Position numbers and translations under genes: made by a program
NCBI GenBank assembly: GCA_044866315.1
Contig: JBIOTX010000233.1
Location: forward strand, 3,444 to 67,443
Direction of reading: 5' to 3'
Length of the DNA: 64,000 nt
Origin: Thermoanaerobaculia bacterium
GTDB taxonomy: Bacteria; Acidobacteriota; Thermoanaerobaculia; Gp7-AA8
Shown here: one piece after another, positions 1 through 64,000 of the stretch
Layout of the letters: the number at the start of each line of letters is the position of its first letter
How positions within the stretch are numbered: the first letter of the stretch is position 1
The notes under the pieces: model-generated
The model's database searches: none
Told to the model about the DNA's origin: nothing
Seen by the model: the letters and a program-made list of their open reading frames with translations, nothing else

Positions 1-9095: not shown

Positions 9096-9743
9096 ATGAA
9101 CACTCTTGCCCGTAGTGCCGGCATCCTCGTTCTATTGATGTTGGGAACGTCCCCGGTCGCAGCCGCGGTCATCGAGGCCTGCGTCCACAACACCAACGGC
9201 AACACGCGCATCGTCTCCGCGACGACGGCCTGCCACGCCACCGAGACGCGCATTCAGTGGAACAGCGAAGGCCCTGCCGGGCCTCCGGGACCCGCCGGGC
9301 CTCCGGGACCTGCCGGTGAGGACGGCGAGGACGCCGCCAGCGGCCCGCCGTTCGTGTGGGTGTGCACGAACATCAACTGGAACAATGCCGGCAGCGCCAA
9401 TGCCACGCTGATGGTGTTCAACGGCAGCGCGGCGACGGCGAACGTGTCCGCGCAGTGGCTGAACAAGGACGGCGTGAACCTGGCCGGGGTCACCGTTCCC
9501 GGCGCCCCCATCCCGCCCGGCGATCCCGCGCCGGTGTACCCGGGCGAGACCGGCGCGACGACCGTTCCCGTGGCTGCCAGCAACACGCGCGTGGTGCAGT
9601 GGTTCACCGGGATCGGCAACGTCGCGGCCGGCGGGAACATCCCCGCCGTGATCCGGGTGACCTCGGATCAGAAGATCGTGGTCGGGACGATGATCCAGTT
9701 GACCACGTTCCACGCGGTGCCGTGCTCGCTCGTGCAGAACTGA
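9096..9743 (+). CDS. secreted protein with a short collagen-like G-P-X tract
   Basis: 215-aa ORF with AAGGAGAG upstream. It has a signal-peptide-like N-terminus (LVLLMLGTSPVAAA), then GPAGPPGPAGPPGPAGEDGED, then a Cys-containing beta-rich C-terminal domain. Confidence 0.75.
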   Translation: MNTLARSAGILVLLMLGTSPVAAAVIEACVHNTNGNTRIVSATTACHATETRIQWNSEGPAGPPGPAGPPGPAGEDGEDAASGPPFVWVCTNINWNNAGSANATLMVFNGSAATANVSAQWLNKDGVNLAGVTVPGAPIPPGDPAPVYPGETGATTVPVAASNTRVVQWFTGIGNVAAGGNIPAVIRVTSDQKIVVGTMIQLTTFHAVPCSLVQN

Positions 9744-9755
9744 AGGTGAACGTGA

Positions 9756-9780
9756 AGCGGCGGGCCTGAGGCCCGCCGCT
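9756..9780. terminator. bidirectional stem-loop between convergent genes
   Basis: AGCGGCGGGCC-TGA-GGCCCGCCGCT forms a perfect 11-bp stem. It lies between the stop at 9743 (+) and the stop at 9788 (-). Confidence 0.7.
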
Positions 9781-9787
9781 CCACGTT

Positions 9788-12700
9788 TCAGAAGCACCGG
9801 ATCCGCCGGACCCGGTGGCCCATCCGCCGCATCCGGTCGAGGCGCTGGGTTTCCGCGGGGTAGACGTTGCTCGGGGGGCCGATCCGGCCCGGATCGCGGC
9901 CGATGTCGACGATGACGCCGCCCCGGCGGACGAAGCTGCGGATGACTCCCATGTTGTTGCTGCGGGTCCAGTTCGGCATGTCGATGTACGCGCCACCGAC
10001 CGCATTGGCCACTCCGGCAACCCGGGTGACGGTCTCACCGATGATGAGGACGTCGTTGCCGAGGTTGATGAACTTCAGCAGGGTGCAGGGGATGCGCGGG
10101 AGGTGATTGCTGACCCAGATCCGCGCCCGCAGCCAGACCTTCTCGAAGGTCTCGGTCTCGCCGGTGGGATCGACCCAGTTGACCGGGTCGGCGCCGACGT
10201 AGAGATAGGGGTGCTGGGTGTGCGGCGTGTCGATGTAGCCGGGGAACGGGTCGGCGGTGAAGAACCGGCCGAGCTCCGGGTTGTAGTCGCGCGCGCGGAG
10301 GTGATACGCGCCCAGGTCGGCGTCGAAGCGCTCGCCGCTGAAGCGATAGAGGTTCGGCGAGGTGCCCGTCGTCGCCAGGAGGATGCCGAAGGCGTCGTAG
10401 TCGTAGGTGTCGGTGATCGCTCCGGCCGCGTCGGTGAGGAGGCGCACGCTGCCGTGCCCGTCCTGGCCGAAGTAGCGCGGCACCCAGCTGCCCGAGACCA
10501 GGCTGCGCTGGCTGATCGGACCGTAGCCGTAGGTCACGGCGCGCTGGACGGCTCCGGAGACGATCTCCTCGACGACCTGCGTGAAGCCGGTCGGGCTGAG
10601 CTCATCGACCAGGAAGCGAGTGGTCACGCCGCCGGCGGTCCGGGCGACGCGGTTGCCGTCGCCGTCATACGAGTACGTCACGGCCGTGCCGATGCTCTTG
10701 AGCCGGTTCTCGAAGTCGTAGGTGAAGGTCTTGCCGCCGGAGGCGAGGGTGTTGCCGTTGGCGTTGTAGGTGTCGCCGCTCAGACGCTCGTCCGCGGTAT
10801 AGGAGTAGGTCGCGGTCACCACGCCGGGCAGCGTGGAGGTGCGGGTGAGGCGGTTGCCCACCGTGTCGAACGTGTAGTCGACCCGGCCGTTCCCCGAAGC
10901 CGCTCCGGTCACGGCCTCGGCGACGAGGCGCGTTGCGGCGTCGTAGGTGTAGGCGATCTGCCGGCCGCTGCGCTCCGCAACCGACGTTCTCTCTCCCCGC
11001 GGCCCCAGGCCATACGTGTATCCCGCCAGGATCGCCGCCCCACGGCTCAGGGTGACGCTGGTGATGCGATTGACGGCGTTGTACGTGAGGGCCGTCTGCA
11101 CGCCGTTGGGCGTCGTTCTGGAGGTCACGTTGTCGGTGACGTCGAGGACGTAGGTGGTCGTGCCCGCCGTCGGGCCGTTCTCGGTGACGGTGGTCAGGCG
11201 ATTGGCGGCGTCATAGGCGTAATTGGCCGACGCTCCGCTGGTGTTCGAGGAGCGCAGGGTGAGGACGTTGCTCGCGGGATCGTACGTGTAGCTGAGCGTT
11301 CCCTGCGGCGTCTGTTTCGCCGTCATGCGGTCGCGGAGGTCGTACGTGTAGGTGCTCGTTCCCGTCCCGTCCACCATCGTCGCTCTCGCTCCGGTGGGCG
11401 TGTAGGTGAAGAGGACCGGCGGCTCGGCCAGGATCGGATCCGGCCGGCGGGCGGTGAGGCGGTTCAGGGCGTCGTAGTCGTAGGTGGTGCGCCGGCCGTT
11501 GAAATCCACGAGCGCGGTGATGTTGCCGGCGGCGTCGTAGGTGACGGTCTCCACGCGGCCGAAGTTCCGCCGCCGGGTGAGGCGATTCAGACGATCGTAT
11601 TCGAACAGCCGCGTGTTCTTGCCCACGATCGCGGCCGCGGTCAGGTTGTGCGTGCCGTCCCAGGTGTAGGTGGTGGTCTCGCCGAGAGGATTGGTGACGG
11701 AGATCAGGTTGCCGGTCGGGTCCCAGACGTAGGTCGTGGTGTCCCCGGCCTGGTTCGTCTCCGTCAGCGGACGGGACTCACCATCGTAGGTCCGGGTGAT
11801 GGTCGTGCCGTCTGCATGCGTCACCTCGGTCACCCGGTCGCGGACGTCGTACTTGAACCTGGTCTCCCGGCCGGCCGGATCCTTGACCGTGACCAGCCGC
11901 CCCGCGCCGTCGAACGCGCGCGTGGTGACCCGGCCGAGGGGATCGGTGACCTTGGTGAGGCGCTCGCCGCAGGCACAGGCGGCGTCGTATTCGAAGGTGG
12001 TGGCGTTGCCGCGCTCGTCGGTCTCCCGGATCTTTCGACCGATGGCGTCGTAGGCGAAGGTCTTCTCCGCGCCGTCCGGATGGCGGGTCTTCACCCGCCG
12101 TCCGGCCAGGTCGTAGGTGTGCGTGGTGACCCGCCCCGCCGCATCGGTCTCGGTGAGCTTGTTGCCGCGGAAGTCGTAGGTCGACGAGGTGAAGGTGTTG
12201 TTCGCGAAGGTGGTCTTGGTCAGACGATTGGCGGCGTCGTATTCGAAGGTGGTCTTGCGCAGCAACGGATCCGTCTCCGTGCTCCGGTTGCTGTTGGCGT
12301 CGTAGGTGTACGTCGTGGTCTGGCTCAGGGCGTTGACGCGCGTCAGCATGTTGCCGAGCGGGTCGTAGGTGAACGTGGTCACGTTGCCGCGCGGATCCGT
12401 GGTCGTCAGGATGCGGCTCATCGCGTCGTAGGTGTACGTCGTGCCGTTGCCGAGGGCGTCGTCCTGGACGAACAGGCGTCCCAGCTCGTCGTAGGTGTAA
12501 TGGGTCGTGGCGCCGTTGGAGTCCGTCACGGTCATGGGGTTCCCGCGGCGGTCCACGGTCATGGTCCTGAGAGTCCCCAGGCTGTCGGCGACGCCGATGG
12601 GGTTGGCGTTGCCGTCATAGAGGATGGTGCGGATCTCGCCCAGCTCGTCGCGCAGCGTGGCCGGCCTGCCGAACTCGTTGTACGTCGTGCGCGACACCCG

Positions 12701-15700
12701 GCCGCCCGGATCGGTGATCGAGGTCTGGTTGCCGCCCTCGTCGTAGGTGTAGCGCGTGATCTGGCCGAGGGCGTTCTTCTCGGTGATGACGTTCAGGCTG
12801 GCGTCGTACTCGTATTCGGTGACGTTCCCGAGCGGGTCGGTGATGCGGACCGGCAGGCCGGAGGCGTTGAAGCGCTCCACGACCACGCCGCCGTCGGGGT
12901 TCGTGGTGGTGGTGGTGTTCTCCGCCAGGTTGTACGCGTAGCGCGTGGTGTTCCCGACCGCGTCGGTCATGCTCTCCATGCGGCCGTCGGCGGTATAGGT
13001 CGTGGTCACGGCCACGTTGCCGCGCGGATCGGTGGACGTGAGATAGCGGTGGCCCGGGTCGTAGGTGTAGCGGATCGGCGTGGCGATCCCCGGGAGGGTG
13101 ACCGTGGACAGGTTCCCGGCGGTGTCGTAGGCGTAGCGATACTGCCGCCCCAGGGGGTCGTTGATCTGGGTGATCCGCCCCTGGGTGTCGCGGAAGAAGG
13201 GGATGCTGAGGCCGGTGTTGCTGGTGATGCCGTTCGTGGCGAAGGTGAGCGTGTTGCCGTTGAGATCCTTCGCCGAGCGCAGGAGCCCGTCGGCGGTGAT
13301 CATGTACGAGCGCCCTTCCCGGTCCGTGTACTGGTAGACCGTCGGCCGGAACGGGTCGATGGAGAACGCGCAGGTGAGCTGGCCGCCGACCTTCATCAGC
13401 AGCGAGCAGCCGTCGCTGGTCAGGGTGCCGAACTCTCCCGGCTCGGGCTCGAACGACGGGAACGTGAAGAAGGCCAGGAAGATGACCCCGAAGGAGCGCG
13501 GGACGAAGGCGAACGACACGCGCCGGCCGGTCGAGGGATCGGTGAGGGTCACGCCGTTGGCCGGGTTCACTTCCAGACGCGGACTGCCGATCTCCAGCGA
13601 CCAGCCGAAGCCGAAGTCGCCGGAGCGCAGCCGATTGAGACTGTCGTAGCTGCGGCGGACCGCGATGGGCACGCCGCTCAGCGGCACGGTGAAGTCGGTC
13701 GCGGAGAGCCCGATGCGGCCGGGCTTGTTCTCCCCGACCACGACCACCAGCACGTCGCTCACGAGTTCCGTCGCCGTGGCGACATCCATGGTCTCGACGT
13801 TCCCGGAGGAAAGATTCCGGACCTTGAGCGCGGCCGACTGCTGCGCCGCCGCGTTCTTCGCCCGGAGGCGGACGATGTACGAGCCGTTGGCGAGGAGGGT
13901 GGTGTCGAGCGCGGCGATGGTGGCGCCCGGGCCGGCGGTGATGTTGCTCGCCAGCACCGTGACCTGCGTCGGACTGGAGATCGACCAGTACTCGACTACG
14001 CCCTGGACGATGGAGATTCCGGCGCCCACGGTGATGGGCACCGTCCCGGTGACGGTGCTCCCGTGCACCGGTCCGCCGATCCATCCCTGCGTCGTGGAGG
14101 GCACCGGAGGAGGCGTGCCGGGGGGAGCTTCCTGGGTCCACTCCAGCGTCACCAGGTTCGACCGAGCGGAAGTCGTCCGTCCCTCGGCCCGAGCCTCGAC
14201 GGTGTCCGTTCCGGTGACCGTCCCCTTGAGGGCGAACGTCGCCACGCCGGACGCGTTCGTGGCGACGGCCGCGGTAGTCGTGTTCGATCCGGTGACGAAG
14301 TAGTTGACGGGGAAGTTGGCGATGGGCGCGCCGCTGCTGTCGCGCAGCGTCGCGGTGAGGGTGGCGGTGGTGCCGATGACGTAGCGCCCCGTGCCGCTGG
14401 CCGCCAGGGTGAGGAACGCGCCCTGAAGCGACGGCTCGGGACGGACGGTCACGAGCACGGTGTCGCTGGAGGAGGCCAGGGAGTCGGTCGTGGTCAGCTT
14501 CAGCTCATAGGTGCCGGGCTGGGTGAAGGCGACCGTGGTCACCGGCGCGGCGGCATCGAAGAAGTTGACCGGAGCCGGACCGCTGACGACCGTCCACTCG
14601 CTGGTCAGGTGGCTGTTCACCGGCAAGCCGTCGTCGCGGACCTCGCCCTGGAGCGTGGCCGTATTGGGCAGGGTGACCTCGAAGTCGAGACCGGCCCGGG
14701 CCAGCGGCGCGCCGTTGCGGCAGATCGAGCCGGCGATGTAGGCGTAGATCCAGGCCAGGTCTTCCGAGGAGGCGGTGACGAAGAAGTCGCTCGGCGAGGA
14801 GACGATGGCGCGCATGGTCTCCGGCGCGACGGTGCTGATGGCGATGGCGATGATCCGCGTGCCGGCGGCCTTCGCCGCATTCGCCGCCACGACGGCCGGG
14901 TCGAGACTGCTCTCCCCGTCCGACAGGACGATCATGACCGGCACGGCGCCCGGGTTGTGGCGCACGCTGGTCAGCTCGGTCTGGGCGGCGGAGATGCCGG
15001 CGGCGATGTTCGTGCCGCCCAGGGGGAAGAGCGCGCCCAGCGAGGCCTTGGCGGCTTCCCCGTCGTGGGTCAGGGTCTGCCGCAGATGGGGGTTCGAGTC
15101 GAAGCTGACCACGCCGACCTGGTCGACGGTGAGATCGAGGTTGTCGATGAAGCTCCGGGCGGCGGTCACGGCGTCGCCGAGGCGGCTGCCGGCCATCGAG
15201 CCCGACTCGTCGATCACCAGGACCACGTCCAGCGGCTTCGTGCTGCCGCTGCAGCCGACCGACACCTGCACGTCGTCGCTGACCTCGAACTGCGAGTCGT
15301 CGGCGGTGAGACGCAGGACGTACGTGCCCTGCTCGGTGAACGTGGCCGTGGTCACCGGGGACGACGGGTCGCTGAAGGTCGCCTGTACCGGTCCGCTGAG
15401 CTGCGTCCAGGTGACGGTCAGCGGAACGCCGGCGGGCATGCCGTCGTCGGTGACCGATCCGCTGAGGCGGGCGGAGTTGGCCGGCTGGATGATGATCTGA
15501 TCGGGACCGGCGCTGACTTCGGGCGGCTGGTTGCTGGGATGGACGATGACGGTCAGCTGATCGCTCGCCGCGAATTCGCCGTCGTTGGCCGTGAGGCGCA
15601 GGACGTACGGACCCGGCACGGTGAAGGACGCCGTGGTGGCCGCGGACTGCGGGTTCTCGAACGTGACTGGGCCCGGTCCGCTGACGACGGTCCAGAGCGT

Positions 15701-18037
15701 GGTGACCGTGCTGTTCAGAGGCAGCCCGTCGTCGACGACCGTTCCGGCCAGGGAGGCGCTGTTCGGAAGGGTGACTTCCTGGTCCGGACCAGCGTCCACG
15801 ACCGGCGCGGTATTGCGCTGAATGACGGTGATGGTGGTCTCGTCGCTGCTCGACAGCGCCGAGTCCGAGGCCGTGAGGCGCAGGACGTAGGTGCCCGGTG
15901 TGGTGAACGTGGCCGTCGTGACGGCGCTGGCGGCGTTGGCGAACGTGACCGGGCCCGGCCCGCTCACCACGCTCCAGGTAATGGTCAGGGGCGGGCCGTT
16001 GAAGCAGCACCAGCCGGTCACCGCGCAGGGGCAGGTCGGCAGGCCGTCATCGGTGACGACGCCGTCCAGGGTGACGGTGTTCGTGGGCAGAGTGATGGTC
16101 TGATCGGGGCCGGCGTCGACCACCGGCGGCCGGTTGACGTTCGGCGGCGGGACGTCGTTCTCGGTGACCTGCAGGACGCCGTTGCCGGTGATGCGCAGCT
16201 GGTCGGTGGCGACCGTGCCGCGGAGGCGGGCCGAGCCCTCGATCAGGATCTGTCCCTGCGGCGCGCGGACGAGCGCGTAGGCCACGCTGCCCCCGCTCAT
16301 GGTCAGCCCGCCGTTGGAGATCCGCAGCGCCAGGTTGCGCGAGTTGCCGGAAGCGCCGGCGGTCGCGTTGCCGCTCAGCGTCACCCGCTCCCGGACGGTC
16401 AGGATGATCGGACCGACCACGCGCAGCTCGCTGGCGCCGGAGAGATCGAGCTCTTCGAGGTTGTACGTGGAGGGCGTCGTCGCTCCCGCCACGCCGAAGA
16501 TGAACGCTGTCTTTCCAGTGGCGAAGAAGCGGCCGTAGGTTCCGGCCGGCACGGCGACCGCGCCGTCATTGCCGCTCAATCTGACATTGCGAATGGTCGA
16601 CCACTTGGTCTTGATGTCGGCGATCTTGATGTCGTTGGGCACGTCCTTGGTGCCGGCCGAGGTGGGCGGCGGCGCGACCGTGGGGAGCGGGACCGGATCG
16701 GTGCGCGTGGTGAGGCGGTGGAGCGTGGCCCGGCCGGTGATGGTGATCGGATATCCGGTGGGGTTCGGACTCCCCGGTCCCTGGACCACTCCCCCGAAGA
16801 ATGGCGCCTCGGTGGCCGTGACCGTGGGAGTGCCGGGGACGAGCAGGTCGCCGGTGATGGTGTCGGTGCCGTTGAGCGTCAGCCCCTCGCCGAGCAGCTG
16901 CCAGAGGTTCCCTTCCACCCGCCCGCTGTCGAGGTCCGGGGCGTGCCGCACGACGGCGACCTTGTCCACGGTGCGCGGGGCATCGGGCTTGATCTCGGCA
17001 ACGCCCACCGGCGCGAACGCGATCTGGGTCCAGGAGTCGGCGTAGGCGATATTCGACATGACGAACGCCGAGCCATCCCAGGTCACGCGACGGAGATCGG
17101 CGGAAGTCGGCCAGTTGATGGCCACGATGACGTCGCCGACGAATGCCGACAGATCCGCCGCCGCGATCCCGGAGAGCTTCTGGGCCAGCCCCTGGCCGTG
17201 GACGGCGAAGAAGTTCTGATGCGAGGGGACGATCTCGAGATCGACCGGAGTGCGCGGCTCGAGGATCACCGTGTTGTCATTCACGCCGGGGTCGAGCGGA
17301 AAGCGCTGGATCGCGCCGTGCGCGTCGACGGCGACGAGGGCCGGGTTCTCCTCGACCGTGGCGGACAGGATCTTTCCCGCCCAGGGACCGTAGCGATCCG
17401 GCTGGTCCGGGACCACGAGGACGCCGTGCAGCGGAGCGCCGGCGTCCGCCACGCGCTTCGCAACCGCCTGTGCATTGATGCGCCAGATCTCGCCGAGACC
17501 GGTGACGGCGATGAGATCGCCGCCGAAGGAGCCAGTGGTATCGACGTGCAGACCACCCACCCATCCGAATCCCTCATCGACGGGATCGGTGGACCGGGGC
17601 AGGGAGACCCACGGCACATGCACGCGCGAGCCGTCGGGGGACACTTTGCCGATGACCCCATCGCGGCTGCCGTCGATCCCCGATGACGCCGCGGCGAAGA
17701 ACAGCTCGCCGGGCTCGAAGCCGCCGACGCTCTTCCCGTCGTTGCTGGCGGAGGCCTCGCGAACGACGGCGAGGATCAGCTCATCCGGAACCTTGTTCAG
17801 GTTCGAATGGCGGCTATGTTTGCCGTCGGCCGCGATGAGCTCGAAGTTGTGCGGCTTGCCCGTGGGCGTATTCGCCGAGACCACGAGCTTCTTCGCCAGC
17901 GGGTGATAGTCGATCCCGTAGTGGGCGTTGGCCGCGGTGGTGAGCGACTTCAGCGGGATCGGCGCCGGCTCCGCGGCGTACACGAGGGAGCCGAGAGCCT
18001 GCAGCAACAACAGGACTGCCAAGAGCGAGCGACGCAT
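9788..18037 (-). CDS. giant secreted RHS/YD-repeat protein with PKD, vWA and Ig-like domains and a variable C-terminal tip
   Basis: The start MRRSLLAVLLLLQALGSLVYA at 18037 is preceded by GGGAGG, and the track start 18253 is upstream of that. The protein has:
- about 5 PKD-like repeats (DAGPDQ...DDGLP...W..VSGPGPVTF);
- a vWA MIDAS motif (VVLVIDESGSMAG);
- dozens of YD repeats (YTYD..GN);
- an RHS core end (YLYVGADPVNWVDPTGE), followed by a 122-aa tip. Confidence 0.9.
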   Translation of the reverse strand: MRRSLLAVLLLLQALGSLVYAAEPAPIPLKSLTTAANAHYGIDYHPLAKKLVVSANTPTGKPHNFELIAADGKHSRHSNLNKVPDELILAVVREASASNDGKSVGGFEPGELFFAAASSGIDGSRDGVIGKVSPDGSRVHVPWVSLPRSTDPVDEGFGWVGGLHVDTTGSFGGDLIAVTGLGEIWRINAQAVAKRVADAGAPLHGVLVVPDQPDRYGPWAGKILSATVEENPALVAVDAHGAIQRFPLDPGVNDNTVILEPRTPVDLEIVPSHQNFFAVHGQGLAQKLSGIAAADLSAFVGDVIVAINWPTSADLRRVTWDGSAFVMSNIAYADSWTQIAFAPVGVAEIKPDAPRTVDKVAVVRHAPDLDSGRVEGNLWQLLGEGLTLNGTDTITGDLLVPGTPTVTATEAPFFGGVVQGPGSPNPTGYPITITGRATLHRLTTRTDPVPLPTVAPPPTSAGTKDVPNDIKIADIKTKWSTIRNVRLSGNDGAVAVPAGTYGRFFATGKTAFIFGVAGATTPSTYNLEELDLSGASELRVVGPIILTVRERVTLSGNATAGASGNSRNLALRISNGGLTMSGGSVAYALVRAPQGQILIEGSARLRGTVATDQLRITGNGVLQVTENDVPPPNVNRPPVVDAGPDQTITLPTNTVTLDGVVTDDGLPTCPCAVTGWCCFNGPPLTITWSVVSGPGPVTFANAASAVTTATFTTPGTYVLRLTASDSALSSSDETTITVIQRNTAPVVDAGPDQEVTLPNSASLAGTVVDDGLPLNSTVTTLWTVVSGPGPVTFENPQSAATTASFTVPGPYVLRLTANDGEFAASDQLTVIVHPSNQPPEVSAGPDQIIIQPANSARLSGSVTDDGMPAGVPLTVTWTQLSGPVQATFSDPSSPVTTATFTEQGTYVLRLTADDSQFEVSDDVQVSVGCSGSTKPLDVVLVIDESGSMAGSRLGDAVTAARSFIDNLDLTVDQVGVVSFDSNPHLRQTLTHDGEAAKASLGALFPLGGTNIAAGISAAQTELTSVRHNPGAVPVMIVLSDGESSLDPAVVAANAAKAAGTRIIAIAISTVAPETMRAIVSSPSDFFVTASSEDLAWIYAYIAGSICRNGAPLARAGLDFEVTLPNTATLQGEVRDDGLPVNSHLTSEWTVVSGPAPVNFFDAAAPVTTVAFTQPGTYELKLTTTDSLASSSDTVLVTVRPEPSLQGAFLTLAASGTGRYVIGTTATLTATLRDSSGAPIANFPVNYFVTGSNTTTAAVATNASGVATFALKGTVTGTDTVEARAEGRTTSARSNLVTLEWTQEAPPGTPPPVPSTTQGWIGGPVHGSTVTGTVPITVGAGISIVQGVVEYWSISSPTQVTVLASNITAGPGATIAALDTTLLANGSYIVRLRAKNAAAQQSAALKVRNLSSGNVETMDVATATELVSDVLVVVVGENKPGRIGLSATDFTVPLSGVPIAVRRSYDSLNRLRSGDFGFGWSLEIGSPRLEVNPANGVTLTDPSTGRRVSFAFVPRSFGVIFLAFFTFPSFEPEPGEFGTLTSDGCSLLMKVGGQLTCAFSIDPFRPTVYQYTDREGRSYMITADGLLRSAKDLNGNTLTFATNGITSNTGLSIPFFRDTQGRITQINDPLGRQYRYAYDTAGNLSTVTLPGIATPIRYTYDPGHRYLTSTDPRGNVAVTTTYTADGRMESMTDAVGNTTRYAYNLAENTTTTTNPDGGVVVERFNASGLPVRITDPLGNVTEYEYDASLNVITEKNALGQITRYTYDEGGNQTSITDPGGRVSRTTYNEFGRPATLRDELGEIRTILYDGNANPIGVADSLGTLRTMTVDRRGNPMTVTDSNGATTHYTYDELGRLFVQDDALGNGTTYTYDAMSRILTTTDPRGNVTTFTYDPLGNMLTRVNALSQTTTYTYDANSNRSTETDPLLRKTTFEYDAANRLTKTTFANNTFTSSTYDFRGNKLTETDAAGRVTTHTYDLAGRRVKTRHPDGAEKTFAYDAIGRKIRETDERGNATTFEYDAACACGERLTKVTDPLGRVTTRAFDGAGRLVTVKDPAGRETRFKYDVRDRVTEVTHADGTTITRTYDGESRPLTETNQAGDTTTYVWDPTGNLISVTNPLGETTTYTWDGTHNLTAAAIVGKNTRLFEYDRLNRLTRRRNFGRVETVTYDAAGNITALVDFNGRRTTYDYDALNRLTARRPDPILAEPPVLFTYTPTGARATMVDGTGTSTYTYDLRDRMTAKQTPQGTLSYTYDPASNVLTLRSSNTSGASANYAYDAANRLTTVTENGPTAGTTTYVLDVTDNVTSRTTPNGVQTALTYNAVNRITSVTLSRGAAILAGYTYGLGPRGERTSVAERSGRQIAYTYDAATRLVAEAVTGAASGNGRVDYTFDTVGNRLTRTSTLPGVVTATYSYTADERLSGDTYNANGNTLASGGKTFTYDFENRLKSIGTAVTYSYDGDGNRVARTAGGVTTRFLVDELSPTGFTQVVEEIVSGAVQRAVTYGYGPISQRSLVSGSWVPRYFGQDGHGSVRLLTDAAGAITDTYDYDAFGILLATTGTSPNLYRFSGERFDADLGAYHLRARDYNPELGRFFTADPFPGYIDTPHTQHPYLYVGADPVNWVDPTGETETFEKVWLRARIWVSNHLPRIPCTLLKFINLGNDVLIIGETVTRVAGVANAVGGAYIDMPNWTRSNNMGVIRSFVRRGGVIVDIGRDPGRIGPPSNVYPAETQRLDRMRRMGHRVRRIRCF

Positions 18038-18153
18038 TGGACCTCCCGTGATCTCGACGATGAGTGGTGTCGATACGGTAGGCGGGAGCGCGGAGCGCGC
18101 ACAGACTCGGAGGAGGGAGGAGAGAACCCCCCGGAGGAGGGGGGGCGTTGTAG

Positions 18154-18197
18154 GGCGAGCGTCCCGCTCGCCTCGCGCTGGGCGTCCCGCCCAGCGC
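18154..18197. repeat. tandem pair of GC palindromes with GCG-TCC-CGC centres
   Basis: GGCGAGCG-TCC-CGCTCGCC and GCGCTGGGCG-TCC-CGCCCAGCGC sit back to back, between the toxin stop and the RHS start. Confidence 0.7.
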
Positions 18198-18204
18198 TCA
18201 CGCT

Positions 18205-18459
18205 TCAGCTGATCAAACGCTCGTACTCGTCGTGCGTGCCGATCCAGAACCACACGATGCCCTTGGGCGAGTCTTTACCAAGCGCTCGGTGAGCGCCATC
18301 GATCCGAACGGACCAGTAGTCGCCGACCCTTTTGAAGTGAAGCGAGGGATGCTGGGGATCGGACTTCAGCAGCGCGAAGCTCGCGCGGGCGAGATCCTGA
18401 AGCTCCGGCGAAAGATCATCGAAATGTCGCCAGAACCGCCGAGAGGTGTGATGGCTCAA
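18205..18459 (-). CDS. RelE/ParE-superfamily type II toxin (putative)
   Basis: 84 aa if started at the TTG that overlaps the antitoxin stop (ATTTGA). The pattern HFKRVGDYWSVRIDGAHRALG...IVWFWIGTHDEYERL resembles the RelE/ParE-type toxin pattern as I recall it. Confidence 0.6.
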   Translation of the reverse strand: MSHHTSRRFWRHFDDLSPELQDLARASFALLKSDPQHPSLHFKRVGDYWSVRIDGAHRALGKDSPKGIVWFWIGTHDEYERLIS

Positions 18460-18656
18460 ATTTCTTTCGTCTCGCCGCGCTCCATCTCGGCGAGAGCTTC
18501 GGCGCCAAACCGATCGAGCTTCCCGGCCGCGACGTCTTTCTCCAGCTGCCGGTCCCACACCTGCCAGTCGTACTCCGTGAACCAGTCACGAAAGGTCGCC
18601 AGCTCTTCCGGACTCAACTTCTCGACTTCGCGCTCGAGCGCTTCGACCTTGGTCAT
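18456..18656 (-). CDS. type II antitoxin (putative addiction-module component)
   Basis: 66 aa from MTKVEALEREVEKLSPEELATFRDWF. It is small, acidic and helical, and is translationally coupled to the toxin ORF. Confidence 0.55.
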   Translation of the reverse strand: MTKVEALEREVEKLSPEELATFRDWFTEYDWQVWDRQLEKDVAAGKLDRFGAEALAEMERGETKEI

Positions 18657-18750
18657 CTGCAGGGATTCTAGAGCACTTCCAGTGGGCGGGCGTCCCACCC
18701 GCTGCGCGGCGCGAGGCAGGCGAGACGCCTGCACTACACTAATTACCCGG

Positions 18751-19386
18751 ATGCCCGATTCTCACCTCGTTACCTGCCACACCTGCCGCGCGGAGTTCGA
18801 TGCGCGGGAGGCGGGGTGGTGCTCCTGCCTGCACAAGGAGCGGACGTTGGTCTGCCCGCACTGCCTGAACTGCTTCTGCCAGGCGCCGTTCGCGTACAAG
18901 AAGAAGTTCTGGGCCGAGGCGCCGCAGTCGCTGTGGGACCGCAAGCTCAAGGAACACGGCCAGGCGCGCCTGTTCGAGAATCCTCCGCCGGACGCGGTCC
19001 GGCATCCGCTGGTCCTCCTGGTCGACGACGAGCCGGAGATCCGCGAGGTGGCCATCCGGGTCATCGAGCTTCTCGGCTACGGGCTGGTGGTGGCCAGGGA
19101 CGGCGAGGAGGGGCTCGAGGCGGCCGCGCGCTACCAGCCGGAGCTCGTGCTCACCGACGCCATGATGCCGAAGCTCGACGGGCGGGAGATGGGCCTGCGC
19201 ATCAAGCAGGATCCGCGGACGGCGGGGACGAAGGTGGTGGTCATGACCTCGCTCTACAAGGATCCGCGCTACAAGCACGAGGCCTTCAAGACCTTCCAGG
19301 CCGACGAGTATCTGACCAAGCCGCTGTCGGCCTCAGGCTTGCGCGCGGTGCTGGAGAAGCACCTCGGCTACGCCACGAGCTCATGA
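18751..19386 (+). CDS. response-regulator receiver protein with N-terminal Cys-rich zinc-ribbon-like segment
   Basis: Starts at MPDSHLVTCHTCRAEF. The Cys/His pattern is CHTC...CSC...CPHCLNCFC. A REC domain follows (LLVDDEPEI, VLTDAMMPKLDG, MTSL, KP). Confidence 0.8.
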   Translation: MPDSHLVTCHTCRAEFDAREAGWCSCLHKERTLVCPHCLNCFCQAPFAYKKKFWAEAPQSLWDRKLKEHGQARLFENPPPDAVRHPLVLLVDDEPEIREVAIRVIELLGYGLVVARDGEEGLEAAARYQPELVLTDAMMPKLDGREMGLRIKQDPRTAGTKVVVMTSLYKDPRYKHEAFKTFQADEYLTKPLSASGLRAVLEKHLGYATSS

Positions 19387-20939
19387 CCACGCCGCGACCG
19401 TATCCGATTCCGGCGGACGAGGCCCTGCGGCTGCAGACGCTCCAGAGCTACGACATCCTCGACACGCCGAACGAGGCGGCCTTCGACGGCCTGGTGCGCC
19501 TGGCGGCGCTGATCTGCCAGACCCCCATCGCCCTCATCACCCTGGTCGACGAGACCCGGCAATGGTTCAAGGCCGCCGTCGGCCTGGGCATCCGCGAGAC
19601 CAGCCGCGACGCCGCCTTCTGTGCGCATGCGATCGTCCGCGACGGGACGATGGTCGTGACCGATGCCCTGGCCGACGAGCGGTTCGCGCACAACCCGCTG
19701 GTCCTGGGCGATCCGTACATTCGCTTCTACGCCGGCTCGCCGATCAAGACCGTCAACGACATGAACCTCGGCACGCTCTGCGTCATCGACCGCAAGCCGC
19801 GCACGCTGACCGCGGACCAACTGGCCTCGCTGGAGATCCTCAGCCGGCAGGTCCGCGACGAGCTCGATCTGCGCAAGCGCCTCCTGGAGCTTCGGCAGAG
19901 CGAGGAGCGGACCCGGGCCATCATCCGCAACCTCCTCGGCGGTCTGATCGTGGTGGGCATGAACGGCATCATCGAGTCGATCAACCCCGCGGCGGAGCGG
20001 ATCTTCGGCTACACCGCCGAGGAGCTGGTCGGGCAGCCGGTGGCGCTGCTGGTGCCGGGGGACGTGGGCGATCCACAAGAATTTCTGCGCGTCTCCCACC
20101 GCCAGGCCATCGGGCGGGTCACGGAATGGCGCGGGCGGCGCAAGAACGGCGAGGAGTTTCCGTTCGAGCTGTCGATGACCGAGTTCAAGATCGGCGAGGA
20201 GCGCTATTTCGCGGGGAACATCCGCGACATCTCCGAGCGCCGGGCCGTGGAGAAGCTGAAGAAGGAGTTCATCGCCACGGTCAGCCACGAGCTGCGCACG
20301 CCTCTGACGGCCATCCGCGGATCGATCGGCCTGCTGGCGGGAGGCGTGCTCGGCGAGCTGCCGCCGCCGGCGCGCTCGGCCGTCGCCATCGCCGATCGCA
20401 ACACCCAGCGGCTGCTCGAGTTGATCAACGACATCCTCGACTTCGAGCGCCTGGAGAGCGGCCGCATGGACCTGCATCTCTCGCCGCAGCCGCTGCGGCC
20501 GGTCGTCGAGCAGGCCCTGGAGGGAGTACGGCCGCTGGCGGATCAGCACGGGATCTCGTTCGAGCTTTCCGGTGACGACGTGGAGGTGATGGCCGATGCC
20601 TTCCGCATCGGCCAGGTCGTGGTCAACCTCGTCTCCAACGCCGTGAAGTTCTCCCCTCCCCGCACGACGGTGAAGATCTCGATCTCCGCGGACGACGGGA
20701 AGGCCATGGTCCGGGTGGAGGATCGCGGCCGAGGCATTCCGGCCGGGCAGGTGGAGAAAGTGTTCGAGCGCTTCCGCCAGGTCGAGGCCTCGGATTCGCG
20801 CAGCAAGGGCGGCACGGGCCTCGGCCTGGCCATCTCCAAGACCATCGTCGAGCAGCACGGCGGAACGATCGGCGTCGACTCGGTCGAAGGCCGCGGCAGC
20901 TCGTTCTGGTTCACCGTGCCGATCGCAGAAGGGCCATGA
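19383..20939 (+). CDS. GAF-PAS sensor histidine kinase
   Basis: ATGA overlap with the upstream gene. The N-terminus is GAF-like, followed by a PAS-like segment, an H-box (ATVSHELRTPLTAI) and HATPase G-boxes (DRGRGIP, GTGLGLAISK). Confidence 0.9.
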   Translation: MTTPRPYPIPADEALRLQTLQSYDILDTPNEAAFDGLVRLAALICQTPIALITLVDETRQWFKAAVGLGIRETSRDAAFCAHAIVRDGTMVVTDALADERFAHNPLVLGDPYIRFYAGSPIKTVNDMNLGTLCVIDRKPRTLTADQLASLEILSRQVRDELDLRKRLLELRQSEERTRAIIRNLLGGLIVVGMNGIIESINPAAERIFGYTAEELVGQPVALLVPGDVGDPQEFLRVSHRQAIGRVTEWRGRRKNGEEFPFELSMTEFKIGEERYFAGNIRDISERRAVEKLKKEFIATVSHELRTPLTAIRGSIGLLAGGVLGELPPPARSAVAIADRNTQRLLELINDILDFERLESGRMDLHLSPQPLRPVVEQALEGVRPLADQHGISFELSGDDVEVMADAFRIGQVVVNLVSNAVKFSPPRTTVKISISADDGKAMVRVEDRGRGIPAGQVEKVFERFRQVEASDSRSKGGTGLGLAISKTIVEQHGGTIGVDSVEGRGSSFWFTVPIAEGP

Positions 20940-21304
20940 AGATCCTGCTCATCGACGACGAAGAGGACGTGCGCGACGTGGCCAAGCTGAGCCTCGGCCT
21001 GGTCGGCGGCATGGACGTGCACACTGCGGCCAGCGGTGCCGAGGGGATTGCGGCCGCGACGGCGCTGCGGCCGGACGCCATCCTCATGGACCGGATGATG
21101 CCCGGCCTGGACGGGGCCTCGACGTTCGCCGCGCTGCGCGACGTCCCCGAGCTGCGCGAGGTGCCGATCATTTTTCTGACCGCCGCGGCGATGGCCGCGG
21201 ACGTGGACGAACTGATGCGCATGGGAGCGGCGGGCGTGATCGTCAAGCCGTTCGACCCGATGAGCCTTCCGGCGCAGGTGAAGAGCATCCTTGAGCGACG
21301 CTGA
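20936..21304 (+). CDS. single-domain response regulator (CheY-like)
   Basis: 122 aa with KILLIDDEEDV, ILMDRMMPGLDG, IFLTA and KPF. ATGA overlap with the kinase gene. Confidence 0.9.
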   Translation: MKILLIDDEEDVRDVAKLSLGLVGGMDVHTAASGAEGIAAATALRPDAILMDRMMPGLDGASTFAALRDVPELREVPIIFLTAAAMAADVDELMRMGAAGVIVKPFDPMSLPAQVKSILERR

Positions 21305-22868
21305 GATCACCGCCGCCCTGGCAGTGCTGCGGGAACGGTTCCTGCGCAATGCCGCGGGGCGGCTCGAGGAACTGGCGCGGGCTCTCGATGTGCGCGCCCT
21401 CGATCGCATCATCCACTCTGCCCACAATCTGGCCGGTCTCGGCGGCACGTACGGATTCGACAACGTCTCGGAGCTGGCCCGATCGCTGGAGGCGGAAGCG
21501 CGCGCCGCGGCGGCGGCGGGCGAGGTGCCGGAGGCGCAGCTCCGATCCTGGCGGAAGACGCTTGCCACCCTGGCGGCGATGCTCGAGCAACCCGGGGCCA
21601 CCGCGAGCGCGGCGACGGCGCCGGAGCAGCGATCGGTCGTTCTCTGCGTGACGCGCAGCAAGGAGATCGCCGACCACCTTGCCGCCGGCGCTCCGGCGTC
21701 GGTCGAGATCAGGCATGCGACGAGTGTCGCGGAGGCCGAGGCGATGCTGCGGAGCGCCGTGCCCGACGTCCTGGTCGCCGAATGCCAACTGCCGGACGGC
21801 AATGCCCGCGACGTGCTCGAGATCCTTCGCGCACAGCCCGGCGGAGACGCTGCGCTGGCGTTGGTCTTTGGAACCGAAGGCAGCGCCATGAAGAAGGTCG
21901 AGCTGCTGCGCAGCGGCGCCGACTCCCTCGTCGGCAGCCACTCGCCGGAGGCGATCGCCAAGCGCCTGGCCATGCTGCTCGAGCGCAGGCACGCCGCGGC
22001 GCAGCGCATCCTGTCCGTGGAGGACGATCCCGACCAGGCCGCCTATCTCTCGACCGTCCTCGGCAGCGCGGGATACTCGGTGCGGATCTGCGACGACCCG
22101 GCGCTCTTTGAGGCGGACCTCCTGTCCTTCCGCCCCGACCTGATCCTCATGGACCTCGACCTGCCCGGAGTGCGCGGCGACGAGCTGGCGCGGATCGTCC
22201 GCCAGTCCGACGACCTGGCCACATTGCCCATCGTCTTCCTGAGCGCCAGCACCAACCCCGCGGCGCGCCTCCAGGGCATCCGCGCCGGCGCCGACGATTT
22301 CCTCACCAAGCCCGTCGCCCCTCCCCTGCTCCTGGCCGTGATCGCCGCCAAGATCGAGCGCAGCCGCCACCTGGCCAGCCTCTTCGAGCGCGACGGCATC
22401 ACCGGCCTGCTCACCCACAGCGCCTTCTTCGACAAGCTCAACGCCCTCTGGCGCGCGCGGGATCGCGAGCCCGCGACGCTGGTGCTGATCGACCTCGATC
22501 ACTTCAAGAAGATCAACGACCGCTACGGCCACCTCACCGGCGACCGCGTCCTGGCCTCCTTCGGCGCCCTCGCCCGCCGCCGCCTGCGCGCCCTCGACCT
22601 GGTCGGCCGCTACGGCGGCGAAGAATTCGCGCTGGTCGTGACCGACGTGACCGCGGACGAGGCCTTCGCCCTCACCGAGCGCCTGCGCGAGGATCTGGCC
22701 GCGCTCGAGCACACGGCCGCGGATGGGACCACGTTCCGCGTCACCTTCAGCGCCGGCGTCGCGCCCCTCTCCGAGCAGTACCCGACCGTCGACGCCTGGA
22801 TCGCCGCCGCGGATGCGGCGTTGTATCGGGCGAAGGCGGAGGGGAGGAATCGGGTGGTAGAGGCGTAG
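21291..22868 (+). CDS. Hpt / pseudo-receiver / receiver / GGDEF diguanylate cyclase
   Basis: TTG start overlapping the previous gene. It has an Hpt His motif (HSAHNLAGLGGTYGF). The first REC-like domain has Glu at the phospho-acceptor position (VLVAECQLPDG). The second REC is canonical (ILMDLDLPGVRG). The GGDEF motif is GRYGGEEFALVV. Confidence 0.85.
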   Translation: MSDAEITAALAVLRERFLRNAAGRLEELARALDVRALDRIIHSAHNLAGLGGTYGFDNVSELARSLEAEARAAAAAGEVPEAQLRSWRKTLATLAAMLEQPGATASAATAPEQRSVVLCVTRSKEIADHLAAGAPASVEIRHATSVAEAEAMLRSAVPDVLVAECQLPDGNARDVLEILRAQPGGDAALALVFGTEGSAMKKVELLRSGADSLVGSHSPEAIAKRLAMLLERRHAAAQRILSVEDDPDQAAYLSTVLGSAGYSVRICDDPALFEADLLSFRPDLILMDLDLPGVRGDELARIVRQSDDLATLPIVFLSASTNPAARLQGIRAGADDFLTKPVAPPLLLAVIAAKIERSRHLASLFERDGITGLLTHSAFFDKLNALWRARDREPATLVLIDLDHFKKINDRYGHLTGDRVLASFGALARRRLRALDLVGRYGGEEFALVVTDVTADEAFALTERLREDLAALEHTAADGTTFRVTFSAGVAPLSEQYPTVDAWIAAADAALYRAKAEGRNRVVEA

Positions 22869-22967
22869 GGGCGGGGCACGAGGGCACGGGGGGCACGGGG
22901 GCACGGGGGTTGGGAGCCACGAACTTCCTGCCCTCGTGCGCTCGTGCCCTCGTGCCCTCGTGCGCCA
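22847..22967. repeat. direct repeat A plus inverted arrays of an 8-nt unit (GGCACGAG / CTCGTGCC)
   Basis: GGAATCGGGTGGTAGAGGCGTAGGGGCGGGGCACG includes the last 7 codons and the stop of the GGDEF gene. A G-rich octamer arm follows, then a 20-nt loop and the complementary CCTCGTGC x4 arm. Confidence 0.8.
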
Positions 22968-23091
22968 GCTCCGCCTGCGTCTCGATCGTCGGGGCTGGTC
23001 ACTGATCAGCACCACGCCGGCGGGACTGAGCAGGTGGGCAACGGGTAGGGACCGCCCGTGCTGGCGGTTCTCCTTCCCATCGAGGTGCGTT

Positions 23092-23658
23092 ATGAACGTT
23101 CGCGTCTTGGTATCCATAACGGTCGCGGTCATCGCGCTCTCCACAGCCGTCATCGTCGCAACCGCTTCGCCGAAATGGGAGTATTACGTCGGCGCGGTTC
23201 CTGACCGAGCCTTCATCCCGGCAATGGATGCTCTGGGTGCCGATGGTTGGGAGCTGGTAACGGCACGTCGCGCAAGCACCGAGGATCCGTCAGGACGCGA
23301 ATTTCGCTACGAAGTCATCATGAAGCGACGCGTATCGTTTCGAAATCCGCGAACCCCTGATATCGATAAAGTCGTCGAGCGTGCACTGGCCCAGCCGTCA
23401 TCACCGCAGGGCGATGGAGAGCCTCCGCCGGAAATCGCCTCCGCCAACGCGACCACCACCGAACAGCAGCCGCAATGGATTCGCCCCGCCGATCGTCAGC
23501 TGGTGGTTCTGGACACGGCGCATCGGTTCCATTCACGCGAGGACTGCACCTACATCCGCCCGCGGTATGACGGCAAGATGCCTCGGTTCGAGGCAGTTGC
23601 CAAGGGTTATGTGGAGCACCCCTGTCCGGAACCCATCTTCCCAGCTCCGGCCCGATAG
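23092..23658 (+). CDS. membrane-anchored hypothetical protein with DUF4177-like N-terminal domain
   Basis: Starts at MNVRVLVSITVAVIALSTAVIV, with GAGGTG upstream. KWEYYVG...LGADGWELVTA...YEVIMKR resembles DUF4177 as I recall it. The C-terminal part is Cys/His-containing (HSREDCTY...HPCPEP). Confidence 0.55.
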   Translation: MNVRVLVSITVAVIALSTAVIVATASPKWEYYVGAVPDRAFIPAMDALGADGWELVTARRASTEDPSGREFRYEVIMKRRVSFRNPRTPDIDKVVERALAQPSSPQGDGEPPPEIASANATTTEQQPQWIRPADRQLVVLDTAHRFHSREDCTYIRPRYDGKMPRFEAVAKGYVEHPCPEPIFPAPAR

Positions 23659-23682
23659 CAGGCCTTAGACCGGGAATTGTGT

Positions 23683-23778
23683 GGAATCGAGTGGTAGAGG
23701 CGTAGAGGCGGGGCACGGGGGGCTCGTGCCCTCGTGCCCTCGTGCCCTCGTGCCCTCGTGCCCCCGTGCCCCCGTCCC
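23683..23778. repeat. direct repeat B plus CTCGTGCC octamer tract (5 perfect and 2 degenerate copies)
   Basis: GGAATCGAGTGGTAGAGGCGTAGAGGCGGGGCACG matches repeat A at about 35 of 37 positions and lies 836 bp downstream of it. The octamer tract spans 23723-23778. Confidence 0.8.
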
Positions 23779-23860
23779 CCCCGCTGCGGGTAGGGAAAGC
23801 CCCTACTGACGGCCCTCCTTCCTTGGGTCCGAAAAAAATCCGAGAGAAAGTGAGTGTCAC

Positions 23861-25768
23861 ATGAAAGGTGTCTTCTTTGGTCTAGGTCTGCAGTACGACG
23901 ACGGCGACAGTCCGGCGATCGCCCTCAACCGCAACGGCCGCGTGCTCGAGGTCCACAAGAACGAGCTGGGGCTGACGCTCTATTACCGCACCGGCACGAC
24001 CAGCCAGATGAATGTGCGCTGGGACGCGAAGGCGAAGGAGTACACCGGCGGGGTGGAGCCGTCGGTGGCCCTCAACGCCTCGAACCGCCTGGTGGAGGTG
24101 CACAAGAACGAGGCGGGCGTGACGCTCTACTGCCGGCAAGGCAGGCTCGATGGCGAGACCATCCACTGGGACGGCGACAAGTGGGACGACTATACCTCCG
24201 GCCTCTCCCCCTCGGTCGCGCTCAACGACGCCGGCAAGGTCGTCGAAGTGCACCGCTCCGAGAAGACCACCCGCCTGTACTGGCGCGTCGGAAGGCTCGG
24301 CGTCCCGAACGTCGACTGGCTCAACGACGACAACTACGACAACGGCGACACGCCCCAGGTGGCGATCAACAACAACGACCACGTCGTGGAAGTGCACCGG
24401 TCGGAGCTCGGGGCGACGAATCTCTGGTACCACGTCGGGAAGATCACCTCGGACAACAAGATCGAGTTCGGCGAGAGCACGTTCTTCGCCAACGGCGCCG
24501 ACCCCTCGGTCGCTCTCACCGACGCCGGCGACGTCATCGTCTCCTGGAAGGAAGGCACGGAGCTGATGCAGCGGTTCGGCCAGATCAATACCTCCGACCA
24601 CAGCATCAACTGGATCGGCGACAAGCAGCCGTACGACAGCGGCAACACGCCGTCGGTCGCCGCGGCCGGCCGGATGGCCATCAACGCCCATGAAGGCTCG
24701 CTCGCGCAGACGCTCTGGTACTCGACCTCGCTCATCACCGACCGGGCCATCTGGATGACCGAGCGCCGCAGCCAGCTCGGCCCGCGCACGATCCCGCAGC
24801 TGGTCCTCCCCGCCTCGCACGACTCGGGGATGTACCTCGGCGACATCATCTCGTCGCTGGGAAAGACCCAGTCGCTGTCGATCTTCGAGCAGCTCGAGTA
24901 CGGCATCCGCTACTTCGACCTGCGCCCGGAGTGGACCAACGGCAAGTTCGTCATCCACCACGGCGTCATCAACGGACCCGACCTCTCCGTCGTGCTCGAC
25001 GACATCCGCCGCTACTGCCAGTTCGGCCACAAAGAGCTGATCATCATCGACTGGAGCCACTTCAAGAACTTCGACGCCGACGTCTACAAGACGTTCACGG
25101 ACCAGCTGAACGCCAAGATCGGGACGTGGCAGTTCAAAGGCCCCCTGCAGCCGGGACAGCGGCTGGCCGACATCCCGCTCTCGCAGTTCACGCCCAGCGG
25201 CCCGTGCATCCTCTCCGCGATCGACGAGGACTGGGCCATCGATGATCCGAAGCCGGGATTCTGGGTCTTCCGCAACTCGGCGGCCGCCGACTCCGACGAA
25301 GGCCAGCTGGTCGTCTTCGACCAGTACTCCGACACGGCCTTCTACGACACGATGCGCGACGATCAGCTCGAGAAGTACAAGAACTACGACGGCAAGCAGC
25401 AGAACTTCCCCAACCTGCCGTGCGACATGTTCCTCCTCTCCTGGACGCTGACCTCACCGGTCGGCGCAGGCGTCTGGCCGCTCTCGACGGAAGCGAACCG
25501 CCACCTCGGCTACGTCATCGACGACCCGGCGGTCCACATCCCGAACAGCCACGGCAAGATCATGAACGCGCTCTACGTCGACTACGTCGAGTTCGCGCGC
25601 GTCACCGACGTCGGGATCCTCCAGAACGAAGTACAGAGCGCGACGGTGACGGCCGGGGCGACGGACGCGAAGCTGAGCATCCGCGCCGAGTCCGGGCGCG
25701 ACACCGGGTTCGAGATCGTCACGCCGCCGGCGGCGAAGGAGCCGCCGAAGGAGATCACGGGGACGTAG
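23861..25768 (+). CDS. six-repeat (beta-propeller-like) domain fused to a PI-PLC X-domain phosphodiesterase
   Basis: 635 aa. It has six repeats of about 47 aa with the consensus G..PSVALN..G.VVEVH....LYYR.G. PLC X-domain motifs follow (LVLPASHDSG, GIRYFDLRPEW, VIHHGV). I see no signal peptide. Confidence 0.75.
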   Translation: MKGVFFGLGLQYDDGDSPAIALNRNGRVLEVHKNELGLTLYYRTGTTSQMNVRWDAKAKEYTGGVEPSVALNASNRLVEVHKNEAGVTLYCRQGRLDGETIHWDGDKWDDYTSGLSPSVALNDAGKVVEVHRSEKTTRLYWRVGRLGVPNVDWLNDDNYDNGDTPQVAINNNDHVVEVHRSELGATNLWYHVGKITSDNKIEFGESTFFANGADPSVALTDAGDVIVSWKEGTELMQRFGQINTSDHSINWIGDKQPYDSGNTPSVAAAGRMAINAHEGSLAQTLWYSTSLITDRAIWMTERRSQLGPRTIPQLVLPASHDSGMYLGDIISSLGKTQSLSIFEQLEYGIRYFDLRPEWTNGKFVIHHGVINGPDLSVVLDDIRRYCQFGHKELIIIDWSHFKNFDADVYKTFTDQLNAKIGTWQFKGPLQPGQRLADIPLSQFTPSGPCILSAIDEDWAIDDPKPGFWVFRNSAAADSDEGQLVVFDQYSDTAFYDTMRDDQLEKYKNYDGKQQNFPNLPCDMFLLSWTLTSPVGAGVWPLSTEANRHLGYVIDDPAVHIPNSHGKIMNALYVDYVEFARVTDVGILQNEVQSATVTAGATDAKLSIRAESGRDTGFEIVTPPAAKEPPKEITGT

Positions 25769-25780
25769 CTGCCGCCTCTC

Positions 25781-25808
25781 CCCTCTCCCCGCCGCAGCGG
25801 GGAGAGGG
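25781..25808. terminator. bidirectional stem-loop between convergent genes
   Basis: CCCTCTCCCCGC-CGCA-GCGGGGAGAGGG forms a perfect 12-bp stem. It lies between the stops at 25768 (+) and 25835 (-). Confidence 0.7.
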
Positions 25809-25834
25809 TGGCGCGTAGCGCCGGGTGAGGGGCC

Positions 25835-28800
25835 TCAGTTGCAGGGCTTCAAGACACCCTTCTTGGTCTTCATGCAGTTGAACGTCGCCGAGGCGCTGGC
25901 CGGTGTCGGGTCGAGCTGGTCGGCGGTGGCCGTGGCGGTATTGGTCAAGGCGCTGTAGTTCCCCGGCGTCTCCACGACGATGGTCATGGTCGCCGATCCG
26001 CCGCTGACGAGGGTCCCGATGCTGCAGACCACCGGATCGGTGCCGGTGCACGTGCCCTGGGTCGAGCTCGCCGAAACAAAGTCCGCGTCGTCGGGGAGAT
26101 CGTCGGTGACGACGACGCTGGTCGCGGCCAGCGGACCGTTGTTGGTGAGCACCAGCGTGTAGGTGACGTCGTCGTTCTGTCCGGGATTGGCCGGCGAGTA
26201 GTCCATCGACAGGTCGAGGTCGGCCGTGGTCTCGACGGTCCCGCCGTTGCCGGTGGCGTCGGTGTTGTTCGAGAGGTCGGGGTCGACGTCGCTCGAGCGG
26301 GGCGTCACCGTAGCCACGTTGTCGAACGTGCCGGGACCATCGATGGTCGCGGTGACGGTGATGGTCCGGTTCGAGGCCGGGGTGGGCGTGACGCCCGGAA
26401 TCAGCGTGCAGGGGAAGGCGGAGCAGCCGGCCCCGCTGACGCTGGTGATGGTCAGGTTGGTCGGAGTGTCGTTCACCACGGCGAAGAGGGCCACCCCGGG
26501 GCCGGCGTTCGAGACCACCAGCGTGTAGGTGATGGTCTGTCCCGGCACGTACGGACCGGCGGTATCGAGGGTCTTGGTGATGGCCAGATCCACGGAGTTG
26601 CTGGCCACGCCGCCGTTGCCGAAGGGATCGCTGTTGTTGGACGTGTCGGGATCGAACTCGTCCGCGTCGACGCTCGTGGAGTTGTCGAACGCTCCGGGGT
26701 TCTGGATCGTCGCCGAGTAGGTGATGGTGGCGCTGGCGCCGCTGGCCAGAGTGGGAATCGTGCAGGGGAAGGCCGTGCAGCCGGCGCCGCTGACACTGCC
26801 GCTGACGATGTTCACGCCGATGGGCGTGTCGGTGACGACGACGTTCGTCGCCGTGTCCGGGCCGTTGTTGGTCACCACGGTCTGGAACGAGACGGTCTGG
26901 CCCTGGATGTAGGGAGCGGCCGTGGTGATCGACTTGGCCACCGCGACGTCCGCACGCGGAGCGGTGGTGCCGCCGTTGCCGGTGTCATCGGTGTTGTTCG
27001 ACGAGTCGGGATCCGGCTCCGCCGCCGAGACGGTGACGCTGTTGTCGAAGTCCCCGATGGCATCGATCGTGGCCGTGACGATGATGTCCTGGGTGTTGTT
27101 GGGGTTCAGCGAGGCGAGGGTGCAGGGCAGGGCCGAGCAGCCGTCGCTCACGCCGGTGATGGTCAGGTTCGTCGGCAGGTCGGTCACCTGGATGTCGGTC
27201 GCCACCGACGGGCCGGCGTTGGAGACCTGGATCAGGTAGGTCACGGAATCGCCGGGCTGGAACGGACCGCCGCTCTGCAAGGTCTTGACGACCGAGACGT
27301 CCGCCGACGCCGCCACTCCGCCGGCGCTGGCGTTGTTGTTCGACAGATCGGGATCGTAGTCGCTGGAGCGCGGCGTCGCGGTGGCGCTGTTGTCGAACGG
27401 ACCGGCGGCATCGATGGTCGCGGTGACGGTGATGGTCCGGTTGGAAGACGGAGTCGGAGTGAGGCCCGGGACCAGCGTGCAGGGGAACGCGGAGCAGCCG
27501 GCGCCGCTGACGCTGGTGATGGTCAGGTTGGTCGGGTTGTCCGTCACCACCACGAACAACGCCACGCCCGGGCCGGTGTTGGAGACGACCAGGGTGTAGG
27601 TGACGGTCTGTCCGGGCGTGTACGGACCGGGGGTGTCGAGCGTCTTCGCGATCGCCACATCCACGGTGTTCTGGGCCACGCCGCCGTTGCCGAAGGGATC
27701 GCTGTTGTTGGACGTGTCGTGGTCGTACTCGTCCGCGTCGACGCTCGTGGAGTTGTCGAACGCGCCGGGGTTCTGGATCGTGCCCGAGTAGGTGATGGTG
27801 GCGCTGGCGCCGCTGGCCAGGCTGGGAATGGTGCAGGGGAAGGCCGTGCAGCCGGCGCCGCTGACGCTGCCGGCAACGAGGTTCACGCCGATGGGCGTGT
27901 CGGTGACGACGATGTTCGTGGCATCGGACGGGCCGTTGTTCGTCACCACGGTCTCGAACGAGACGGTGTCGCCCTGGTGGTAAGGCGTCGGCGTAGTGAT
28001 GGACTTGGCCACCGCCAGGTCGGCGCTGGTGGTGCCGCCGTTGCCGGTGTCGTCGGTGTTGTTCGAGGGGTCGTCGTCCACGTCGCTCGAGCGGGGCGTG
28101 GCCGTGGCGGCGTTGTCGAACGCACCGGAACTGTTGATGGTCGCGGTGACGGTGATGGTCCGGCTCGAGCCCGGGGTGAGGCCCGGAACCAGCGTGCAGG
28201 GGAACGCGGAGCAGCCGGAGCCGCTGACGCCGGTGATGGTCAGGTTCGTCGGCGTGTCGTCCACCACGGCGAAGAGGGCCACCCCGGGGCCGGCGTTCGA
28301 GACCACCAGCGTGTAGGTGATCGTCTGTCCCGGCGCATACGGTCCCGCGGTATCGAGGGTCTTGGTGATGGCCACGTCCACGGCGTTGCTGGCCACGCCG
28401 CCGTTGCCGAAGGGATCGCTGTTGTTGGACGTGTCGGGATCGAGCTCGTCCGCGTCGACGCTCGTGGAGTTGTCGAACGATCCGGGGTTGTTGATCGTCG
28501 CCGAGTAGGTGACGGTTTCGCTGGCGCCGCTGGCCAGAGTGGGAATCGTGCAGGGGAAGGCCGTGCAGCCGGCGCCGCTGACGCTGGTGATGGTCACGCC
28601 GATGGGGGTGTCGGTGACGACGATGTTCGTGGCCGTGGACGGGCCGTTGTTCGACACCACGGTCTGGAACTCGACGGTGTGTCCCTGTACATAGGGGCCC
28701 TCGGTGACGATCGACTTGACCACCGCGACGTCCGCGCTCGGAGCGGTGTCGCCGCCGTTGCCGGTGTCGTCGGTGTTGTTCGACAGGTCGGTATCCATCT

Positions 28801-29866
28801 CCGACGCCGAGACGATGACGCTGTTGTCGAAGGCCCCGGCGGAGTCGATCGTGGCCGTGACGATGATGTCCTGGGTGTTGTTGGGGTTCATCGAGGCGAT
28901 GGTGCAGGGCAGGGCCGAGCAGCCGTCGCTCACGCTGGTGATGGTCAGGTTCGTCGGCGTGTCGGTCACCTGAATGTTGGTCGCCACCGACGGGCCGGCG
29001 TTGGAGACCTGGATCAGGTAGGTCACGGAATCACCGGGCTGGAACGGACCGCCGCTCTGCAGCGACTTGACCACCGAGACGTCCGCCCCCGTGGCCTCGC
29101 CGCCGTTGCCGCTGCTGTCGGTGTTGTTGCTCTCGTCGGGATCCGGGCGGTCGTTGGTAACGGAGGCGGCGTTGTCGAACGCTCCCGCCGCATCGATGGT
29201 CGCGGTGACGGTAATGGTCGTGCTGTTGCCGGAGAGGAGGGCGAAGAAGCTGCACGGGAGCGCGGAGCAGCCCGCGCCGCTGACGCCCGTGATCGTCAGA
29301 TTCGTCGGCGTGTCGGTGACGACGACATTGATCGCGTGCGAGGGGCCGGCGTTGGCGATGGCCAGGGTGTATTGGATCGACTGGCCCGGCGTGTAGGGCC
29401 CGGCGGTGTCCAGGGTCTTGGTGATCGACAGGTCGGTGGAGTGCGTGGAGGTGCCGCCGTTGCCCGTGTCGTCGGTGTTGTTGGACGGGTCCGGGTCGGG
29501 CTCGTCGGCGAAGGCGCTGACGTGGTAGTCGAAGGCGCCGGTCACGGCGATCCGCGCCGTGACGTTGATGGTCGCGCTCGCGCCCGAGGCGAGGCTGGCG
29601 ATCATGCAAGGGAACGAGCTGCACGCGCCGGACACGCTGAGGGTGTTCAGGTTGAAAGTGTCACGGTCGACGTCGATGTTGGTGGCCGTCGACGGCCCGG
29701 CGTTGGACACCACGATCGTGTACTGGAGCTCATCGTTGAAGACGTACGGGCCGGGCGTGTCGAGGGTCATGTCGATCGACACGTCCGCGTCCGCGGCGGC
29801 CGGCGAGGCGATCAGGAAGAGGGCGGCAACGAAGAGCGCAAACGCACCGCGGGTGGCAGGATGCAT
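25835..29866 (-). CDS. secreted DUF11-type repeat protein (11 tandem units of about 119 aa)
   Basis: The start MHPATRGAFALFVAALFLIASPAAA is preceded by GGGAGGG. Each unit has the pattern K(T/S)L....GP(Y/F).PG..(V/I).Y.L.V.N.GPS.A.N..V.D.P.NL.I...SG.GC.A.PC. This is the conserved-repeat-domain (DUF11) pattern as I recall it. Confidence 0.85.
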   Translation of the reverse strand: MHPATRGAFALFVAALFLIASPAAADADVSIDMTLDTPGPYVFNDELQYTIVVSNAGPSTATNIDVDRDTFNLNTLSVSGACSSFPCMIASLASGASATINVTARIAVTGAFDYHVSAFADEPDPDPSNNTDDTGNGGTSTHSTDLSITKTLDTAGPYTPGQSIQYTLAIANAGPSHAINVVVTDTPTNLTITGVSGAGCSALPCSFFALLSGNSTTITVTATIDAAGAFDNAASVTNDRPDPDESNNTDSSGNGGEATGADVSVVKSLQSGGPFQPGDSVTYLIQVSNAGPSVATNIQVTDTPTNLTITSVSDGCSALPCTIASMNPNNTQDIIVTATIDSAGAFDNSVIVSASEMDTDLSNNTDDTGNGGDTAPSADVAVVKSIVTEGPYVQGHTVEFQTVVSNNGPSTATNIVVTDTPIGVTITSVSGAGCTAFPCTIPTLASGASETVTYSATINNPGSFDNSTSVDADELDPDTSNNSDPFGNGGVASNAVDVAITKTLDTAGPYAPGQTITYTLVVSNAGPGVALFAVVDDTPTNLTITGVSGSGCSAFPCTLVPGLTPGSSRTITVTATINSSGAFDNAATATPRSSDVDDDPSNNTDDTGNGGTTSADLAVAKSITTPTPYHQGDTVSFETVVTNNGPSDATNIVVTDTPIGVNLVAGSVSGAGCTAFPCTIPSLASGASATITYSGTIQNPGAFDNSTSVDADEYDHDTSNNSDPFGNGGVAQNTVDVAIAKTLDTPGPYTPGQTVTYTLVVSNTGPGVALFVVVTDNPTNLTITSVSGAGCSAFPCTLVPGLTPTPSSNRTITVTATIDAAGPFDNSATATPRSSDYDPDLSNNNASAGGVAASADVSVVKTLQSGGPFQPGDSVTYLIQVSNAGPSVATDIQVTDLPTNLTITGVSDGCSALPCTLASLNPNNTQDIIVTATIDAIGDFDNSVTVSAAEPDPDSSNNTDDTGNGGTTAPRADVAVAKSITTAAPYIQGQTVSFQTVVTNNGPDTATNVVVTDTPIGVNIVSGSVSGAGCTAFPCTIPTLASGASATITYSATIQNPGAFDNSTSVDADEFDPDTSNNSDPFGNGGVASNSVDLAITKTLDTAGPYVPGQTITYTLVVSNAGPGVALFAVVNDTPTNLTITSVSGAGCSAFPCTLIPGVTPTPASNRTITVTATIDGPGTFDNVATVTPRSSDVDPDLSNNTDATGNGGTVETTADLDLSMDYSPANPGQNDDVTYTLVLTNNGPLAATSVVVTDDLPDDADFVSASSTQGTCTGTDPVVCSIGTLVSGGSATMTIVVETPGNYSALTNTATATADQLDPTPASASATFNCMKTKKGVLKPCN

Positions 29867-30145
29867 GAGGTCCCTCCCGGTTGTAGCTCGAATTGTGGAT
29901 TGGCTGACCGAGGGGGATTTTGCCACGAAGTGCGTGTAAGGAACGTAAAAGTTGCCGGGTGGGCGGGCGGCGGGTGGGCCGAATCATTTAATCCGATCAT
30001 CGATCACTTTCAATCGTCCTCCGGATGAGATTGATCCCGGGCACTCGACAAAGAGCAGGGACATGACCGACCCTTGCACGGAGTCGTTCGTCGAGCAGCC
30101 CCGCGAGGGCGTGGCCGTGTACGACGAGGCCAGGAGACGAAACGG

Positions 30146-31087
30146 ATGGTGCACTGGCTCGCGAAAGCCATTCCGCAGGCGGTGCTCGCCGCAACCCCTG
30201 GCGGTGTCGCCGTAAACGAGCTTCTGCAGCGCGTCGTCGGCGGTCGGCGGCGTTCTCTCGTGGCGAAGAACGTCGAAGGGAAGCTCTCCGAGATCCGGTC
30301 AATGCTCGATGCGTTGCGAGCCTGCGGCTTCGACATCGGCGGAAAGCGCGTCCTGGAGCTGGGCACGGGCTGGGAACCGATCGCCGCGCTGTGCCTGGCC
30401 GCGGAAGGCGCTCGCGTCACGACGATGGATCTGACGCGGCACGTGAAGACCACCGAGGCGGTTCGGGAAAGCGTGCGCCGAGCAATCACCGGGATGTGCT
30501 TCCCGAATGAGGACACGGCTCCGCGCCACCGCGCACTCCGCCGCTTTGTTACCGGCGCAACGGATGTCGAAGGCCTGCTCGACTCCTTCGGTGTGCAGTA
30601 TCTCGCGCCGGTCCCCGACGACATGATTCTGTCGCTCCCGCCGCGCAGCTTCGACCTCGTGTTCTCCATCGCCGTGCTCGAGCACGTCCGGCCAGAGAAT
30701 CTCGAGACCATCATGCGCGGGCAGGAGCACGCACTCGCGCCGACCGGACTCGCCTACCACGACATCGGCCTCGGGGATCACTTCTACGACGTGGATCCGA
30801 CGACGTCGTTCGCGAACTTCCTCCGCTTCGATGACGGCAACCTCGTGTGGCGCGTGCTCGGGGAGAATCGTCTTGCGTACCACAACCGGTATCGGCGCAG
30901 CGACTTCGCTCGCCGGTTCGCCGAGCACGGCTGGCGTGAGGCATGGTCGCAGGCTGCTGTGGATCAGCGGTCGAAGGAGTTGATCGCGTCCGGCGAGCTG
31001 CGCCCCGCGGGGCGCTTCGCGAGCCTCGATATGGACGATCTCGCAACGTGGAGGCTTGCAGTGGTGCTGGAACGGGATCGCCGGTGA
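30146..31087 (+). CDS. class I SAM-dependent methyltransferase
   Basis: The start MVHWLAK has AGGAGA upstream. It has motif I (VLELGTGWEP), an acidic loop (VTTMDL) and FDLVFSIAVLEHV. Confidence 0.75.
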   Translation: MVHWLAKAIPQAVLAATPGGVAVNELLQRVVGGRRRSLVAKNVEGKLSEIRSMLDALRACGFDIGGKRVLELGTGWEPIAALCLAAEGARVTTMDLTRHVKTTEAVRESVRRAITGMCFPNEDTAPRHRALRRFVTGATDVEGLLDSFGVQYLAPVPDDMILSLPPRSFDLVFSIAVLEHVRPENLETIMRGQEHALAPTGLAYHDIGLGDHFYDVDPTTSFANFLRFDDGNLVWRVLGENRLAYHNRYRRSDFARRFAEHGWREAWSQAAVDQRSKELIASGELRPAGRFASLDMDDLATWRLAVVLERDRR

Positions 31088-31254
31088 GGAAATCCGATGC
31101 GCTTCCTTGACTGCCCCCCGTCGCCGCAAATTTTTTTGCGTGGGAGCGGCCCGCCCCTGAAATTTCTCTCGTTTCCCGACATGAAAGGGTGACCCGCGAA
31201 GGCGACGCCACGGCGCTCTGAGTCCCCATCACAACAAAAAGGAGAAGAACCATC

Positions 31255-32715
31255 ATGCGCAAACAACTGCTCCACGTGTGCGCGCTCGCGCTCGCACTCG
31301 TCGCCCTTCCGCTCTTTGGACAAGACCCGGCCGCCGCCCCGCCGAGCGAGGCGCTGCTCGAGGACGCCGCCGAATATGCCTCCCGGGTGGGCGTCAGCAT
31401 CGACGAGGCCGTGCGCCGCCTGCGCCTGCAGACGCAGATCGGCGATCTCGAAGCCGTTCTTCTGAATGAGGAGCCAGCGACGTACGCCGGGCTATGGATC
31501 GAAGACACACCTCACTATCGCGTGATCGCCCGCTTCACCGATCCGGCGGCCGCGGGGCGTCTGCGCGCCCGGGTTGCCGGAGGGGCGCTGGAGGAACTGA
31601 TCGAAACGCGCTCCGCGCGGTGGTCGCTGGCCGAGCTCGAAAAGCGGCAGGCCGAAAGCCGCGGAATCGCCCGCGGGGTGAAGATTCCGACGAACTCCAA
31701 GGTGAACGTCGCCGAGAACCGCGTGGAGCTGCATGTGCTCGACCCGGCGAAGTTCGGCAACGCCGTGGCCGCGGCCAAGGCGCGCATTCCGGAGGGAGTG
31801 GCCATCCAGCGAGTCTCCCGGCTGGCCGGGTCCGAGGCCCTGGTCGGCGGGACCTCTCTGACGACGTGCACCGCCGGGTTCACCGTGCAGGCCACGACCG
31901 GCGAGCTCGGAGTGTCGACCGCCGGTCACTGCCAGAACAACCAGTCCTTCCAGGTCCTCCCCCTCCAGTTCCTCTCCCTCCCCTTCCGTCGCGAGAAGGA
32001 CAGCGGGGAGTTCGACATCCAGTGGCACTCGGCCTGCGATCTGGTGCAGGTCACGAATCAGTTCCAGACCGGCCTCGGTCTCCGCTCCGTCGTCGGCACG
32101 CGCCACCGGAACAATCAGGCCGTCGGCACGTTCGTCTGCAAGTTCGGCGGCGTGACCGGCCGGACCTGCGGCTGGATCGACAGCACGAGCTACGATCCCA
32201 ATTTCTTCTCCAATCTCTTCGGTGGAAAGTACATCTACGTCGACGGCCGCGGCGCGGACCTGTCGTCGAACGGTGACAGCGGCGGCCCCTGGTACGTCGA
32301 GGACATCGCCTACGGCATCCACTCCGGCCACGGAGGCAACGACAAGAACGCGTACTACATGGCCATCAACTACATCTCCGCCGTGGGCGTGAGCGTGCTG
32401 ACGTCCAATCCCGGAGCGTGCAATTTCATCCCGATCGCAAACTTCGGCGCCCACGCCAGACTGGACGGCTTCGCCACCTTCAACGGCTCGACCAGCTCCG
32501 ACCCGGACGGTTTCATCGTCCGCTGGGAGTGGAACTTCGACGATGGCACGACGGCCGTCTCCACCACGCCGTCCATCACCCACGCCTATCCCCCGAACAG
32601 CGGGTCCTACATCGTCACCCTCACCGTGACCGACAACGAAGGCAAGCGAGGCTCGACGTCCAAGGAGGTTTGCGTTCCGACGATCGCGTGCAATGTCGTC
32701 GGGCCCACGCCGTGA
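31255..32715 (+). CDS. secreted S1-family (alpha-lytic/streptogrisin-like) serine protease with C-terminal PKD domain
   Basis: It has a signal peptide and a long pro-region. Catalytic motifs are STAGHC and GDSGGPWY. The C-terminal PKD-like segment is SSDPDGFIVRWEWNFDDGT...Y.VTLTVTDNEG. Confidence 0.85.
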   Translation: MRKQLLHVCALALALVALPLFGQDPAAAPPSEALLEDAAEYASRVGVSIDEAVRRLRLQTQIGDLEAVLLNEEPATYAGLWIEDTPHYRVIARFTDPAAAGRLRARVAGGALEELIETRSARWSLAELEKRQAESRGIARGVKIPTNSKVNVAENRVELHVLDPAKFGNAVAAAKARIPEGVAIQRVSRLAGSEALVGGTSLTTCTAGFTVQATTGELGVSTAGHCQNNQSFQVLPLQFLSLPFRREKDSGEFDIQWHSACDLVQVTNQFQTGLGLRSVVGTRHRNNQAVGTFVCKFGGVTGRTCGWIDSTSYDPNFFSNLFGGKYIYVDGRGADLSSNGDSGGPWYVEDIAYGIHSGHGGNDKNAYYMAINYISAVGVSVLTSNPGACNFIPIANFGAHARLDGFATFNGSTSSDPDGFIVRWEWNFDDGTTAVSTTPSITHAYPPNSGSYIVTLTVTDNEGKRGSTSKEVCVPTIACNVVGPTP

Positions 32716-32725
32716 GAGCATGACG

Positions 32726-32755
32726 CCAAGGGCGAGGCCGTGGCCTCGCCCTTGG
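32726..32755. terminator. stem-loop between convergent genes
   Basis: CCAAGGGCGAGGC-CGTG-GCCTCGCCCTTGG forms a perfect 13-bp stem. Confidence 0.7.
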
Positions 32756-32822
32756 CTCGCATGGTTCGTGGGAGGTGGAGGCTCACATCCGCGGCGAACA
32801 GTGATGATTCAATCCGGAGACC

Positions 32823-33227
32823 CTAGGCCTTCTTGTTCTTCTCGTCCCAGAGCATCGGCTCCCACAGCTCGACCTTGTTGCCATCGGGATCCATGATCCA
32901 CGCGAACTTGCCGTTCTCGTCGGAATCGGGCCCCTTGACGATCTCGACGCCGTTCCTCTGGAGCTGCGCGAGCAGCGCGGTCAGGTCGTCGACGCGGTAA
33001 TTGATCATGAAGCTGGACGTGCTCGGGCTGAACCACTTCGACTCGGGCTCGGCGACGTGCCAGACGGTGAGGCCGCCGTCCTCCGCCTGATCCTCCGGCC
33101 ACTTCAGGATCGCGCCGCCCCAATCTTCGAGTGCCAAGCCCAGATTGTCCCTGTACCAGGCAGCGAGGCGCTTGTGGTCCGACGTCGACTTGAAAAAAAC
33201 ACCGCCGATCCCTGTCACACGGGCCAT
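32823..33227 (-). CDS. VOC/glyoxalase-family protein
   Basis: 134 aa. GIGGVFFKS...YRVDDL...G.F.WIMDPDGNKVELWEP is typical of the VOC fold. Confidence 0.8.
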   Translation of the reverse strand: MARVTGIGGVFFKSTSDHKRLAAWYRDNLGLALEDWGGAILKWPEDQAEDGGLTVWHVAEPESKWFSPSTSSFMINYRVDDLTALLAQLQRNGVEIVKGPDSDENGKFAWIMDPDGNKVELWEPMLWDEKNKKA

Positions 33228-33251
33228 CCACTGCCTCCCTCATTCGCAACT

Positions 33252-33272
33252 TGGCGTCCCCAACGGGATTCG
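33252..33272 (-). repeat. exact 21-nt copy of the 3' end of tRNA-Glu (att-like direct repeat)
   Basis: TGGCGTCCCCAACGGGATTCG at 33252-33272 is identical to 37729-37749, which is the CCA end, acceptor stem and part of the T arm of the tRNA-Glu gene. The orientation is the same. An AT-rich patch follows immediately. Confidence 0.9.
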
Positions 33273-33417
33273 TATTCGTTCAACTCTCGATGACTCAGTA
33301 ACTTACAGAAAACACTATATTCTAAAAATGCTCCAACCGCCGAAATTGTCTGTCGGAGGTACATATCAGGTACAGGCGCTCGTCTGTGCGCGCCTCTGAG
33401 CTACCGCCAGGCGCGCC

Positions 33418-35180
33418 CTAACAAGGACCACCCGGGCAGTTCCAAAAGACCCGCAGCCGACCGTCGAAGCCGAAGGGGACATCGTCGGTGCGCATCTTCA
33501 TCTGACCAAACTTGTTGATGCTTGGTGTTCCCCTCGTCGCGGTGACCCGTACCCGGACAAACCAGGGTGAGGGGCGAAATGTGACTTGAACTGCTTCGCC
33601 GGTCTGATCGCCGGGCAGGCTGGCACCCAGTGTCGCCTGCGGTGAAGGACGAGGCGGCGGGTGAATGTCGAATTCCACCGCATCCGCAGGTGTGTCGCCG
33701 CCGGGGAAAAAGCGGAGACCGGTGTTCCCACCTCCGATCCCAGCAGCGATTCACGGCCGGTGTTTCTCGCATGGGCTTTCCAGCGGTCTTTGCGAGTGGG
33801 CGATTCATCGTCGACTGCGGGCACGGTCCGAAATTCAAAACCGAGATTCATCCGCCTTCCGTGGACAATGGTCGGATTGTGGGGCCGGAGCACGTCGCTG
33901 AAGAGCGTTCCGTCACCCGCCTGCCGCTCCACGTACAGCCGCGGGGGATCGCCACGGATCTCGAGCGTGGATGCGAGAGCGACACCGTTTCGGCGGAATC
34001 GCTGCCGATTCACCCAGAGATCGGCTTCCGTTGCGGGACGGCTATTGTGGGTCGCCGTTCGCACGGCGACATACACGGCCGTTTTCCAATTGCGGTCGGC
34101 TGCCAGCGCACGTGCGCGAATCCGTTCCACCTCATCGGGCGGCAATTCAGTCGCGCGACTTGCGACGAGAGCACTGGCGCGACGTGCGGCGCCCGCTGCG
34201 CGCCCCACCTCGCCAAGCGCGCTTTGCGCGCGCGCCACGCCGTCCCAGGCGAGAGCCTCTCCCGCAACGTTTCCTCGCGATGATGCTACGGCGAGTTGGA
34301 ACGTATCGCGGGCGCCTGCGCTGTCGAAGCGCGCAAGCCGCTCGGCGCCTTCACGGAACTGTCGGCGTGTCTCGGCATTGACCGACAGCATCTCGTGATA
34401 GACGGTGAGCTCGCTGCTGGGACGATTGGAGACGACCTCGCCCCACCGCCTGCTCACCTGCTGGATCGCGACGAGCAACAGCGCCACGGCCACCATCGCA
34501 GCGACGCGACGGTGACGGCGCAGGAACTTCCGGTGCGGTAGATTCGGTCGCCGCGCCGCGCTGCCACAGGCTCGCCGGCCAGAACGCGACGCAGATCGTC
34601 GGCCAGCGCCGCCGCTGACGCGTAGCGGGCCTCCGGTTTCCTGACATAGATGACGGCATCGAGCACCGACAGGAACAGCTCGAGCCGCGCACGAAGCGGT
34701 AACTGGCGCGAGCGGCAGTACTCGAGGATCGACTCTCCCTCGACGAGCTCCATGGCGCTGCTCTTCGCGTACGTGACGCAGCGAAGTAGCGTCGACGAAG
34801 CGATCGACAACTTTGAGCGCCACCACTCGTTTGAAGTCGGCGCGCTCCTGGTCGGCGAGATAGACGGTCGCGCTGCCGCCGCGGCCGATGCGCCAGGCAA
34901 GGCGGAAGCTCGGAATGTCGGGGACCGGAAGGTCGGGGACCGGAAGGTTGTCCGGATCGGGAAGCCACAGCGTGCCGTTATCGAGCGGGCTATCCGACCG
35001 CGCCGAATGCTCGAGCAGCGCGCGCAACTCCTCGGCAAGCTCGGGAGCATCAGCGGTGGAACGGGCGATCTCGGCCTCGCGCTCCCCGGCAGGCATTTCG
35101 GAGAGCCGATCGAAGAGCTCGCGCAAACGCTGGAAGGCCGGCTGCGGAGCGTCGGGTTGCGCCGTAGGAGGCTCGTTCAC
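33418..35180 (-). pseudogene. decayed Ser/Thr kinase gene (frameshifts plus internal deletions)
   Basis: One frame carries IGRGGSATVY and VALKVV. Another frame carries MELVEGESILEYC...LELFLSVLDAV, joined directly to KPEARYASAAALADDLRRVLAGEPV. There is no HRD, DFG or APE region. A TM segment and the extracytoplasmic part follow, and the 3' end reads best in a third frame (33418-33678). Confidence 0.6.
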
Positions 35181-35281
35181 CGCATGATCAGACGCTCTAG
35201 CGAAGAAATGGCCGCGATCGTGCCACGGCGCGGCGCCCGGACCGCGGCGCCGCTTGAATCCGCAGCTCGTGAATCTCGCAA

Positions 35282-37600
35282 TCACGCGCGCCGACGGGCG
35301 AACCAGGCCACGGCCAGCAGGATCATCAACGTCAGCGCGCTGATCGCACGGCCGGCGAGGAACGACCGCGGCCGGTAAACGAGGAGAACCTGATGACGTC
35401 CGGCCGGGACGCGCACTGCGAGAAACGCTGCATTGGCGCGCTCGAGCGGAACGCGCGTTCCGTCGACGAATGCCTGCCAGCCGCGCCACGCGCAATCGCT
35501 GATGACGATGTGGCCCGGGCGTTCCATGTCGGCTTCGAGCTCGTACAGGCCTCCGCGGCTTCGCGAGCGAAGTGAGATTTTTCCGGGACCGTTTTCGTAT
35601 TCGCCGGTCTCACGCGACGTGATCCAGGCGATCTCCCGAAAGTCCCGCACGCGCGCCATGCGGTCGACGAGCTCCTCGATGGACGCGCCGGTCAGCACGA
35701 CGCGGCGCGGGATGAAGATCCGCTCGATGACCGCGCTGTTTTCGATCAATACCGAGCCGGGCTGCGAAGCCACTGGACGCCAGCCGTCCGGCAGCGGCAG
35801 GGCGCTGGGCTGAATCGCGAAACGGACATTCATCAGCGACAGGAACGGCGCGCTGAGATCGTCCACGCGGTTGAACCAGATCCCCTCCAGCCGGCACCAG
35901 AGCCTCCACGTGGCGACGAATTGCCAGAGCGTCAGCGCGTCGTAGCCGCGAGGATCCTCGAGACCGTAAAAAATGTTCGTCGCCGGCGGAAACGTCAGGC
36001 CGCGGCCGACGATCCGGAACGGCTGCCGAATCTTCGTCAGGGGCTCGAACAGAGCGATGGGCGGATATGCGGCCTGCCGTGGAACGGTTGCATAGGTATC
36101 GATCTCCGAGAGCGCACGCTGCGCGACCACGACCGCCAGAAGCGCCGGCGCCAGCGCGCGAGGTCTCGTCCAAAGCAATGCCGCGGCTGCCCCAAGGAAC
36201 AGCAGTTCCGCGAGCATCCGATAACGCCCGTGATCGGCCGGCGTCACGGCGAGAACGACGTTCCGTTGAATCCACCACGTACCGGCGGCGAGTAGCAGCA
36301 ACACGAGCGCGCAGGTCATCGCCGCGCCGCGCCAGTCTTCGCGCCGTATCAGGAAATCGACGCCCATCGCCGCGAGAATCGCCAGAGCGAGAGCTCCGTG
36401 AAACGCCAGACGGTCGTGAAAGGTGATCGACAGCAGCGGCAGTGCGTGCATTGCGTCCGCCAGCGGCGTCCAGCGCACGGCGGCGGCGAAACAGAACATC
36501 GCCAGCGCGGCAAAGAACCAGGTCTCAGCCGAGCGTATCCGCCAGATCGCATAGAGCGAGAGTGCGAGGATCACGCTGCCGGTCGTGCCGGACTCGCCGC
36601 CGACGTGACCGAGCAAGGGCGAGAGCCAGGCACGATTCTGGAGAAACGGGAAGAAGTTCGTCATCAGAAGCGCGAGCGCCTCCGGCGTCGCTGCGCCCCA
36701 TGACGATGCGATCGTTTTCACGCCGTACTCGTGAGACTGCGGAATGGCATCGAGCAGCGGCAAAAGAGCGATCGCGCAGAGCAGAAACGCCGCCAGGCCG
36801 GCCGCGAGCGCCGTCGCGATCGCGCGCCAGGGGCTCGCACGGCGGCGAACCAGCTCGAACAGACCATACGCGCAACCGACCAGCACGTTGAGCAGGAGCG
36901 ACTCCGGATGCCCGGCGAGCGCCGACAACGCGAGCGCCGTCATCAACAGTGCACCCGCGTGCAATGCCGGTTGCCAGACCACGCGCCGTGCCGCCGCAAG
37001 CAGAAGCGGTGCGTACAGGGTCGCGAAGCCGAGGGCGTTGAGCGAGGAAACGACCATGCAGGACGAGAGCGCCCATCCCGCTGCGGCAACGCATGCCGCG
37101 GCCTCGCCGAGACCCAGCTCGCGCGCGAGCACGAAGGCGGAGACGGCGGCGAGGAAAAGCGCGATCGCCGCCGTGTAGGTCATGCTCACCGTCGCCGGAA
37201 GCAGGCAAGCGATCAGCGTGAACGGCGAGTAGGGCGCCGACTGGGCCTCGGCCGCGAGAGGATGACCGGCCAGGTTGTACGCATTCCAGAGCGGCCACTC
37301 CCGACGCGCGAGCGACTCCTTCACCGCCAGGCGCCACGGGAAAAACTCCGACCATATGTCCGCGACCGTCACATTTTTCGCGGCCCCGGTGCCGAACCGT
37401 TGCGCGAGAGCCACATGAGGCTCGTACTGATAGACGTGATCGACAGGCCCGTAGACCCCGCCTGTGACGAGCGCGTACCCGGTGACTGCCAGCGGCAGCG
37501 CCAGCAGCAGCAGTCCCGCGGCACGCGACATCGGCACGACGTGCGAATGGACGAGCCAGAGCACCGCCAGCGCCGTAGCGAAATAGAGCAGCAATGACAT
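35282..37600 (-). CDS. YfhO-like polytopic membrane protein (putative glycosyltransferase-fold)
   Basis: 772 aa with many TM segments. The N-terminal pattern WSEFFPWR...WPLWNAYNLAGHPL..E.QSAPYSP and the large C-terminal soluble domain match YfhO-family proteins as I recall them. Confidence 0.65.
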   Translation of the reverse strand: MSLLLYFATALAVLWLVHSHVVPMSRAAGLLLLALPLAVTGYALVTGGVYGPVDHVYQYEPHVALAQRFGTGAAKNVTVADIWSEFFPWRLAVKESLARREWPLWNAYNLAGHPLAAEAQSAPYSPFTLIACLLPATVSMTYTAAIALFLAAVSAFVLARELGLGEAAACVAAAGWALSSCMVVSSLNALGFATLYAPLLLAAARRVVWQPALHAGALLMTALALSALAGHPESLLLNVLVGCAYGLFELVRRRASPWRAIATALAAGLAAFLLCAIALLPLLDAIPQSHEYGVKTIASSWGAATPEALALLMTNFFPFLQNRAWLSPLLGHVGGESGTTGSVILALSLYAIWRIRSAETWFFAALAMFCFAAAVRWTPLADAMHALPLLSITFHDRLAFHGALALAILAAMGVDFLIRREDWRGAAMTCALVLLLLAAGTWWIQRNVVLAVTPADHGRYRMLAELLFLGAAAALLWTRPRALAPALLAVVVAQRALSEIDTYATVPRQAAYPPIALFEPLTKIRQPFRIVGRGLTFPPATNIFYGLEDPRGYDALTLWQFVATWRLWCRLEGIWFNRVDDLSAPFLSLMNVRFAIQPSALPLPDGWRPVASQPGSVLIENSAVIERIFIPRRVVLTGASIEELVDRMARVRDFREIAWITSRETGEYENGPGKISLRSRSRGGLYELEADMERPGHIVISDCAWRGWQAFVDGTRVPLERANAAFLAVRVPAGRHQVLLVYRPRSFLAGRAISALTLMILLAVAWFARRRA

Positions 37601-37728
37601 GGGGAGCTAAAGCGCGTTGAGTGTGCGTTGCGCTGAGCAGTACCGTCAAGCGGGAAGCGTCGGCTCAAGACATCGAGCGATCGAGTGACGCGATCGTTGG
37701 CAAGTCCGGACAACGATGTGGAACGAGG

Positions 37729-37804
37729 TGGCGTCCCCAACGGGATTCGAACCCGTGTTGTCGCCGTGAAAGGGCGATGTCCTAGGCCTCTAGACGATGG
37801 GGAC
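37729..37804 (-). tRNA. tRNA-Glu (anticodon UUC), CCA encoded
   Basis: The reverse complement reads GTCCCCATCGTCTAGAGGCCTAGGACATCGCCCTTTCACGGCGACAACACGGGTTCGAATCCCGTTGGGGACGCCA. The cloverleaf and the CTTTCAC anticodon loop are evident. Confidence 0.95.
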
Positions 37805-37818
37805 TTCTCGGCTTTGCC

Positions 37819-37921
37819 GGAATTGAAAATTGAAAATGAGAAATTGAAAATCGGGGCAAGGGCAACGGCACCGCGAGAGCGCCGCCCCTTTTCCATTTTC
37901 AATTTCCCAATTTTCAATTCC
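37819..37921. repeat. AT-rich imperfect inverted repeat built from TTGAAAAT units
   Basis: The left arm is GGAATTGAAAATTGAAAATGAGAAATTGAAAATCGGGG. The right arm, reverse-complemented, is GGAATTGAAAATTGGGAAATTGAAAATGGAAAAGGGG. It lies between the two tRNA genes. Confidence 0.8.
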
Positions 37922-37939
37922 GCGCGCCCGAGGCGCGCG
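37921..37939 (-). terminator. perfect 8-bp GC hairpin just downstream of tRNA-Lys
   Basis: CGCGCGCC-CGA-GGCGCGCG, 4 nt beyond the tRNA-Lys 3' end. Confidence 0.55.
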
Positions 37940-37943
37940 GCAC

Positions 37944-38018
37944 TGGTGAGCCCGGTAGGGATCGAACCTACGACCAACTGGTTAAAAGCCAGCTGCTCTA
38001 CCGCTGAGCTACGGGCCC
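37944..38018 (-). tRNA. tRNA-Lys (anticodon UUU), CCA encoded
   Basis: The reverse complement reads GGGCCCGTAGCTCAGCGGTAGAGCAGCTGGCTTTTAACCAGTTGGTCGTAGGTTCGATCCCTACCGGGCTCACCA. Confidence 0.95.
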
Positions 38019-38217
38019 GGGTTCAACGATCGGCCTCGCGAGAGGGTGGTCCCCCTCGCGAAGTTGGCACCATACGGACGGGGGTCCGCGGTGTCAACCG
38101 GGGCATCTGCGGAACGCTGACCGTGCTCGGGTTATGCCACACCCATCCGATCGGCCGCGGCGGCCGTAGATCGGGAAAACCCCCTGGACAACCTGAACGA
38201 ATGCATGGAGGTTCCGC

Positions 38218-38769
38218 ATGAGAGGTACGCTCGTTTTCCTGATCCTCGTCCTGGCGGCCGCGGCGGCCGTCGCTGACCATCACACCGAGGGCAAGCCGGC
38301 GATGAATGGGCCGGATCCGATGCTCCGGCAGCTGGAGTTCTTCACCGGCAAGTGGCAGTGCTCGGGGATGGCCGGCGAGATGCCGGGCTCGCCGGCCCAC
38401 GCGACGCAGGCCGAGGTCGACGCGAAGTGGGGCGTGGGCGGGTACTGGGTGCCGATCACGTACTCCGAGAAGAAGACCGCCGAGAACGCGAATCCCTTCA
38501 CCTTCACCGGCTTTTTCGGCTACGACCGCGAGCTCAAGAAGTTCGTGGTCGGGGGCGTGGACAGCATGGGCGGCTACTCGACCGGCGCCAGCGACGGCTG
38601 GAACGGCGACACGATGGTCTTCGCCGGGCCGTGGCACATGAACGGGATGACCGCGAACGCCCGCGACACCTTCACCCGGAAGGGCGACAAACAGATGGTG
38701 CACAAGGGCGAGATCGAGATGGACGGGAAGTGGATCCAGACCGGCGAGGAGACGTGCACGCGGCGCTAG
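38218..38769 (+). CDS. secreted hypothetical protein (DUF1579-like)
   Basis: 183 aa with a signal peptide (LVFLILVLAAAAAVA). FFTGKWQCSG...W...F.G..G.D resembles DUF1579, but this is weak recall. Confidence 0.55.
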   Translation: MRGTLVFLILVLAAAAAVADHHTEGKPAMNGPDPMLRQLEFFTGKWQCSGMAGEMPGSPAHATQAEVDAKWGVGGYWVPITYSEKKTAENANPFTFTGFFGYDRELKKFVVGGVDSMGGYSTGASDGWNGDTMVFAGPWHMNGMTANARDTFTRKGDKQMVHKGEIEMDGKWIQTGEETCTRR

Positions 38770-38770
38770 C

Positions 38771-39229
38771 TCACCCCCGCCGCAGCCGCTTGACGAGCTG
38801 AATCTGTCCCGTGTGGTAGAGGTCGTGCGCGGCGGCCCCACGGACGATGCGCAGCTTCTTCGGATCCCGAAGAACTGCCTCGTCCAACGCCGCCACGGCC
38901 TCCCGCAGGGCGCGGTGCTCGCGGTCGAGCAGCGCGACGATCTCCCGCCACGACGCGTCGTCCGCCTTCGCCGGTGACGCGAACCAGTTGCTCCCCTTCG
39001 TCGGGAACGATCCGCGCTTGGCCCCGGTGAGCTTCCGCCGCACGGCGTACTTCCAGTAGGCGGCGTGGAGGGTGAGCTCCCAGATGTTGTGCCTCCCCTT
39101 CCCCGGCCGCCAGACGACGTCCTCCGCGGACAGCCCGCGCAGCGCGCCGCGCAGGTTCGTGCCGTGCCAGCCCCTCCGTTCGTACGCCTCGTCGAGATTC
39201 GCCAGCAGCAGATCGATCACTTCGCGCAT
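38771..39229 (-). CDS. DinB-family protein
   Basis: HNIWELTLHAAYWKY, a later W.E.., and DLYHTGQIQLVKRL form the His triad pattern typical of DinB. The start could instead be the TTG at 39262. Confidence 0.75.
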   Translation of the reverse strand: MREVIDLLLANLDEAYERRGWHGTNLRGALRGLSAEDVVWRPGKGRHNIWELTLHAAYWKYAVRRKLTGAKRGSFPTKGSNWFASPAKADDASWREIVALLDREHRALREAVAALDEAVLRDPKKLRIVRGAAAHDLYHTGQIQLVKRLRRG

Positions 39230-39255
39230 GACCCGAAATCCTACAGGAGCGACCC

Positions 39256-39284
39256 TTGACAATCTACTACACGTGTCGTAGATT
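39256..39284 (+). promoter_or_regulatory. sigma70-like promoter with embedded BlaI-type operator palindrome
   Basis: TTGACA (39256-39261), a 17-nt spacer, then TAGATT (39279-39284). The spacer carries the 20-nt near-palindrome TCTACTACACGTGTCGTAGA (18/20 symmetric), which contains a TACA..TGT core. It lies 18 nt upstream of the BlaI-like ATG. Confidence 0.6.
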
Positions 39285-39301
39285 GGACTACAGAGTTAGT
39301 T

Positions 39302-39676
39302 ATGAATCTGACCCGCTTCGAGCTCGAGATCATGGACGTCCTGTGGCGCCTCCGCGAGGCCTCGGTCCGCGAAGTCCGCGACGCCCTGACCGAGAAAAAG
39401 CGTCCCGCCTACACCACCGTGCAGACCATCGTGCAACGCCTGGAACAGAAGGGCGCCGTGCGCCGGACGCGCAAGATCGGCAACGCTCTGATGTTCGAGC
39501 CGGCCATCACGCGCAAGTCGGCGTACCGCCGGGTGGTGGATGAGCTGCTGGCGCTCTTCGGCGGGTCGGCGCGGCCGGTGGTGGCGCACCTGCTCGAGAG
39601 CGGCAAGCTCACCCTCGAGGACCTCAAGGCCCTGGAAGAGGCGTCGGAGAAGAAGCCGAAGGGAGGCCGGAAGTGA
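39302..39676 (+). CDS. BlaI/MecI/CopY-family transcriptional repressor
   Basis: 124 aa. LTRFELEIMDVLW...REV...YTTVQTIVQRLEQKG is the classic winged-helix N-terminus of the family. Confidence 0.9.
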   Translation: MNLTRFELEIMDVLWRLREASVREVRDALTEKKRPAYTTVQTIVQRLEQKGAVRRTRKIGNALMFEPAITRKSAYRRVVDELLALFGGSARPVVAHLLESGKLTLEDLKALEEASEKKPKGGRK

Positions 39677-41196
39677 TCCGCGACGTCGTCACGCACGTGG
39701 TCGTCTCCACGACGGTGCTGGCCATCGCGCTCGCTGCCGCGAGCTGGATCCGACCTCTGACCGCGCGCACGCGCCACGCGATTCTGATCGCCGGCATGGC
39801 CGCGCTGCTCTTCCCGTCGGCGCTGATCGCACTCCTCGTCGAGCGGCTGGGCAGCGACCAGATCCAGACCATTCGCGCGACGCTGCCGGTCTTCCTCGAT
39901 CCACCGAGTCCGGCAAAGCTGCCGGCCCCGGCGCCGTTTCCGTGGATGGAGACCCTCGCCGTAGTCTGGCTCGGCGTGGCCATCCTTCTCTTCGTGCGCT
40001 GGTGGATCGTGACCCACCGCCTGGTGGCCACCGCCCTCCGCGCCGCCACCCCGCCCCCCGCCCGCGCCGTCGCGGCGCTCGAGGCCGCGCGCCAGCGCCT
40101 CGGCGTCCGGCACGCGGTCGATCTCATCGCTTCCCCGACGTGCGAGGCTCCCGCAGTGGTGCGCGTGCTTCGCCCGATGATCATTCTCCCCGCGGACGGC
40201 TGCGATGCCCTCGGCGACGAGGAGCTGGAGTCGCTGCTCTGCCACGAATGTGCACACGTGGCCCGGCGCGACAACCTCCTCGGCGTCTTCGAGGCCGTCG
40301 CATGCTCGCTGTTCTGGTTCAACCCCCTGGTCTGGCTGGCCCACCGCCGGATCGCCGCCGCACGCGAAGAAGCGTGCGACGAGCGCGTGGCCGACGCCGC
40401 GCTGCCCGCCGAAACGTACGTCGGCGCGCTCGCGAAGATCTGCCGCACGCTCCTCGCGCCCCGCGTGGCCGCGGTGTCCTGCATGGCCAGCGCTCATCTG
40501 AAAGAAAGGATTCAACACCTCATGCGTTACGACACGCTTCGAACATCCGCTCTCTCCCACCGGTTCATCTCCGCGGCCGCGACCACCCTGGTGGCCGTGT
40601 TCGTCATCGCCGCCGGCGTGGTCACCGCCGATCCGGTCAAGATCAAGCGCGGCAGCGACGAGCGCTACCTGCTCAACTACTCCGTCGCCAAGACGAAGGA
40701 CGGCGCCCTGGCCTTCCGCGCCGAGATCGTCGACTCCAAGACCAAGGAAGTCATCGGCCAGCCGACGATGATGACCCGCGATACCACGCCCGCCTCGGCC
40801 GAGATCACGCGCGACGAGCGCAAGTGGCGCGTCGAGGTCACGCCCCAGGCCGACGGCGGCGGCATCATCAACCTCACCGTCTGGGACGGCTCGTCGACCG
40901 CCCAGCGCTCCTCGTACACCTTCGGCGCGCTCGACGTGGTCGAGAACCGCAAGAAGTACAGCGGCGATCCGATCAGCCTCAATCTGCACAACGCCGACAT
41001 CCGCGACGTCATCCGGGTCTTCGGCCAGCTGACCGGCCTGGACATCGCCGTCGAGCCGGAAGTGCAGGGAAGGATCACCGTCCACTTCCAGGACACCCCC
41101 TGGGACGAAGCCTTCGATCAGGTCCTGCACGAGAACGGGTTCGACTACCGCCAGGACGGCGAGGGCAAGCTGACGGTCTTCGCGCGAGCGCGTTAA
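39673..41196 (+). CDS. BlaR1-like M56 peptidase sensor with C-terminal secretin/TonB-N-terminus-like domain
   Basis: GTGA overlap with the BlaI gene. The N-terminus is TM-rich and carries an HExxH (LCHECAHVARRD). The C-terminus reads ISLNLHNADIRDVIRVFGQLTGLDIAVEPEVQGRITVHFQDTPWDEAFDQVL. Confidence 0.85.
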   Translation: MIRDVVTHVVVSTTVLAIALAAASWIRPLTARTRHAILIAGMAALLFPSALIALLVERLGSDQIQTIRATLPVFLDPPSPAKLPAPAPFPWMETLAVVWLGVAILLFVRWWIVTHRLVATALRAATPPPARAVAALEAARQRLGVRHAVDLIASPTCEAPAVVRVLRPMIILPADGCDALGDEELESLLCHECAHVARRDNLLGVFEAVACSLFWFNPLVWLAHRRIAAAREEACDERVADAALPAETYVGALAKICRTLLAPRVAAVSCMASAHLKERIQHLMRYDTLRTSALSHRFISAAATTLVAVFVIAAGVVTADPVKIKRGSDERYLLNYSVAKTKDGALAFRAEIVDSKTKEVIGQPTMMTRDTTPASAEITRDERKWRVEVTPQADGGGIINLTVWDGSSTAQRSSYTFGALDVVENRKKYSGDPISLNLHNADIRDVIRVFGQLTGLDIAVEPEVQGRITVHFQDTPWDEAFDQVLHENGFDYRQDGEGKLTVFARAR

Positions 41197-41207
41197 GCCG
41201 TTACGAT

Positions 41208-41310
41208 GTGTGTCATCCCGAGCGGGAGCGAGGGACCTGGGCGGGTGGGAGGCACGAGACGCCCGCCACCGCCCGCCCAGGTCCCTCGACGAACGCTCGG
41301 GATGACACAC
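41208..41310. repeat. near-perfect palindrome of about 103 bp filling the intergenic space
   Basis: GTGTGTCATCCCGAGCG...CGAGGGACCTGGGCGG...CCGCCCAGGTCCCTCG...CGCTCGGGATGACACAC. It begins 12 nt after the BlaR1-like stop and ends 1 nt before the next ATG. Confidence 0.85.
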
Positions 41311-41311
41311 G

Positions 41312-42520
41312 ATGAATGACGCCGCAGCCGCATACGTGAAGCTCGTCCTGTCCATGGGCGAGCATGACCCCGACTACGTCGACGCCTATTACGGTCCACC
41401 GGAGTGGCGCGAGGAGATTCGCGCCACTCCCCCTTCCCTATCCGCGATCCACGACGACGCGCTGCGCCTGCGCGATCGGCTGGACGCGATCGCGCGGCCG
41501 TCCGATCCGATCGAGTCGCTCCGCCTCGACTACCTCCGCCGCCAGACCGCCGCGCTCATCGCCCGCTGCGAGATGCTGCAGGGAAGGCGCTTCCGCTTCG
41601 ACGAGGAGTCGAAGGCGCTCTACGACGCCGTCGCGCCGACGTATTCCGAGGGGTACTTCCGGGAGCTGAATGCGGCGATCGAGAACGAGCTGCCGGGCAG
41701 CGGACGCCTCGTCGACCGGGTGGAGGCGTTCCGGATGGAGTTCGTCATCCCGCGCGAGAAGCTCGATGCCGTCTTCGGCAAGGCCATCGACGTCTGCCGG
41801 GCCAGGACCATGGAGCAGATGGCCCTGCCGGTCGGGGAGTCGTTCACGGTCGAGTACGTGAACAACAAGTCGTGGAGCGGCTACAACTGGTACCAGGGCG
41901 GCTTCAAGAGCCTGATCCAGGTCAACACCGACCTGCCGATCTTCATCGACCGGGCCATCGACCTGGCCTGCCACGAGGGCTATCCCGGGCATCACGTCTA
42001 CAACTCGCTGCTGGAGAAGTCGCTGGTGCGCGACCGCGGCTGGGTCGAATTCTCCGTCTACGCGCTCTTCTCCGCGCAGTCGCTGATCGCCGAGGGGAGC
42101 GCGAACTACGGCATCGACGTGGCGTTCCCGGCGCGCGAGCGGGTGGAGATGGAGGAAGCCGCGCTCTTCCCGCTGGCCGGCCTCGACTCCACGCGCGCCG
42201 CGCAGTACTACCGCGTCTACGAACTCGTCTCCCGCACCAGCTACGCCGGCAACGAAGCCGCGCGGCGCTACCTCGACGGAGAGTTTGATGTGGACCAGGC
42301 CGTGGAGTGGCTGGCGGCGTACGCGCTCATGGCCCCCGAGCGCGCGCGCCAGCGCGTGCGCTTCTTCGACCAGTACCGCAGCTACGTCATCAACTACAAC
42401 TTCGGCAAGGACCTGGTGAAGGAGTACGTGGAGCGGCGTGCGGGAGGGGACGCGCAGAAGCGATGGGACGTGTTCGCGGAACTGCTGTCGTCGCCGCGGC
42501 TGCCGTCAGGACTGACGTGA
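41312..42520 (+). CDS. DUF885-like protein (HEGYPGHH motif)
   Basis: 402 aa. CHEGYPGHHVYN resembles the HE..PGHH signature of DUF885. The protein is shorter than typical members. The start is uncertain because the upstream palindrome leaves no room for an RBS. Confidence 0.6.
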   Translation: MNDAAAAYVKLVLSMGEHDPDYVDAYYGPPEWREEIRATPPSLSAIHDDALRLRDRLDAIARPSDPIESLRLDYLRRQTAALIARCEMLQGRRFRFDEESKALYDAVAPTYSEGYFRELNAAIENELPGSGRLVDRVEAFRMEFVIPREKLDAVFGKAIDVCRARTMEQMALPVGESFTVEYVNNKSWSGYNWYQGGFKSLIQVNTDLPIFIDRAIDLACHEGYPGHHVYNSLLEKSLVRDRGWVEFSVYALFSAQSLIAEGSANYGIDVAFPARERVEMEEAALFPLAGLDSTRAAQYYRVYELVSRTSYAGNEAARRYLDGEFDVDQAVEWLAAYALMAPERARQRVRFFDQYRSYVINYNFGKDLVKEYVERRAGGDAQKRWDVFAELLSSPRLPSGLT

Positions 42521-42530
42521 TCCCGACCCC

Positions 42531-42559
42531 TTGACACGCGGCGCGCCCGACCCTACGTT
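42531..42559 (+). promoter_or_regulatory. sigma70-like promoter (TTGACA-17 nt-TACGTT)
   Basis: It is followed by AAGGAG (42592-42597) and the ATG at 42605. Confidence 0.5.
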
Positions 42560-42571
42560 CATGATCGCCGT

Positions 42572-43948
42572 CTATCCGCAGAGCCGGCGCCAAGGAGCGT
42601 GACTATGGGTATGCGGATATTCGTCTCGGCAGCGCTGCTGATTCTCTCGTTCTCGCCCGCAGCAGCCCAGGATCAAACGACTTACGACTACGTTCCGCCG
42701 CAGGACTTCGGCTTCATCGTGCTCGCCGGGCAAGTCTTCGTCAGCGAGATCCAGCTCGATCGGCCGCTGGAGATCCGCCCGCGGCTCATCTCGCGCGGGG
42801 ACCTCGGCAGTCACCCCTGCCTGCGCGGCTCGTACACCTATCCCTACGAGACCGTCGGAACGAGCGGCAACCGCGAGGTCTGGCTCTGCTGCATCCCCGT
42901 CGACGAGATTCTCAAAGACTCCTTCCATTGCGCCGGCAGCTTCTTCCCGCAGCTCTTCGGCAGCTCCAACGACCAGAAGATCCGCCACTGCAGCCTGCTC
43001 GACCCCAGGGACGTCGAGCCGACGTTCATTCCGGTTTGCATTCCGGCGCCGCTGCGGGCTCCTTAGCCACCGCTCGATCTCTCCCATCGCGTCGCACTCG
43101 AAGAGCGCGAGATGGCCGCACCCGGGCAGCGGCACGAGCCGCGCCTGGGGCATCTCCTTCTGCAATCGCCGGGCGACGTCGAAGGGGACGATCTTGTCGG
43201 CGGTGCCGGCGAGGAGGAGGACGGGCATGCGCACGCGGGAGAGCCGGCCGTCGACGAGGTCGCGGCCGGCGAGCATGGAGCGCATGTGGGCGCGGGTGAT
43301 GGGGGCCTTCCGCTTCGAGCGGCGCAGGAGGTCGCGGAGGACGAAGGTCGGCAGCAGACCGGCGCGATCGCTCTGCAGGGCGAGGCTGGCCCGGAGCTCG
43401 GGAATCGTGTTCGTGGAAAACGAAGACTCGGTGAGGATGGTCTCGTGGGCCAAGCCGGCGCTGGAGACGAGGACGAGGCGGCGCACGCGCTGCGGCTGCT
43501 CCGCGGTGAACTTCAGCGCCACCCACCCGCCCATCGACACGCCCATCACGTCGGCGTCGCGCAGAGCCATCGCGTCCATGAAGTCGCGGACGACCGCGGC
43601 CTGGGTGGCGACGCAGTAGTCGGCGCCTTGCGGCTTGTCGGAGTCGCCGTAGCCGAGGAGGTCGGGGGCGTAGACGCGGTGGGTGCGGGTGAGGCGGCGG
43701 AGGACGGGTGCCCAGTCTTCCGCGCTCATGGCCACGCCGTGGACGAGCACGAGCGGAGGGCCCTCGCCGCCGGCCAGATAGTGGATGCGGTGGCCGCCTG
43801 CACGCACGAATTCGCCGTCGATTCCGATGGCTTTGAGGTAGAGCTTTCGCGCACCGATGTAGACGCTCAAAGGCCGCAAATAGACGAACGAAGCGGCCGC
43901 GAGTAACCCCAAGAGCAGCAACAACTTCGATTTCGTGATGCGCATCAC
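42572..43948 (-). CDS. alpha/beta-fold hydrolase; the ORF reads about 160 codons past the end of the fold
   Basis: It has HG (LVLVHGV), a nucleophile elbow (GVSMGG), Asp (GTADKIV) and His (GCGHL). The fold ends near IERWL (about nt 43060), but the first in-frame stop is at 42572. Confidence 0.75.
   Translation of the reverse strand: MMRITKSKLLLLLGLLAAASFVYLRPLSVYIGARKLYLKAIGIDGEFVRAGGHRIHYLAGGEGPPLVLVHGVAMSAEDWAPVLRRLTRTHRVYAPDLLGYGDSDKPQGADYCVATQAAVVRDFMDAMALRDADVMGVSMGGWVALKFTAEQPQRVRRLVLVSSAGLAHETILTESSFSTNTIPELRASLALQSDRAGLLPTFVLRDLLRRSKRKAPITRAHMRSMLAGRDLVDGRLSRVRMPVLLLAGTADKIVPFDVARRLQKEMPQARLVPLPGCGHLALFECDAMGEIERWLRSPQRRRNANRNERRLDVPGVEQAAVADLLVVGAAEELREEAAGAMEGVFENLVDGDAAEPDLAVAARSDGLVGIGVRAAQAGVTAEVPARDEPRADLQRPIELDLADEDLPGEHDEAEVLRRNVVVSRLILGCCGRERENQQRCRDEYPHTHSHAPWRRLCG
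42605..43066 (+). CDS. small secreted cysteine-rich protein
   Basis: It has its own promoter-like element and a strong RBS. It also has a signal peptide (RIFVSAALLILSFSPAAAQ), 8 Cys, and high-GC third positions like the neighbouring genes. Confidence 0.65.
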   Translation: MGMRIFVSAALLILSFSPAAAQDQTTYDYVPPQDFGFIVLAGQVFVSEIQLDRPLEIRPRLISRGDLGSHPCLRGSYTYPYETVGTSGNREVWLCCIPVDEILKDSFHCAGSFFPQLFGSSNDQKIRHCSLLDPRDVEPTFIPVCIPAPLRAP

Positions 43949-44043
43949 GCAAAGATTACATTCTTGTCTCTAGCGGCATTTCCATTGCCAACCTACATTG
44001 ATGCGCTCACGCAGATCCGCAACTGCGCTTTCGGAGGTTGACG

Positions 44044-45879
44044 ATGCCGGCCACCTACGGCAACTCGTACGATGTAGTTCTACTCGGTTCGGGCATCGGT
44101 GGGTCGATGCTGGCGTGCATTCTGGCGAAGCACGGCCTGTCCACGCTGCTCATCGAGGAGCTCTCGCATCCCAGGTTCGCCATCGGCGAGTCGCTCATCC
44201 CGGAGACCGGCGTGCGCCTGCGCATCCTCGCGGAGAAGCACGGCGTGCCGGAGATCGGCTGGGTCGGCAGCTTCCACGCTCTGCGCGACAACGTCAGCGC
44301 CGCGTGCGGCGTGAAGCGCTCCTTCTCGTTCATGTACCACCGGGCCGGCGAGCGCCATCGCGCCGAGGAGACCAACCAGCTCCCGACGCTCACGCCGCCG
44401 TTCGGACCGGACTCGCATCTCTTCCGCCAGGACGTCGACGGCTACCTGGCCTCGATGGCGGTGAAGTACGGTGCGCACTTCCGCCAGCAGGTGAAGATCG
44501 CGAAGATCGAGTTCCAGCCGGACCAGGTGCGGCTCACCACCGACAAGGGCGAGGAGATCCGCGCCGCGTTCCTCATCGACGCCGGCGGCATGCGCTCGCA
44601 CATGGCCACGCAGTTCAACCTGCGCGATCCGGAGCCGCGCTTCAAGACCAACACCCGCGCGCTCTACACGCACATGATGGACGTGAGGCCGGCCGACCTC
44701 CTGGTCGAGGGCAATCACGGCCTCCCCTCCCCCCTCGGCCAGGCCACCATGCATCACATCTTCGACGGCGGCTGGATCTGGATCATCCCCTTCAACAACC
44801 ACCGCGAGTCGACGAACCCGCTGACCAGCGTCGGGATGATGCTCGACCGCCGCAAGTACCCGACGCCCGAGGGCTCGCCGGAAGAGGAGTTCCGCCGCAT
44901 CATCAGCCGCTTCCCGACCATCCGGAAGCACTTCGCCGACGCCCGCCCGGTGCGGCCGTGGGTCGGCAGCGGGCGCATTCAGTACTCGCAGGCGCACTGC
45001 ATCGGCCCGCGCTGGATCCAGCTCCCGCACGCGGCGAACTTCGTCGACCCGCTCTTCTCCAGCGGCCTCTCCGTGCTCACCGTGGCCGTCGACCTGATGG
45101 CCGACGCGCTGCTGCGCGCCTTCGCCGACAACGACTTCGCCGTGGAGCGCTTCCAGCGCGTCGAGGACGTGGTCAACACCGGCTTCGACCACTACGACCT
45201 CATCGTCCACAAGTCCTTCGACTCCTTCGCCAGCTACGACCTCTGGAACGCCTGGAACCGCAACTGGGTAATGGGCAACTTCCTGGGCACGTTCGGCGCG
45301 TTCAAGATGCTCCTCGAGTACCTGCGCACCGGCGAACCGCGGTTCCTGGAGAAAACCACCGAGCCGGGACGCATCGGTGTGCTCAGCAGCCACCTGCCCG
45401 AGGTGCGCGCGGCCATGGATGCCTCGGCGAGCGACATCGAAGAGGCCCTGGCGGGGCGGATGATGCATTCCGAGGCCAGCGCGCGGATCTTCGCCCGCCT
45501 CGGCGGTCTGAAGTTCCTGCCGAAGTACATGGGCTTCGGCGATCCGTCCCATCGCGCGCCGTCGACGTTCACGCTGCAGACCGGCGCGCGCCACGTGCTC
45601 TGGTATCGCTATCAGGGCGACAAGAAGTGGCGCGACTACGCGAGCTTCAGCCTCCTCACCTACGCCCGGCAGGTCCTCGGGTTCATGGCCCGTGAGACGG
45701 GCGACTCCGCGCGCCGCTTCCGCACCGCCGTGCGCGACGTCTTCTTCGCCGGGAACGAGGACTGGCACTACACGCCGAACGCGCTGCGCGCGCACGGCCG
45801 GTATCACCTGCCCTTCGAGGCGGACAGCGCGGCGGACGAGGCGATCGAAGCTCCGGCCATCCAGCACGCAACAAAATGA
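44044..45879 (+). CDS. flavin-dependent halogenase
   Basis: GGAGG lies 6 nt upstream of the ATG at 44044. It has GxGxxG (LLGSGIGGS), the halogenase-specific WxWxIP (GGWIWIIPF), and the Fx.Px.Sx.G motif (FVDPLFSSGLS). Confidence 0.8.
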   Translation: MPATYGNSYDVVLLGSGIGGSMLACILAKHGLSTLLIEELSHPRFAIGESLIPETGVRLRILAEKHGVPEIGWVGSFHALRDNVSAACGVKRSFSFMYHRAGERHRAEETNQLPTLTPPFGPDSHLFRQDVDGYLASMAVKYGAHFRQQVKIAKIEFQPDQVRLTTDKGEEIRAAFLIDAGGMRSHMATQFNLRDPEPRFKTNTRALYTHMMDVRPADLLVEGNHGLPSPLGQATMHHIFDGGWIWIIPFNNHRESTNPLTSVGMMLDRRKYPTPEGSPEEEFRRIISRFPTIRKHFADARPVRPWVGSGRIQYSQAHCIGPRWIQLPHAANFVDPLFSSGLSVLTVAVDLMADALLRAFADNDFAVERFQRVEDVVNTGFDHYDLIVHKSFDSFASYDLWNAWNRNWVMGNFLGTFGAFKMLLEYLRTGEPRFLEKTTEPGRIGVLSSHLPEVRAAMDASASDIEEALAGRMMHSEASARIFARLGGLKFLPKYMGFGDPSHRAPSTFTLQTGARHVLWYRYQGDKKWRDYASFSLLTYARQVLGFMARETGDSARRFRTAVRDVFFAGNEDWHYTPNALRAHGRYHLPFEADSAADEAIEAPAIQHATK

Positions 45880-47315
45880 CTGGAAAACCGCAACTTCGTT
45901 GGCGCGGGATCTTTCGAGACCTGCCGCGCGAGCACGGCTATGAGCCGCTGCGCGTCGAGGGAACGCTTCCCGGCGACCTCGAGGGCGTGCTCTATCGCTG
46001 CGGTCCGGCGCGCTTTTCCATCGGCGGCGAGCCGTACCTGCACTGGTTCGACGCCGACGGCGCGGTGAGCGCCGTGCGCGTCGGGCGCGGGGCCGCCGTG
46101 GGCGCGGTGCGCACGGTGGAGACGCGCTGGCTGCGCAAGGAGCGCGCGGCCAACCGCCAGCTCTATCGCAGCTACGCCCAGCTCGGCCGCGGCTGGCGGC
46201 GCTGGCTCACGCTGCCGAAGAACCCCGCGAATATCTCCGTGCTGCCGTACGAGGGACAGGCGCTCGCGCTCTGGGAAGCGGGCCTGCCGATCGCGCTCGA
46301 TCCGGCGACGCTGGACACGCGCGGCGAGACCGACCTGGACGGGCGCATTGGGCCGACGTTCTCCGCACATCCACATTCCGCGGCCGGCCGGCTGTTCAAC
46401 TTCGGCGTCCGCTACGGACGGCGCTTCTCGCTCGATCTGTACGCCTTGGGTGGGATGCCGCGCCGCATCGCTTCGGTGCCGCTGCCGCGCCCGACGATCA
46501 TCCACGACTTCATCGTCACCTCGCGCCACGCGATCTTCTTCTGCGCGCCGATCCGCCTCCGCCTCGGCCGCCTGCTCGCCGGCATGCACAGCTTCAACGA
46601 CAACCTGGCCTGGGAGCCGGAGCACGGCACGGAAGTCGTGGTCGTGCCGCTGGCGACGCCGGACAAGCCCGTGCGCTTCCCCGTGCACCCGTTCTTCCAG
46701 TGGCACTTCGTGAACGCGTGGGAGCAGGGCGGCGCGCTCCTCGTCGATCACATCCCCTACGACGACTTCGAGACCAACGCCTGGTTCGGCCGCGCGCCGT
46801 ACGCGCCGCCCACCGCCCCGCCCCCGTCGCGCTACGCGCGCACGCGCATCGAGCTGTCCTCGAAGCGCATGGTCACCGAGGTGCTCTCGGACATGACCTC
46901 GTGCGAGTTCCCGGCCATCCATCCGAACGACGCGGGGCTCCCCCACCGCAACGTCTGGCTGCTCTGCGACGGGCTGCCGTCGACGCTGCGCTGCTTCGAT
47001 CCGAAGACGCGCACCGTGCGCACGGTGCCCCTCGGCGCCGAGACCGTCCCGAGCGAGCCGACCGTCGTGCCGCGCGCGGGCCATCCCGACGGCTGGGTGC
47101 TCAGCCTGGTCTACGACGGCACGCGGGACGCGAGCTACGTCGCGGTCATCGACGGCGCGCGCCCCGAGGACGGGCCCGTGGCCCGGCTCTGGTTCGACCA
47201 CGCTATTCCCTTTCCCTTTCACGGCGCGTGGGCCTGCCCTGAGCGAAGCCGAAGGGACGCCGTGAATGAAACGTTTGTCGATCGATCCGCACTATCCGGA
47301 GGTAATCAGTCATGA
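45876..47315 (+). CDS. carotenoid-cleavage oxygenase family (RPE65/NOV-like) dioxygenase
   Basis: ATGA overlap with the halogenase gene. Four His-containing motifs are spaced as in CCOs (FSAHPH, IIHDFIVT, FFQWHFVNAW, FPFHGAW). A tail of about 30 aa follows the last motif. Confidence 0.85.
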   Translation: MTGKPQLRWRGIFRDLPREHGYEPLRVEGTLPGDLEGVLYRCGPARFSIGGEPYLHWFDADGAVSAVRVGRGAAVGAVRTVETRWLRKERAANRQLYRSYAQLGRGWRRWLTLPKNPANISVLPYEGQALALWEAGLPIALDPATLDTRGETDLDGRIGPTFSAHPHSAAGRLFNFGVRYGRRFSLDLYALGGMPRRIASVPLPRPTIIHDFIVTSRHAIFFCAPIRLRLGRLLAGMHSFNDNLAWEPEHGTEVVVVPLATPDKPVRFPVHPFFQWHFVNAWEQGGALLVDHIPYDDFETNAWFGRAPYAPPTAPPPSRYARTRIELSSKRMVTEVLSDMTSCEFPAIHPNDAGLPHRNVWLLCDGLPSTLRCFDPKTRTVRTVPLGAETVPSEPTVVPRAGHPDGWVLSLVYDGTRDASYVAVIDGARPEDGPVARLWFDHAIPFPFHGAWACPERSRRDAVNETFVDRSALSGGNQS

Positions 47316-50300
47316 CGACCCCGATCGCCATCGTCGGCGCCGCCTGCCGATATCCCGATGCGTCCTCCCCGTCCGAGCTGTGGGAGAACGTCCTCGCCCA
47401 GCGCCAGTCCTTCCGGAGAATGCCTTCGGAGCGCCTGTCGCTCGAGGACTACTACTCCCCCGACCCGAACGCGCCGGGCTGCACGTACTCGCAGAACGCC
47501 GCGCTGATCACGAACTGGACGTTCGACCGCTCCAGGTACCGCGTGTCGCGCTCCACGTTCGATGCGACCGACCTCGCACACTGGCTGGCTCTCGAGGTCG
47601 CGGATGCCGCTCTGCAGGACGCCGGCTTCGAGCCGCCCGCGGACACGACCGGCGTGATCCTCGGCAACACCCTCACCGGCGACAGCTCGCGCGCCGCGTC
47701 GCTGCGCCTGCGCTGGCCGTACGTCCGCCGCGCCGCGATCAACGCCGGCGCGTCGGATGAGGTGCTGGCGAAGCTCGAGGAGGAGTTCAACGCGCCGTTC
47801 CCGGAGATCGGCGAGGACACCCTCGCCGGCGGACTGTCGAACACCATCGCCGGCCGCATCTGCAACTTCTTCGGCTTCCACGGCGGCGGCTACACCGTCG
47901 ACGGCGCCTGCTCCTCGTCGCTGATCTCGATCATCCACGCCTGCAACTCGCTGGCGTCCGGCGACCTCGACGTCGCCCTGGCCGGCGGCGTCGACCTCAG
48001 CCTCGATCCGTTCGAGCTGATCGGCTTCGCGAAAGCCACGGCCCTCGCGAAAGAGCGCATGTTCGTGTACGACCGGAAGGCGAACGGCTTCCTCCCGGGC
48101 GAAGGCTGCGGCTTCGTGGTGCTGATGCGCCAGGACGACGCGCTCGAGCAGGGCCGCCGCATCTACGCGACGCTCCTCGGCTGGGGCATGTCCTCCGATG
48201 GCCACGGCGGCATGACCCGCCCCGAGGCCAGCGGACAGCGGCTCGCGCTGCAGCGTGCGTATCAGAAAGCCGGGATCCCGATCGACTCCGTGACGCTGTT
48301 CGAAGGCCACGGCACCGGCACCCCGGTCGGCGATCCGATCGAGATCTCCACCGTGCGCTCGCTGCTGCAGTCCGCGAACGGACACCCGCACTTCATCGGC
48401 TCGGTGAAGGCGAACATCGGCCACACCAAGGCCGCCGCGGGCATCGCGGGCCTCATCAAGTCGATGATGGCCGTGCACCACGGCGTCATCCCCCCGATCA
48501 CCGCCTGCGACGAGCCGCGCGACGTCGCTCCGCTGCAGGTCGCCCAGACCGCGCTCCCCTGGCCCGACGACATCCCCCGCCGCGCCGCCGTCAGCGCCAT
48601 GGGCTTCGGCGGCATCAACACCCACGTGGTGCTCGAAGGTGGAGGACAGGCAATCCTGCCTGTCCCTGCGCGGCGCCGTTATGAAGCAGAGCTGTTCCTC
48701 TTCGGCTCCAACAACATCGAAGACCTCCAGACCACCCTGCGCGCCGTCGCCGCCCGCGCCGCCGAGCTCTCCCTCGCCGAGCTGACCGACCTCTCCGCCG
48801 CCCTGCGCGCGCGCATCACCGGCCGCGCCTACCGCGCCGCGATCGTCGCCTCCACGCCGCAGGAGCTCGCCGCCGCCGCGGCCAACACCGCCGCGTTCGG
48901 CGTGCCGCGCCGTCCGAAGATCGCCTTCCTCTTCTCCGGCCAGGGCTCGATCCCGAACGTGACCACCGACGTCGCCCAGCCGGCGATCGTGAAGGCCTCG
49001 GTCGCGCGCCTCAAGGACCTGCACCGCCTCGGCATTCACGCCCACTGCACGATCGGCCACTCCCTCGGCGAGCTGACCGCGCTGTACTGGAGCGGGGCGC
49101 TCGACGAGCAGCAGCTGATCGACCTGGCCACCTTCCGCGGCGAGGCCATGCAGCAGCTCGCCGGCGACGGCGGCATGGCCGCGTTGTCCTGCGATGAGAA
49201 TGAGGCCCGCACGCTGCTCGAAGACGGCGTCGTGGTCGCCGCCCTCAACGGACCGCGCCAGACCGTCATCGCCGGACACGGACCGGCCATCGATCGCATC
49301 ATCGACCGCGCCAAGGCCCGCGACATCGGCGCGACGCGCGTGCCCGTCGCCGCCGCCTTCCACTCGCCGATGATGGTCCCCGCCGCCGCGCCGCTGCGCG
49401 ACTACGTCGGCCGGCTCGGCGCGAAGCGCGTCGGCCGCGGCGTCTTCTCCACCGTCACCGGCGACTGGCTGCATCACGACGCGCCGCTGCCGGACCTGCT
49501 GGCCACGCAGCTCACCCTGCCCGTGCGCTTCCGCGAGGCCATCGAGGCCATCGCCCATGAAGCCGATCTCCTCATCGAAGTCGGCCCCGGCCGCGTGCTG
49601 ACCAACCTCGCGTCCTTCGCCTCCGTCCCGGTGGTCTCGTCCGATCGCGTCCTCGACGCCGTCGCCGCCGCCTGGACCGCCGGCGCGGACATCGACGTCG
49701 ACGCCCTGTTCGCGGATCGCTTCTACCGCCCCTTCGATCTCGACGCCCGCCCGACCTTCATCGAGTCGCCCACCGAAAAGTTTCGGAGTGCGGCGGCAAA
49801 GCCGCCGCTTTCCAATCGCCCCGCTCCGGTCACCAAACCGAAGCCCGAGGCTCCTTCCGGCACGACTCTCCGCGAGCTCGTAGCGAAGCACGTCGATCTG
49901 TCCTTGGACCTCGTCCTCCCGACGTCCAAGCTCCTCTCCGACCTCCACCTCAGCTCCATCACCGTCGCCCGTCTCCTCGCTGACGCTGCACGGGCCATGG
50001 GCGTCCCGCCGCTCGCCGACCCGACGTCCTTCGCCAACGCGACCATCGAGGAGGCCACCGCGGCACTCGAAGCATTGCGCGGCGTCGAGGCGCCGCCGCC
50101 CGAGCCGCGGCTCCCCGAGGGCGTGGCCAACTGGCTGCGCGCCTTCCGCATCGACGAAGTCCCGGTGCGGTGTAGTGCACGCCTCCGGCGTGCCCCCCAA
50201 TCTGCGTGGAAGATCCTCGGCGACTGGCCCGAGGCCTCGCAGCGCTTCGAGACCGTCCCCGGCCGCGGCATCATCGCCGTCCTCCCGAAGGACGATCCCG

Positions 50301-52600
50301 ACGCCTGCATCCGGCTCCTGCTCGAGACCCGCGCGCTGGCCGAGAAAGAGCGCCTCGTCGTCGTCCAGGAGGCTCCTTGCGGCTCCGGCTTCGCGCGCAC
50401 GCTGTTCATCGAGAAGCCGAACGTCTCCGTCCGCATCGTCAACGTCCCGCGCCTCGACGCCGCGGCGCTGGAGAACGTCGTCGCCGAGGCCGAGGCCACG
50501 GGCGACTTCTGCGAGGCCATGTATGGAGAGGACGGGATTCGCCGCGAGCCGCGCATCGTGGCCGCTGATGTTCGGCGCACTGAGAGTGCGCCGCTCCACG
50601 CTGAGGATGTTCTGCTCGTGACCGGAGGAGGCAAGGGGATCGGCTTCGAGAGTGCGTTCCATCTGGCCAAGACCACCGGCGCCCGCCTCGTGCTCCTCGG
50701 CCGCTCGAAGGACGACGACGAGCTGCGCGCGAACTTCGCGCGCCTCGAGGCGGCCGGCCTGCCGTACGACTACATCGTCGCCGACGTCACCAAGCCGCTG
50801 CCGCGGTTCGAGAAGGTCACCGCGATCCTGCACGCCGCGGGCACGAACCAGCCGGCGTTGCTCGACGCGCTCGACGACAGTGCGTTCCGCGCCGCCACCG
50901 CGCCGAAGCTCGACGGCCTGCGCAACGTGCTGGACGCCGTCGATCCGAACAGGATCAAGCTCCTCATCACCCTCGGCTCGGTCATCGCCCGCACGGGCAT
51001 GCGCGGCGAGGCCCACTACGCGTTCGCCAACGAGTGGCTCGCGCGCAGAACCGAGGAATTCGGAGCGGCGTACCCGCAGTGCAGGGCCGTCTGCATCGAA
51101 TGGAGCGTGTGGTCCGGCATGGGCATGGGCGAGCGCCTCGGCACGATGGACATGCTGCGCCGCCAGGGCATCACGCCCGTCGCGCCGGACGAGGCGGTCG
51201 CGCTCACGTCGAGGCTCGCCGCCGCGCCGCCCGCCGCCCACGTCATGGCCTGCGGCCGCCTCGGCGATCCGCCGACCATCCGCTTCGCCGACGAGCCGCC
51301 TCCGCTCTATCGCTTCCTCGAGCAGCCGCGCGTCTCCATCCCCGGCGTGGAAGTCATCGCCGATGCCGAGGTGTCGCTGCGGAACGATCCGTACCTCGAG
51401 GACCACGCCTTCAGCGGCGAGCCGCTGCTGCCGGCGGTCATGGGCCTCGAGGCCATGGCCCAGCTCGCGCGCACGGTCTCGGACGAGCTGCCGGTGCGCA
51501 TCGACCGCGTCGAGCTGCTGCATCCGGTGACGCTGGCCACGGTCCGCGTCGCTGCGCTGCAGCGCGGCGGCGAAGTCGACGTCGCCATCCGCACATCGTC
51601 CACCCAGTTCCGGCTCGATCACTTTCGGGCCACGGTTACAGTCGGCGAGCGTCCGGCGCGGCCGCGCATCGCCATCGCTGAAGGCAGCGTCGACCTCGAG
51701 CCGGAGCGCGACCTTTACGGGCCGCTGCTCTTCCACACCGGCCGCTTCCGCGGCGTGCGCCGCTATCGCCGTCTCACCGCCACCGAGTGCGTGGCCGAGA
51801 TCGCGCCGCACCGGGAGTCGCTCTTCCATCGCTACCTCCCCTCCACGCTGCTCCTCGGCGACGCCACCATCCGCGACGCCGCGATCCACGCGCTGCAGGG
51901 CTGCGTGCCCCAGGCGACCGTGCTTCCGGCCGGCATCGACGCGGTCGAGCTCTTCGCGCCTGTCGATGGCGAGACCATCGTCGTCGCGCGCGAGATCTCG
52001 CGCAGTGCGGAGGGCTTCGTCTACGACGTCGACATCGCCGCGCCCGACGGGCAGCTCTTCGAGCGCTGGCATGGCCTCAGGCTCCAGATCGTCGCCTGCC
52101 GCGAGCGCGTCGACGACCTCGCTCCCGCGCTCTGGGCGCCGTTCCTCGAGCGCGAGGTGGGCGTCTCCGTCCGCGTCGCGGCGGCCGAGGAGACGGTGCT
52201 GCATCGCCATGACGGCAAGCCCCTCGCCGCGCACGGACACATCTCCCGCTCGCACGACACCGACGCCGGGGTCACCCTCGCCGTCGCGCACCACACGCCG
52301 GTCGGCGTCGACGTGCAGACCGTGGGCGACCATCCGTGGGACGACATCATCGGCTCGCACGACGGGCCGCTGACCGACGTCTGCATCCGCCTCTCCGGCG
52401 ACGAGCGCCCGCACGCCGCGGCGCGCGTCTGGTCGGCCCGGGAGTCGATGAAGAAGCTCTCCGGCGACGCACTCGTGCCTCTCGTTGTCGACGACGCCGG
52501 CACCCACGGGAGGGTCACCTTCCGCTCCGGCCCGCATCGCATCGACACGTATCTGATGCGCGACTGCGTCGTGGCCGTGGCCCGGGAGAGGAGCGCCTGA
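47312..52600 (+). CDS. PksE-type iterative type I polyketide synthase (KS-AT-ACP-KR-DH-PPTase)
   Basis: 1762 aa, with GGAGG upstream and an ATGA overlap with the CCO gene. Domain motifs:
- KS: DGACSSSL, EGHGTGT, NIGHTKAAAG.
- AT: FLFSGQGS, GHSLGE.
- ACP-like: LSDLHLSSITVARLL.
- KR: VTGGGKGIG.
- DH: LEDHAFSGEPLLP.
- PPTase-like C-terminus: HDGKP...GVDVQ.
The N-terminus (IAIVGAACRYPDASSPSELWENV) closely resembles enediyne PKS sequences as I recall them. Confidence 0.9.
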   Translation: MTTPIAIVGAACRYPDASSPSELWENVLAQRQSFRRMPSERLSLEDYYSPDPNAPGCTYSQNAALITNWTFDRSRYRVSRSTFDATDLAHWLALEVADAALQDAGFEPPADTTGVILGNTLTGDSSRAASLRLRWPYVRRAAINAGASDEVLAKLEEEFNAPFPEIGEDTLAGGLSNTIAGRICNFFGFHGGGYTVDGACSSSLISIIHACNSLASGDLDVALAGGVDLSLDPFELIGFAKATALAKERMFVYDRKANGFLPGEGCGFVVLMRQDDALEQGRRIYATLLGWGMSSDGHGGMTRPEASGQRLALQRAYQKAGIPIDSVTLFEGHGTGTPVGDPIEISTVRSLLQSANGHPHFIGSVKANIGHTKAAAGIAGLIKSMMAVHHGVIPPITACDEPRDVAPLQVAQTALPWPDDIPRRAAVSAMGFGGINTHVVLEGGGQAILPVPARRRYEAELFLFGSNNIEDLQTTLRAVAARAAELSLAELTDLSAALRARITGRAYRAAIVASTPQELAAAAANTAAFGVPRRPKIAFLFSGQGSIPNVTTDVAQPAIVKASVARLKDLHRLGIHAHCTIGHSLGELTALYWSGALDEQQLIDLATFRGEAMQQLAGDGGMAALSCDENEARTLLEDGVVVAALNGPRQTVIAGHGPAIDRIIDRAKARDIGATRVPVAAAFHSPMMVPAAAPLRDYVGRLGAKRVGRGVFSTVTGDWLHHDAPLPDLLATQLTLPVRFREAIEAIAHEADLLIEVGPGRVLTNLASFASVPVVSSDRVLDAVAAAWTAGADIDVDALFADRFYRPFDLDARPTFIESPTEKFRSAAAKPPLSNRPAPVTKPKPEAPSGTTLRELVAKHVDLSLDLVLPTSKLLSDLHLSSITVARLLADAARAMGVPPLADPTSFANATIEEATAALEALRGVEAPPPEPRLPEGVANWLRAFRIDEVPVRCSARLRRAPQSAWKILGDWPEASQRFETVPGRGIIAVLPKDDPDACIRLLLETRALAEKERLVVVQEAPCGSGFARTLFIEKPNVSVRIVNVPRLDAAALENVVAEAEATGDFCEAMYGEDGIRREPRIVAADVRRTESAPLHAEDVLLVTGGGKGIGFESAFHLAKTTGARLVLLGRSKDDDELRANFARLEAAGLPYDYIVADVTKPLPRFEKVTAILHAAGTNQPALLDALDDSAFRAATAPKLDGLRNVLDAVDPNRIKLLITLGSVIARTGMRGEAHYAFANEWLARRTEEFGAAYPQCRAVCIEWSVWSGMGMGERLGTMDMLRRQGITPVAPDEAVALTSRLAAAPPAAHVMACGRLGDPPTIRFADEPPPLYRFLEQPRVSIPGVEVIADAEVSLRNDPYLEDHAFSGEPLLPAVMGLEAMAQLARTVSDELPVRIDRVELLHPVTLATVRVAALQRGGEVDVAIRTSSTQFRLDHFRATVTVGERPARPRIAIAEGSVDLEPERDLYGPLLFHTGRFRGVRRYRRLTATECVAEIAPHRESLFHRYLPSTLLLGDATIRDAAIHALQGCVPQATVLPAGIDAVELFAPVDGETIVVAREISRSAEGFVYDVDIAAPDGQLFERWHGLRLQIVACRERVDDLAPALWAPFLEREVGVSVRVAAAEETVLHRHDGKPLAAHGHISRSHDTDAGVTLAVAHHTPVGVDVQTVGDHPWDDIIGSHDGPLTDVCIRLSGDERPHAAARVWSARESMKKLSGDALVPLVVDDAGTHGRVTFRSGPHRIDTYLMRDCVVAVARERSA
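49785..49810 (+). repeat. REP-like GC palindrome copy 2, embedded in frame in the PKS AT-ACP linker
   Basis: GGAGTGCGGCGGCAAAGCCGCCGCTT encodes ...FRSAAAKPPLS.... It matches the reverse complement of 9027-9052 at 25 of 26 positions. Confidence 0.75.
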
Positions 52601-53181
52601 TGTACCTCGGAGACGTCGAGCACCGGCACGCGCAGAGCCCGTGGGGCTTCGCCGCGGAGGCCATGACCGCGGCCGGGATTCCCGTGCCGCAGATCATGCA
52701 CCTCTTCAACTTCAAGCCCGACCGCACGAAGTTTCTGGCCATGTTCACTCAGGAGGTCATGCGCGGTCCGTCGCCGCTCACGCCCGGGCAGCGCGAGCTC
52801 ATCGCCGCATTCACGTCGCGGATGAGGGACTGCGTGTTCTGAACCGGCGCGCACGCCGCGGTCGCGGCGAAGCTGCTGGAGGATGAGGAGATGGTGAAGT
52901 CGGTCCTGGATGACTATCGAAGCGCGCCGATCGACGCGAAGTTCGCGGCCCTGCTCGTGCTGATCGAGAAGGCCGCGCGCAAGGCGGCCAGCGTGACCCG
53001 TGAAGACGTCGACGCCGTGCGCGCCGCCGGCTGGACGGACGAGTCCATCTACGACGCCATCACCGTCTGCGCGCTCTTCAATTTCTACACGACCTGGGTC
53101 GACGCTTCGGGCGTCGCCGGCATGGACGACTACTCGGCATCCGGACACCGGATGGCCACGGAGGGGTATCTGCGCTCATGA
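52600..53181 (+). CDS. AhpD/CMD-family peroxidase-related protein, candidate selenoprotein (in-frame UGA at 52840-52842)
   Basis: Track ORFs 52336..52842 and 52891..53181 are in the same frame, and the only stop between them is that TGA. The joined sequence reads ...GPSPLTPGQRELIAAFTSRMRDCVF[TGA]TGAHAAVAAKLL...WTDESIYDAITVCALFNFYT.... This places the TGA at the second Cys of the family's CxxCxxxH motif. The start ATG at 52600 overlaps the PKS stop as TGATG. Confidence 0.7.
52854..52869 (+). promoter_or_regulatory. candidate bacterial SECIS hairpin
   Basis: CGCCGCG-GT-CGCGGCG can also be drawn as a 5-bp stem with a CGGTCG loop. It begins 11 nt after the UGA and has G/U in the apical loop. This position and shape are typical of bacterial SECIS elements. 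Confidence 0.55.
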
Positions 53182-53597
53182 GGTACTACGAGTACATGCA
53201 CACCGTCGGCTTCCAGGAGACGAACCTCATCGGGAACGTCTACTACGTCCACTATCTCTCCTGGCAGGGCCGCTGCCGGGAGATGTTCCTCCACGACCAC
53301 GCGCCGGGCGTGCTCGACGACATCGCGAGCGGCCTCAAGCTGGCCACCGTGCGCGTGAACTGCGAGTATGAGGAGGAGCTCCTGGCCTTCGACCGCGTGG
53401 CCGTGCGCATGACCCTCGGCACGCTCAAGCCGAGCGGGATGACCCTGCGCTTCACCTACGTCAAGGTGGGCGAAGACCGCGAGACCATCGCCGCCCGCGG
53501 GGAGATGGAGATCGCCTGCCTGCGCGGCACGGCGATGGTGCCCGTGCCGGACGAGCTGCGCGAGGCGCTACGGCCCTACCGGGAACAGGCGGCGTGA
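53178..53597 (+). CDS. hot-dog fold (4HBT-type) thioesterase, PksE-partner type
   Basis: 139 aa, with an ATGA overlap with the upstream gene. YYEYMHTVGFQETNLIGNVYYVHYLSWQGRCREMFL is as I recall the N-terminus of the SgcE10/CalE7/DynE7 class. Confidence 0.85.
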   Translation: MRYYEYMHTVGFQETNLIGNVYYVHYLSWQGRCREMFLHDHAPGVLDDIASGLKLATVRVNCEYEEELLAFDRVAVRMTLGTLKPSGMTLRFTYVKVGEDRETIAARGEMEIACLRGTAMVPVPDELREALRPYREQAA

Positions 53598-53598
53598 C

Positions 53599-54873
53599 AT
53601 GAGCGCGCTCGCCATCACCCTCCTGCAGATCATCGTCATCGTGATCTGCGGGCGCGCGCTCGGCGCGCTGATGAAACGCCTCGGCCAACCCGCGGTGGTC
53701 GGCGAGATCGCCGCAGGGATCCTCCTCGGTCCGTCAGCGTTCGGCGCGTTCGCGCCAGGCACGTTCGCGCGGGTGTTTCCGGCGGCGAGCCTGCCGACGC
53801 TCCAGTCGCTCAGCCAGATCGGCCTGATCCTGTTCATGTTCCTGGTGGGCCTCCAGTTCGCGCCGGAGCTGTTCCGCGAGCGCAAGCACACGGTGGTCGT
53901 GATCAGTCACAGCAGCATCATCGTGCCGTTCCTGCTCGGCACGGCGCTGGCGCTCTGGCTCTACCCGCGCGTGTCCGATCCCGGCACGAGCTTCCGCAGC
54001 TTCTCCCTCTTCCTCGGCACGGCCATGAGCATCACCGCCTTCCCGGTGCTGGCCCGCATCCTCGAGGACAAGAACTTACTGACGACGAAAATGGGCAACA
54101 ACGTCATCGCCTGCGCGGCGGTGGACGACGTCACGGCGTGGTGCATCCTCGCCTTCGTCGTTGCGCTCGTGCGCGCGGAAAGCACGACCCATCTCGTGGT
54201 CCGGCTGGCCCTGGTCGCGCTGTACGTCCTGGCGATGATCTTCCTCGTTCGCCCGCTGCTGAAGAAGCTCCCACGGGTGAACGAGACCGTCTTCGCCGGA
54301 ATCCTGCTCTTCGTCTTCGCCTCGGCCTGGACGACCGAGCTCCTCCACATCCACGCCCTCTTCGGCGCCTTCCTGGCCGGGGCGATCATGCCCAAGGAGG
54401 CCCAGCTCAGCGAGACCTTGGTCGGTCAGCTGCGCGGCCTGACCACGGTGGTCTTCCTGCCGCTGTTCTTCGCCGTCGCCGGCCTCAACATGAACATCGG
54501 CCTGCTCCGGACGCCGGAGCTCTGGCTCGCCTGCGGGCTCGTGCTCCTGGTGGCCATTGCCGGCAAGTTCGGCGGGGCGACGCTCAGCGCGGCCGCGGTG
54601 GGGATGCCCTGGCGCGACGCCACGGCCATCGGCGTGCTGATGAACACGCGCGGCCTCATGGAGCTGGTCGTCCTGAACATCGGCCTGGAGATCGGCGTGA
54701 TCTCCCGGCCGCTCTACACGATGTGCGTGATCATGGCCCTGGTGACGACGGCGATGACGACGCCGCTGCTCGAATGTCTTCGAGCATCATCTCTACTCGA
54801 TCGCGATGCGTCCGATGCGACACGATCGCCACGCGAATCACGAAGCGCCCGTCCGGCAGCGTCGCCGGGGTGA
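53599..54873 (+). CDS. CPA2-family cation/H+ antiporter
   Basis: It starts 1 nt after the TE stop. The N-terminus LLQIIVIVICGRALGALMKRLGQPAVVGEIAAGILLGPS and about 12 hydrophobic segments are typical of Kef/NapA-type exchangers. Confidence 0.85.
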   Translation: MSALAITLLQIIVIVICGRALGALMKRLGQPAVVGEIAAGILLGPSAFGAFAPGTFARVFPAASLPTLQSLSQIGLILFMFLVGLQFAPELFRERKHTVVVISHSSIIVPFLLGTALALWLYPRVSDPGTSFRSFSLFLGTAMSITAFPVLARILEDKNLLTTKMGNNVIACAAVDDVTAWCILAFVVALVRAESTTHLVVRLALVALYVLAMIFLVRPLLKKLPRVNETVFAGILLFVFASAWTTELLHIHALFGAFLAGAIMPKEAQLSETLVGQLRGLTTVVFLPLFFAVAGLNMNIGLLRTPELWLACGLVLLVAIAGKFGGATLSAAAVGMPWRDATAIGVLMNTRGLMELVVLNIGLEIGVISRPLYTMCVIMALVTTAMTTPLLECLRASSLLDRDASDATRSPRESRSARPAASPG

Positions 54874-56107
54874 GCATCACCCGCTTGCGGGCGTTGATCC
54901 CGCGCAGCAGCTCGCGTGTCGCCGCGTCATCGTCCCGGAAGCGGAAGGCAAGGATGGTCAGCTGCGGCTCGGCCACGATCTCCATGCCGTCCATCTTGCG
55001 CAGCTCGTCGGCGGTGTAGCGGATCAGGTCCAGCTTCTCGTCGAGCTGCTCGCGGAACGGCTCGATGCCGAACATCTTCAGCGGCAGCCAGACCCTCAGG
55101 CCGCGGAAGTCGCGGGAGAGCTCGGGCGAGATCTCGCAGAAGTCGACCAGCTCGTCCGCCTCCTGCATCGCCGGCAGGTAGTCCGCGTGCAGGGAGTGCG
55201 CGAGGCGCAATGCGCGCGTGTCGCGCACGAGCACCGCGCCGGTGCCGAACGGCAGGAAGAGGGTCTTGTGCGGGTCGAGGATGATCGAGTCCGCCTGCTC
55301 GATGCCGCGCAGGACGGACCGTCCTCGCTCGGTGAGCATGAACAGCGCGCCGTACGCACCGTCGATGTGAAACCACATGTCGTTCGCGTACGCGACGCGC
55401 GTGAGGGCCTCGAGGTCGTCGACCGCGCCGGTCGCGGTCGTCCCCGCGCTGCCGGCGACCAGGAACGGCGTCCAGCCGTCCGCGTGGTCGCGGCGGACGG
55501 CCTCTTCGAGCGCGTCGATCCGGATGCGGAACTGCTCGTCCACCGGCAGCTCGCGGACATTCGCGTAAGGGAAGCCGGCCAGATTCGCCGCCTTCTGAAA
55601 CGAGTGGTGGATCTGGTTCGAGCAGTAGAGCGTGCCGCGCAAAAAGTCGTCCGGCAGCAGGGCGCGCCGGGCGGTGACGATGGCAGTGAAGTTCGCCAGC
55701 GATCCGCCGCTGGTGAGGACACCGCCGGACCCGTGCGGAAGGCCGACGATCTCGCAGAACCAGCGGACGACGTTCGCCTCGAGCTGCACGAGCGCCGGCG
55801 CCGCGGCGCAGACGCCCACGTAGCGGTTCACCGCGTCGGCGATGAGATCGGCCACCGCGGAGTGGAAGATGCCGCCACCCGGCACGTAGGCGAGGTAGCC
55901 CGGACCGGCCGCGGTGAACGAGCGCGGAATGGCCTCGTCGAACAGAAAGTCGAGCAGCTTCTCGTACGACTCGCCGCGCTGCGGCAGCGGCTCGATGAGC
56001 GTGCGCGCATATTCGGTCGCCCCCTCGACGTTCATCGCCGGCTGCCGCGGCAGCGACTCGATGTGCGCGACGATGCGCCGCATCGCCTCGTCGACGAGGC
56101 GGCGCAT
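54731..56107 (-). CDS. PLP-dependent group II amino-acid decarboxylase
   Basis: Only the last 458 codons of track ORF 54731..57268 look real, starting at MRRLVDEAM. Motifs are SGGSLANF, HIDGAYG and the PLP-lysine motif ILDPHKTLFLPFGTG. The upstream part of that ORF overlaps the M13 gene in another frame. Confidence 0.85.
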   Translation of the reverse strand: MRRLVDEAMRRIVAHIESLPRQPAMNVEGATEYARTLIEPLPQRGESYEKLLDFLFDEAIPRSFTAAGPGYLAYVPGGGIFHSAVADLIADAVNRYVGVCAAAPALVQLEANVVRWFCEIVGLPHGSGGVLTSGGSLANFTAIVTARRALLPDDFLRGTLYCSNQIHHSFQKAANLAGFPYANVRELPVDEQFRIRIDALEEAVRRDHADGWTPFLVAGSAGTTATGAVDDLEALTRVAYANDMWFHIDGAYGALFMLTERGRSVLRGIEQADSIILDPHKTLFLPFGTGAVLVRDTRALRLAHSLHADYLPAMQEADELVDFCEISPELSRDFRGLRVWLPLKMFGIEPFREQLDEKLDLIRYTADELRKMDGMEIVAEPQLTILAFRFRDDDAATRELLRGINARKRVMLTPATLPDGRFVIRVAIVSHRTHRDRVEMMLEDIRAAASSSPSSPGP

Positions 56108-56139
56108 TTCGTCCGCGTCGGGCTCGAGCGGGTGGCGCG

Positions 56140-58203
56140 CTACCAGATCTTGCAGCGCTCCCCCTCCGGCCTCGTCATCTTCGTTCCCGGCGGGCAGTTC
56201 CAGGCGTCCTGGAACTCGGGCATGTTCTGCACCGTCAGGTTCACGCGCGCCGGTCCCGGCGCGTGCGGGTCGGTCAGCGCTCGCCGCCGCCCTTCCTCGG
56301 CGGCCATGTTCTGGGCCCACACCTGGGCGAAGCCGAGGAAGAAGCGCTGCTCGGGCGTGAAGCCGTCGACGATGCGGCGCTCCTTCCCTTCGAGCGACTT
56401 GCGGTAGGCGCGCAACGCGAGCGTGGCCCCGCCGAGGTCGGCGATGGCCTCGCCGGTGACGAGCTTGCCCTGGAGGTTGATCCCCTCCTCCACGTTCCAC
56501 TCGCCGTACTGCTTCGCAATGCACTCCGCGCTGGCCTGGAAGCGCCGCAGGTCCTCGTCCGTCCACCAGTTCCGCAGGTTCCCCTCGGCGTCGAACTTCG
56601 CGCCCTGGTCGTCGAAGCCGTGAGTCATTTCGTGGCCGATGACCGTGCCGATGCCGCCGTAGTTGTAGGCGTCGTCGGCGTAGGGGTCGTAGAACGGCGG
56701 CTGGAGGATGCCCGCGGGGAAGGTGATGTCGTTGCGCGTCGGGCTGTAGCCGGCGTTGACGGTGGGCGGGGTGAAGAAGCCCCACTCGTTCGGGTCGTCC
56801 GGCTTGCCGACGCGACTCACCGCCCGGCGTACGCGGAACTGCGTCGCGGCGAGGACGTTCTGCGCCAGCGAGTCGCGGCCGATGTCGAGCGTGGTGTAGT
56901 CGATCCACTTGTCGGGGTAGCCGATGCGGCGGCGGAAAGCCTCGAGCTTCTGCAGCGCGGCGGTCTTGGTCTCCGAGCCCATCCAGGTCAGGCTGGGGAT
57001 GTCCTCGCGCAGCGCGGCGATGAGGTTGTCGATCAGCTCGTTCATCTTGGCCTTCGCCTCGGGGGTGAAAGCCTGCTTCACGTACTCCTGCCCGAGGAGC
57101 TCGCCGACGTTCTGGTCGGCGGCGCGGACGCAGCGCTGCCAGCGCGGCTGGATCTCCTTCTGCCCCGACAGGGCCTTGCCGCGGAACTCGAAGTCGGCGT
57201 TCACGAAGGGCGAAGAGAGGTACGGCGCCGCGGCGTCGAGGAGGTCCCAGCGGAGATACGCCTTCCACGACTCCAGCGGCATTTCAGTAAGGAGGCGATT
57301 GGCGTCGCGGATGAACTCCGGCTGGGCGACGTTGAGCGTGCGCAGGTCGCCGAGGCCGAGGGAGGTGAAGAAGCGCGTCCAGTCGAGGGCGGGGGCGATC
57401 GACTGCAGCTCGGAGACGGCGGTGACGTGGTAGACATTCTCCGGATTGCGCTGGTCGACGCGGGCCATCGACGCGCGGGCGAGCTGAGTCTCCAGCGTCA
57501 GCACCCGCTCCGCGTCCGCGGCCGCCTTCGCCGGATCGGCACCGGCGAGCGTGAACAGCCGGGCGATGTGCTCGACGTACTGTTTGCGCGTGGTCTTGAA
57601 GCGCTCGTCGTCGCGGAGATAGTAGTCGCGGTCGGGCAGGCCGAGACCGGCCTGGGAGACGGCGGCGATGATCATCCGGCTGTTCTTGAAGTCGTTCTGG
57701 GCCGAGAAGCGGAAGACCGGTGCGATCCCGCGCTGCTGCATGCGATGGATCTCGTCGACGACTTGCTGCCGGGTCGTGATCGCGGCGATCCGGTCGAGGT
57801 CGGCCTGGATCGGCGAGACTCCCGCGGCCTCGATGGCCCTCTCGTTCGTGCAGGAGGACCAGAAGTCGCCGATCTTCTGCGTCGCGCTGCCGCGCTCCGC
57901 GGCCTTGTCGCCGGCTGCGCCCTCGAGGATCTTCCGCAGCCGGTCGCGATTCCGATCCGCGACTTCCTCGAACCGCCCGTAGCGCGCATAGATCGGCGGA
58001 AGCGGGTGAGCCTTCTGCCAGCCGCCGTTGGCGTACTGGTAGAAGTTGTCGCAGGCCCCGACCGACCGGTCGATGGCCGCGAGGTCGAACCCGTGCGGCG
58101 CGATGAACGCGGGCGGCGGGGGCGGAGGGGGCGGGGCGGGGGCGGGGCGGGTGGCGCAGGCAGCGGCGACCAATAAAGAGAGGAGGAGGGACAGCTTCTT
58201 CAT
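56140..58203 (-). CDS. M13-family (neprilysin-like) zinc metallopeptidase, lipoprotein
   Basis: It has a lipobox (LLVAAAC), NAGYSP, HEMTHGFD and GEAIADLGG. Confidence 0.9.
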   Translation of the reverse strand: MKKLSLLLSLLVAAACATRPAPAPPPPPPPPAFIAPHGFDLAAIDRSVGACDNFYQYANGGWQKAHPLPPIYARYGRFEEVADRNRDRLRKILEGAAGDKAAERGSATQKIGDFWSSCTNERAIEAAGVSPIQADLDRIAAITTRQQVVDEIHRMQQRGIAPVFRFSAQNDFKNSRMIIAAVSQAGLGLPDRDYYLRDDERFKTTRKQYVEHIARLFTLAGADPAKAAADAERVLTLETQLARASMARVDQRNPENVYHVTAVSELQSIAPALDWTRFFTSLGLGDLRTLNVAQPEFIRDANRLLTEMPLESWKAYLRWDLLDAAAPYLSSPFVNADFEFRGKALSGQKEIQPRWQRCVRAADQNVGELLGQEYVKQAFTPEAKAKMNELIDNLIAALREDIPSLTWMGSETKTAALQKLEAFRRRIGYPDKWIDYTTLDIGRDSLAQNVLAATQFRVRRAVSRVGKPDDPNEWGFFTPPTVNAGYSPTRNDITFPAGILQPPFYDPYADDAYNYGGIGTVIGHEMTHGFDDQGAKFDAEGNLRNWWTDEDLRRFQASAECIAKQYGEWNVEEGINLQGKLVTGEAIADLGGATLALRAYRKSLEGKERRIVDGFTPEQRFFLGFAQVWAQNMAAEEGRRRALTDPHAPGPARVNLTVQNMPEFQDAWNCPPGTKMTRPEGERCKIW

Positions 58204-58227
58204 GGCGGGCGAATGCTACTGCAACGC

Positions 58228-64000: not shown

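What the first reader, a model, noticed from the sequence alone, without database searches (positions are those of the whole stretch)
33252..37804. Exact 21-nt copy of the tRNA-Glu 3' end lies 4.5 kb from the tRNA: footprint of an integrated element
TGGCGTCCCCAACGGGATTCG occurs at 33252-33272 and again at 37729-37749, where it is the CCA end, acceptor stem and part of the T arm of tRNA-Glu(UUC). The orientation is the same. A chance match of this length in 64 kb is essentially impossible.

This is the classic attL/attR arrangement left by integrase-mediated insertion into a tRNA 3' end. The distal copy is followed by the most AT-rich patch in the window (about 33273-33420).

The enclosed 4.5 kb holds only a decayed kinase gene and a YfhO-like membrane protein. 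It has no integrase, so it would be a degraded island remnant.
Basis: partly seen in the sequence, partly recalled or inferred. Interest (0 to 1): 0.6.

Follow-up and report, generated by a model that had tools for sequence, protein, structure and literature searches.

The report
Eroded mobile-element scar at tRNA-Glu
The 21-base repeat is a genuine attachment-site scar: it marks the far end of a 4.5 kb remnant of a mobile element that once inserted into the tRNA-Glu gene of this soil acidobacterium and has since lost its integrase, which is a well-known kind of event.

Summary
TGGCGTCCCCAACGGGATTCG occurs exactly twice in the window, at 33252-33272 and at 37729-37749. The second copy is positions 56-76 (T-loop to CCA) of the genome's only tRNA-Glu(UUC).

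- The roughly 100 nt on the island side of the distal copy, the most AT-rich patch of the window, is a conserved element arm.
- Homologous arms abut the same 21-mer in 4 other Thermoanaerobaculia genomes and 12 further metagenome contigs. Cargo and outer flanks differ in every case.
- In one of these genomes a tyrosine integrase sits 62 nt after tRNA-Glu.
- Two relatives carry integrase pseudogenes just after a tRNA-Glu gene.
- This genome also holds a complete 63.7 kb sister element at tRNA-Gly. It has an integrase, a coupling protein, the same arm layout, and an exact 21-nt repeat of the same tRNA positions.
- In the two closest relatives, synteny holds up to tRNA-Lys/tRNA-Glu and breaks exactly at the CCA end.

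The 4.5 kb unit has no integrase and no tRNA-side arm. It holds an intact YfhO-family gene and a kinase pseudogene, and its composition is host-like. No empty site was found.

This is an ordinary phenomenon, cleanly documented in a little-studied lineage.

The parts
37729..37804 (-). tRNA-Glu(UUC), the only copy in the genome and the integration target. Its last 21 nt (37729-37749) are the attL core.
   Evidence: ARAGORN; Rfam tRNA at 61 bits; exact repeat.
37601..37728 (-). Spacer between the tRNA 3' end and the YfhO start. This is where the element's tRNA-side (P') arm and integrase would be expected. Neither is present.
   Evidence: No similarity to the P' arms of G041, G023, G012, G002 or C44. 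No arm-site motif elsewhere in the genome. tblastn with the G041 integrase found nothing significant in the island.
35282..37600 (-). Intact YfhO-family membrane protein of 772 aa, one of about 13 paralogs in the genome. It is the retained gene of the unit.
   Evidence: Pfam PF09586 at 3.9e-18. The best match in the two closest relatives is only 48-49% identical and lies elsewhere; the best match in the genus is 59%. Against a 99% identical strain it shows 7 nt changes and 1 aa change.
34074..35183 (-). Ser/Thr kinase pseudogene. Pieces match aa 55-190, 213-249, 350-395 and 397-546 of a 1046-aa paralog (C13:20351-23488), in frames 3, 1, 1 and 3. The catalytic segment (about aa 250-349: HRD, DFG, APE) is deleted and the C-terminal 500 aa are missing.
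   Evidence: blastx against the genome's own ORFs. The same decay is seen in three other assemblies, one of which has two extra 1-nt indels.
33375..34073 (.). About 0.7 kb with no recognisable gene.
   Evidence: No Pfam hit at E<=1 and no PHROG hit at E<=0.01 for any ORF. No Rfam family. No similarity to other members of the family.
33273..33374 (-). Element-side (P) arm of attR, about 102 nt and AT-rich. It carries a direct pair of TGTACC hexamers at -102 and -91 from the core (33369-33374 and 33358-33363 on the + strand) and a TGTAAGTTACTGAG box (33294-33307).
   Evidence: 77% identity over 124 nt to G001 (E=6e-21) and 69% to G012. Shuffle z-scores are 26 and 5.4. 17 arms were aligned. The hexamer pair sits at the same offsets in the tRNA-Gly element of contig C44.
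33252..33272 (-). attR core: the displaced copy of tRNA-Glu positions 56-76.
   Evidence: Exact match. The same 21-nt block follows homologous arms at 16 other loci.
32823..33227 (-). VOC/glyoxalase-family gene whose ATG lies 24 nt beyond the core. It is the outer flank (B' side) of the unit.
   Evidence: Pfam PF00903 at 1e-09. In G017 the ortholog (88% identity) also lies just beyond a displaced tRNA-Glu fragment.
37944..38018 (-). tRNA-Lys(UUU), which with tRNA-Glu is the last gene of the conserved backbone.
   Evidence: ARAGORN. Window 38.4-59.7 kb is syntenic with G023 and G017 up to this tRNA pair.

Best explanation
Window 33252-37749 is the eroded remainder of a site-specific integrative element, from a family related to ICE-like elements of soil Thermoanaerobaculia. 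A tyrosine integrase inserted the element into the 3' end of tRNA-Glu(UUC).

How it arose. Recombination took place within the 21 bp shared by the element's attP and the tRNA, positions C56 to A76. The element supplied a new copy of those 21 nt, so the tRNA stayed intact; this is attL. The original 21 nt were pushed to the far end, where they now sit next to the element's own P arm; this is attR (33252-33374). That arm carries a direct pair of hexamers that I infer to be arm-type integrase binding sites.

What happened since. The tRNA-proximal part of the element (P' arm, integrase, transfer genes) has been deleted or replaced. What remains is an intact YfhO-family gene, a decaying kinase pseudogene, about 0.7 kb of unassignable DNA, and attR. 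The genome has no cognate integrase, so the unit is now a fixed, immobile part of the chromosome.

Shown and inferred.
- Shown: the repeat, the conserved arm, integrase-bearing relatives, the synteny break and the loss of the integrase.
- Inferred: the recombination event itself, the role of the hexamers, and that YfhO and the kinase were cargo.
For: - The 21-mer is exact, in direct orientation, and ends at the CCA.
- The adjoining roughly 100 nt are homologous to sequence adjoining the same 21-mer in G001 (77%, E=6e-21) and G012.
- The same holds in two more GTDB Thermoanaerobaculia genomes and 12 further distinct metagenome contigs. Interiors and outer flanks differ everywhere.
- In G001 the 21-mer is followed by the terminator-like flank (GGCGGCACGGCCGCC...) that directly follows tRNA-Glu in G009, G006 and G008. 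This is the expected B' side.
- In G041 a 386-aa tyrosine integrase (PF00589 4e-15; phrog_1 3e-38) starts 62 nt after tRNA-Glu. On another contig a relaxase-like protein, a coupling protein and a HerA-like ATPase precede the arm plus 21-mer.
- Integrase pseudogenes lie right after tRNA-Glu in G023 and after the second tRNA-Glu copy in G002. An integrase start follows the distal fragment in G012.
- Same-genome comparator on contig C44: tRNA-Gly(GCC), P' arm, integrase (56% identical to G041's), coupling protein, Ser/Thr kinase cargo, P arm, then an exact 21-nt copy of tRNA-Gly positions 56-76, 63.6 kb away. Its hexamer pair sits at -102 and -91, as in the tRNA-Glu arm.
- Synteny with G023 and G017 runs from window 59.7 kb to 38.4 kb. 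It reaches tRNA-Lys/tRNA-Glu and stops at the CCA end.
- This YfhO copy has no ortholog in those relatives.
Against: - The 4.5 kb holds no integrase, no excisionase and no recognisable remnant of either.
- The tRNA-side arm is missing.
- GC content (0.656 against 0.674) and tetranucleotide usage (86th percentile) are host-like.
- No empty site was found. All same-species contigs are occupied, and a search for the exact tRNA-VOC junction in metagenome contigs found nothing.
- The outer flank (VOC and further left) is not syntenic with relatives either, so the true outer limit of foreign DNA is uncertain.
- The two ends of the integrase-bearing tRNA-Glu element in G041 lie on different contigs, so their linkage is inferred.
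- Part of the arm (the GTAASTTACWGA box) was used as the search pattern, so its conservation is partly by construction.
Confidence: 0.87

Rival explanations
1. The unit is not a dead relic but a cis-mobilizable element (CIME). It lacks its own integrase yet keeps a functional attR. It would move when a related element integrates into the tRNA in tandem, because the composite can then excise using the newcomer's tRNA-side arm and this unit's P arm.
For: Three integrase-less mini-units share the same plan: tRNA-Glu, one large host-like gene, then P arm plus 21-mer. They are G000 (4.5 kb, YfhO), G012 (2.4 kb, GH16) and L090 (3.6 kb, FG-GAP/RHS). In G012 a second element with an integrase start follows directly in tandem. 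The arm hexamers in G000 match the family consensus exactly. A strain whose neighbouring protease gene is 10.7% diverged carries an identical VOC-attR-island block. The CIME concept and accretion are described in PMC5704250.
Against: No cognate integrase exists in this genome. No excised or empty form was seen. Arm conservation could simply reflect recent decay. The mosaic contig could be an assembly chimera.
Confidence: 0.12
2. The 4.5 kb unit is only the tRNA-proximal member of a much larger accretion zone. VOC and much of the window to the left of it would also be older islands. The original displaced tRNA-Glu ends would be the fragments on contig C98, so the 21-mer would be an internal boundary rather than the outer one.
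For: Window 13.3-33.2 kb has no syntenic counterpart in G023, G017 or G018 except the 0.4 kb VOC gene itself, whereas the right side is syntenic. C98 carries a 54-nt tRNA-Glu fragment followed by conserved backbone. It also carries a 29-nt diverged fragment with a flank like the native tRNA-Glu flank of G009, G010 and G008. The MNT/HepT cassette between those fragments sits directly at tRNA-Glu in G042, at 74% identity.
Against: C98 and C233 are not joined in the assembly. The left part of the window has normal composition and no mobility genes were identified there. In G017 the VOC gene also lies just outside a displaced fragment, which fits VOC being an old native neighbour.
Confidence: 0.35
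3. The 21-mer is the last surviving piece of a duplicated and decayed tRNA-Glu gene, or a chance or assembly duplication, with no site-specific recombination involved.
For: Only the short length of the repeat and the absence of an integrase.
Against: The repeat starts at exactly the same tRNA position (56) at 17 loci, and also in the tRNA-Gly element. It is always preceded by a homologous non-tRNA arm. It is found in three independent assemblies. A chance match is excluded.
Confidence: 0.02

Closest known systems
tDNA-integrated genomic islands as defined by the Islander approach (Hudson, Lau & Williams 2015, PMC4383910; Williams 2002, PMC100330, as cited there)
   Same: An intact tRNA gene is paired with a displaced 3' fragment in direct orientation that marks the island ends. 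The target is the 3' part of the tRNA, and the identity block starts in the T-arm region; the paper's Table 1 lists 1836 of 3919 islands in that attP class. Tandem arrays occur at one tDNA.
   Different: This unit has no integrase gene, so it would fail Islander's integrase filter. It is small (4.5 kb), has host-like composition and lacks the tRNA-side arm.
Cis-mobilizable elements (CIMEs) left by decay of ICEs/IMEs, described in streptococci (Guedon et al. 2017 review, PMC5704250; ICEberg 2.0, PMC6323972)
   Same: [quoted passage not shown] Related elements sit in tandem at the same tRNA in relatives.
   Different: Only attR keeps its arm and attL keeps only the core. Mobilisation is untested. 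The lineage is Acidobacteriota rather than Firmicutes.
The 63.7 kb element at tRNA-Gly(GCC) in the same genome (G000 contig C44:5804-69520)
   Same: It has a 21-nt core covering the same tRNA positions (56-76). Its P arm has a hexamer pair at -102 and -91 and an AACTTACTGAG box. Its integrase is 56% identical to the tRNA-Glu-adjacent integrase of G041. It carries a Ser/Thr kinase as cargo.
   Different: It is complete, with P' arm, integrase, coupling protein and serine recombinase. It has lower GC (0.55-0.62), targets a different tRNA, and has CGTGTG-type rather than TGTACC-type hexamers.

Membership tests
tRNA-integrated genomic island (tyrosine-integrase type) | Intact tRNA gene plus a displaced 3' fragment of it in direct orientation on the 3' side | tested here: met
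tRNA-integrated genomic island (tyrosine-integrase type) | Integrase gene inside the bounded segment | tested here: not met
   No PF00589 hit on the contig. tblastn with the family integrase gave no significant hit. No Pfam or PHROG hit in the unassigned part.
tRNA-integrated genomic island (tyrosine-integrase type) | Attachment-site arms homologous to those of integrase-bearing elements | tested here: met
   The P arm is shared with G041 (integrase next to tRNA-Glu) and has the same layout as the C44 element. The P' arm was not found.
tRNA-integrated genomic island (tyrosine-integrase type) | Segment absent from relatives, with synteny breaking at the tRNA 3' end | tested here: met
   G023 and G017 are syntenic up to tRNA-Glu and differ after the CCA. 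This YfhO copy has no ortholog in them. An empty site with the same outer flank was not found.
tRNA-integrated genomic island (tyrosine-integrase type) | Anomalous base composition (a common but not required feature) | tested here: not met
   GC is 0.656 against 0.674, and tetranucleotide distance is at the 86th percentile.
CIME (cis-mobilizable element) | [quoted passage not shown] | tested here: met
CIME (cis-mobilizable element) | Retains both attL and attR | tested here: inconclusive
   Both 21-nt cores and the P arm are intact. The P' arm next to the tRNA is absent.
CIME (cis-mobilizable element) | Excises or transfers together with a related element integrated in tandem | not testable with these tools
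   This needs an experiment or read-level data.
Functional ICE/IME | Integrase plus relaxase and/or coupling protein | tested here: not met
   None is present in 33273-37728. They are present in the sister elements of G041 and C44.
Prophage remnant | Phage structural or replication genes | tested here: not met
   No PHROG hits in the island. The arm pattern is absent from viral contigs.

The most novel reading that the evidence does not exclude
The integrase-less mini-units at tRNA-Glu, each with one large host-type gene between the tRNA and a conserved P arm plus 21-mer, may be a maintained class of hitch-hiking gene cassettes. They would be shuffled among soil Thermoanaerobaculia by accretion with the ICE family. 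Selection would then act on the P arm, so ordinary housekeeping-type paralogs (YfhO, GH16, FG-GAP proteins) would be exchanged through a tRNA 'dock' without carrying any mobility gene.
Probability: 0.12. Interest if true: 0.45.

Novelty: new member of a known kind. Interest (0 to 1): 0.25.

Why it matters
The result explains a local piece of genome history. The YfhO paralog and the dead kinase lie downstream of tRNA-Glu because a mobile element brought them, or made room for them.

It also defines, by sequence alone, the attachment sites of an unstudied family of integrative, probably conjugative or mobilizable, elements in Thermoanaerobaculia, a group of uncultured soil Acidobacteriota. The definition comprises a 21-bp core from tRNA position 56 to the CCA, arms of about 100 nt with paired hexamers, and an integrase next to the tRNA.

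These features can be used to delimit islands in such metagenome-assembled genomes. They also give candidate integrase/att pairs for genetic tools in a phylum that has few. Conceptually it adds nothing new to the biology of tRNA-targeted integration.

Tried and rejected
- Integrase or excisionase remnants in the island. tblastn with the G041 integrase gave a best E of 0.013, inside the kinase relic, which is not meaningful. Pfam at E<=1 and PHROGs on all ORFs of 33401-34398 found nothing.
- tblastx of the island against relatives' loci returned only high-GC noise.
- Composition tests (GC, tetranucleotides) did not discriminate.
- The empty-site test failed. The exact tRNA-Glu/VOC junction is not present in metagenome contigs, and same-species contigs are all occupied.
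- The arm pattern is absent from viral contigs.
- The promoter/terminator scan of 33100-33600 found no site.
- Rfam found only the two tRNAs.
- Assembly-graph linkage: the left end of C98 joins C358, but neither end of C233 overlaps another contig.
- Pseudo-tRNA and chance explanations were rejected, as set out under the rival explanations.


Full report
**1. Observation**

The 21-mer TGGCGTCCCCAACGGGATTCG occurs exactly twice in the window, at 33252-33272 and 37729-37749, on the same strand. There are no further copies at up to 3 mismatches, and none in 100 shuffles.

ARAGORN finds tRNA-Glu(UUC) at 37729-37804 and tRNA-Lys(UUU) at 37944-38018, both on the minus strand. The proximal copy is therefore tRNA positions 56-76, from T-loop C56 through the encoded CCA. 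The tRNA's 3' end points toward the distal copy, which is the geometry expected for insertion into a tRNA 3' end.

Window 33268-33347, directly inside the distal copy, is the most AT-rich 80 nt of the window, at GC 0.36.

The window is G000:C233:3444-67443 of a 7.0 Mb, 447-contig assembly. Same-genus genomes G001 and G012 correspond to records titled Thermoanaerobaculia bacterium, soil metagenome-assembled genomes.

**2. Content of the bounded 4.5 kb**

- 35282-37600(-) is an intact 772-aa YfhO-family membrane protein (PF09586). It is one of about 13 paralogs in the genome.
- 34074-35183(-) is a Ser/Thr kinase relic. Against the 1046-aa paralog at C13:20351-23488 it matches aa 55-190, 213-249, 350-395 and 397-546, in frames 3, 1, 1 and 3.
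- The relic lacks the catalytic segment (about aa 250-349) and the C-terminal 500 aa.
- The same decay is present in three independent assemblies. One of them has two extra 1-nt indels, as expected for a neutral pseudogene.
- 33375-34073 has no recognisable gene.
- No tyrosine recombinase lies on the whole contig.
- GC and tetranucleotide usage are host-like.

**3. The key evidence: a conserved element arm next to the distal copy**

In tRNA-sense orientation, the roughly 100 nt preceding the distal 21-mer are homologous to the sequence preceding an exact 21-nt tRNA-Glu fragment in G001. The match is 77% over 124 nt, E=6e-21, shuffle z=26.

They are also homologous to the sequence preceding a 24-nt fragment in G012, at 69% and z=5.4. 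In G012 that fragment lies 2.4 kb from the tRNA-Glu gene.

A pattern built from a short arm box plus the 21-mer then found more members:
- two more GTDB genomes, G041 and G042, both Thermoanaerobaculia;
- 13 metagenome contigs, one of which is identical to G041.

Aligning the 17 distinct arms gives this consensus: CCGTGTACCTGATATGTACCTCCGA..GACTTTTTGAGCGGTT..TTTTAG.GTATAGTGTTTTCTGTAACTTACTGAGCCGTCGAGGGT.G.ACGAATA, followed by the core.

The GTAACTTAC.GA box was part of the search pattern, so its conservation is partly by construction. The rest of the arm was not.

The DNA beyond the 21-mer differs at every locus, and so does the interior.

In G001 the 21-mer is followed by the terminator-like flank that directly follows tRNA-Glu in G009, G006 and G008. 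That is what a displaced native tRNA end should look like.

The arm occurs only once in this genome.

**4. Integrases**

- In G041 a 386-aa tyrosine integrase (PF00589 4e-15; phrog_1 3e-38) begins 62 nt after tRNA-Glu. A roughly 70-nt arm carrying CTGTGTGCGATACGTGTGGTTCG precedes it.
- On another G041 contig the P arm plus 21-mer is preceded by a Replic_Relax protein, a TrwB/TraG-type coupling protein and a HerA-like ATPase, in lower-GC DNA.
- tblastn with this integrase finds multi-frame pseudogene pieces directly after tRNA-Glu in G023, the closest relative by the VOC gene.
- It also finds pseudogene pieces after the second tRNA-Glu copy in G002, and the first 30 codons of an integrase just beyond the distal fragment in G012, which indicates a tandem second element.
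- It finds nothing meaningful in this island.

**5. A complete sister element in the same genome**

Contig C44 carries the following, in order:
- tRNA-Gly(GCC) at 5804-5879;
- an arm carrying CGCGTGTTTATTACGTGTGGTTCG;
- an integrase at 5972-7099, 56% identical to G041's;
- cargo that includes an intact Ser/Thr kinase and a TPR protein;
- a coupling protein and a serine recombinase;
- a P arm;
- at 69500-69520, an exact 21-nt copy of tRNA-Gly positions 56-76.

Its P arm has a hexamer pair (CGTGTG) at -102 and -91 from the core. The TGTACC pair of the tRNA-Glu arm sits at exactly those offsets. It also has an AACTTACTGAG box at the same place.

Within an element, the hexamer type is the same in both arms (G041, C44). 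This is why I infer that the hexamers are arm-type integrase binding sites. That remains an inference, not a demonstration.

**6. Relatives**

Window 38.4-59.7 kb is syntenic with G023 and G017. Blastn blocks cover 38.4-59.7 kb, and the tRNA-Lys/tRNA-Glu pair follows in the same order. After the CCA each genome has different DNA.
- G023 has an integrase pseudogene, then 5.5 kb at GC about 0.52 with DUF3419, MFS, PcrB and UbiA genes.
- G017 has an unrelated sequence that runs off its contig.

This YfhO copy has no ortholog in G023 or G017 (48-49% identity, elsewhere). Its best matches, at 59%, lie at other loci in more distant members of the genus.

Displaced tRNA-Glu 3' fragments of 21-63 nt occur in at least G001, G007, G012, G017, G041 and G042. 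Some of them have unrelated arms. tRNA-Glu is therefore a hot spot used by several element families.

**7.

The segment is indeed absent from relatives, but no genome shows tRNA-Glu abutting VOC.
- In G017 the VOC ortholog (88% identity) lies about 0.5 kb beyond a displaced 26-nt tRNA-Glu fragment, in the same orientation as here. That fits VOC being an old downstream neighbour.
- In G023 (88% nucleotide identity, 93% as protein) the VOC gene lies in an unrelated context.

Same-species contigs at 99.1%, 100% and 95.4% identity all carry the unit. The exact empty-site junction is not in the metagenome collection.

**8. The refutation clause about a dispersed tRNA-derived repeat family**

The genome has two more tRNA-Glu 3' fragments on contig C98, of 54 nt and of 29 nt (diverged). 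They flank an MNT/HepT toxin-antitoxin cassette.

In G042 that cassette sits directly between tRNA-Glu and a 49-nt fragment, at 74% identity.

These fragments have different lengths and different arms, so they are scars of other elements at the same target, not copies of a multiplying repeat.

Together with the lack of synteny to the left of VOC, they raise the possibility that the 4.5 kb unit is only the innermost member of a larger accretion zone. I put this at about 35%. The assembly cannot settle it.

**9. Mechanism and verdict**

The best-supported account has four steps:
- A tyrosine integrase inserted an ICE- or IME-like element into tRNA-Glu, with crossover somewhere within positions 56-76.
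- The tRNA was regenerated from element-borne sequence.
- The tRNA-side arm, the integrase and the transfer genes were later lost.
- attR, a YfhO-family gene (1 aa change in 7 nt changes against a sister strain) and a decaying kinase gene were retained.

Three integrase-less mini-units of the same plan exist: G000, G012 with a GH16 gene, and L090 with an FG-GAP/RHS protein. They resemble the cis-mobilizable elements described in streptococci (PMC5704250). Whether they still move by accretion is open.

The general principle, a regenerated tRNA and its displaced fragment marking the island ends, is textbook (PMC4383910). This is a correct reading of an ordinary phenomenon. It has modest added value as the first sequence-level definition of this element family's attachment sites in Thermoanaerobaculia.

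Noticed in passing
G000 contig C44:5804-69520 (loci L102-L105): A complete-looking 63.7 kb integrative element at tRNA-Gly(GCC). It has an integrase at 5972-7099, a coupling protein at 40551-41864, a serine recombinase at 44409-45995 and an intact Ser/Thr kinase at 22343-24397. An exact 21-nt copy of the tRNA-Gly 3' end lies at 69500-69520. GC is 0.55-0.62, against 0.67 for the genome.
   Followed up: partly
G000 contig C98:12511-13332 (locus L073); G042:C117:15271-17231 (L087): An MNT/HepT toxin-antitoxin cassette of about 0.65 kb is bounded by tRNA-Glu 3' fragments (54 nt and a diverged 29 nt). The same cassette, at 74% identity, sits directly between tRNA-Glu and a 49-nt fragment in G042, with a further 63-nt fragment 1.1 kb on. 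This is a tiny integrase-less island at the same hot spot.
   Followed up: partly
window 37805-37943; also G000 C202 after tRNA-His: The tRNA-Lys/tRNA-Glu spacer is 139 nt here, against 36 and 26 nt in G023 and G017. It consists of an inverted repeat of GAATTGAAAAT-like units. Similar units follow tRNA-His on C202, and other short tandem units follow tRNA-Leu, tRNA-Tyr and tRNA-Trp.
   Followed up: no
window 31215-34912 compared with locus L071: In a farmland metagenome contig the protease-PKD gene is 10.7% diverged up to about 32659. From 32660 to 34191 (VOC, attR core, P arm and beyond) the sequence is identical. This is either a recent recombination block that includes VOC and the island end, or an assembly chimera.
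   Followed up: partly
locus L068 (G023:C33) 10004-16500: Directly after tRNA-Glu, G023 has a multi-frame integrase pseudogene followed by 5.5 kb at GC about 0.52. That stretch encodes DUF3419, an MFS transporter, a PcrB-family (GGGP-synthase-like) protein and a UbiA prenyltransferase, a possible ether-lipid-type gene set on an island.
   Followed up: no
window 32823-33227; L023 (G023:C41), L024 (G017:C60), L025 (G018:C202): The 134-aa VOC/glyoxalase gene is conserved at 76-88% nucleotide identity in three sister species. In every one, only the gene itself matches the window; the DNA on both sides differs.
   Followed up: partly
locus L086:8622-9782 (G041) and G000 C44:5972-7099: The family integrases start MLT(L/I)F(K/R)R and carry a Cys/His-rich N-terminus (KSCPH...RRCSCP). 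This may be a zinc-binding arm-recognition domain.
   Followed up: no

Follow-up and report, generated by a model that had tools for sequence, protein, structure and literature searches.

A translationally coupled operon in Thermoanaerobaculia joining a PksE-type polyketide synthase and thioesterase to a flavin-dependent halogenase and a carotenoid-cleavage-family oxygenase

Organization of the operon

The window analysed here (the whole stretch of DNA under study, 64 kb in length and nearly the entire 67.5-kb contig, from a soil bacterium) contains at positions 44044-54873 an operon of six translationally coupled genes, all on the + strand (Table 1). Three of the junctions are ATGA overlaps, at 45876, 47312 and 53178, the second of which couples the CCO gene to that of the PKS. 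The junction between the PKS and AhpD-like genes is a TGATG overlap (52598-52602), and the TE and CPA2 genes are joined as TGA-C-ATG, a single nucleotide (53598) separating them. An earlier note on this DNA had described six almost seamlessly coupled ORFs, and each of the junctions that it listed is present in the sequence. GGAGG-like ribosome-binding sites lie upstream of the Hal, PKS, AhpD and TE genes. In locus L001 a tyrosinase gene adjoins the operon.

Table 1. Genes and sequence features of the operon
Feature	Position	Strand	Basis
Hal, flavin-dependent halogenase, CtcP/PltM subfamily, 611 aa	44044..45879	+	Pfam, PDB
CCO, carotenoid-cleavage-oxygenase family enzyme, 479 aa	45876..47315	+	Pfam RPE65, PDB ACO
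PKS, iterative PksE-type, KS-AT-ACP-KR-DH-PPTase, 1762 aa	47312..52600	+	Pfam, PDB, motifs
AhpD-like (CMD-family, peroxidase-related), 193 aa if UGA is Sec	52600..53181	+	Pfam CMD, TIGR01926
In-frame TGA, probable selenocysteine codon	52840..52842	+	kept in orthologues
Hairpin CGCCGC-GGUC-GCGGCG, candidate bacterial SECIS apical stem-loop	52854..52869	+	invariant, 11 orthologues
TE, hot-dog thioesterase, enediyne E10 family, 139 aa	53178..53597	+	PDB SgcE10/CalE7/DynE7
CPA2-family cation:proton antiporter, membrane domain only, 424 aa	53599..54873	+	Pfam Na_H_Exchanger

The encoded proteins

The PKS has the single-protein domain order expected of PksEs, which are of about 1.8-1.95 kaa. Its KS, AT, KR and DH domains are found by Pfam, the AT matches that of DynE8 (2.8e-51), and the ACP, with the motif DLHLSSITV, matches that of CalE8 (PDB 2l9f, 2e-15). 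The PPTase is recognized by motifs only (VGVD at 1664-1667 and WSARESMKK at 1707-1715), this region having no Pfam or PDB match of its own. Residues C200, H333, H371, S584, S882, Y1236, H1365, D1667, W1707, E1711 and K1715 are invariant in 47 PksEs, and the best 120 full-length matches to the PKS all have PksE architecture, many of them being named 'enediyne polyketide synthase' (JGI). An affinity of the KS with PUFA synthases, which the earlier note had named as a possible objection to its reading, was not seen; the protein groups with PksEs, and its score against the PfaA model (455 bits) falls under the cutoff of 1010. The TE matches SgcE10 (PDB 4i4j, annotated as 'ACP-polyene thioesterase', 1.4e-44), CalE7 (1.3e-43) and DynE7 (3.6e-34), and the segment ETNLxGNVYYVxYLxWQGRCREMFL is common to it and these E10-family structures. 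At the level of sequence, these matches establish the PKS as a complete PksE with an in-cis PPTase and a CalE8-type ACP, and the TE as an SgcE10/CalE7 orthologue; the two had been proposed as the enediyne-signature pair, and they are genuinely of the PksE/E10 type.

Hal matches Pfam Trp_halogenase and the structures of CtcP (PDB 7xgb, 7e-115) and PltM (1.2e-95). It contains the motifs GSGIGGS (15-21), GGWIWIIPF (242-250) and FVDPLFSSG (333-341), all invariant in A2, and its Lys91 aligns to the catalytic lysine, which is Lys98 in CtcP (residue 99 of the 7xgb chain) and Lys87 in PltM. With respect to the C-terminal helical substrate region of CtcP and PltM, the alignment reaches Hal residue 503 with the former and 461 with the latter. 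Hal has the full set of catalytic motifs that marks the CtcP/PltM subfamily, and its earlier identification as a flavin halogenase with a WxWxIP motif stands, the motif reading WIWIIP here. No flavin reductase partner for Hal was found among the window genes, which is not disqualifying, since the reductases for halogenases are commonly provided in trans.

The match of CCO to Pfam RPE65 (3.8e-103) covers model positions 5-468 of 469 and is thus full length. Its best PDB match is the apocarotenoid-15,15'-oxygenase (ACO) of Synechocystis (2biw, 5.8e-49); an archaeal CCD is also matched (5.3e-40), and RPE65 much more weakly (1.3e-13). The residues that align to the iron ligands of ACO (H183, H238, H304 and H484) and to its second shell (E150, E370 and E426) are all kept, and H165, H210, H277 and H449 of CCO are invariant in 29 homologues. 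The four-His carotenoid-cleavage-family enzyme of the earlier note can accordingly be described more closely: CCO retains, as judged from these alignments, a 4-His/3-Glu iron site and is nearest to enzymes that cleave apocarotenoids, which are linear polyenes. The family also includes stilbene-cleaving and isomerase members. In the literature we found no CCO described in any enediyne-type cluster.

The terminal gene had been taken to encode a CPA2 antiporter, and its match to Pfam Na_H_Exchanger (1.4e-56) agrees with this; the score against TIGR00932 (163.8 bits) is under the cutoff of 238.3, and a KTN/RCK domain is absent from the protein.

The AhpD-like ORF is broken by an in-frame TGA and constitutes one gene only if this codon is read as selenocysteine. 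It matches Pfam CMD (5.2e-10) and, with Cys put for the stop, scores 88.1 bits against NCBIfam TIGR01926 (cutoff 81.8). Its recognition as an AhpD-like redox protein was right, although the conserved TGA had been missed. The codon falls at the second redox position of a CxxC-type motif (C-V-F-U-T-G-A-H), and both it and the downstream frame are kept in 11/11 orthologues (C-x-F-U-x-G-x-H). It is followed, 14-29 nt after the U of UGA, by a hairpin with a 6-bp stem and a GGUC loop that is invariant in the 11 orthologues, without compensatory changes. Among the four-fold degenerate codons whose amino acid is invariant, the third base is frozen in 4/5 within the hairpin versus 1/16 elsewhere. Because the TGA is kept throughout and the hairpin after it is invariant, the gene probably encodes a selenoprotein. 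No Rfam family matches the hairpin, and the match to NF041238 (AhpD_rel_CFYUT), an NCBIfam model for a related '(seleno)protein', is weak (44.6 bits versus a cutoff of 175). None of SelA, SelB, SelC and SelD was found in the window, where the only tRNAs are tRNA-Glu and tRNA-Lys.

Conservation of the core and its relation to enediyne cassettes

The Hal-CCO-PKS-TE core is found at about 19 distinct Thermoanaerobaculia/Acidobacteriota loci, from both genomes and metagenomes, with protein identities of 68-91% between many of the MAGs. Conservation in about 19 independent loci places the arrangement far beyond chance, and the core is under selection. The AhpD-like and CPA2 genes are facultative, since they occur in about 7/16 and 12/15 of the Hal-CCO loci, respectively. 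The gene order, whose absence from all relatives would have told against the earlier note's reading, is conserved in many of them, with a constant core of four genes rather than all six. Two more loci (L028 and L041) have a second form, in which a fused PKS-TE is followed by Hal and CCO, and this represents an independent second assembly of the same four functions. In a neighbour-joining tree of PksE homologues other than full-length SgcE, CalE8 and DynE8, the PKSs of the Hal-CCO loci form a monophyletic clade that nests with the PksEs of canonical cassettes, both groupings having 100% bootstrap support; the characterised references for the grouping with PksEs were the DynE8 AT and the CalE8 ACP only.

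The E3, E4, E5, E and E10 genes make up the universal enediyne cassette (PMC4480864). In tblastn searches of the window, the best E-value was 0.17 for E3 (DUF1702; query, the E3 of L003) and 0.99 for E4 (UnbV/ASPIC, FG-GAP), and for E5 (the UnbU membrane protein, the identity of the query being confirmed by source names) there was no match with E<1; Pfam detected neither DUF1702 nor UnbV_ASPIC in the window genes. With these scans extending to all of the other genes, the earlier statement that the window holds no further enediyne cassette genes is upheld. Nor do E3, E4 or E5 occur in any Hal-CCO locus sampled, the relatives' loci being examined with flanks of up to 10 kb, so that warhead genes adjacent to the operon, which would have spoken against the earlier reading, are absent from both the window and these loci. 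For all of the nearest outgroup PKSs (56, 52, 50 and 47% identity), DUF1702-UnbV-E5 lie directly upstream of the PKS, and in canonical cassettes E3(DUF1702)-E4(UnbV)-E5(UnbU) fill the position that is held here by Hal and CCO.

The earlier note had set the halogenase and the oxygenase in place of the warhead genes. This holds for CCO, which was never found together with E3-E5 in more than 40 loci, but not for Hal. Hal homologues at 60-69% identity sit within E3/E4/E5-containing cassettes, more distant CPA2 homologues (30-43%) are present in some canonical cassettes, and AhpD-like orthologues (60-65%) in others. Since all three also have homologues in that setting, CCO alone appears, on gene content, to be a true replacement of the warhead genes.

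Possible products and comparison with known systems

The interpretation towards which we lean, with modest confidence, is that the operon is a derived enediyne-type cassette that has lost E3/E4/E5, that CCO was inserted in their place, and that the polyene is halogenated and cleaved. Together, the PksE and TE would set free a conjugated polyene similar in type to pentadecaheptaene, the latter being a discrete and diffusible PKSE/TE product (PMC9992847). The flavin halogenase would then halogenate the electron-rich polyene; PltM, which belongs to the same subfamily as Hal, uses Cl-, Br- and I- (PMC6424973). With O2, CCO would cut an internal C=C bond to give shorter polyenals, possibly halogenated, rather than a polyyne or an enediyne. 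More speculatively, the Sec-containing AhpD-like protein, where present, might handle peroxide or redox stress around an oxidation-prone polyene, and the Kef-like CPA2 antiporter might protect the cell against an electrophilic product or export it. The product of the operon is probably a different, possibly halogenated, short polyene. Its formation by halogenation and oxidative cleavage would be compatible with all of the findings, and what Hal and CCO act on is inferred solely from the linkage of their genes and from their resemblance to known families. A bolder and more tentative proposal, which we think possible and well short of probable, is that Hal, here and in the non-actinobacterial canonical cassettes, is a dedicated heptaene halogenase, that in this Thermoanaerobaculia clade CCO, as the first known member of its family to act on a polyketide, diverts the halogenated polyene, and that the products are a new class of short halogenated polyenals whose formation is aided by a selenoprotein encoded within the cassette. 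Cryptic halogenation has been reported for enediyne core biosynthesis, and Hal would be its flavin-dependent counterpart.

Alternatively, the polyene could itself be the end product, such as a membrane pigment or antioxidant, with Hal and CCO acting on a carotenoid, stilbenoid or phenolic compound and the co-transcription being regulatory. The substrates of characterised CtcP/PltM-type halogenases are indeed phenolic or enolic aromatics and not polyenes (those of CtcP and PltM being free and not carrier-bound), CCOs usually cleave carotenoids or stilbenes, and the tyrosinase of L001 would fit such a role. We nevertheless consider this unlikely in view of the tight start/stop overlaps, the retention of the core while the flanks, AhpD and CPA2 vary, and the reassembly of the same functions in another order around a fused PKS-TE; Pfam scans of the window genes also revealed no carotenoid or aromatic biosynthesis genes.

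Somewhat less probable is that the operon feeds an enediyne or polyyne pathway, with E3/E4/E5 encoded elsewhere and acting in trans and Hal and CCO serving for tailoring. Pentadecaheptaene is diffusible and complements in trans (PMC9992847), canonical E5/UnbU genes exist in some Thermoanaerobaculia MAGs (P0353), and Hal homologues accompany E3-E5 in other lineages. Against this, E3-E5 adjoin their own PKS in all described and sampled cassettes, CCO and E3-E5 were never found together in the more than 40 loci, and 64 of the 67.5 kb of the contig are free of E3-E5. A weaker argument is that none of the best 120 E5 matches, a set filled up by closer sequences, lies on the large Hal-CCO contigs, such as the 5.03-Mb CAWGEI010000003.1 and one of 524 kb. 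We attach similarly little weight to the idea that CCO isomerises or otherwise oxidises the polyene, in an RPE65/NinaB-like or epoxidising reaction, so that a halogenated C15 compound, either cyclised or rearranged, would result. Isomerohydrolases and isomerooxygenases share the 4-His site, RPE65 and a carotenoid isomerooxygenase being among the PDB matches, and CCO is encoded where E3-E5 would otherwise be, enzymes that remodel the chain without shortening it, but the closest solved relatives are the apocarotenoid-cleaving ACO and archaeal CCD. That the operon is decaying, the TGA being a real stop and the cluster a non-functional remnant of an enediyne cassette, is scarcely credible: the in-frame stop and the loss of AhpD and CPA2 from some loci would suit it, but the catalytic residues of the PKS, Hal, CCO and TE are all intact, the proteins are well conserved across MAGs, and so are the TGA, the protein sequence downstream of it and the synonymous sites in the hairpin.

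To our knowledge, the PksE/TE pair has until now been seen as an enediyne hallmark, always accompanied by E3/E4/E5. If the operon is instead a derived cassette with CCO in their place, PksE chemistry would have been put to use in making something other than an enediyne, genome mining would gain a rule by which real enediyne clusters could be separated from similar ones that tools also label 'enediyne', and these loci would provide a natural experiment on the fate of the heptaene without E3-E5. The Hal subfamily in canonical cassettes of uncultured soil bacteria is a concrete candidate for a polyene halogenase, and the probable selenoprotein conserved between PKS and TE is an unexpected accessory that is directly testable.

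The operon resembles the minimal enediyne cassettes (SgcE-SgcE10 of C-1027, CalE8-CalE7 of calicheamicin and DynE8-DynE7 of dynemicin) in PKS domain order, CalE8-type ACP and tight gene coupling, and its TE is about 55-60% identical to the enediyne E10 thioesterases in the SgcE10/CalE7 alignments. It differs in having CCO and a flavin halogenase upstream instead of E3, E4 and E5, in a PKS that falls short of typical PksEs by about 150 aa, distributed over its linkers, and in its host, which belongs to the Acidobacteriota rather than the Actinomycetota. The nearest PKS relatives (47-56%) are in the canonical acidobacterial and soil-metagenome cassettes L003, L024, L025, L026 and L046-L058, which, unlike the operon, retain E3-E4-E5 and are without CCO; L003, L024 and L025 share with it the AhpD-like Sec gene located between those for PKS and TE, and L046-L058 the halogenase subfamily and, in some, a CPA2 gene. 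Hal is about 50% identical to CtcP (chlortetracycline) across some 500 residues and has the catalytic Lys, WxWxIP, GxGxxG and C-terminal helical region in common with CtcP and PltM (pyoluteorin pathway), whereas it is set apart by an additional tail (about 100 aa) that is conserved among the members of its clade, and by its genomic partner, a PksE cassette. Like ACO and other carotenoid cleavage oxygenases, CCO matches the RPE65 fold over its full length and has the four His of the iron site and the three Glu around them, yet its identity to ACO amounts to only about 30%, and its gene lies within a PKS operon rather than in a carotenoid context; the substrate of ACO is a linear conjugated polyene and that of CCO presumably a polyketide polyene. 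Finally, the AhpD-like protein has the CMD fold, the CxxU redox motif (CVFUT versus CFYUT) and a hairpin downstream of the UGA in common with AhpD-like/CMD selenoproteins of the NF041238 type, but it is a single-domain protein below the cutoff of that model, and its gene, unlike theirs, sits between a PKS and its thioesterase.

Organization and gene products of the operon

The earlier note described positions 44044-54873 as a closely coupled operon of six genes, and the junctions of these plus-strand genes bear this out, with ATGA overlaps at 45876, 47312 and 53178, a TGATG overlap at 52598-52602 and a TGA-C-ATG arrangement around 53598. GGAGG-like sites lie 5' of the genes for the flavin halogenase (Hal), the polyketide synthase (PKS), the AhpD-like protein and the hot-dog thioesterase (TE), and the G+C content of the window is about 67%.

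Hal contains the motifs GSGIGGS, GGWIWIIPF and FVDPLFSSG and is about 50% identical to the tetracycline halogenase CtcP across about 500 residues; its Lys91 aligns with the catalytic Lys98 of CtcP and Lys87 of PltM. Judged by its resemblance to these two enzymes, Hal can be assigned more specifically than as a tryptophan-halogenase-like protein. PltM, a member of the same halogenase subfamily, accepts Cl-, Br- and I- and acts on free substrates (PMC6424973). The closest solved relatives of the carotenoid-cleavage-oxygenase-family protein (CCO) are the Synechocystis apocarotenoid-15,15'-oxygenase (5.8e-49) and an archaeal CCD (5.3e-40), with far weaker matches to lignostilbene dioxygenases (about 1e-22) and RPE65 (1.3e-13). 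The iron-site residues, four His and three Glu, align in CCO, and the four His are invariant across 29 homologues down to 46% identity. The CCO of Vulgatibacter (48% identity) is solitary and has no informative gene context.

The PKS and TE had been read as a PksE/E10-type pair, a reading that holds. The ACP of the PKS matches that of CalE8 (2e-15; motif DLHLSSITV), the catalytic residues are all invariant in an alignment of 47 PksE-type proteins, and the relationship of TE to SgcE10, CalE7 and DynE7 is, on sequence grounds, unambiguous. The C-terminal region of the PKS is assigned by its Sfp-type PPTase motifs; a PDB sequence search with this region gave no match.

Coordinates of the operon genes and adjacent features in the window
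Feature	Position	Strand	Match or remark
BlaI-type repressor	39302-39676		Adjoins the BlaR1 gene
BlaR1/M56 sensor-protease	39673-41196		STN/secretin-N domain
402-aa conserved protein (unk402)	41312-42520		No family match
Hal	44044-45879	+	CtcP 7e-115, PltM 1.2e-95
CCO	45876-47315	+	Pfam RPE65, end to end, 3.8e-103
PKS	47312-52600	+	Pfam KS, AT, KR, DH
AhpD-like ORF	52600-53181	+	In-frame TGA at 52840-52842
TGA and hairpin	52840-52869	+	Conserved in 11/11 AhpD-like orthologues
TE	53178-53597	+	SgcE10/CalE7/DynE7 homologue, 1e-44 to 1e-34
CPA2 antiporter	53599-54873	+	Na_H_Exchanger membrane protein; last gene of the operon
PLP-dependent group II decarboxylase	54731-56107	-	Pfam Pyridoxal_deC 1.5e-65

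Besides the operon, the genes of the window include an alpha/beta hydrolase, an M13 peptidase, signalling proteins, the PLP decarboxylase and a BlaI-BlaR1-unknown operon. The BlaI-BlaR1-402-aa unit (39302-42520) is syntenic in many relatives, where it also lies upstream of the operon. Two products encoded upstream, the 402-aa protein and the alpha/beta hydrolase, neither of which has a specific family assignment, were considered as cluster members and rejected, since they vary among loci or are part of the BlaI-BlaR1 operon. The PLP decarboxylase gene runs towards the operon from the opposite strand and shares about 140 nt with CPA2 at their 3' ends; orf533 (54806-56407, plus strand, 533 aa), a candidate for a conserved downstream gene, proved to be an antisense shadow of this decarboxylase. 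Further away, a minus-strand gene at 5528-8020 encodes kinase and LanC-like domains, resembles a class III/IV lanthipeptide synthetase and is flanked by unannotated ORFs at 3145-5521 and 7819-9060. In locus L025, a gene like it (18515-20830) directly adjoins the canonical enediyne cassette. Two giant surface-type proteins are also encoded on the minus strand, one of 2828 aa with RHS repeats, VWA, PKD and Big_1 (9788-18274), and the other of 1382 aa with 11 DUF11 repeats (25835-29983).

Conservation and descent of the cassette

Among the matches listed, about 45 proteins form a close family at 68-85% identity to the window PKS. Below them, after a gap, are proteins at 56, 52, 50 and 47%, and most of the listed 'enediyne polyketide synthases' fall at 43-47%. 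Species-representative genomes yielded 13 loci when scanned, all in Thermoanaerobaculia or Acidobacteriota MAGs, and a further 32 came from metagenomes searched with a halogenase alignment; gene presence and order in these loci were mapped by tblastn. The conservation of gene order in relatives on which the earlier note had staked its proposal is found for the core, Hal-CCO-PKS-TE, which has this order in every in-clade locus that is long enough (about 19 distinct loci). Of the other two genes, the AhpD-like one is found in about 7 of 16 loci, placed between PKS and TE, and CPA2 in about 12 of 15, placed 3' of TE. Partial synteny of the flanks suggests vertical inheritance.

In a neighbour-joining tree built from 47 full-length proteins, the PKSs of the Hal-CCO-PKS-TE clade are monophyletic and nest with the nearest outgroup PKSs (P0045-P0052), both with 100% bootstrap. 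The neighbourhoods known for four outgroups (L003, L024, L025 and L026) read DUF1702(E3)-UnbV(E4)-E5-PKS-[AhpD]-TE, and in all four E5 overlaps the PKS start exactly as CCO does in the window. Given this nesting and the layout of the outgroups, it is near certain that a canonical cassette was the ancestor of the operon and that its warhead genes E3-E5 have been replaced. Their absence from the window, already claimed, is upheld by a domain scan of all its other genes (64 kb of a 67.5-kb contig), none of which has a DUF1702 or UnbV domain, and by tblastn of the window with E3, E4 and E5 of L003, the nearest canonical cassette (best E=0.17). With E5 of L003 as the query, a protein search finds entries annotated as 'enediyne biosynthesis protein E5/UnbU'; the matches listed are the closer homologues, and the search is a weak test for E5 elsewhere in genomes with Hal and CCO.

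Both Hal and CCO had been taken to stand in place of the warhead genes. This is sustained for CCO, which alone is mutually exclusive with E3-E5 in the more than 40 loci examined, but not for Hal, as homologues with 60-69% identity are found within canonical cassettes: as Hal-E4-E5-PKS-TE (L049, L058), E4-E5-E3 ... Hal-CPA2-PKS-TE (L046, L047, L054), E3 ... Hal-E4-E5-CPA2 (L051) and E3-Hal (L042, L053). Thus Hal, CPA2 and the AhpD-like genes are not warhead substitutes; they are recurrent accessories of non-actinobacterial enediyne-type cassettes.

A second architecture is found in a more distant lineage (L028, 481-12047, and L041), in which a 2556-aa PksE-like protein has the order KS-AT-ACP-ACP-KR-DH-PPTase-hot-dog TE, its C-terminal hot-dog domain being homologous to the window TE, and is followed 3' by Hal (64-69% identity) and then CCO (52-61%). 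This recurrence of the same four functions in another order speaks strongly for their belonging to a single pathway. A 192-aa ORF without family match comes after CCO in these fused loci.

Several individual loci show further variation. The MAG DASUSN01 (isolate SMAG_U1737) has two Hal-CCO-PKS-TE-CPA2 loci, L005 and L007, one without and one with the AhpD-like gene; L005 retains the upstream BlaR1/unk402 genes and L007 the downstream decarboxylase-M13 genes, and the alpha/beta hydrolase is the only window-type flanking gene common to both. These represent either paralogues of the cluster or two strains that were binned as one. In L001, on a 5.03-Mb contig, a polyphenol-oxidase-type tyrosinase gene (5045-6409, minus strand) is divergent from the halogenase and occupies the slot of the alpha/beta hydrolase of the window. 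In L013, a long-read MAG contig, the halogenase match is in two overlapping pieces (4737-6543) and, for the PKS region (8001-13216), tblastn reports the last third of the PKS only, which suggests frameshifts, assembly errors or decay of this copy.

A candidate selenocysteine codon in the AhpD-like gene

An AhpD-like gene is present, as the earlier note had it, and lies between PKS and TE, but its in-frame TGA was overlooked in the note; mechanical ORF calling halves the gene at this codon (for example, into 83 and 81 aa in L003). The TGA occupies the identical position of a C-x-F-U-x-G-x-H motif in all 11 orthologues, which come from canonical loci as well as those with Hal and CCO, and beyond it protein identity persists at 60-83%. 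A 16 nt element, CGCCGC-GGUC-GCGGCG, with a 6-bp hairpin, begins 14 nt after the U of the TGA and is invariant save for one closing-pair substitution in L012. Of 21 four-fold-degenerate codons at invariant amino acids, the third base is invariant in five, four of which are the consecutive hairpin codons (hypergeometric p ~0.004). RNAalifold reports invariance of the hairpin only, with no covariation, and an Rfam search found no SECIS family. The GGUC loop and the spacing resemble those of the E. coli fdhF element. These features are as expected of a bacterial SECIS; the TGA is probably a selenocysteine codon, and the hairpin is a candidate SECIS. AhpD-like selenoproteins are already a known kind (cf. 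NCBIfam NF041238). We know of no earlier instance of one embedded in a PKS cassette.

Proposed chemistry and relation to known pathways

PKSE and TE release 1,3,5,7,9,11,13-pentadecaheptaene as a discrete and diffusible intermediate (PMC9992847), which the universal partners E3/E4/E5 carry to the enediyne core (PMC4480864; PMC10760148). In the operon, the PksE/TE polyene would be halogenated by Hal and an internal double bond would then be cleaved by CCO; its nearest characterised relatives are enzymes that cut linear apocarotenoid polyenes. The products would be shorter polyenals, possibly halogenated, instead of polyynes or enediynes. More speculatively, the AhpD-like protein might give peroxide or redox protection, and CPA2 might provide Kef-like protection against electrophiles or export the product. 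Iodoheptaene and a diiodotetrayne are said to have been described as cassette products by Gui et al. in 2024, and on that account polyene halogenation is reportedly an early step of canonical pathways. We consider the genomic and evolutionary part of this model near certain and the chemistry about evenly balanced, and lean slightly towards the model as a whole, with its derived cassette and polyene halogenation and cleavage.

A full-text literature search found no paper joining enediyne, carotenoid cleavage and polyketide synthase, and surveys that report many uncharacterised non-actinobacterial enediyne KS clades do not describe the Hal-CCO architecture (PMC10308959). A cassette of this type, carried by uncultured organisms, would surprise specialists; the genomic case that the operon is an enediyne-type cassette whose warhead genes have been exchanged for a CCO is solid.

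What the first reader, a model, noticed from the sequence alone, without database searches (positions are those of the whole stretch)
52600..53181. Hidden selenoprotein candidate: an AhpD-like gene split by one in-frame TGA at the CxxC position, with a SECIS-like hairpin
The ORF track shows two small ORFs, 52336..52842 and 52891..53181. They are in the same frame, and the 48 nt between them contain no other stop.

Read through, the protein is a full-length peroxidase-related (AhpD/CMD) family member. The TGA at 52840-52842 falls in DCVF[TGA]TGAH. That is the second Cys of the family's redox motif CxxCxxxH, giving CxxU.

Eleven nt downstream lies a GC hairpin, CGCCGCG-GT-CGCGGCG at 52854-52869, with G/U at its apex. 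This is the expected place and shape for a bacterial SECIS. TGA is otherwise used as a normal stop in this window, so recoding would be local.

AhpD-like selenoproteins are known from other bacteria. One embedded between a PksE and its thioesterase is unusual.
Basis: partly seen in the sequence, partly recalled or inferred. Interest (0 to 1): 0.85.

Follow-up and report, generated by a model that had tools for sequence, protein, structure and literature searches.

The report
Selenoprotein AhpD gene inside PKS operon
The two small ORFs are one gene for a selenocysteine-containing AhpD-like redox protein of a family known since 2005; the only less ordinary point is that it sits, repeatedly in related soil bacteria, between an enediyne-type polyketide synthase and its thioesterase.

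Summary
One 193-codon gene (52600-53181) has a single in-frame TGA at 52840-52842, at the second Cys of the AhpD motif E-x11-C-x2-C-x3-H. A 7-bp G+C hairpin with a GU apex follows 11 nt downstream.

Comparison with relatives shows this is a real selenoprotein gene, not a pseudogene or an error.
- The same TGA column occurs in at least 120 species genomes from five or more phyla, and in all 120 closest database relatives. Each continues in frame.
- The hairpin forms fully in 101/121 Sec-forms but 2/118 Cys-forms.
- Its pairs covary at synonymous codon positions (G:C 76, A:U 24, no mixed forms).

AhpD-like CxxU selenoproteins (TIGR01926/COG2128) were described in 2005, so this is a new member of a known kind.

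Its position is less ordinary. It is translationally coupled between PksE and its thioesterase. The same arrangement, with TGA and SECIS, recurs in at least two other clusters read directly. One of these is a canonical enediyne cassette whose PKS is only 56% identical. Six more contigs are inferred to share it. Two close relatives lack the gene.

The organism is probably a Thermoanaerobaculia (Acidobacteriota) MAG. Its Sec machinery could not be checked.

The parts
52600..53181 (+). Complete AhpD-like (TIGR01926) selenoprotein gene: 193 codons including Sec81, plus the stop codon
   Evidence: Read-through translation. TIGR01926 at 88.1 bits (cutoff 81.8) and Pfam CMD. 55-62% identical over its full length to Sec-form homologues and 82% to L251.
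52840..52842 (+). UGA codon read as selenocysteine (Sec81), at the second position of the C78-x-x-U81 redox motif
   Evidence: The same column is TGA in at least 120 species genomes. It is Cys in Cys-form homologues and in PDB 2pfx, 3c1l and 2prr.
52854..52869 (+). Bacterial SECIS core: a 7-bp stem (CGCCGCG / CGCGGCG) with a GU apex, 11 nt after the UGA. It lies within the codons for H-A-A-V-A-A.
   Evidence: All 7 pairs form in 101/121 Sec-forms against 2/118 Cys-forms, and the apex is GU in 106/121 against 20/118. 97.3% of cells are paired, 4 pairs show compensatory changes, and 0/500 shuffles reach this. RNAalifold finds the core. Synonymous-site covariation gives p = 1e-23.
52795..52854 (+). 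Active-site segment encoding E66...C78-V-F-U81-T-G-A-H85, the AhpD proton-relay spacing E-x11-C-x2-C-x3-H
   Evidence: E66, C78 and H85 are invariant in alignment A1. The spacing is identical to MtAhpD E118/C130/C133/H137 and PA0269 E36/C48/C51/H55 (PMC3141380).
47312..52600 (+). PksE-type iterative type I PKS (KS-AT-KR-DH with a C-terminal PPTase-like tail). Its stop overlaps the AhpD start codon.
   Evidence: Pfam domains listed. Homologues are named 'enediyne polyketide synthase' by JGI. The overlap is seen.
53178..53597 (+). Hot-dog (4HBT_2) thioesterase, partner of PksE. Its ATG overlaps the AhpD stop codon.
   Evidence: Pfam 4HBT_2. It directly follows PksE in relatives that lack the AhpD gene.
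44038..47315 (+). Upstream operon genes: an FAD-dependent Trp-halogenase-like protein (44038-45879) and an RPE65-family carotenoid-type oxygenase (45876-47315)
   Evidence: Pfam families. The same pair precedes PksE in L251, L252 and L254.
53599..54873 (+). Na+/H+ exchanger-family membrane protein immediately downstream of the thioesterase
   Evidence: Pfam Na_H_Exchanger. It is also present in L251 and L252.

Best explanation
Positions 52600-53181 are a single gene for a 193-residue AhpD-like (TIGR01926, 'peroxidase-related') selenoprotein.

Recoding (inferred from the canonical bacterial mechanism). During translation, the hairpin at 52854-52869 would be bound by SelB-GTP-Sec-tRNA(Sec). This hairpin is a 7-bp G+C stem with a GU apex, 11 nt after the UGA. 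SelB then delivers selenocysteine to UGA 52840-52842 in place of termination. Elsewhere in the window TGA remains an ordinary stop.

Protein chemistry (inferred by homology). The product carries the AhpD proton-relay active site E66...C78-x-x-U81-x3-H85, with Sec in place of the second Cys. It most likely acts as a selenol/thiol oxidoreductase. Sec81 would attack an oxidised substrate (a hydroperoxide or a disulfide), and Cys78 would resolve the adduct as a selenenylsulfide.

Operon context (shown). The gene is translationally coupled between an enediyne-type PKS (PksE) and its thioesterase, in an operon with a halogenase-like flavoprotein and an RPE65-type oxygenase. This placement recurs in related clusters.

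Local role (inferred, low confidence). It probably serves redox protection or processing of the oxidation-prone conjugated polyene made by PksE and the thioesterase.

Shown here: gene integrity, family membership, position of the TGA, a Sec-form-specific covarying hairpin, and a recurrent operon position. Inferred: actual Sec insertion in this organism, the catalytic cycle, and the role in the pathway.
For: 1. Family and column. TIGR01926 scores 88.1 bits (cutoff 81.8) and Pfam CMD matches. The TGA aligns with the second Cys of CxxCxxAH in homologues and in PDB 2pfx (E = 9e-18), 3c1l and 2prr. The spacing E-x11-C-x2-U-x3-H equals the AhpD proton relay.

2. A conserved TGA.
- All 125 tblastn alignments that cover the column (these loci plus L001, L002, L005 and L006) are homologous AhpD genes with a stop at that column. 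Nearly all stay open for about 112-125 more codons.
- Two metagenomic homologues annotated with 'W' there have TGA in their DNA.
- All 120 closest relatives of the N-terminal fragment are gene calls truncated at about 80-83 aa.

3. The SECIS hairpin.
- The stem is complete in 101/121 Sec-forms against 2/118 Cys-forms picked by the same flanking pattern.
- The apex is GU in 106/121 against 20/118.
- Mean MFE is -16.0 against -12.0 kcal/mol (p = 1e-15).
- 97.3% of cells are paired, 4 pairs have compensatory changes, 0/500 shuffles reach this, and slid controls give 27-80%.
- Among sequences encoding the identical HAAVAA peptide, 90/101 Sec-forms against 0/6 Cys-forms form the full stem. The Ala and Val wobble bases covary as G:C 76, A:T 24, with no mixed forms (p = 1e-23).

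4. Not an error or recent decay. The same TGA is found in independent assemblies L001 (98.6% identical) and L002 (99.6%). There are no differences in the 339 nt after the TGA, although PKS third codon positions differ by 4.7%.

5. Literature. AhpD-like CxxU selenoproteins are established (PMC1088965, PMC2398784, PMC13188914). Acidobacteria are documented Sec users (PMC1794560).

6. Operon position. ATGA/TGATG overlaps occur at both ends of the gene. The same PksE-[TGA-AhpD + SECIS]-TE arrangement is found in L251 and L253.
Against: - The Sec machinery (selA, selB, selD, tRNA-Sec) of this genome could not be examined. None is in the window.
- The hairpin alone folds no better than shuffled sequence (z = -0.48), and no Rfam family matches it.
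- All the evidence is comparative. There are no protein-level data.
- The covariation counts are not corrected for phylogeny.
- Two related PksE operons (L252, L254/L255) lack the gene. It is therefore not essential to the PKS/TE chemistry, which weakens any pathway-specific role.
Confidence: 0.9

Rival explanations
1. A relic selenoprotein gene. The gene descends from Sec-forms, but this organism has lost Sec decoding, so UGA terminates and only an 80-aa fragment is made (with perhaps a separate 96-aa product from ATG 52891).
For: Sec machinery was not seen and could not be tested. Gene callers annotate two ORFs. An ATG exists at 52891.
Against: The SECIS is perfectly intact (7/7 pairs, GU apex). 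The post-TGA half has no stop or frameshift, keeps the family's conserved residues, and shows no substitutions between strains where neutral sites differ by about 4.7%. The same state is seen in all close relatives. A related Thermoanaerobaculia MAG (L059) carries the same Sec-form.
Confidence: 0.05
2. An ordinary pseudogene. A recent nonsense mutation (TGC to TGA) inactivated a Cys-form AhpD gene.
For: TGC to TGA is a single base change. The hairpin alone is not statistically unusual in G+C-rich DNA.
Against: The TGA is ancestral, not recent. It is shared by at least 120 species and by all 120 nearest relatives. It comes with a Sec-form-specific, covarying hairpin that Cys-forms lack even when they encode the same peptide.
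Confidence: 0.02
3. A sequencing or assembly error created the in-frame stop.
For: The source is a metagenome-assembled contig.
Against: The TGA and its context are identical in three independent assemblies from different projects (window, L001 from ENA, L002 from an NCBI MAG). The same is true of dozens of homologues.
Confidence: 0.01
4. Genome-wide reassignment of TGA (genetic code 4 or 25), so that TGA encodes Trp or Gly here.
For: Some metagenomic gene callers translated the homologous TGA as W.
Against: TGA is the commonest stop of well-supported genes in the window, including PksE and the thioesterase. The column is Cys, not Trp or Gly, in homologues. The 'W' calls are on contigs of about 1 kb and most likely come from automatic choice of a code-4 model (my inference).
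Confidence: 0.005

Closest known systems
AhpD-like selenoprotein family (COG2128 / TIGR01926 'peroxidase-related enzyme', CxxU motif). Zhang, Fomenko and Gladyshev 2005; 'AhpD-like 1' in GOS 2008; listed in the 2026 review PMC13188914.
   Same: Same HMM family above its cutoff, same CxxU position of Sec, and a small G-containing apical loop just downstream of the UGA.
   Different: Nothing about the protein or the recoding differs. The operon position between PksE and its thioesterase was not found for this family in the papers searched.
NCBIfam NF041238 AhpD_rel_CFYUT, 'alkylhydroperoxidase-related (seleno)protein' ('hypothetical protein 1' of the Sargasso Sea)
   Same: The C-[FV]-[YF]-U-T motif has Sec at the same second position.
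   Different: It scores only 44.6 bits against a cutoff of 175, and matches only the C-terminal part of a 357-position model. The window protein is not a member.
Mycobacterium tuberculosis AhpD and P. aeruginosa PA0269 (structurally characterised AhpD-like proteins)
   Same: Identical proton-relay spacing, Glu-x11-Cys-x2-Cys-x3-His, on a helix-turn-helix core (PMC3141380).
   Different: Sec replaces the second Cys. Sequence identity outside the core is low. No AhpC partner gene is nearby. The third relay residue (His132/Tyr50) is Phe80 here.
Escherichia coli fdhF SECIS (the canonical bacterial SECIS)
   Same: A hairpin inside the coding sequence, with an 11-nt spacer after the UGA and G-U exposed at the apex (GGUC loop). 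These fdhF properties are from my own knowledge (Liu et al. 1998; Fourmy et al. 2002) and were not checked here.
   Different: The stem is shorter and fully G+C. No bulged U is evident. Binding to SelB was not tested.
Enediyne PKS cassette PksE plus hot-dog thioesterase (SgcE/SgcE10, CalE8/CalE7 type)
   Same: A PksE with KS-AT-KR-DH domains followed by a 4HBT-type thioesterase. L253 also has DUF1702/UnbL, UnbV and UnbU-like genes.
   Different: In the characterised actinomycete cassettes the thioesterase directly follows PksE (from memory). Here a selenoprotein gene is inserted between them. The window's cluster has no UnbL/UnbV/UnbU genes beside the PKS; a halogenase-like flavoprotein and an RPE65 oxygenase precede PksE instead.

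Membership tests
AhpD-like / peroxidase-related enzyme (TIGR01926; Pfam CMD PF02627) | Scores above the curated HMM cutoffs | tested here: met
   TIGR01926 at 88.1 bits against 81.8; PF02627 at 39.6 against 23; TIGR00778 at 27.9 against 27.8. The query had Cys in place of Sec.
AhpD-like / peroxidase-related enzyme (TIGR01926; Pfam CMD PF02627) | Catalytic motif Glu-x11-Cys-x2-Cys-x3-His (proton relay) | tested here: met
   E66, C78, U81 (TGA) and H85. E66, C78 and H85 are invariant in A1. The spacing matches MtAhpD and PA0269 and aligns to CxxCxxAH of PDB 2pfx, 3c1l and 2prr.
AhpD-like / peroxidase-related enzyme (TIGR01926; Pfam CMD PF02627) | All-alpha AhpD fold | tested here: inconclusive
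   Only sequence homology to solved structures is available (2pfx E = 8.8e-18 over residues 29-171).
AhpD-like / peroxidase-related enzyme (TIGR01926; Pfam CMD PF02627) | Peroxidase or disulfide-reductase activity | not testable with these tools
   This needs a biochemical assay.
Bacterial selenoprotein (UGA recoded by SECIS and SelB) | In-frame UGA aligned with Cys in homologues, with the reading frame conserved beyond it | tested here: met
Bacterial selenoprotein (UGA recoded by SECIS and SelB) | Stem-loop immediately downstream of the UGA with a small apical loop containing G, conserved in Sec-forms | tested here: met
   A 7-bp stem with a GU apex, 11 nt after the UGA. It is specific to Sec-forms and its pairs covary.
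Bacterial selenoprotein (UGA recoded by SECIS and SelB) | Genome encodes selA, selB, selD and tRNA-Sec | not testable with these tools
   None is in the 64-kb window. The phylum is a documented Sec user, and a Thermoanaerobaculia MAG (L059) carries the same Sec-form.
Bacterial selenoprotein (UGA recoded by SECIS and SelB) | Selenium incorporated into the protein | not testable with these tools
   This needs 75Se labelling or mass spectrometry.
NF041238 AhpD_rel_CFYUT (seleno)protein | Scores above the curated cutoff of 175 bits | tested here: not met
   44.6 bits, a partial match to profile positions 215-338 of 357.
Canonical enediyne minimal cassette (UnbL/E3, UnbV/E4, UnbU/E5, PksE, TE/E10) | All five genes clustered together | tested here: not met
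   The window has PksE and the thioesterase, preceded by a halogenase-like flavoprotein and an RPE65 oxygenase. No DUF1702 or UnbV family is listed beside the PKS or among the other window ORFs scanned. L253 and L141 do have the full cassette.

The most novel reading that the evidence does not exclude
The Sec-containing AhpD-like oxidoreductase is a dedicated, co-inherited component of PksE/thioesterase (enediyne-type polyene) biosynthetic operons in Acidobacteriota-like soil bacteria. On this reading it is a selenoenzyme that acts on, or protects, the nascent conjugated polyene, for example by reducing polyene hydroperoxides or taking part in release or decarboxylation chemistry. I found no report of a selenoprotein built into a polyketide biosynthetic cluster.

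Support:
- Translational coupling on both sides of the gene.
- The same insertion in clusters whose PKSs are only 56% identical, including a canonical UnbL-UnbV-UnbU-PksE cassette.
- A Cys-form paralogue placed next to another such cassette.
- The PKS-linked Sec-forms group together in a tree.

Against: two related operons lack the gene.
Probability: 0.35. Interest if true: 0.6.

Novelty: new member of a known kind. Interest (0 to 1): 0.4.

Why it matters
For annotation. This is a clear example of a selenoprotein gene that every pipeline splits into two 'hypothetical' ORFs, or mistranslates with code 4. The 80-83-aa fragments fill databases: a single 90%-identity cluster holds 53 members, and all 120 nearest cluster representatives are truncated. 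The very strongly conserved SECIS (CAC GCC GCR GTY GCG GC) would allow automatic rescue of this family across Acidobacteriota, Gemmatimonadota, Planctomycetota, Myxococcota and Chloroflexota.

For natural-product research. A selenoenzyme conserved between PksE and its thioesterase gives a testable hypothesis about redox handling of the reactive polyene intermediate. It also carries a practical warning. Heterologous expression of such clusters in hosts without a compatible Sec system would silently truncate this protein, and could disturb translation of the thioesterase gene coupled to it.

Tried and rejected
- Single-sequence folding of 52835-52905 was not significant against shuffles (z = -0.48). 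It cannot decide the question in 67% G+C DNA.
- An Rfam scan of the whole window found only two tRNAs and no SECIS family.
- ARAGORN found no tRNA-Sec in the window or in the 1.66 Mb of fetched loci.
- I looked for Cys-paralogues inside the 120 Sec-form loci as internal controls and found none. A separate TGY-pattern scan of metagenomes served as the control instead.
- DNA for P0001 (the 335-aa fusion) was not on record, and DNA for P0009 (Ser at the column) was not retrievable.
- The window's own 67,468-bp NCBI contig was never returned by the context look-ups. Organism and genome-wide Sec machinery could therefore only be inferred, from PKS homologue names and synteny with L254.
- tblastn of the window's PKS, thioesterase, RPE65, halogenase and Na/H exchanger against all pattern-derived loci gave no thioesterase hit. 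The only PKS hits were L141 and weak AT-domain matches. Most family members are therefore not PKS-linked.
- L059, the nearest GTDB Sec-form, is not in a PKS context: its neighbours include a CotH-family gene and ORFs with no Pfam match.
- Rejected explanations: pseudogene, sequencing error, and a code 4/25 reassignment (see the rival explanations).


Full report
**1. The observation**

- ORFs 52336..52842 and 52891..53181 share a frame.
- The translation of 52336-53181 has a single internal stop.
- The TGA at 52840-52842 lies in ...RMRDCVF*TGAHAAVAAKL...
- The 48 nt up to the ATG at 52891 contain no other stop.

The real start is almost certainly ATG 52600. It overlaps the stop of the 1762-aa PKS (TGATG), and homologues start with M-[YF]-L-x-x-VE at this point. 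The gene's own stop (53179-53181) overlaps the ATG of the thioesterase (ATGA). The read-through product has 193 residues.

The hairpin CGCCGCG-GT-CGCGGCG is at 52854-52869, 11 nt after the TGA. On its own it is not remarkable in this 67% G+C DNA: MFE -26.1 kcal/mol against -24.8 +/- 2.7 for shuffles, z = -0.48. TGA is the commonest ordinary stop of the other well-supported genes in the window.

**2. What the protein is**

With Cys in place of the stop, the protein passes the curated cutoffs of TIGR01926 'peroxidase-related enzyme' (88.1 against 81.8 bits), Pfam CMD, and the AhpD core domain.

It matches solved 'uncharacterized peroxidase-related protein' structures: 2pfx at E = 9e-18, and also 3c1l and 2prr. 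In those alignments the TGA column is the second Cys of C-x-x-C-x-x-A-H.

E66, C78 and H85 are invariant among 20 homologues. The spacing E-x11-C-x2-[C/U]-x3-H is that of the AhpD proton relay, as in MtAhpD E118/C130/C133/H137 and PA0269 E36/C48/C51/H55 (PMC3141380).

**3. Is the TGA a selenocysteine codon? Evidence from relatives**

Two metagenomic homologues (56-57% identical) were annotated with 'W' at this column. Their DNA has TGA there, followed by an open frame to full length. The gene caller evidently used genetic code 4 on these contigs of about 1 kb.

I then scanned one genome per GTDB species with a degenerate DNA pattern for R-E-L-I-A-A-x2-S-x4-C-x-[FY]-TGA-x3-H-x-A. By my own estimate the pattern carries about 51 bits against about 2^40 positions, so chance hits are not expected. 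The hits are in:
- Acidobacteriota (Bryobacterales, Terriglobia, Vicinamibacterales, Blastocatellia, Thermoanaerobaculia)
- Gemmatimonadota
- Planctomycetota
- Myxococcota (Corallococcus, Archangium minus, Hyalangium)
- Chloroflexota

A tblastn check across these loci plus L001, L002, L005 and L006 gave 125 alignments covering the column, all AhpD homologues with a stop there. Nearly all stay open for about 112-125 further codons.

All 120 nearest database relatives of the 80-aa N-terminal fragment (65-99% identical) are gene calls of about 80-83 aa. They are truncated at the same codon.

**4. The hairpin is a SECIS**

As a control I ran the same pattern with TGY (Cys) at the column against metagenome contigs, which gave 118 usable Cys-forms.

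| Measure | Sec-forms (n=121) | Cys-forms (n=118) |
|---|---|---|
| All 7 stem pairs form | 101 | 2 (the commonest count is 4) |
| Apex is GU | 106 | 20 |
| Peptide after the His is HAAVAA | 101 | 6 |
| Mean MFE, nt +3 to +45 | -16.0 kcal/mol | -12.0 kcal/mol (p = 1e-15, similar G+C) |

On the gap-free alignment A2 (122 sequences):
- 97.3% of cells pair.
- Four of the seven pairs show compensatory double changes (38 cells).
- 0/500 shuffles reach any of the five measures.
- Sliding the partner strand drops pairing to 27-80%.
- RNAalifold independently predicts the core stem.

Restricting to sequences that encode the identical HAAVAA peptide, 90/101 Sec-forms form the full stem against 0/6 Cys-forms (p = 7e-6). 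A close Cys relative (L127) forms only 4 of 7 pairs.

The wobble bases of the Ala and Val codons that make the innermost pair are G:C in 76 sequences and A:T in 24, and never G:T or A:C (p = 1e-23). Flanking GC3 is similar in the two types. These counts are not corrected for phylogeny. The constraint nevertheless acts on RNA pairing at synonymous sites, and only when the codon is TGA.

The geometry also fits the canonical bacterial SECIS: an 11-nt spacer, a short G+C stem, and G-U at the apex. This matches the E. coli fdhF minimal SECIS as I recall it (from memory). [quoted passage not shown]

**5. Not an error, not decay**

The TGA and the hairpin are identical in two independent assemblies of the same species: an ENA farmland metagenome at 98.6% identity and NCBI MAG GCA_044867665.1 at 99.6%.

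Between the window and L001 the gene has four differences, all before the TGA. There are none in the 339 nt after it, while third codon positions of the adjacent PKS differ by 4.7%.

**6. What could not be shown**

The window has no tRNA-Sec and no sel genes among the ORFs scanned. The rest of the genome was out of reach.

The organism is probably a member of Thermoanaerobaculia (Acidobacteriota).
- The best named PKS homologues (68-76% identical) are all from that class.
- A Thermoanaerobaculia MAG (L254) is syntenic with the window over more than 15 kb.
- A Thermoanaerobaculia MAG (L059) carries the closest GTDB Sec-form.
- Acidobacteria are documented users of Sec (PMC1794560).

I therefore put about 0.9 on genuine Sec insertion. 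The remainder goes mainly to a 'relic gene in a genome that lost Sec decoding' scenario.

**7. Comparison with what is known**

AhpD-like selenoproteins with a CxxU motif (COG2128) were discovered in the Sargasso Sea data in 2005, with 27 sequences (PMC1088965). They were the fourth most abundant selenoprotein family in GOS, with 299 sequences (PMC2398784). The 2026 review lists them as 'AhpD-like protein, TIGR01926, CxxU' (PMC13188914).

The window's gene is a regular member of that family. It is not a member of the related NF041238 'CFYUT' family, where it scores 44.6 bits against a cutoff of 175.

**8. The operon context**

The gene is translationally coupled between a PksE-type PKS (JGI names homologues 'enediyne polyketide synthase') and its hot-dog thioesterase. 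The operon order is halogenase-like flavoprotein, RPE65 oxygenase, PksE, AhpD(Sec), thioesterase, Na/H exchanger.

No thioesterase hit, and no comparable PKS context, turned up among the other 120 Sec-form loci. The position is not unique, however.
- L251 (PKS 78% identical, AhpD 82%) has the same layout, with the TGA and an identical SECIS.
- L253 (PKS only 56% identical, AhpD 63%) has the gene between PksE and the thioesterase of a canonical DUF1702/UnbL, UnbV, UnbU-like, PksE cassette.
- Six further contigs appear to carry both a PksE homologue and a truncated AhpD fragment. This evidence is indirect.
- In L141 a Cys-form CMD gene sits directly upstream of another UnbL-UnbV-UnbU-PksE cassette.
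- In a neighbour-joining tree of 112 Sec-forms, the three PKS-linked genes plus L059 form a clade of four. L059 itself is not PKS-linked.

Conversely, two related operons (L252 with PKS 69% identical, and L254/L255 at 70%) have the thioesterase directly after PksE. The gene is therefore an accessory, not a core, component.

I found no paper that links enediyne or PksE clusters with selenoproteins or AhpD/CMD proteins.

A role in protecting or processing the oxidation-prone conjugated polyene is my inference, and I hold it with low confidence.

**9. Verdict**

The thing itself is a new member of a well-known selenoprotein family. The recurrent placement inside PksE/thioesterase operons is a modestly novel and testable side finding. 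Overall interest is 0.4.

Noticed in passing
L005 126-731; L006 282-953 (proteins P0010, P0011): Public metagenome gene calls translate the Sec-TGA as Trp ('CLFWIGSH'). This is apparently because a code-4 model was chosen on contigs of about 1 kb. Such entries hide selenoproteins as apparent Cys-to-Trp active-site variants.
   Followed up: yes
P0001, P0002, P0007 (about 330 aa; no DNA retrievable); L031 6392-6459 and 6999-7066: Some Terriglobia proteins start with the C-terminal half of an AhpD-like domain, beginning just after where the TGA would be. They continue without a stop into a full Cys-form AhpD domain. This suggests two-domain [Sec-AhpD]-[Cys-AhpD] proteins. A Planctomycetota locus (L031) has two Sec-form motifs about 600 nt apart.
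   Followed up: partly
P0009 (JGI 3300047160; DNA not retrievable): P0009 was the closest full-length homologue in the first search (61% identical). It has Ser (CLFSTGSH) at the Sec/Cys column. This could be a real Sec/Cys-to-Ser variant or another translation artefact.
   Followed up: partly
window 44038-54873; L251, L252, L254: This PksE cluster has no UnbL/UnbV/UnbU genes beside the PKS. Instead it conserves a Trp-halogenase-like flavoprotein and an RPE65-family (carotenoid-cleavage type) oxygenase directly upstream of PksE, usually with a Na/H exchanger downstream. This looks like a non-enediyne use of the PksE/TE polyene, possibly oxidative cleavage of the polyene.
   Followed up: partly
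L141 29-5659 (minus strand): A Cys-form CMD/AhpD-like gene (180 aa) lies immediately upstream of a DUF1702, UnbV, UnbU-like, PksE enediyne-type cassette in a soil metagenome contig. This is a second, different kind of AhpD-PksE linkage.
   Followed up: partly
alignment A2, columns 34-35 (for example L011, L024, L031b, L060): About 10% of Sec-forms encode HAAGAA instead of HAAVAA, which gives a GG rather than a GU apex while keeping the stem. A few (L035, L080, L088) have a divergent sequence after the His and may use a different hairpin.
   Followed up: no
window 52600-53181 compared with L001 9423-10004: All four within-species differences lie in the first 26 nt of the gene, including a double change R9T. 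The remaining 556 nt are identical, which is much more conserved than the neighbouring PKS (105 differences in 5289 nt).
   Followed up: partly
L077 (CAYUAX010000063.1): A MAG labelled 'uncultured Bifidobacteriaceae' carries a Sec-form whose motif region is identical to that of Acidobacteriota locus L048. This is probably a mis-binned or mislabelled contig.
   Followed up: no
window 5528-8002 (-), 9788-18253 (-), 25835-29926 (-): Elsewhere in the window there is a protein-kinase/LanC-like fusion (lanthipeptide-synthetase-like, by the annotation of L250), a 2821-aa ORF that was not characterised, and a 1363-aa DUF11-repeat surface protein.
   Followed up: no
window 52021-53148 (-): A 375-aa antisense ORF spans the whole AhpD gene. 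It fails the codon-position G+C test used for gene calling and looks like a typical high-G+C shadow ORF.
   Followed up: partly
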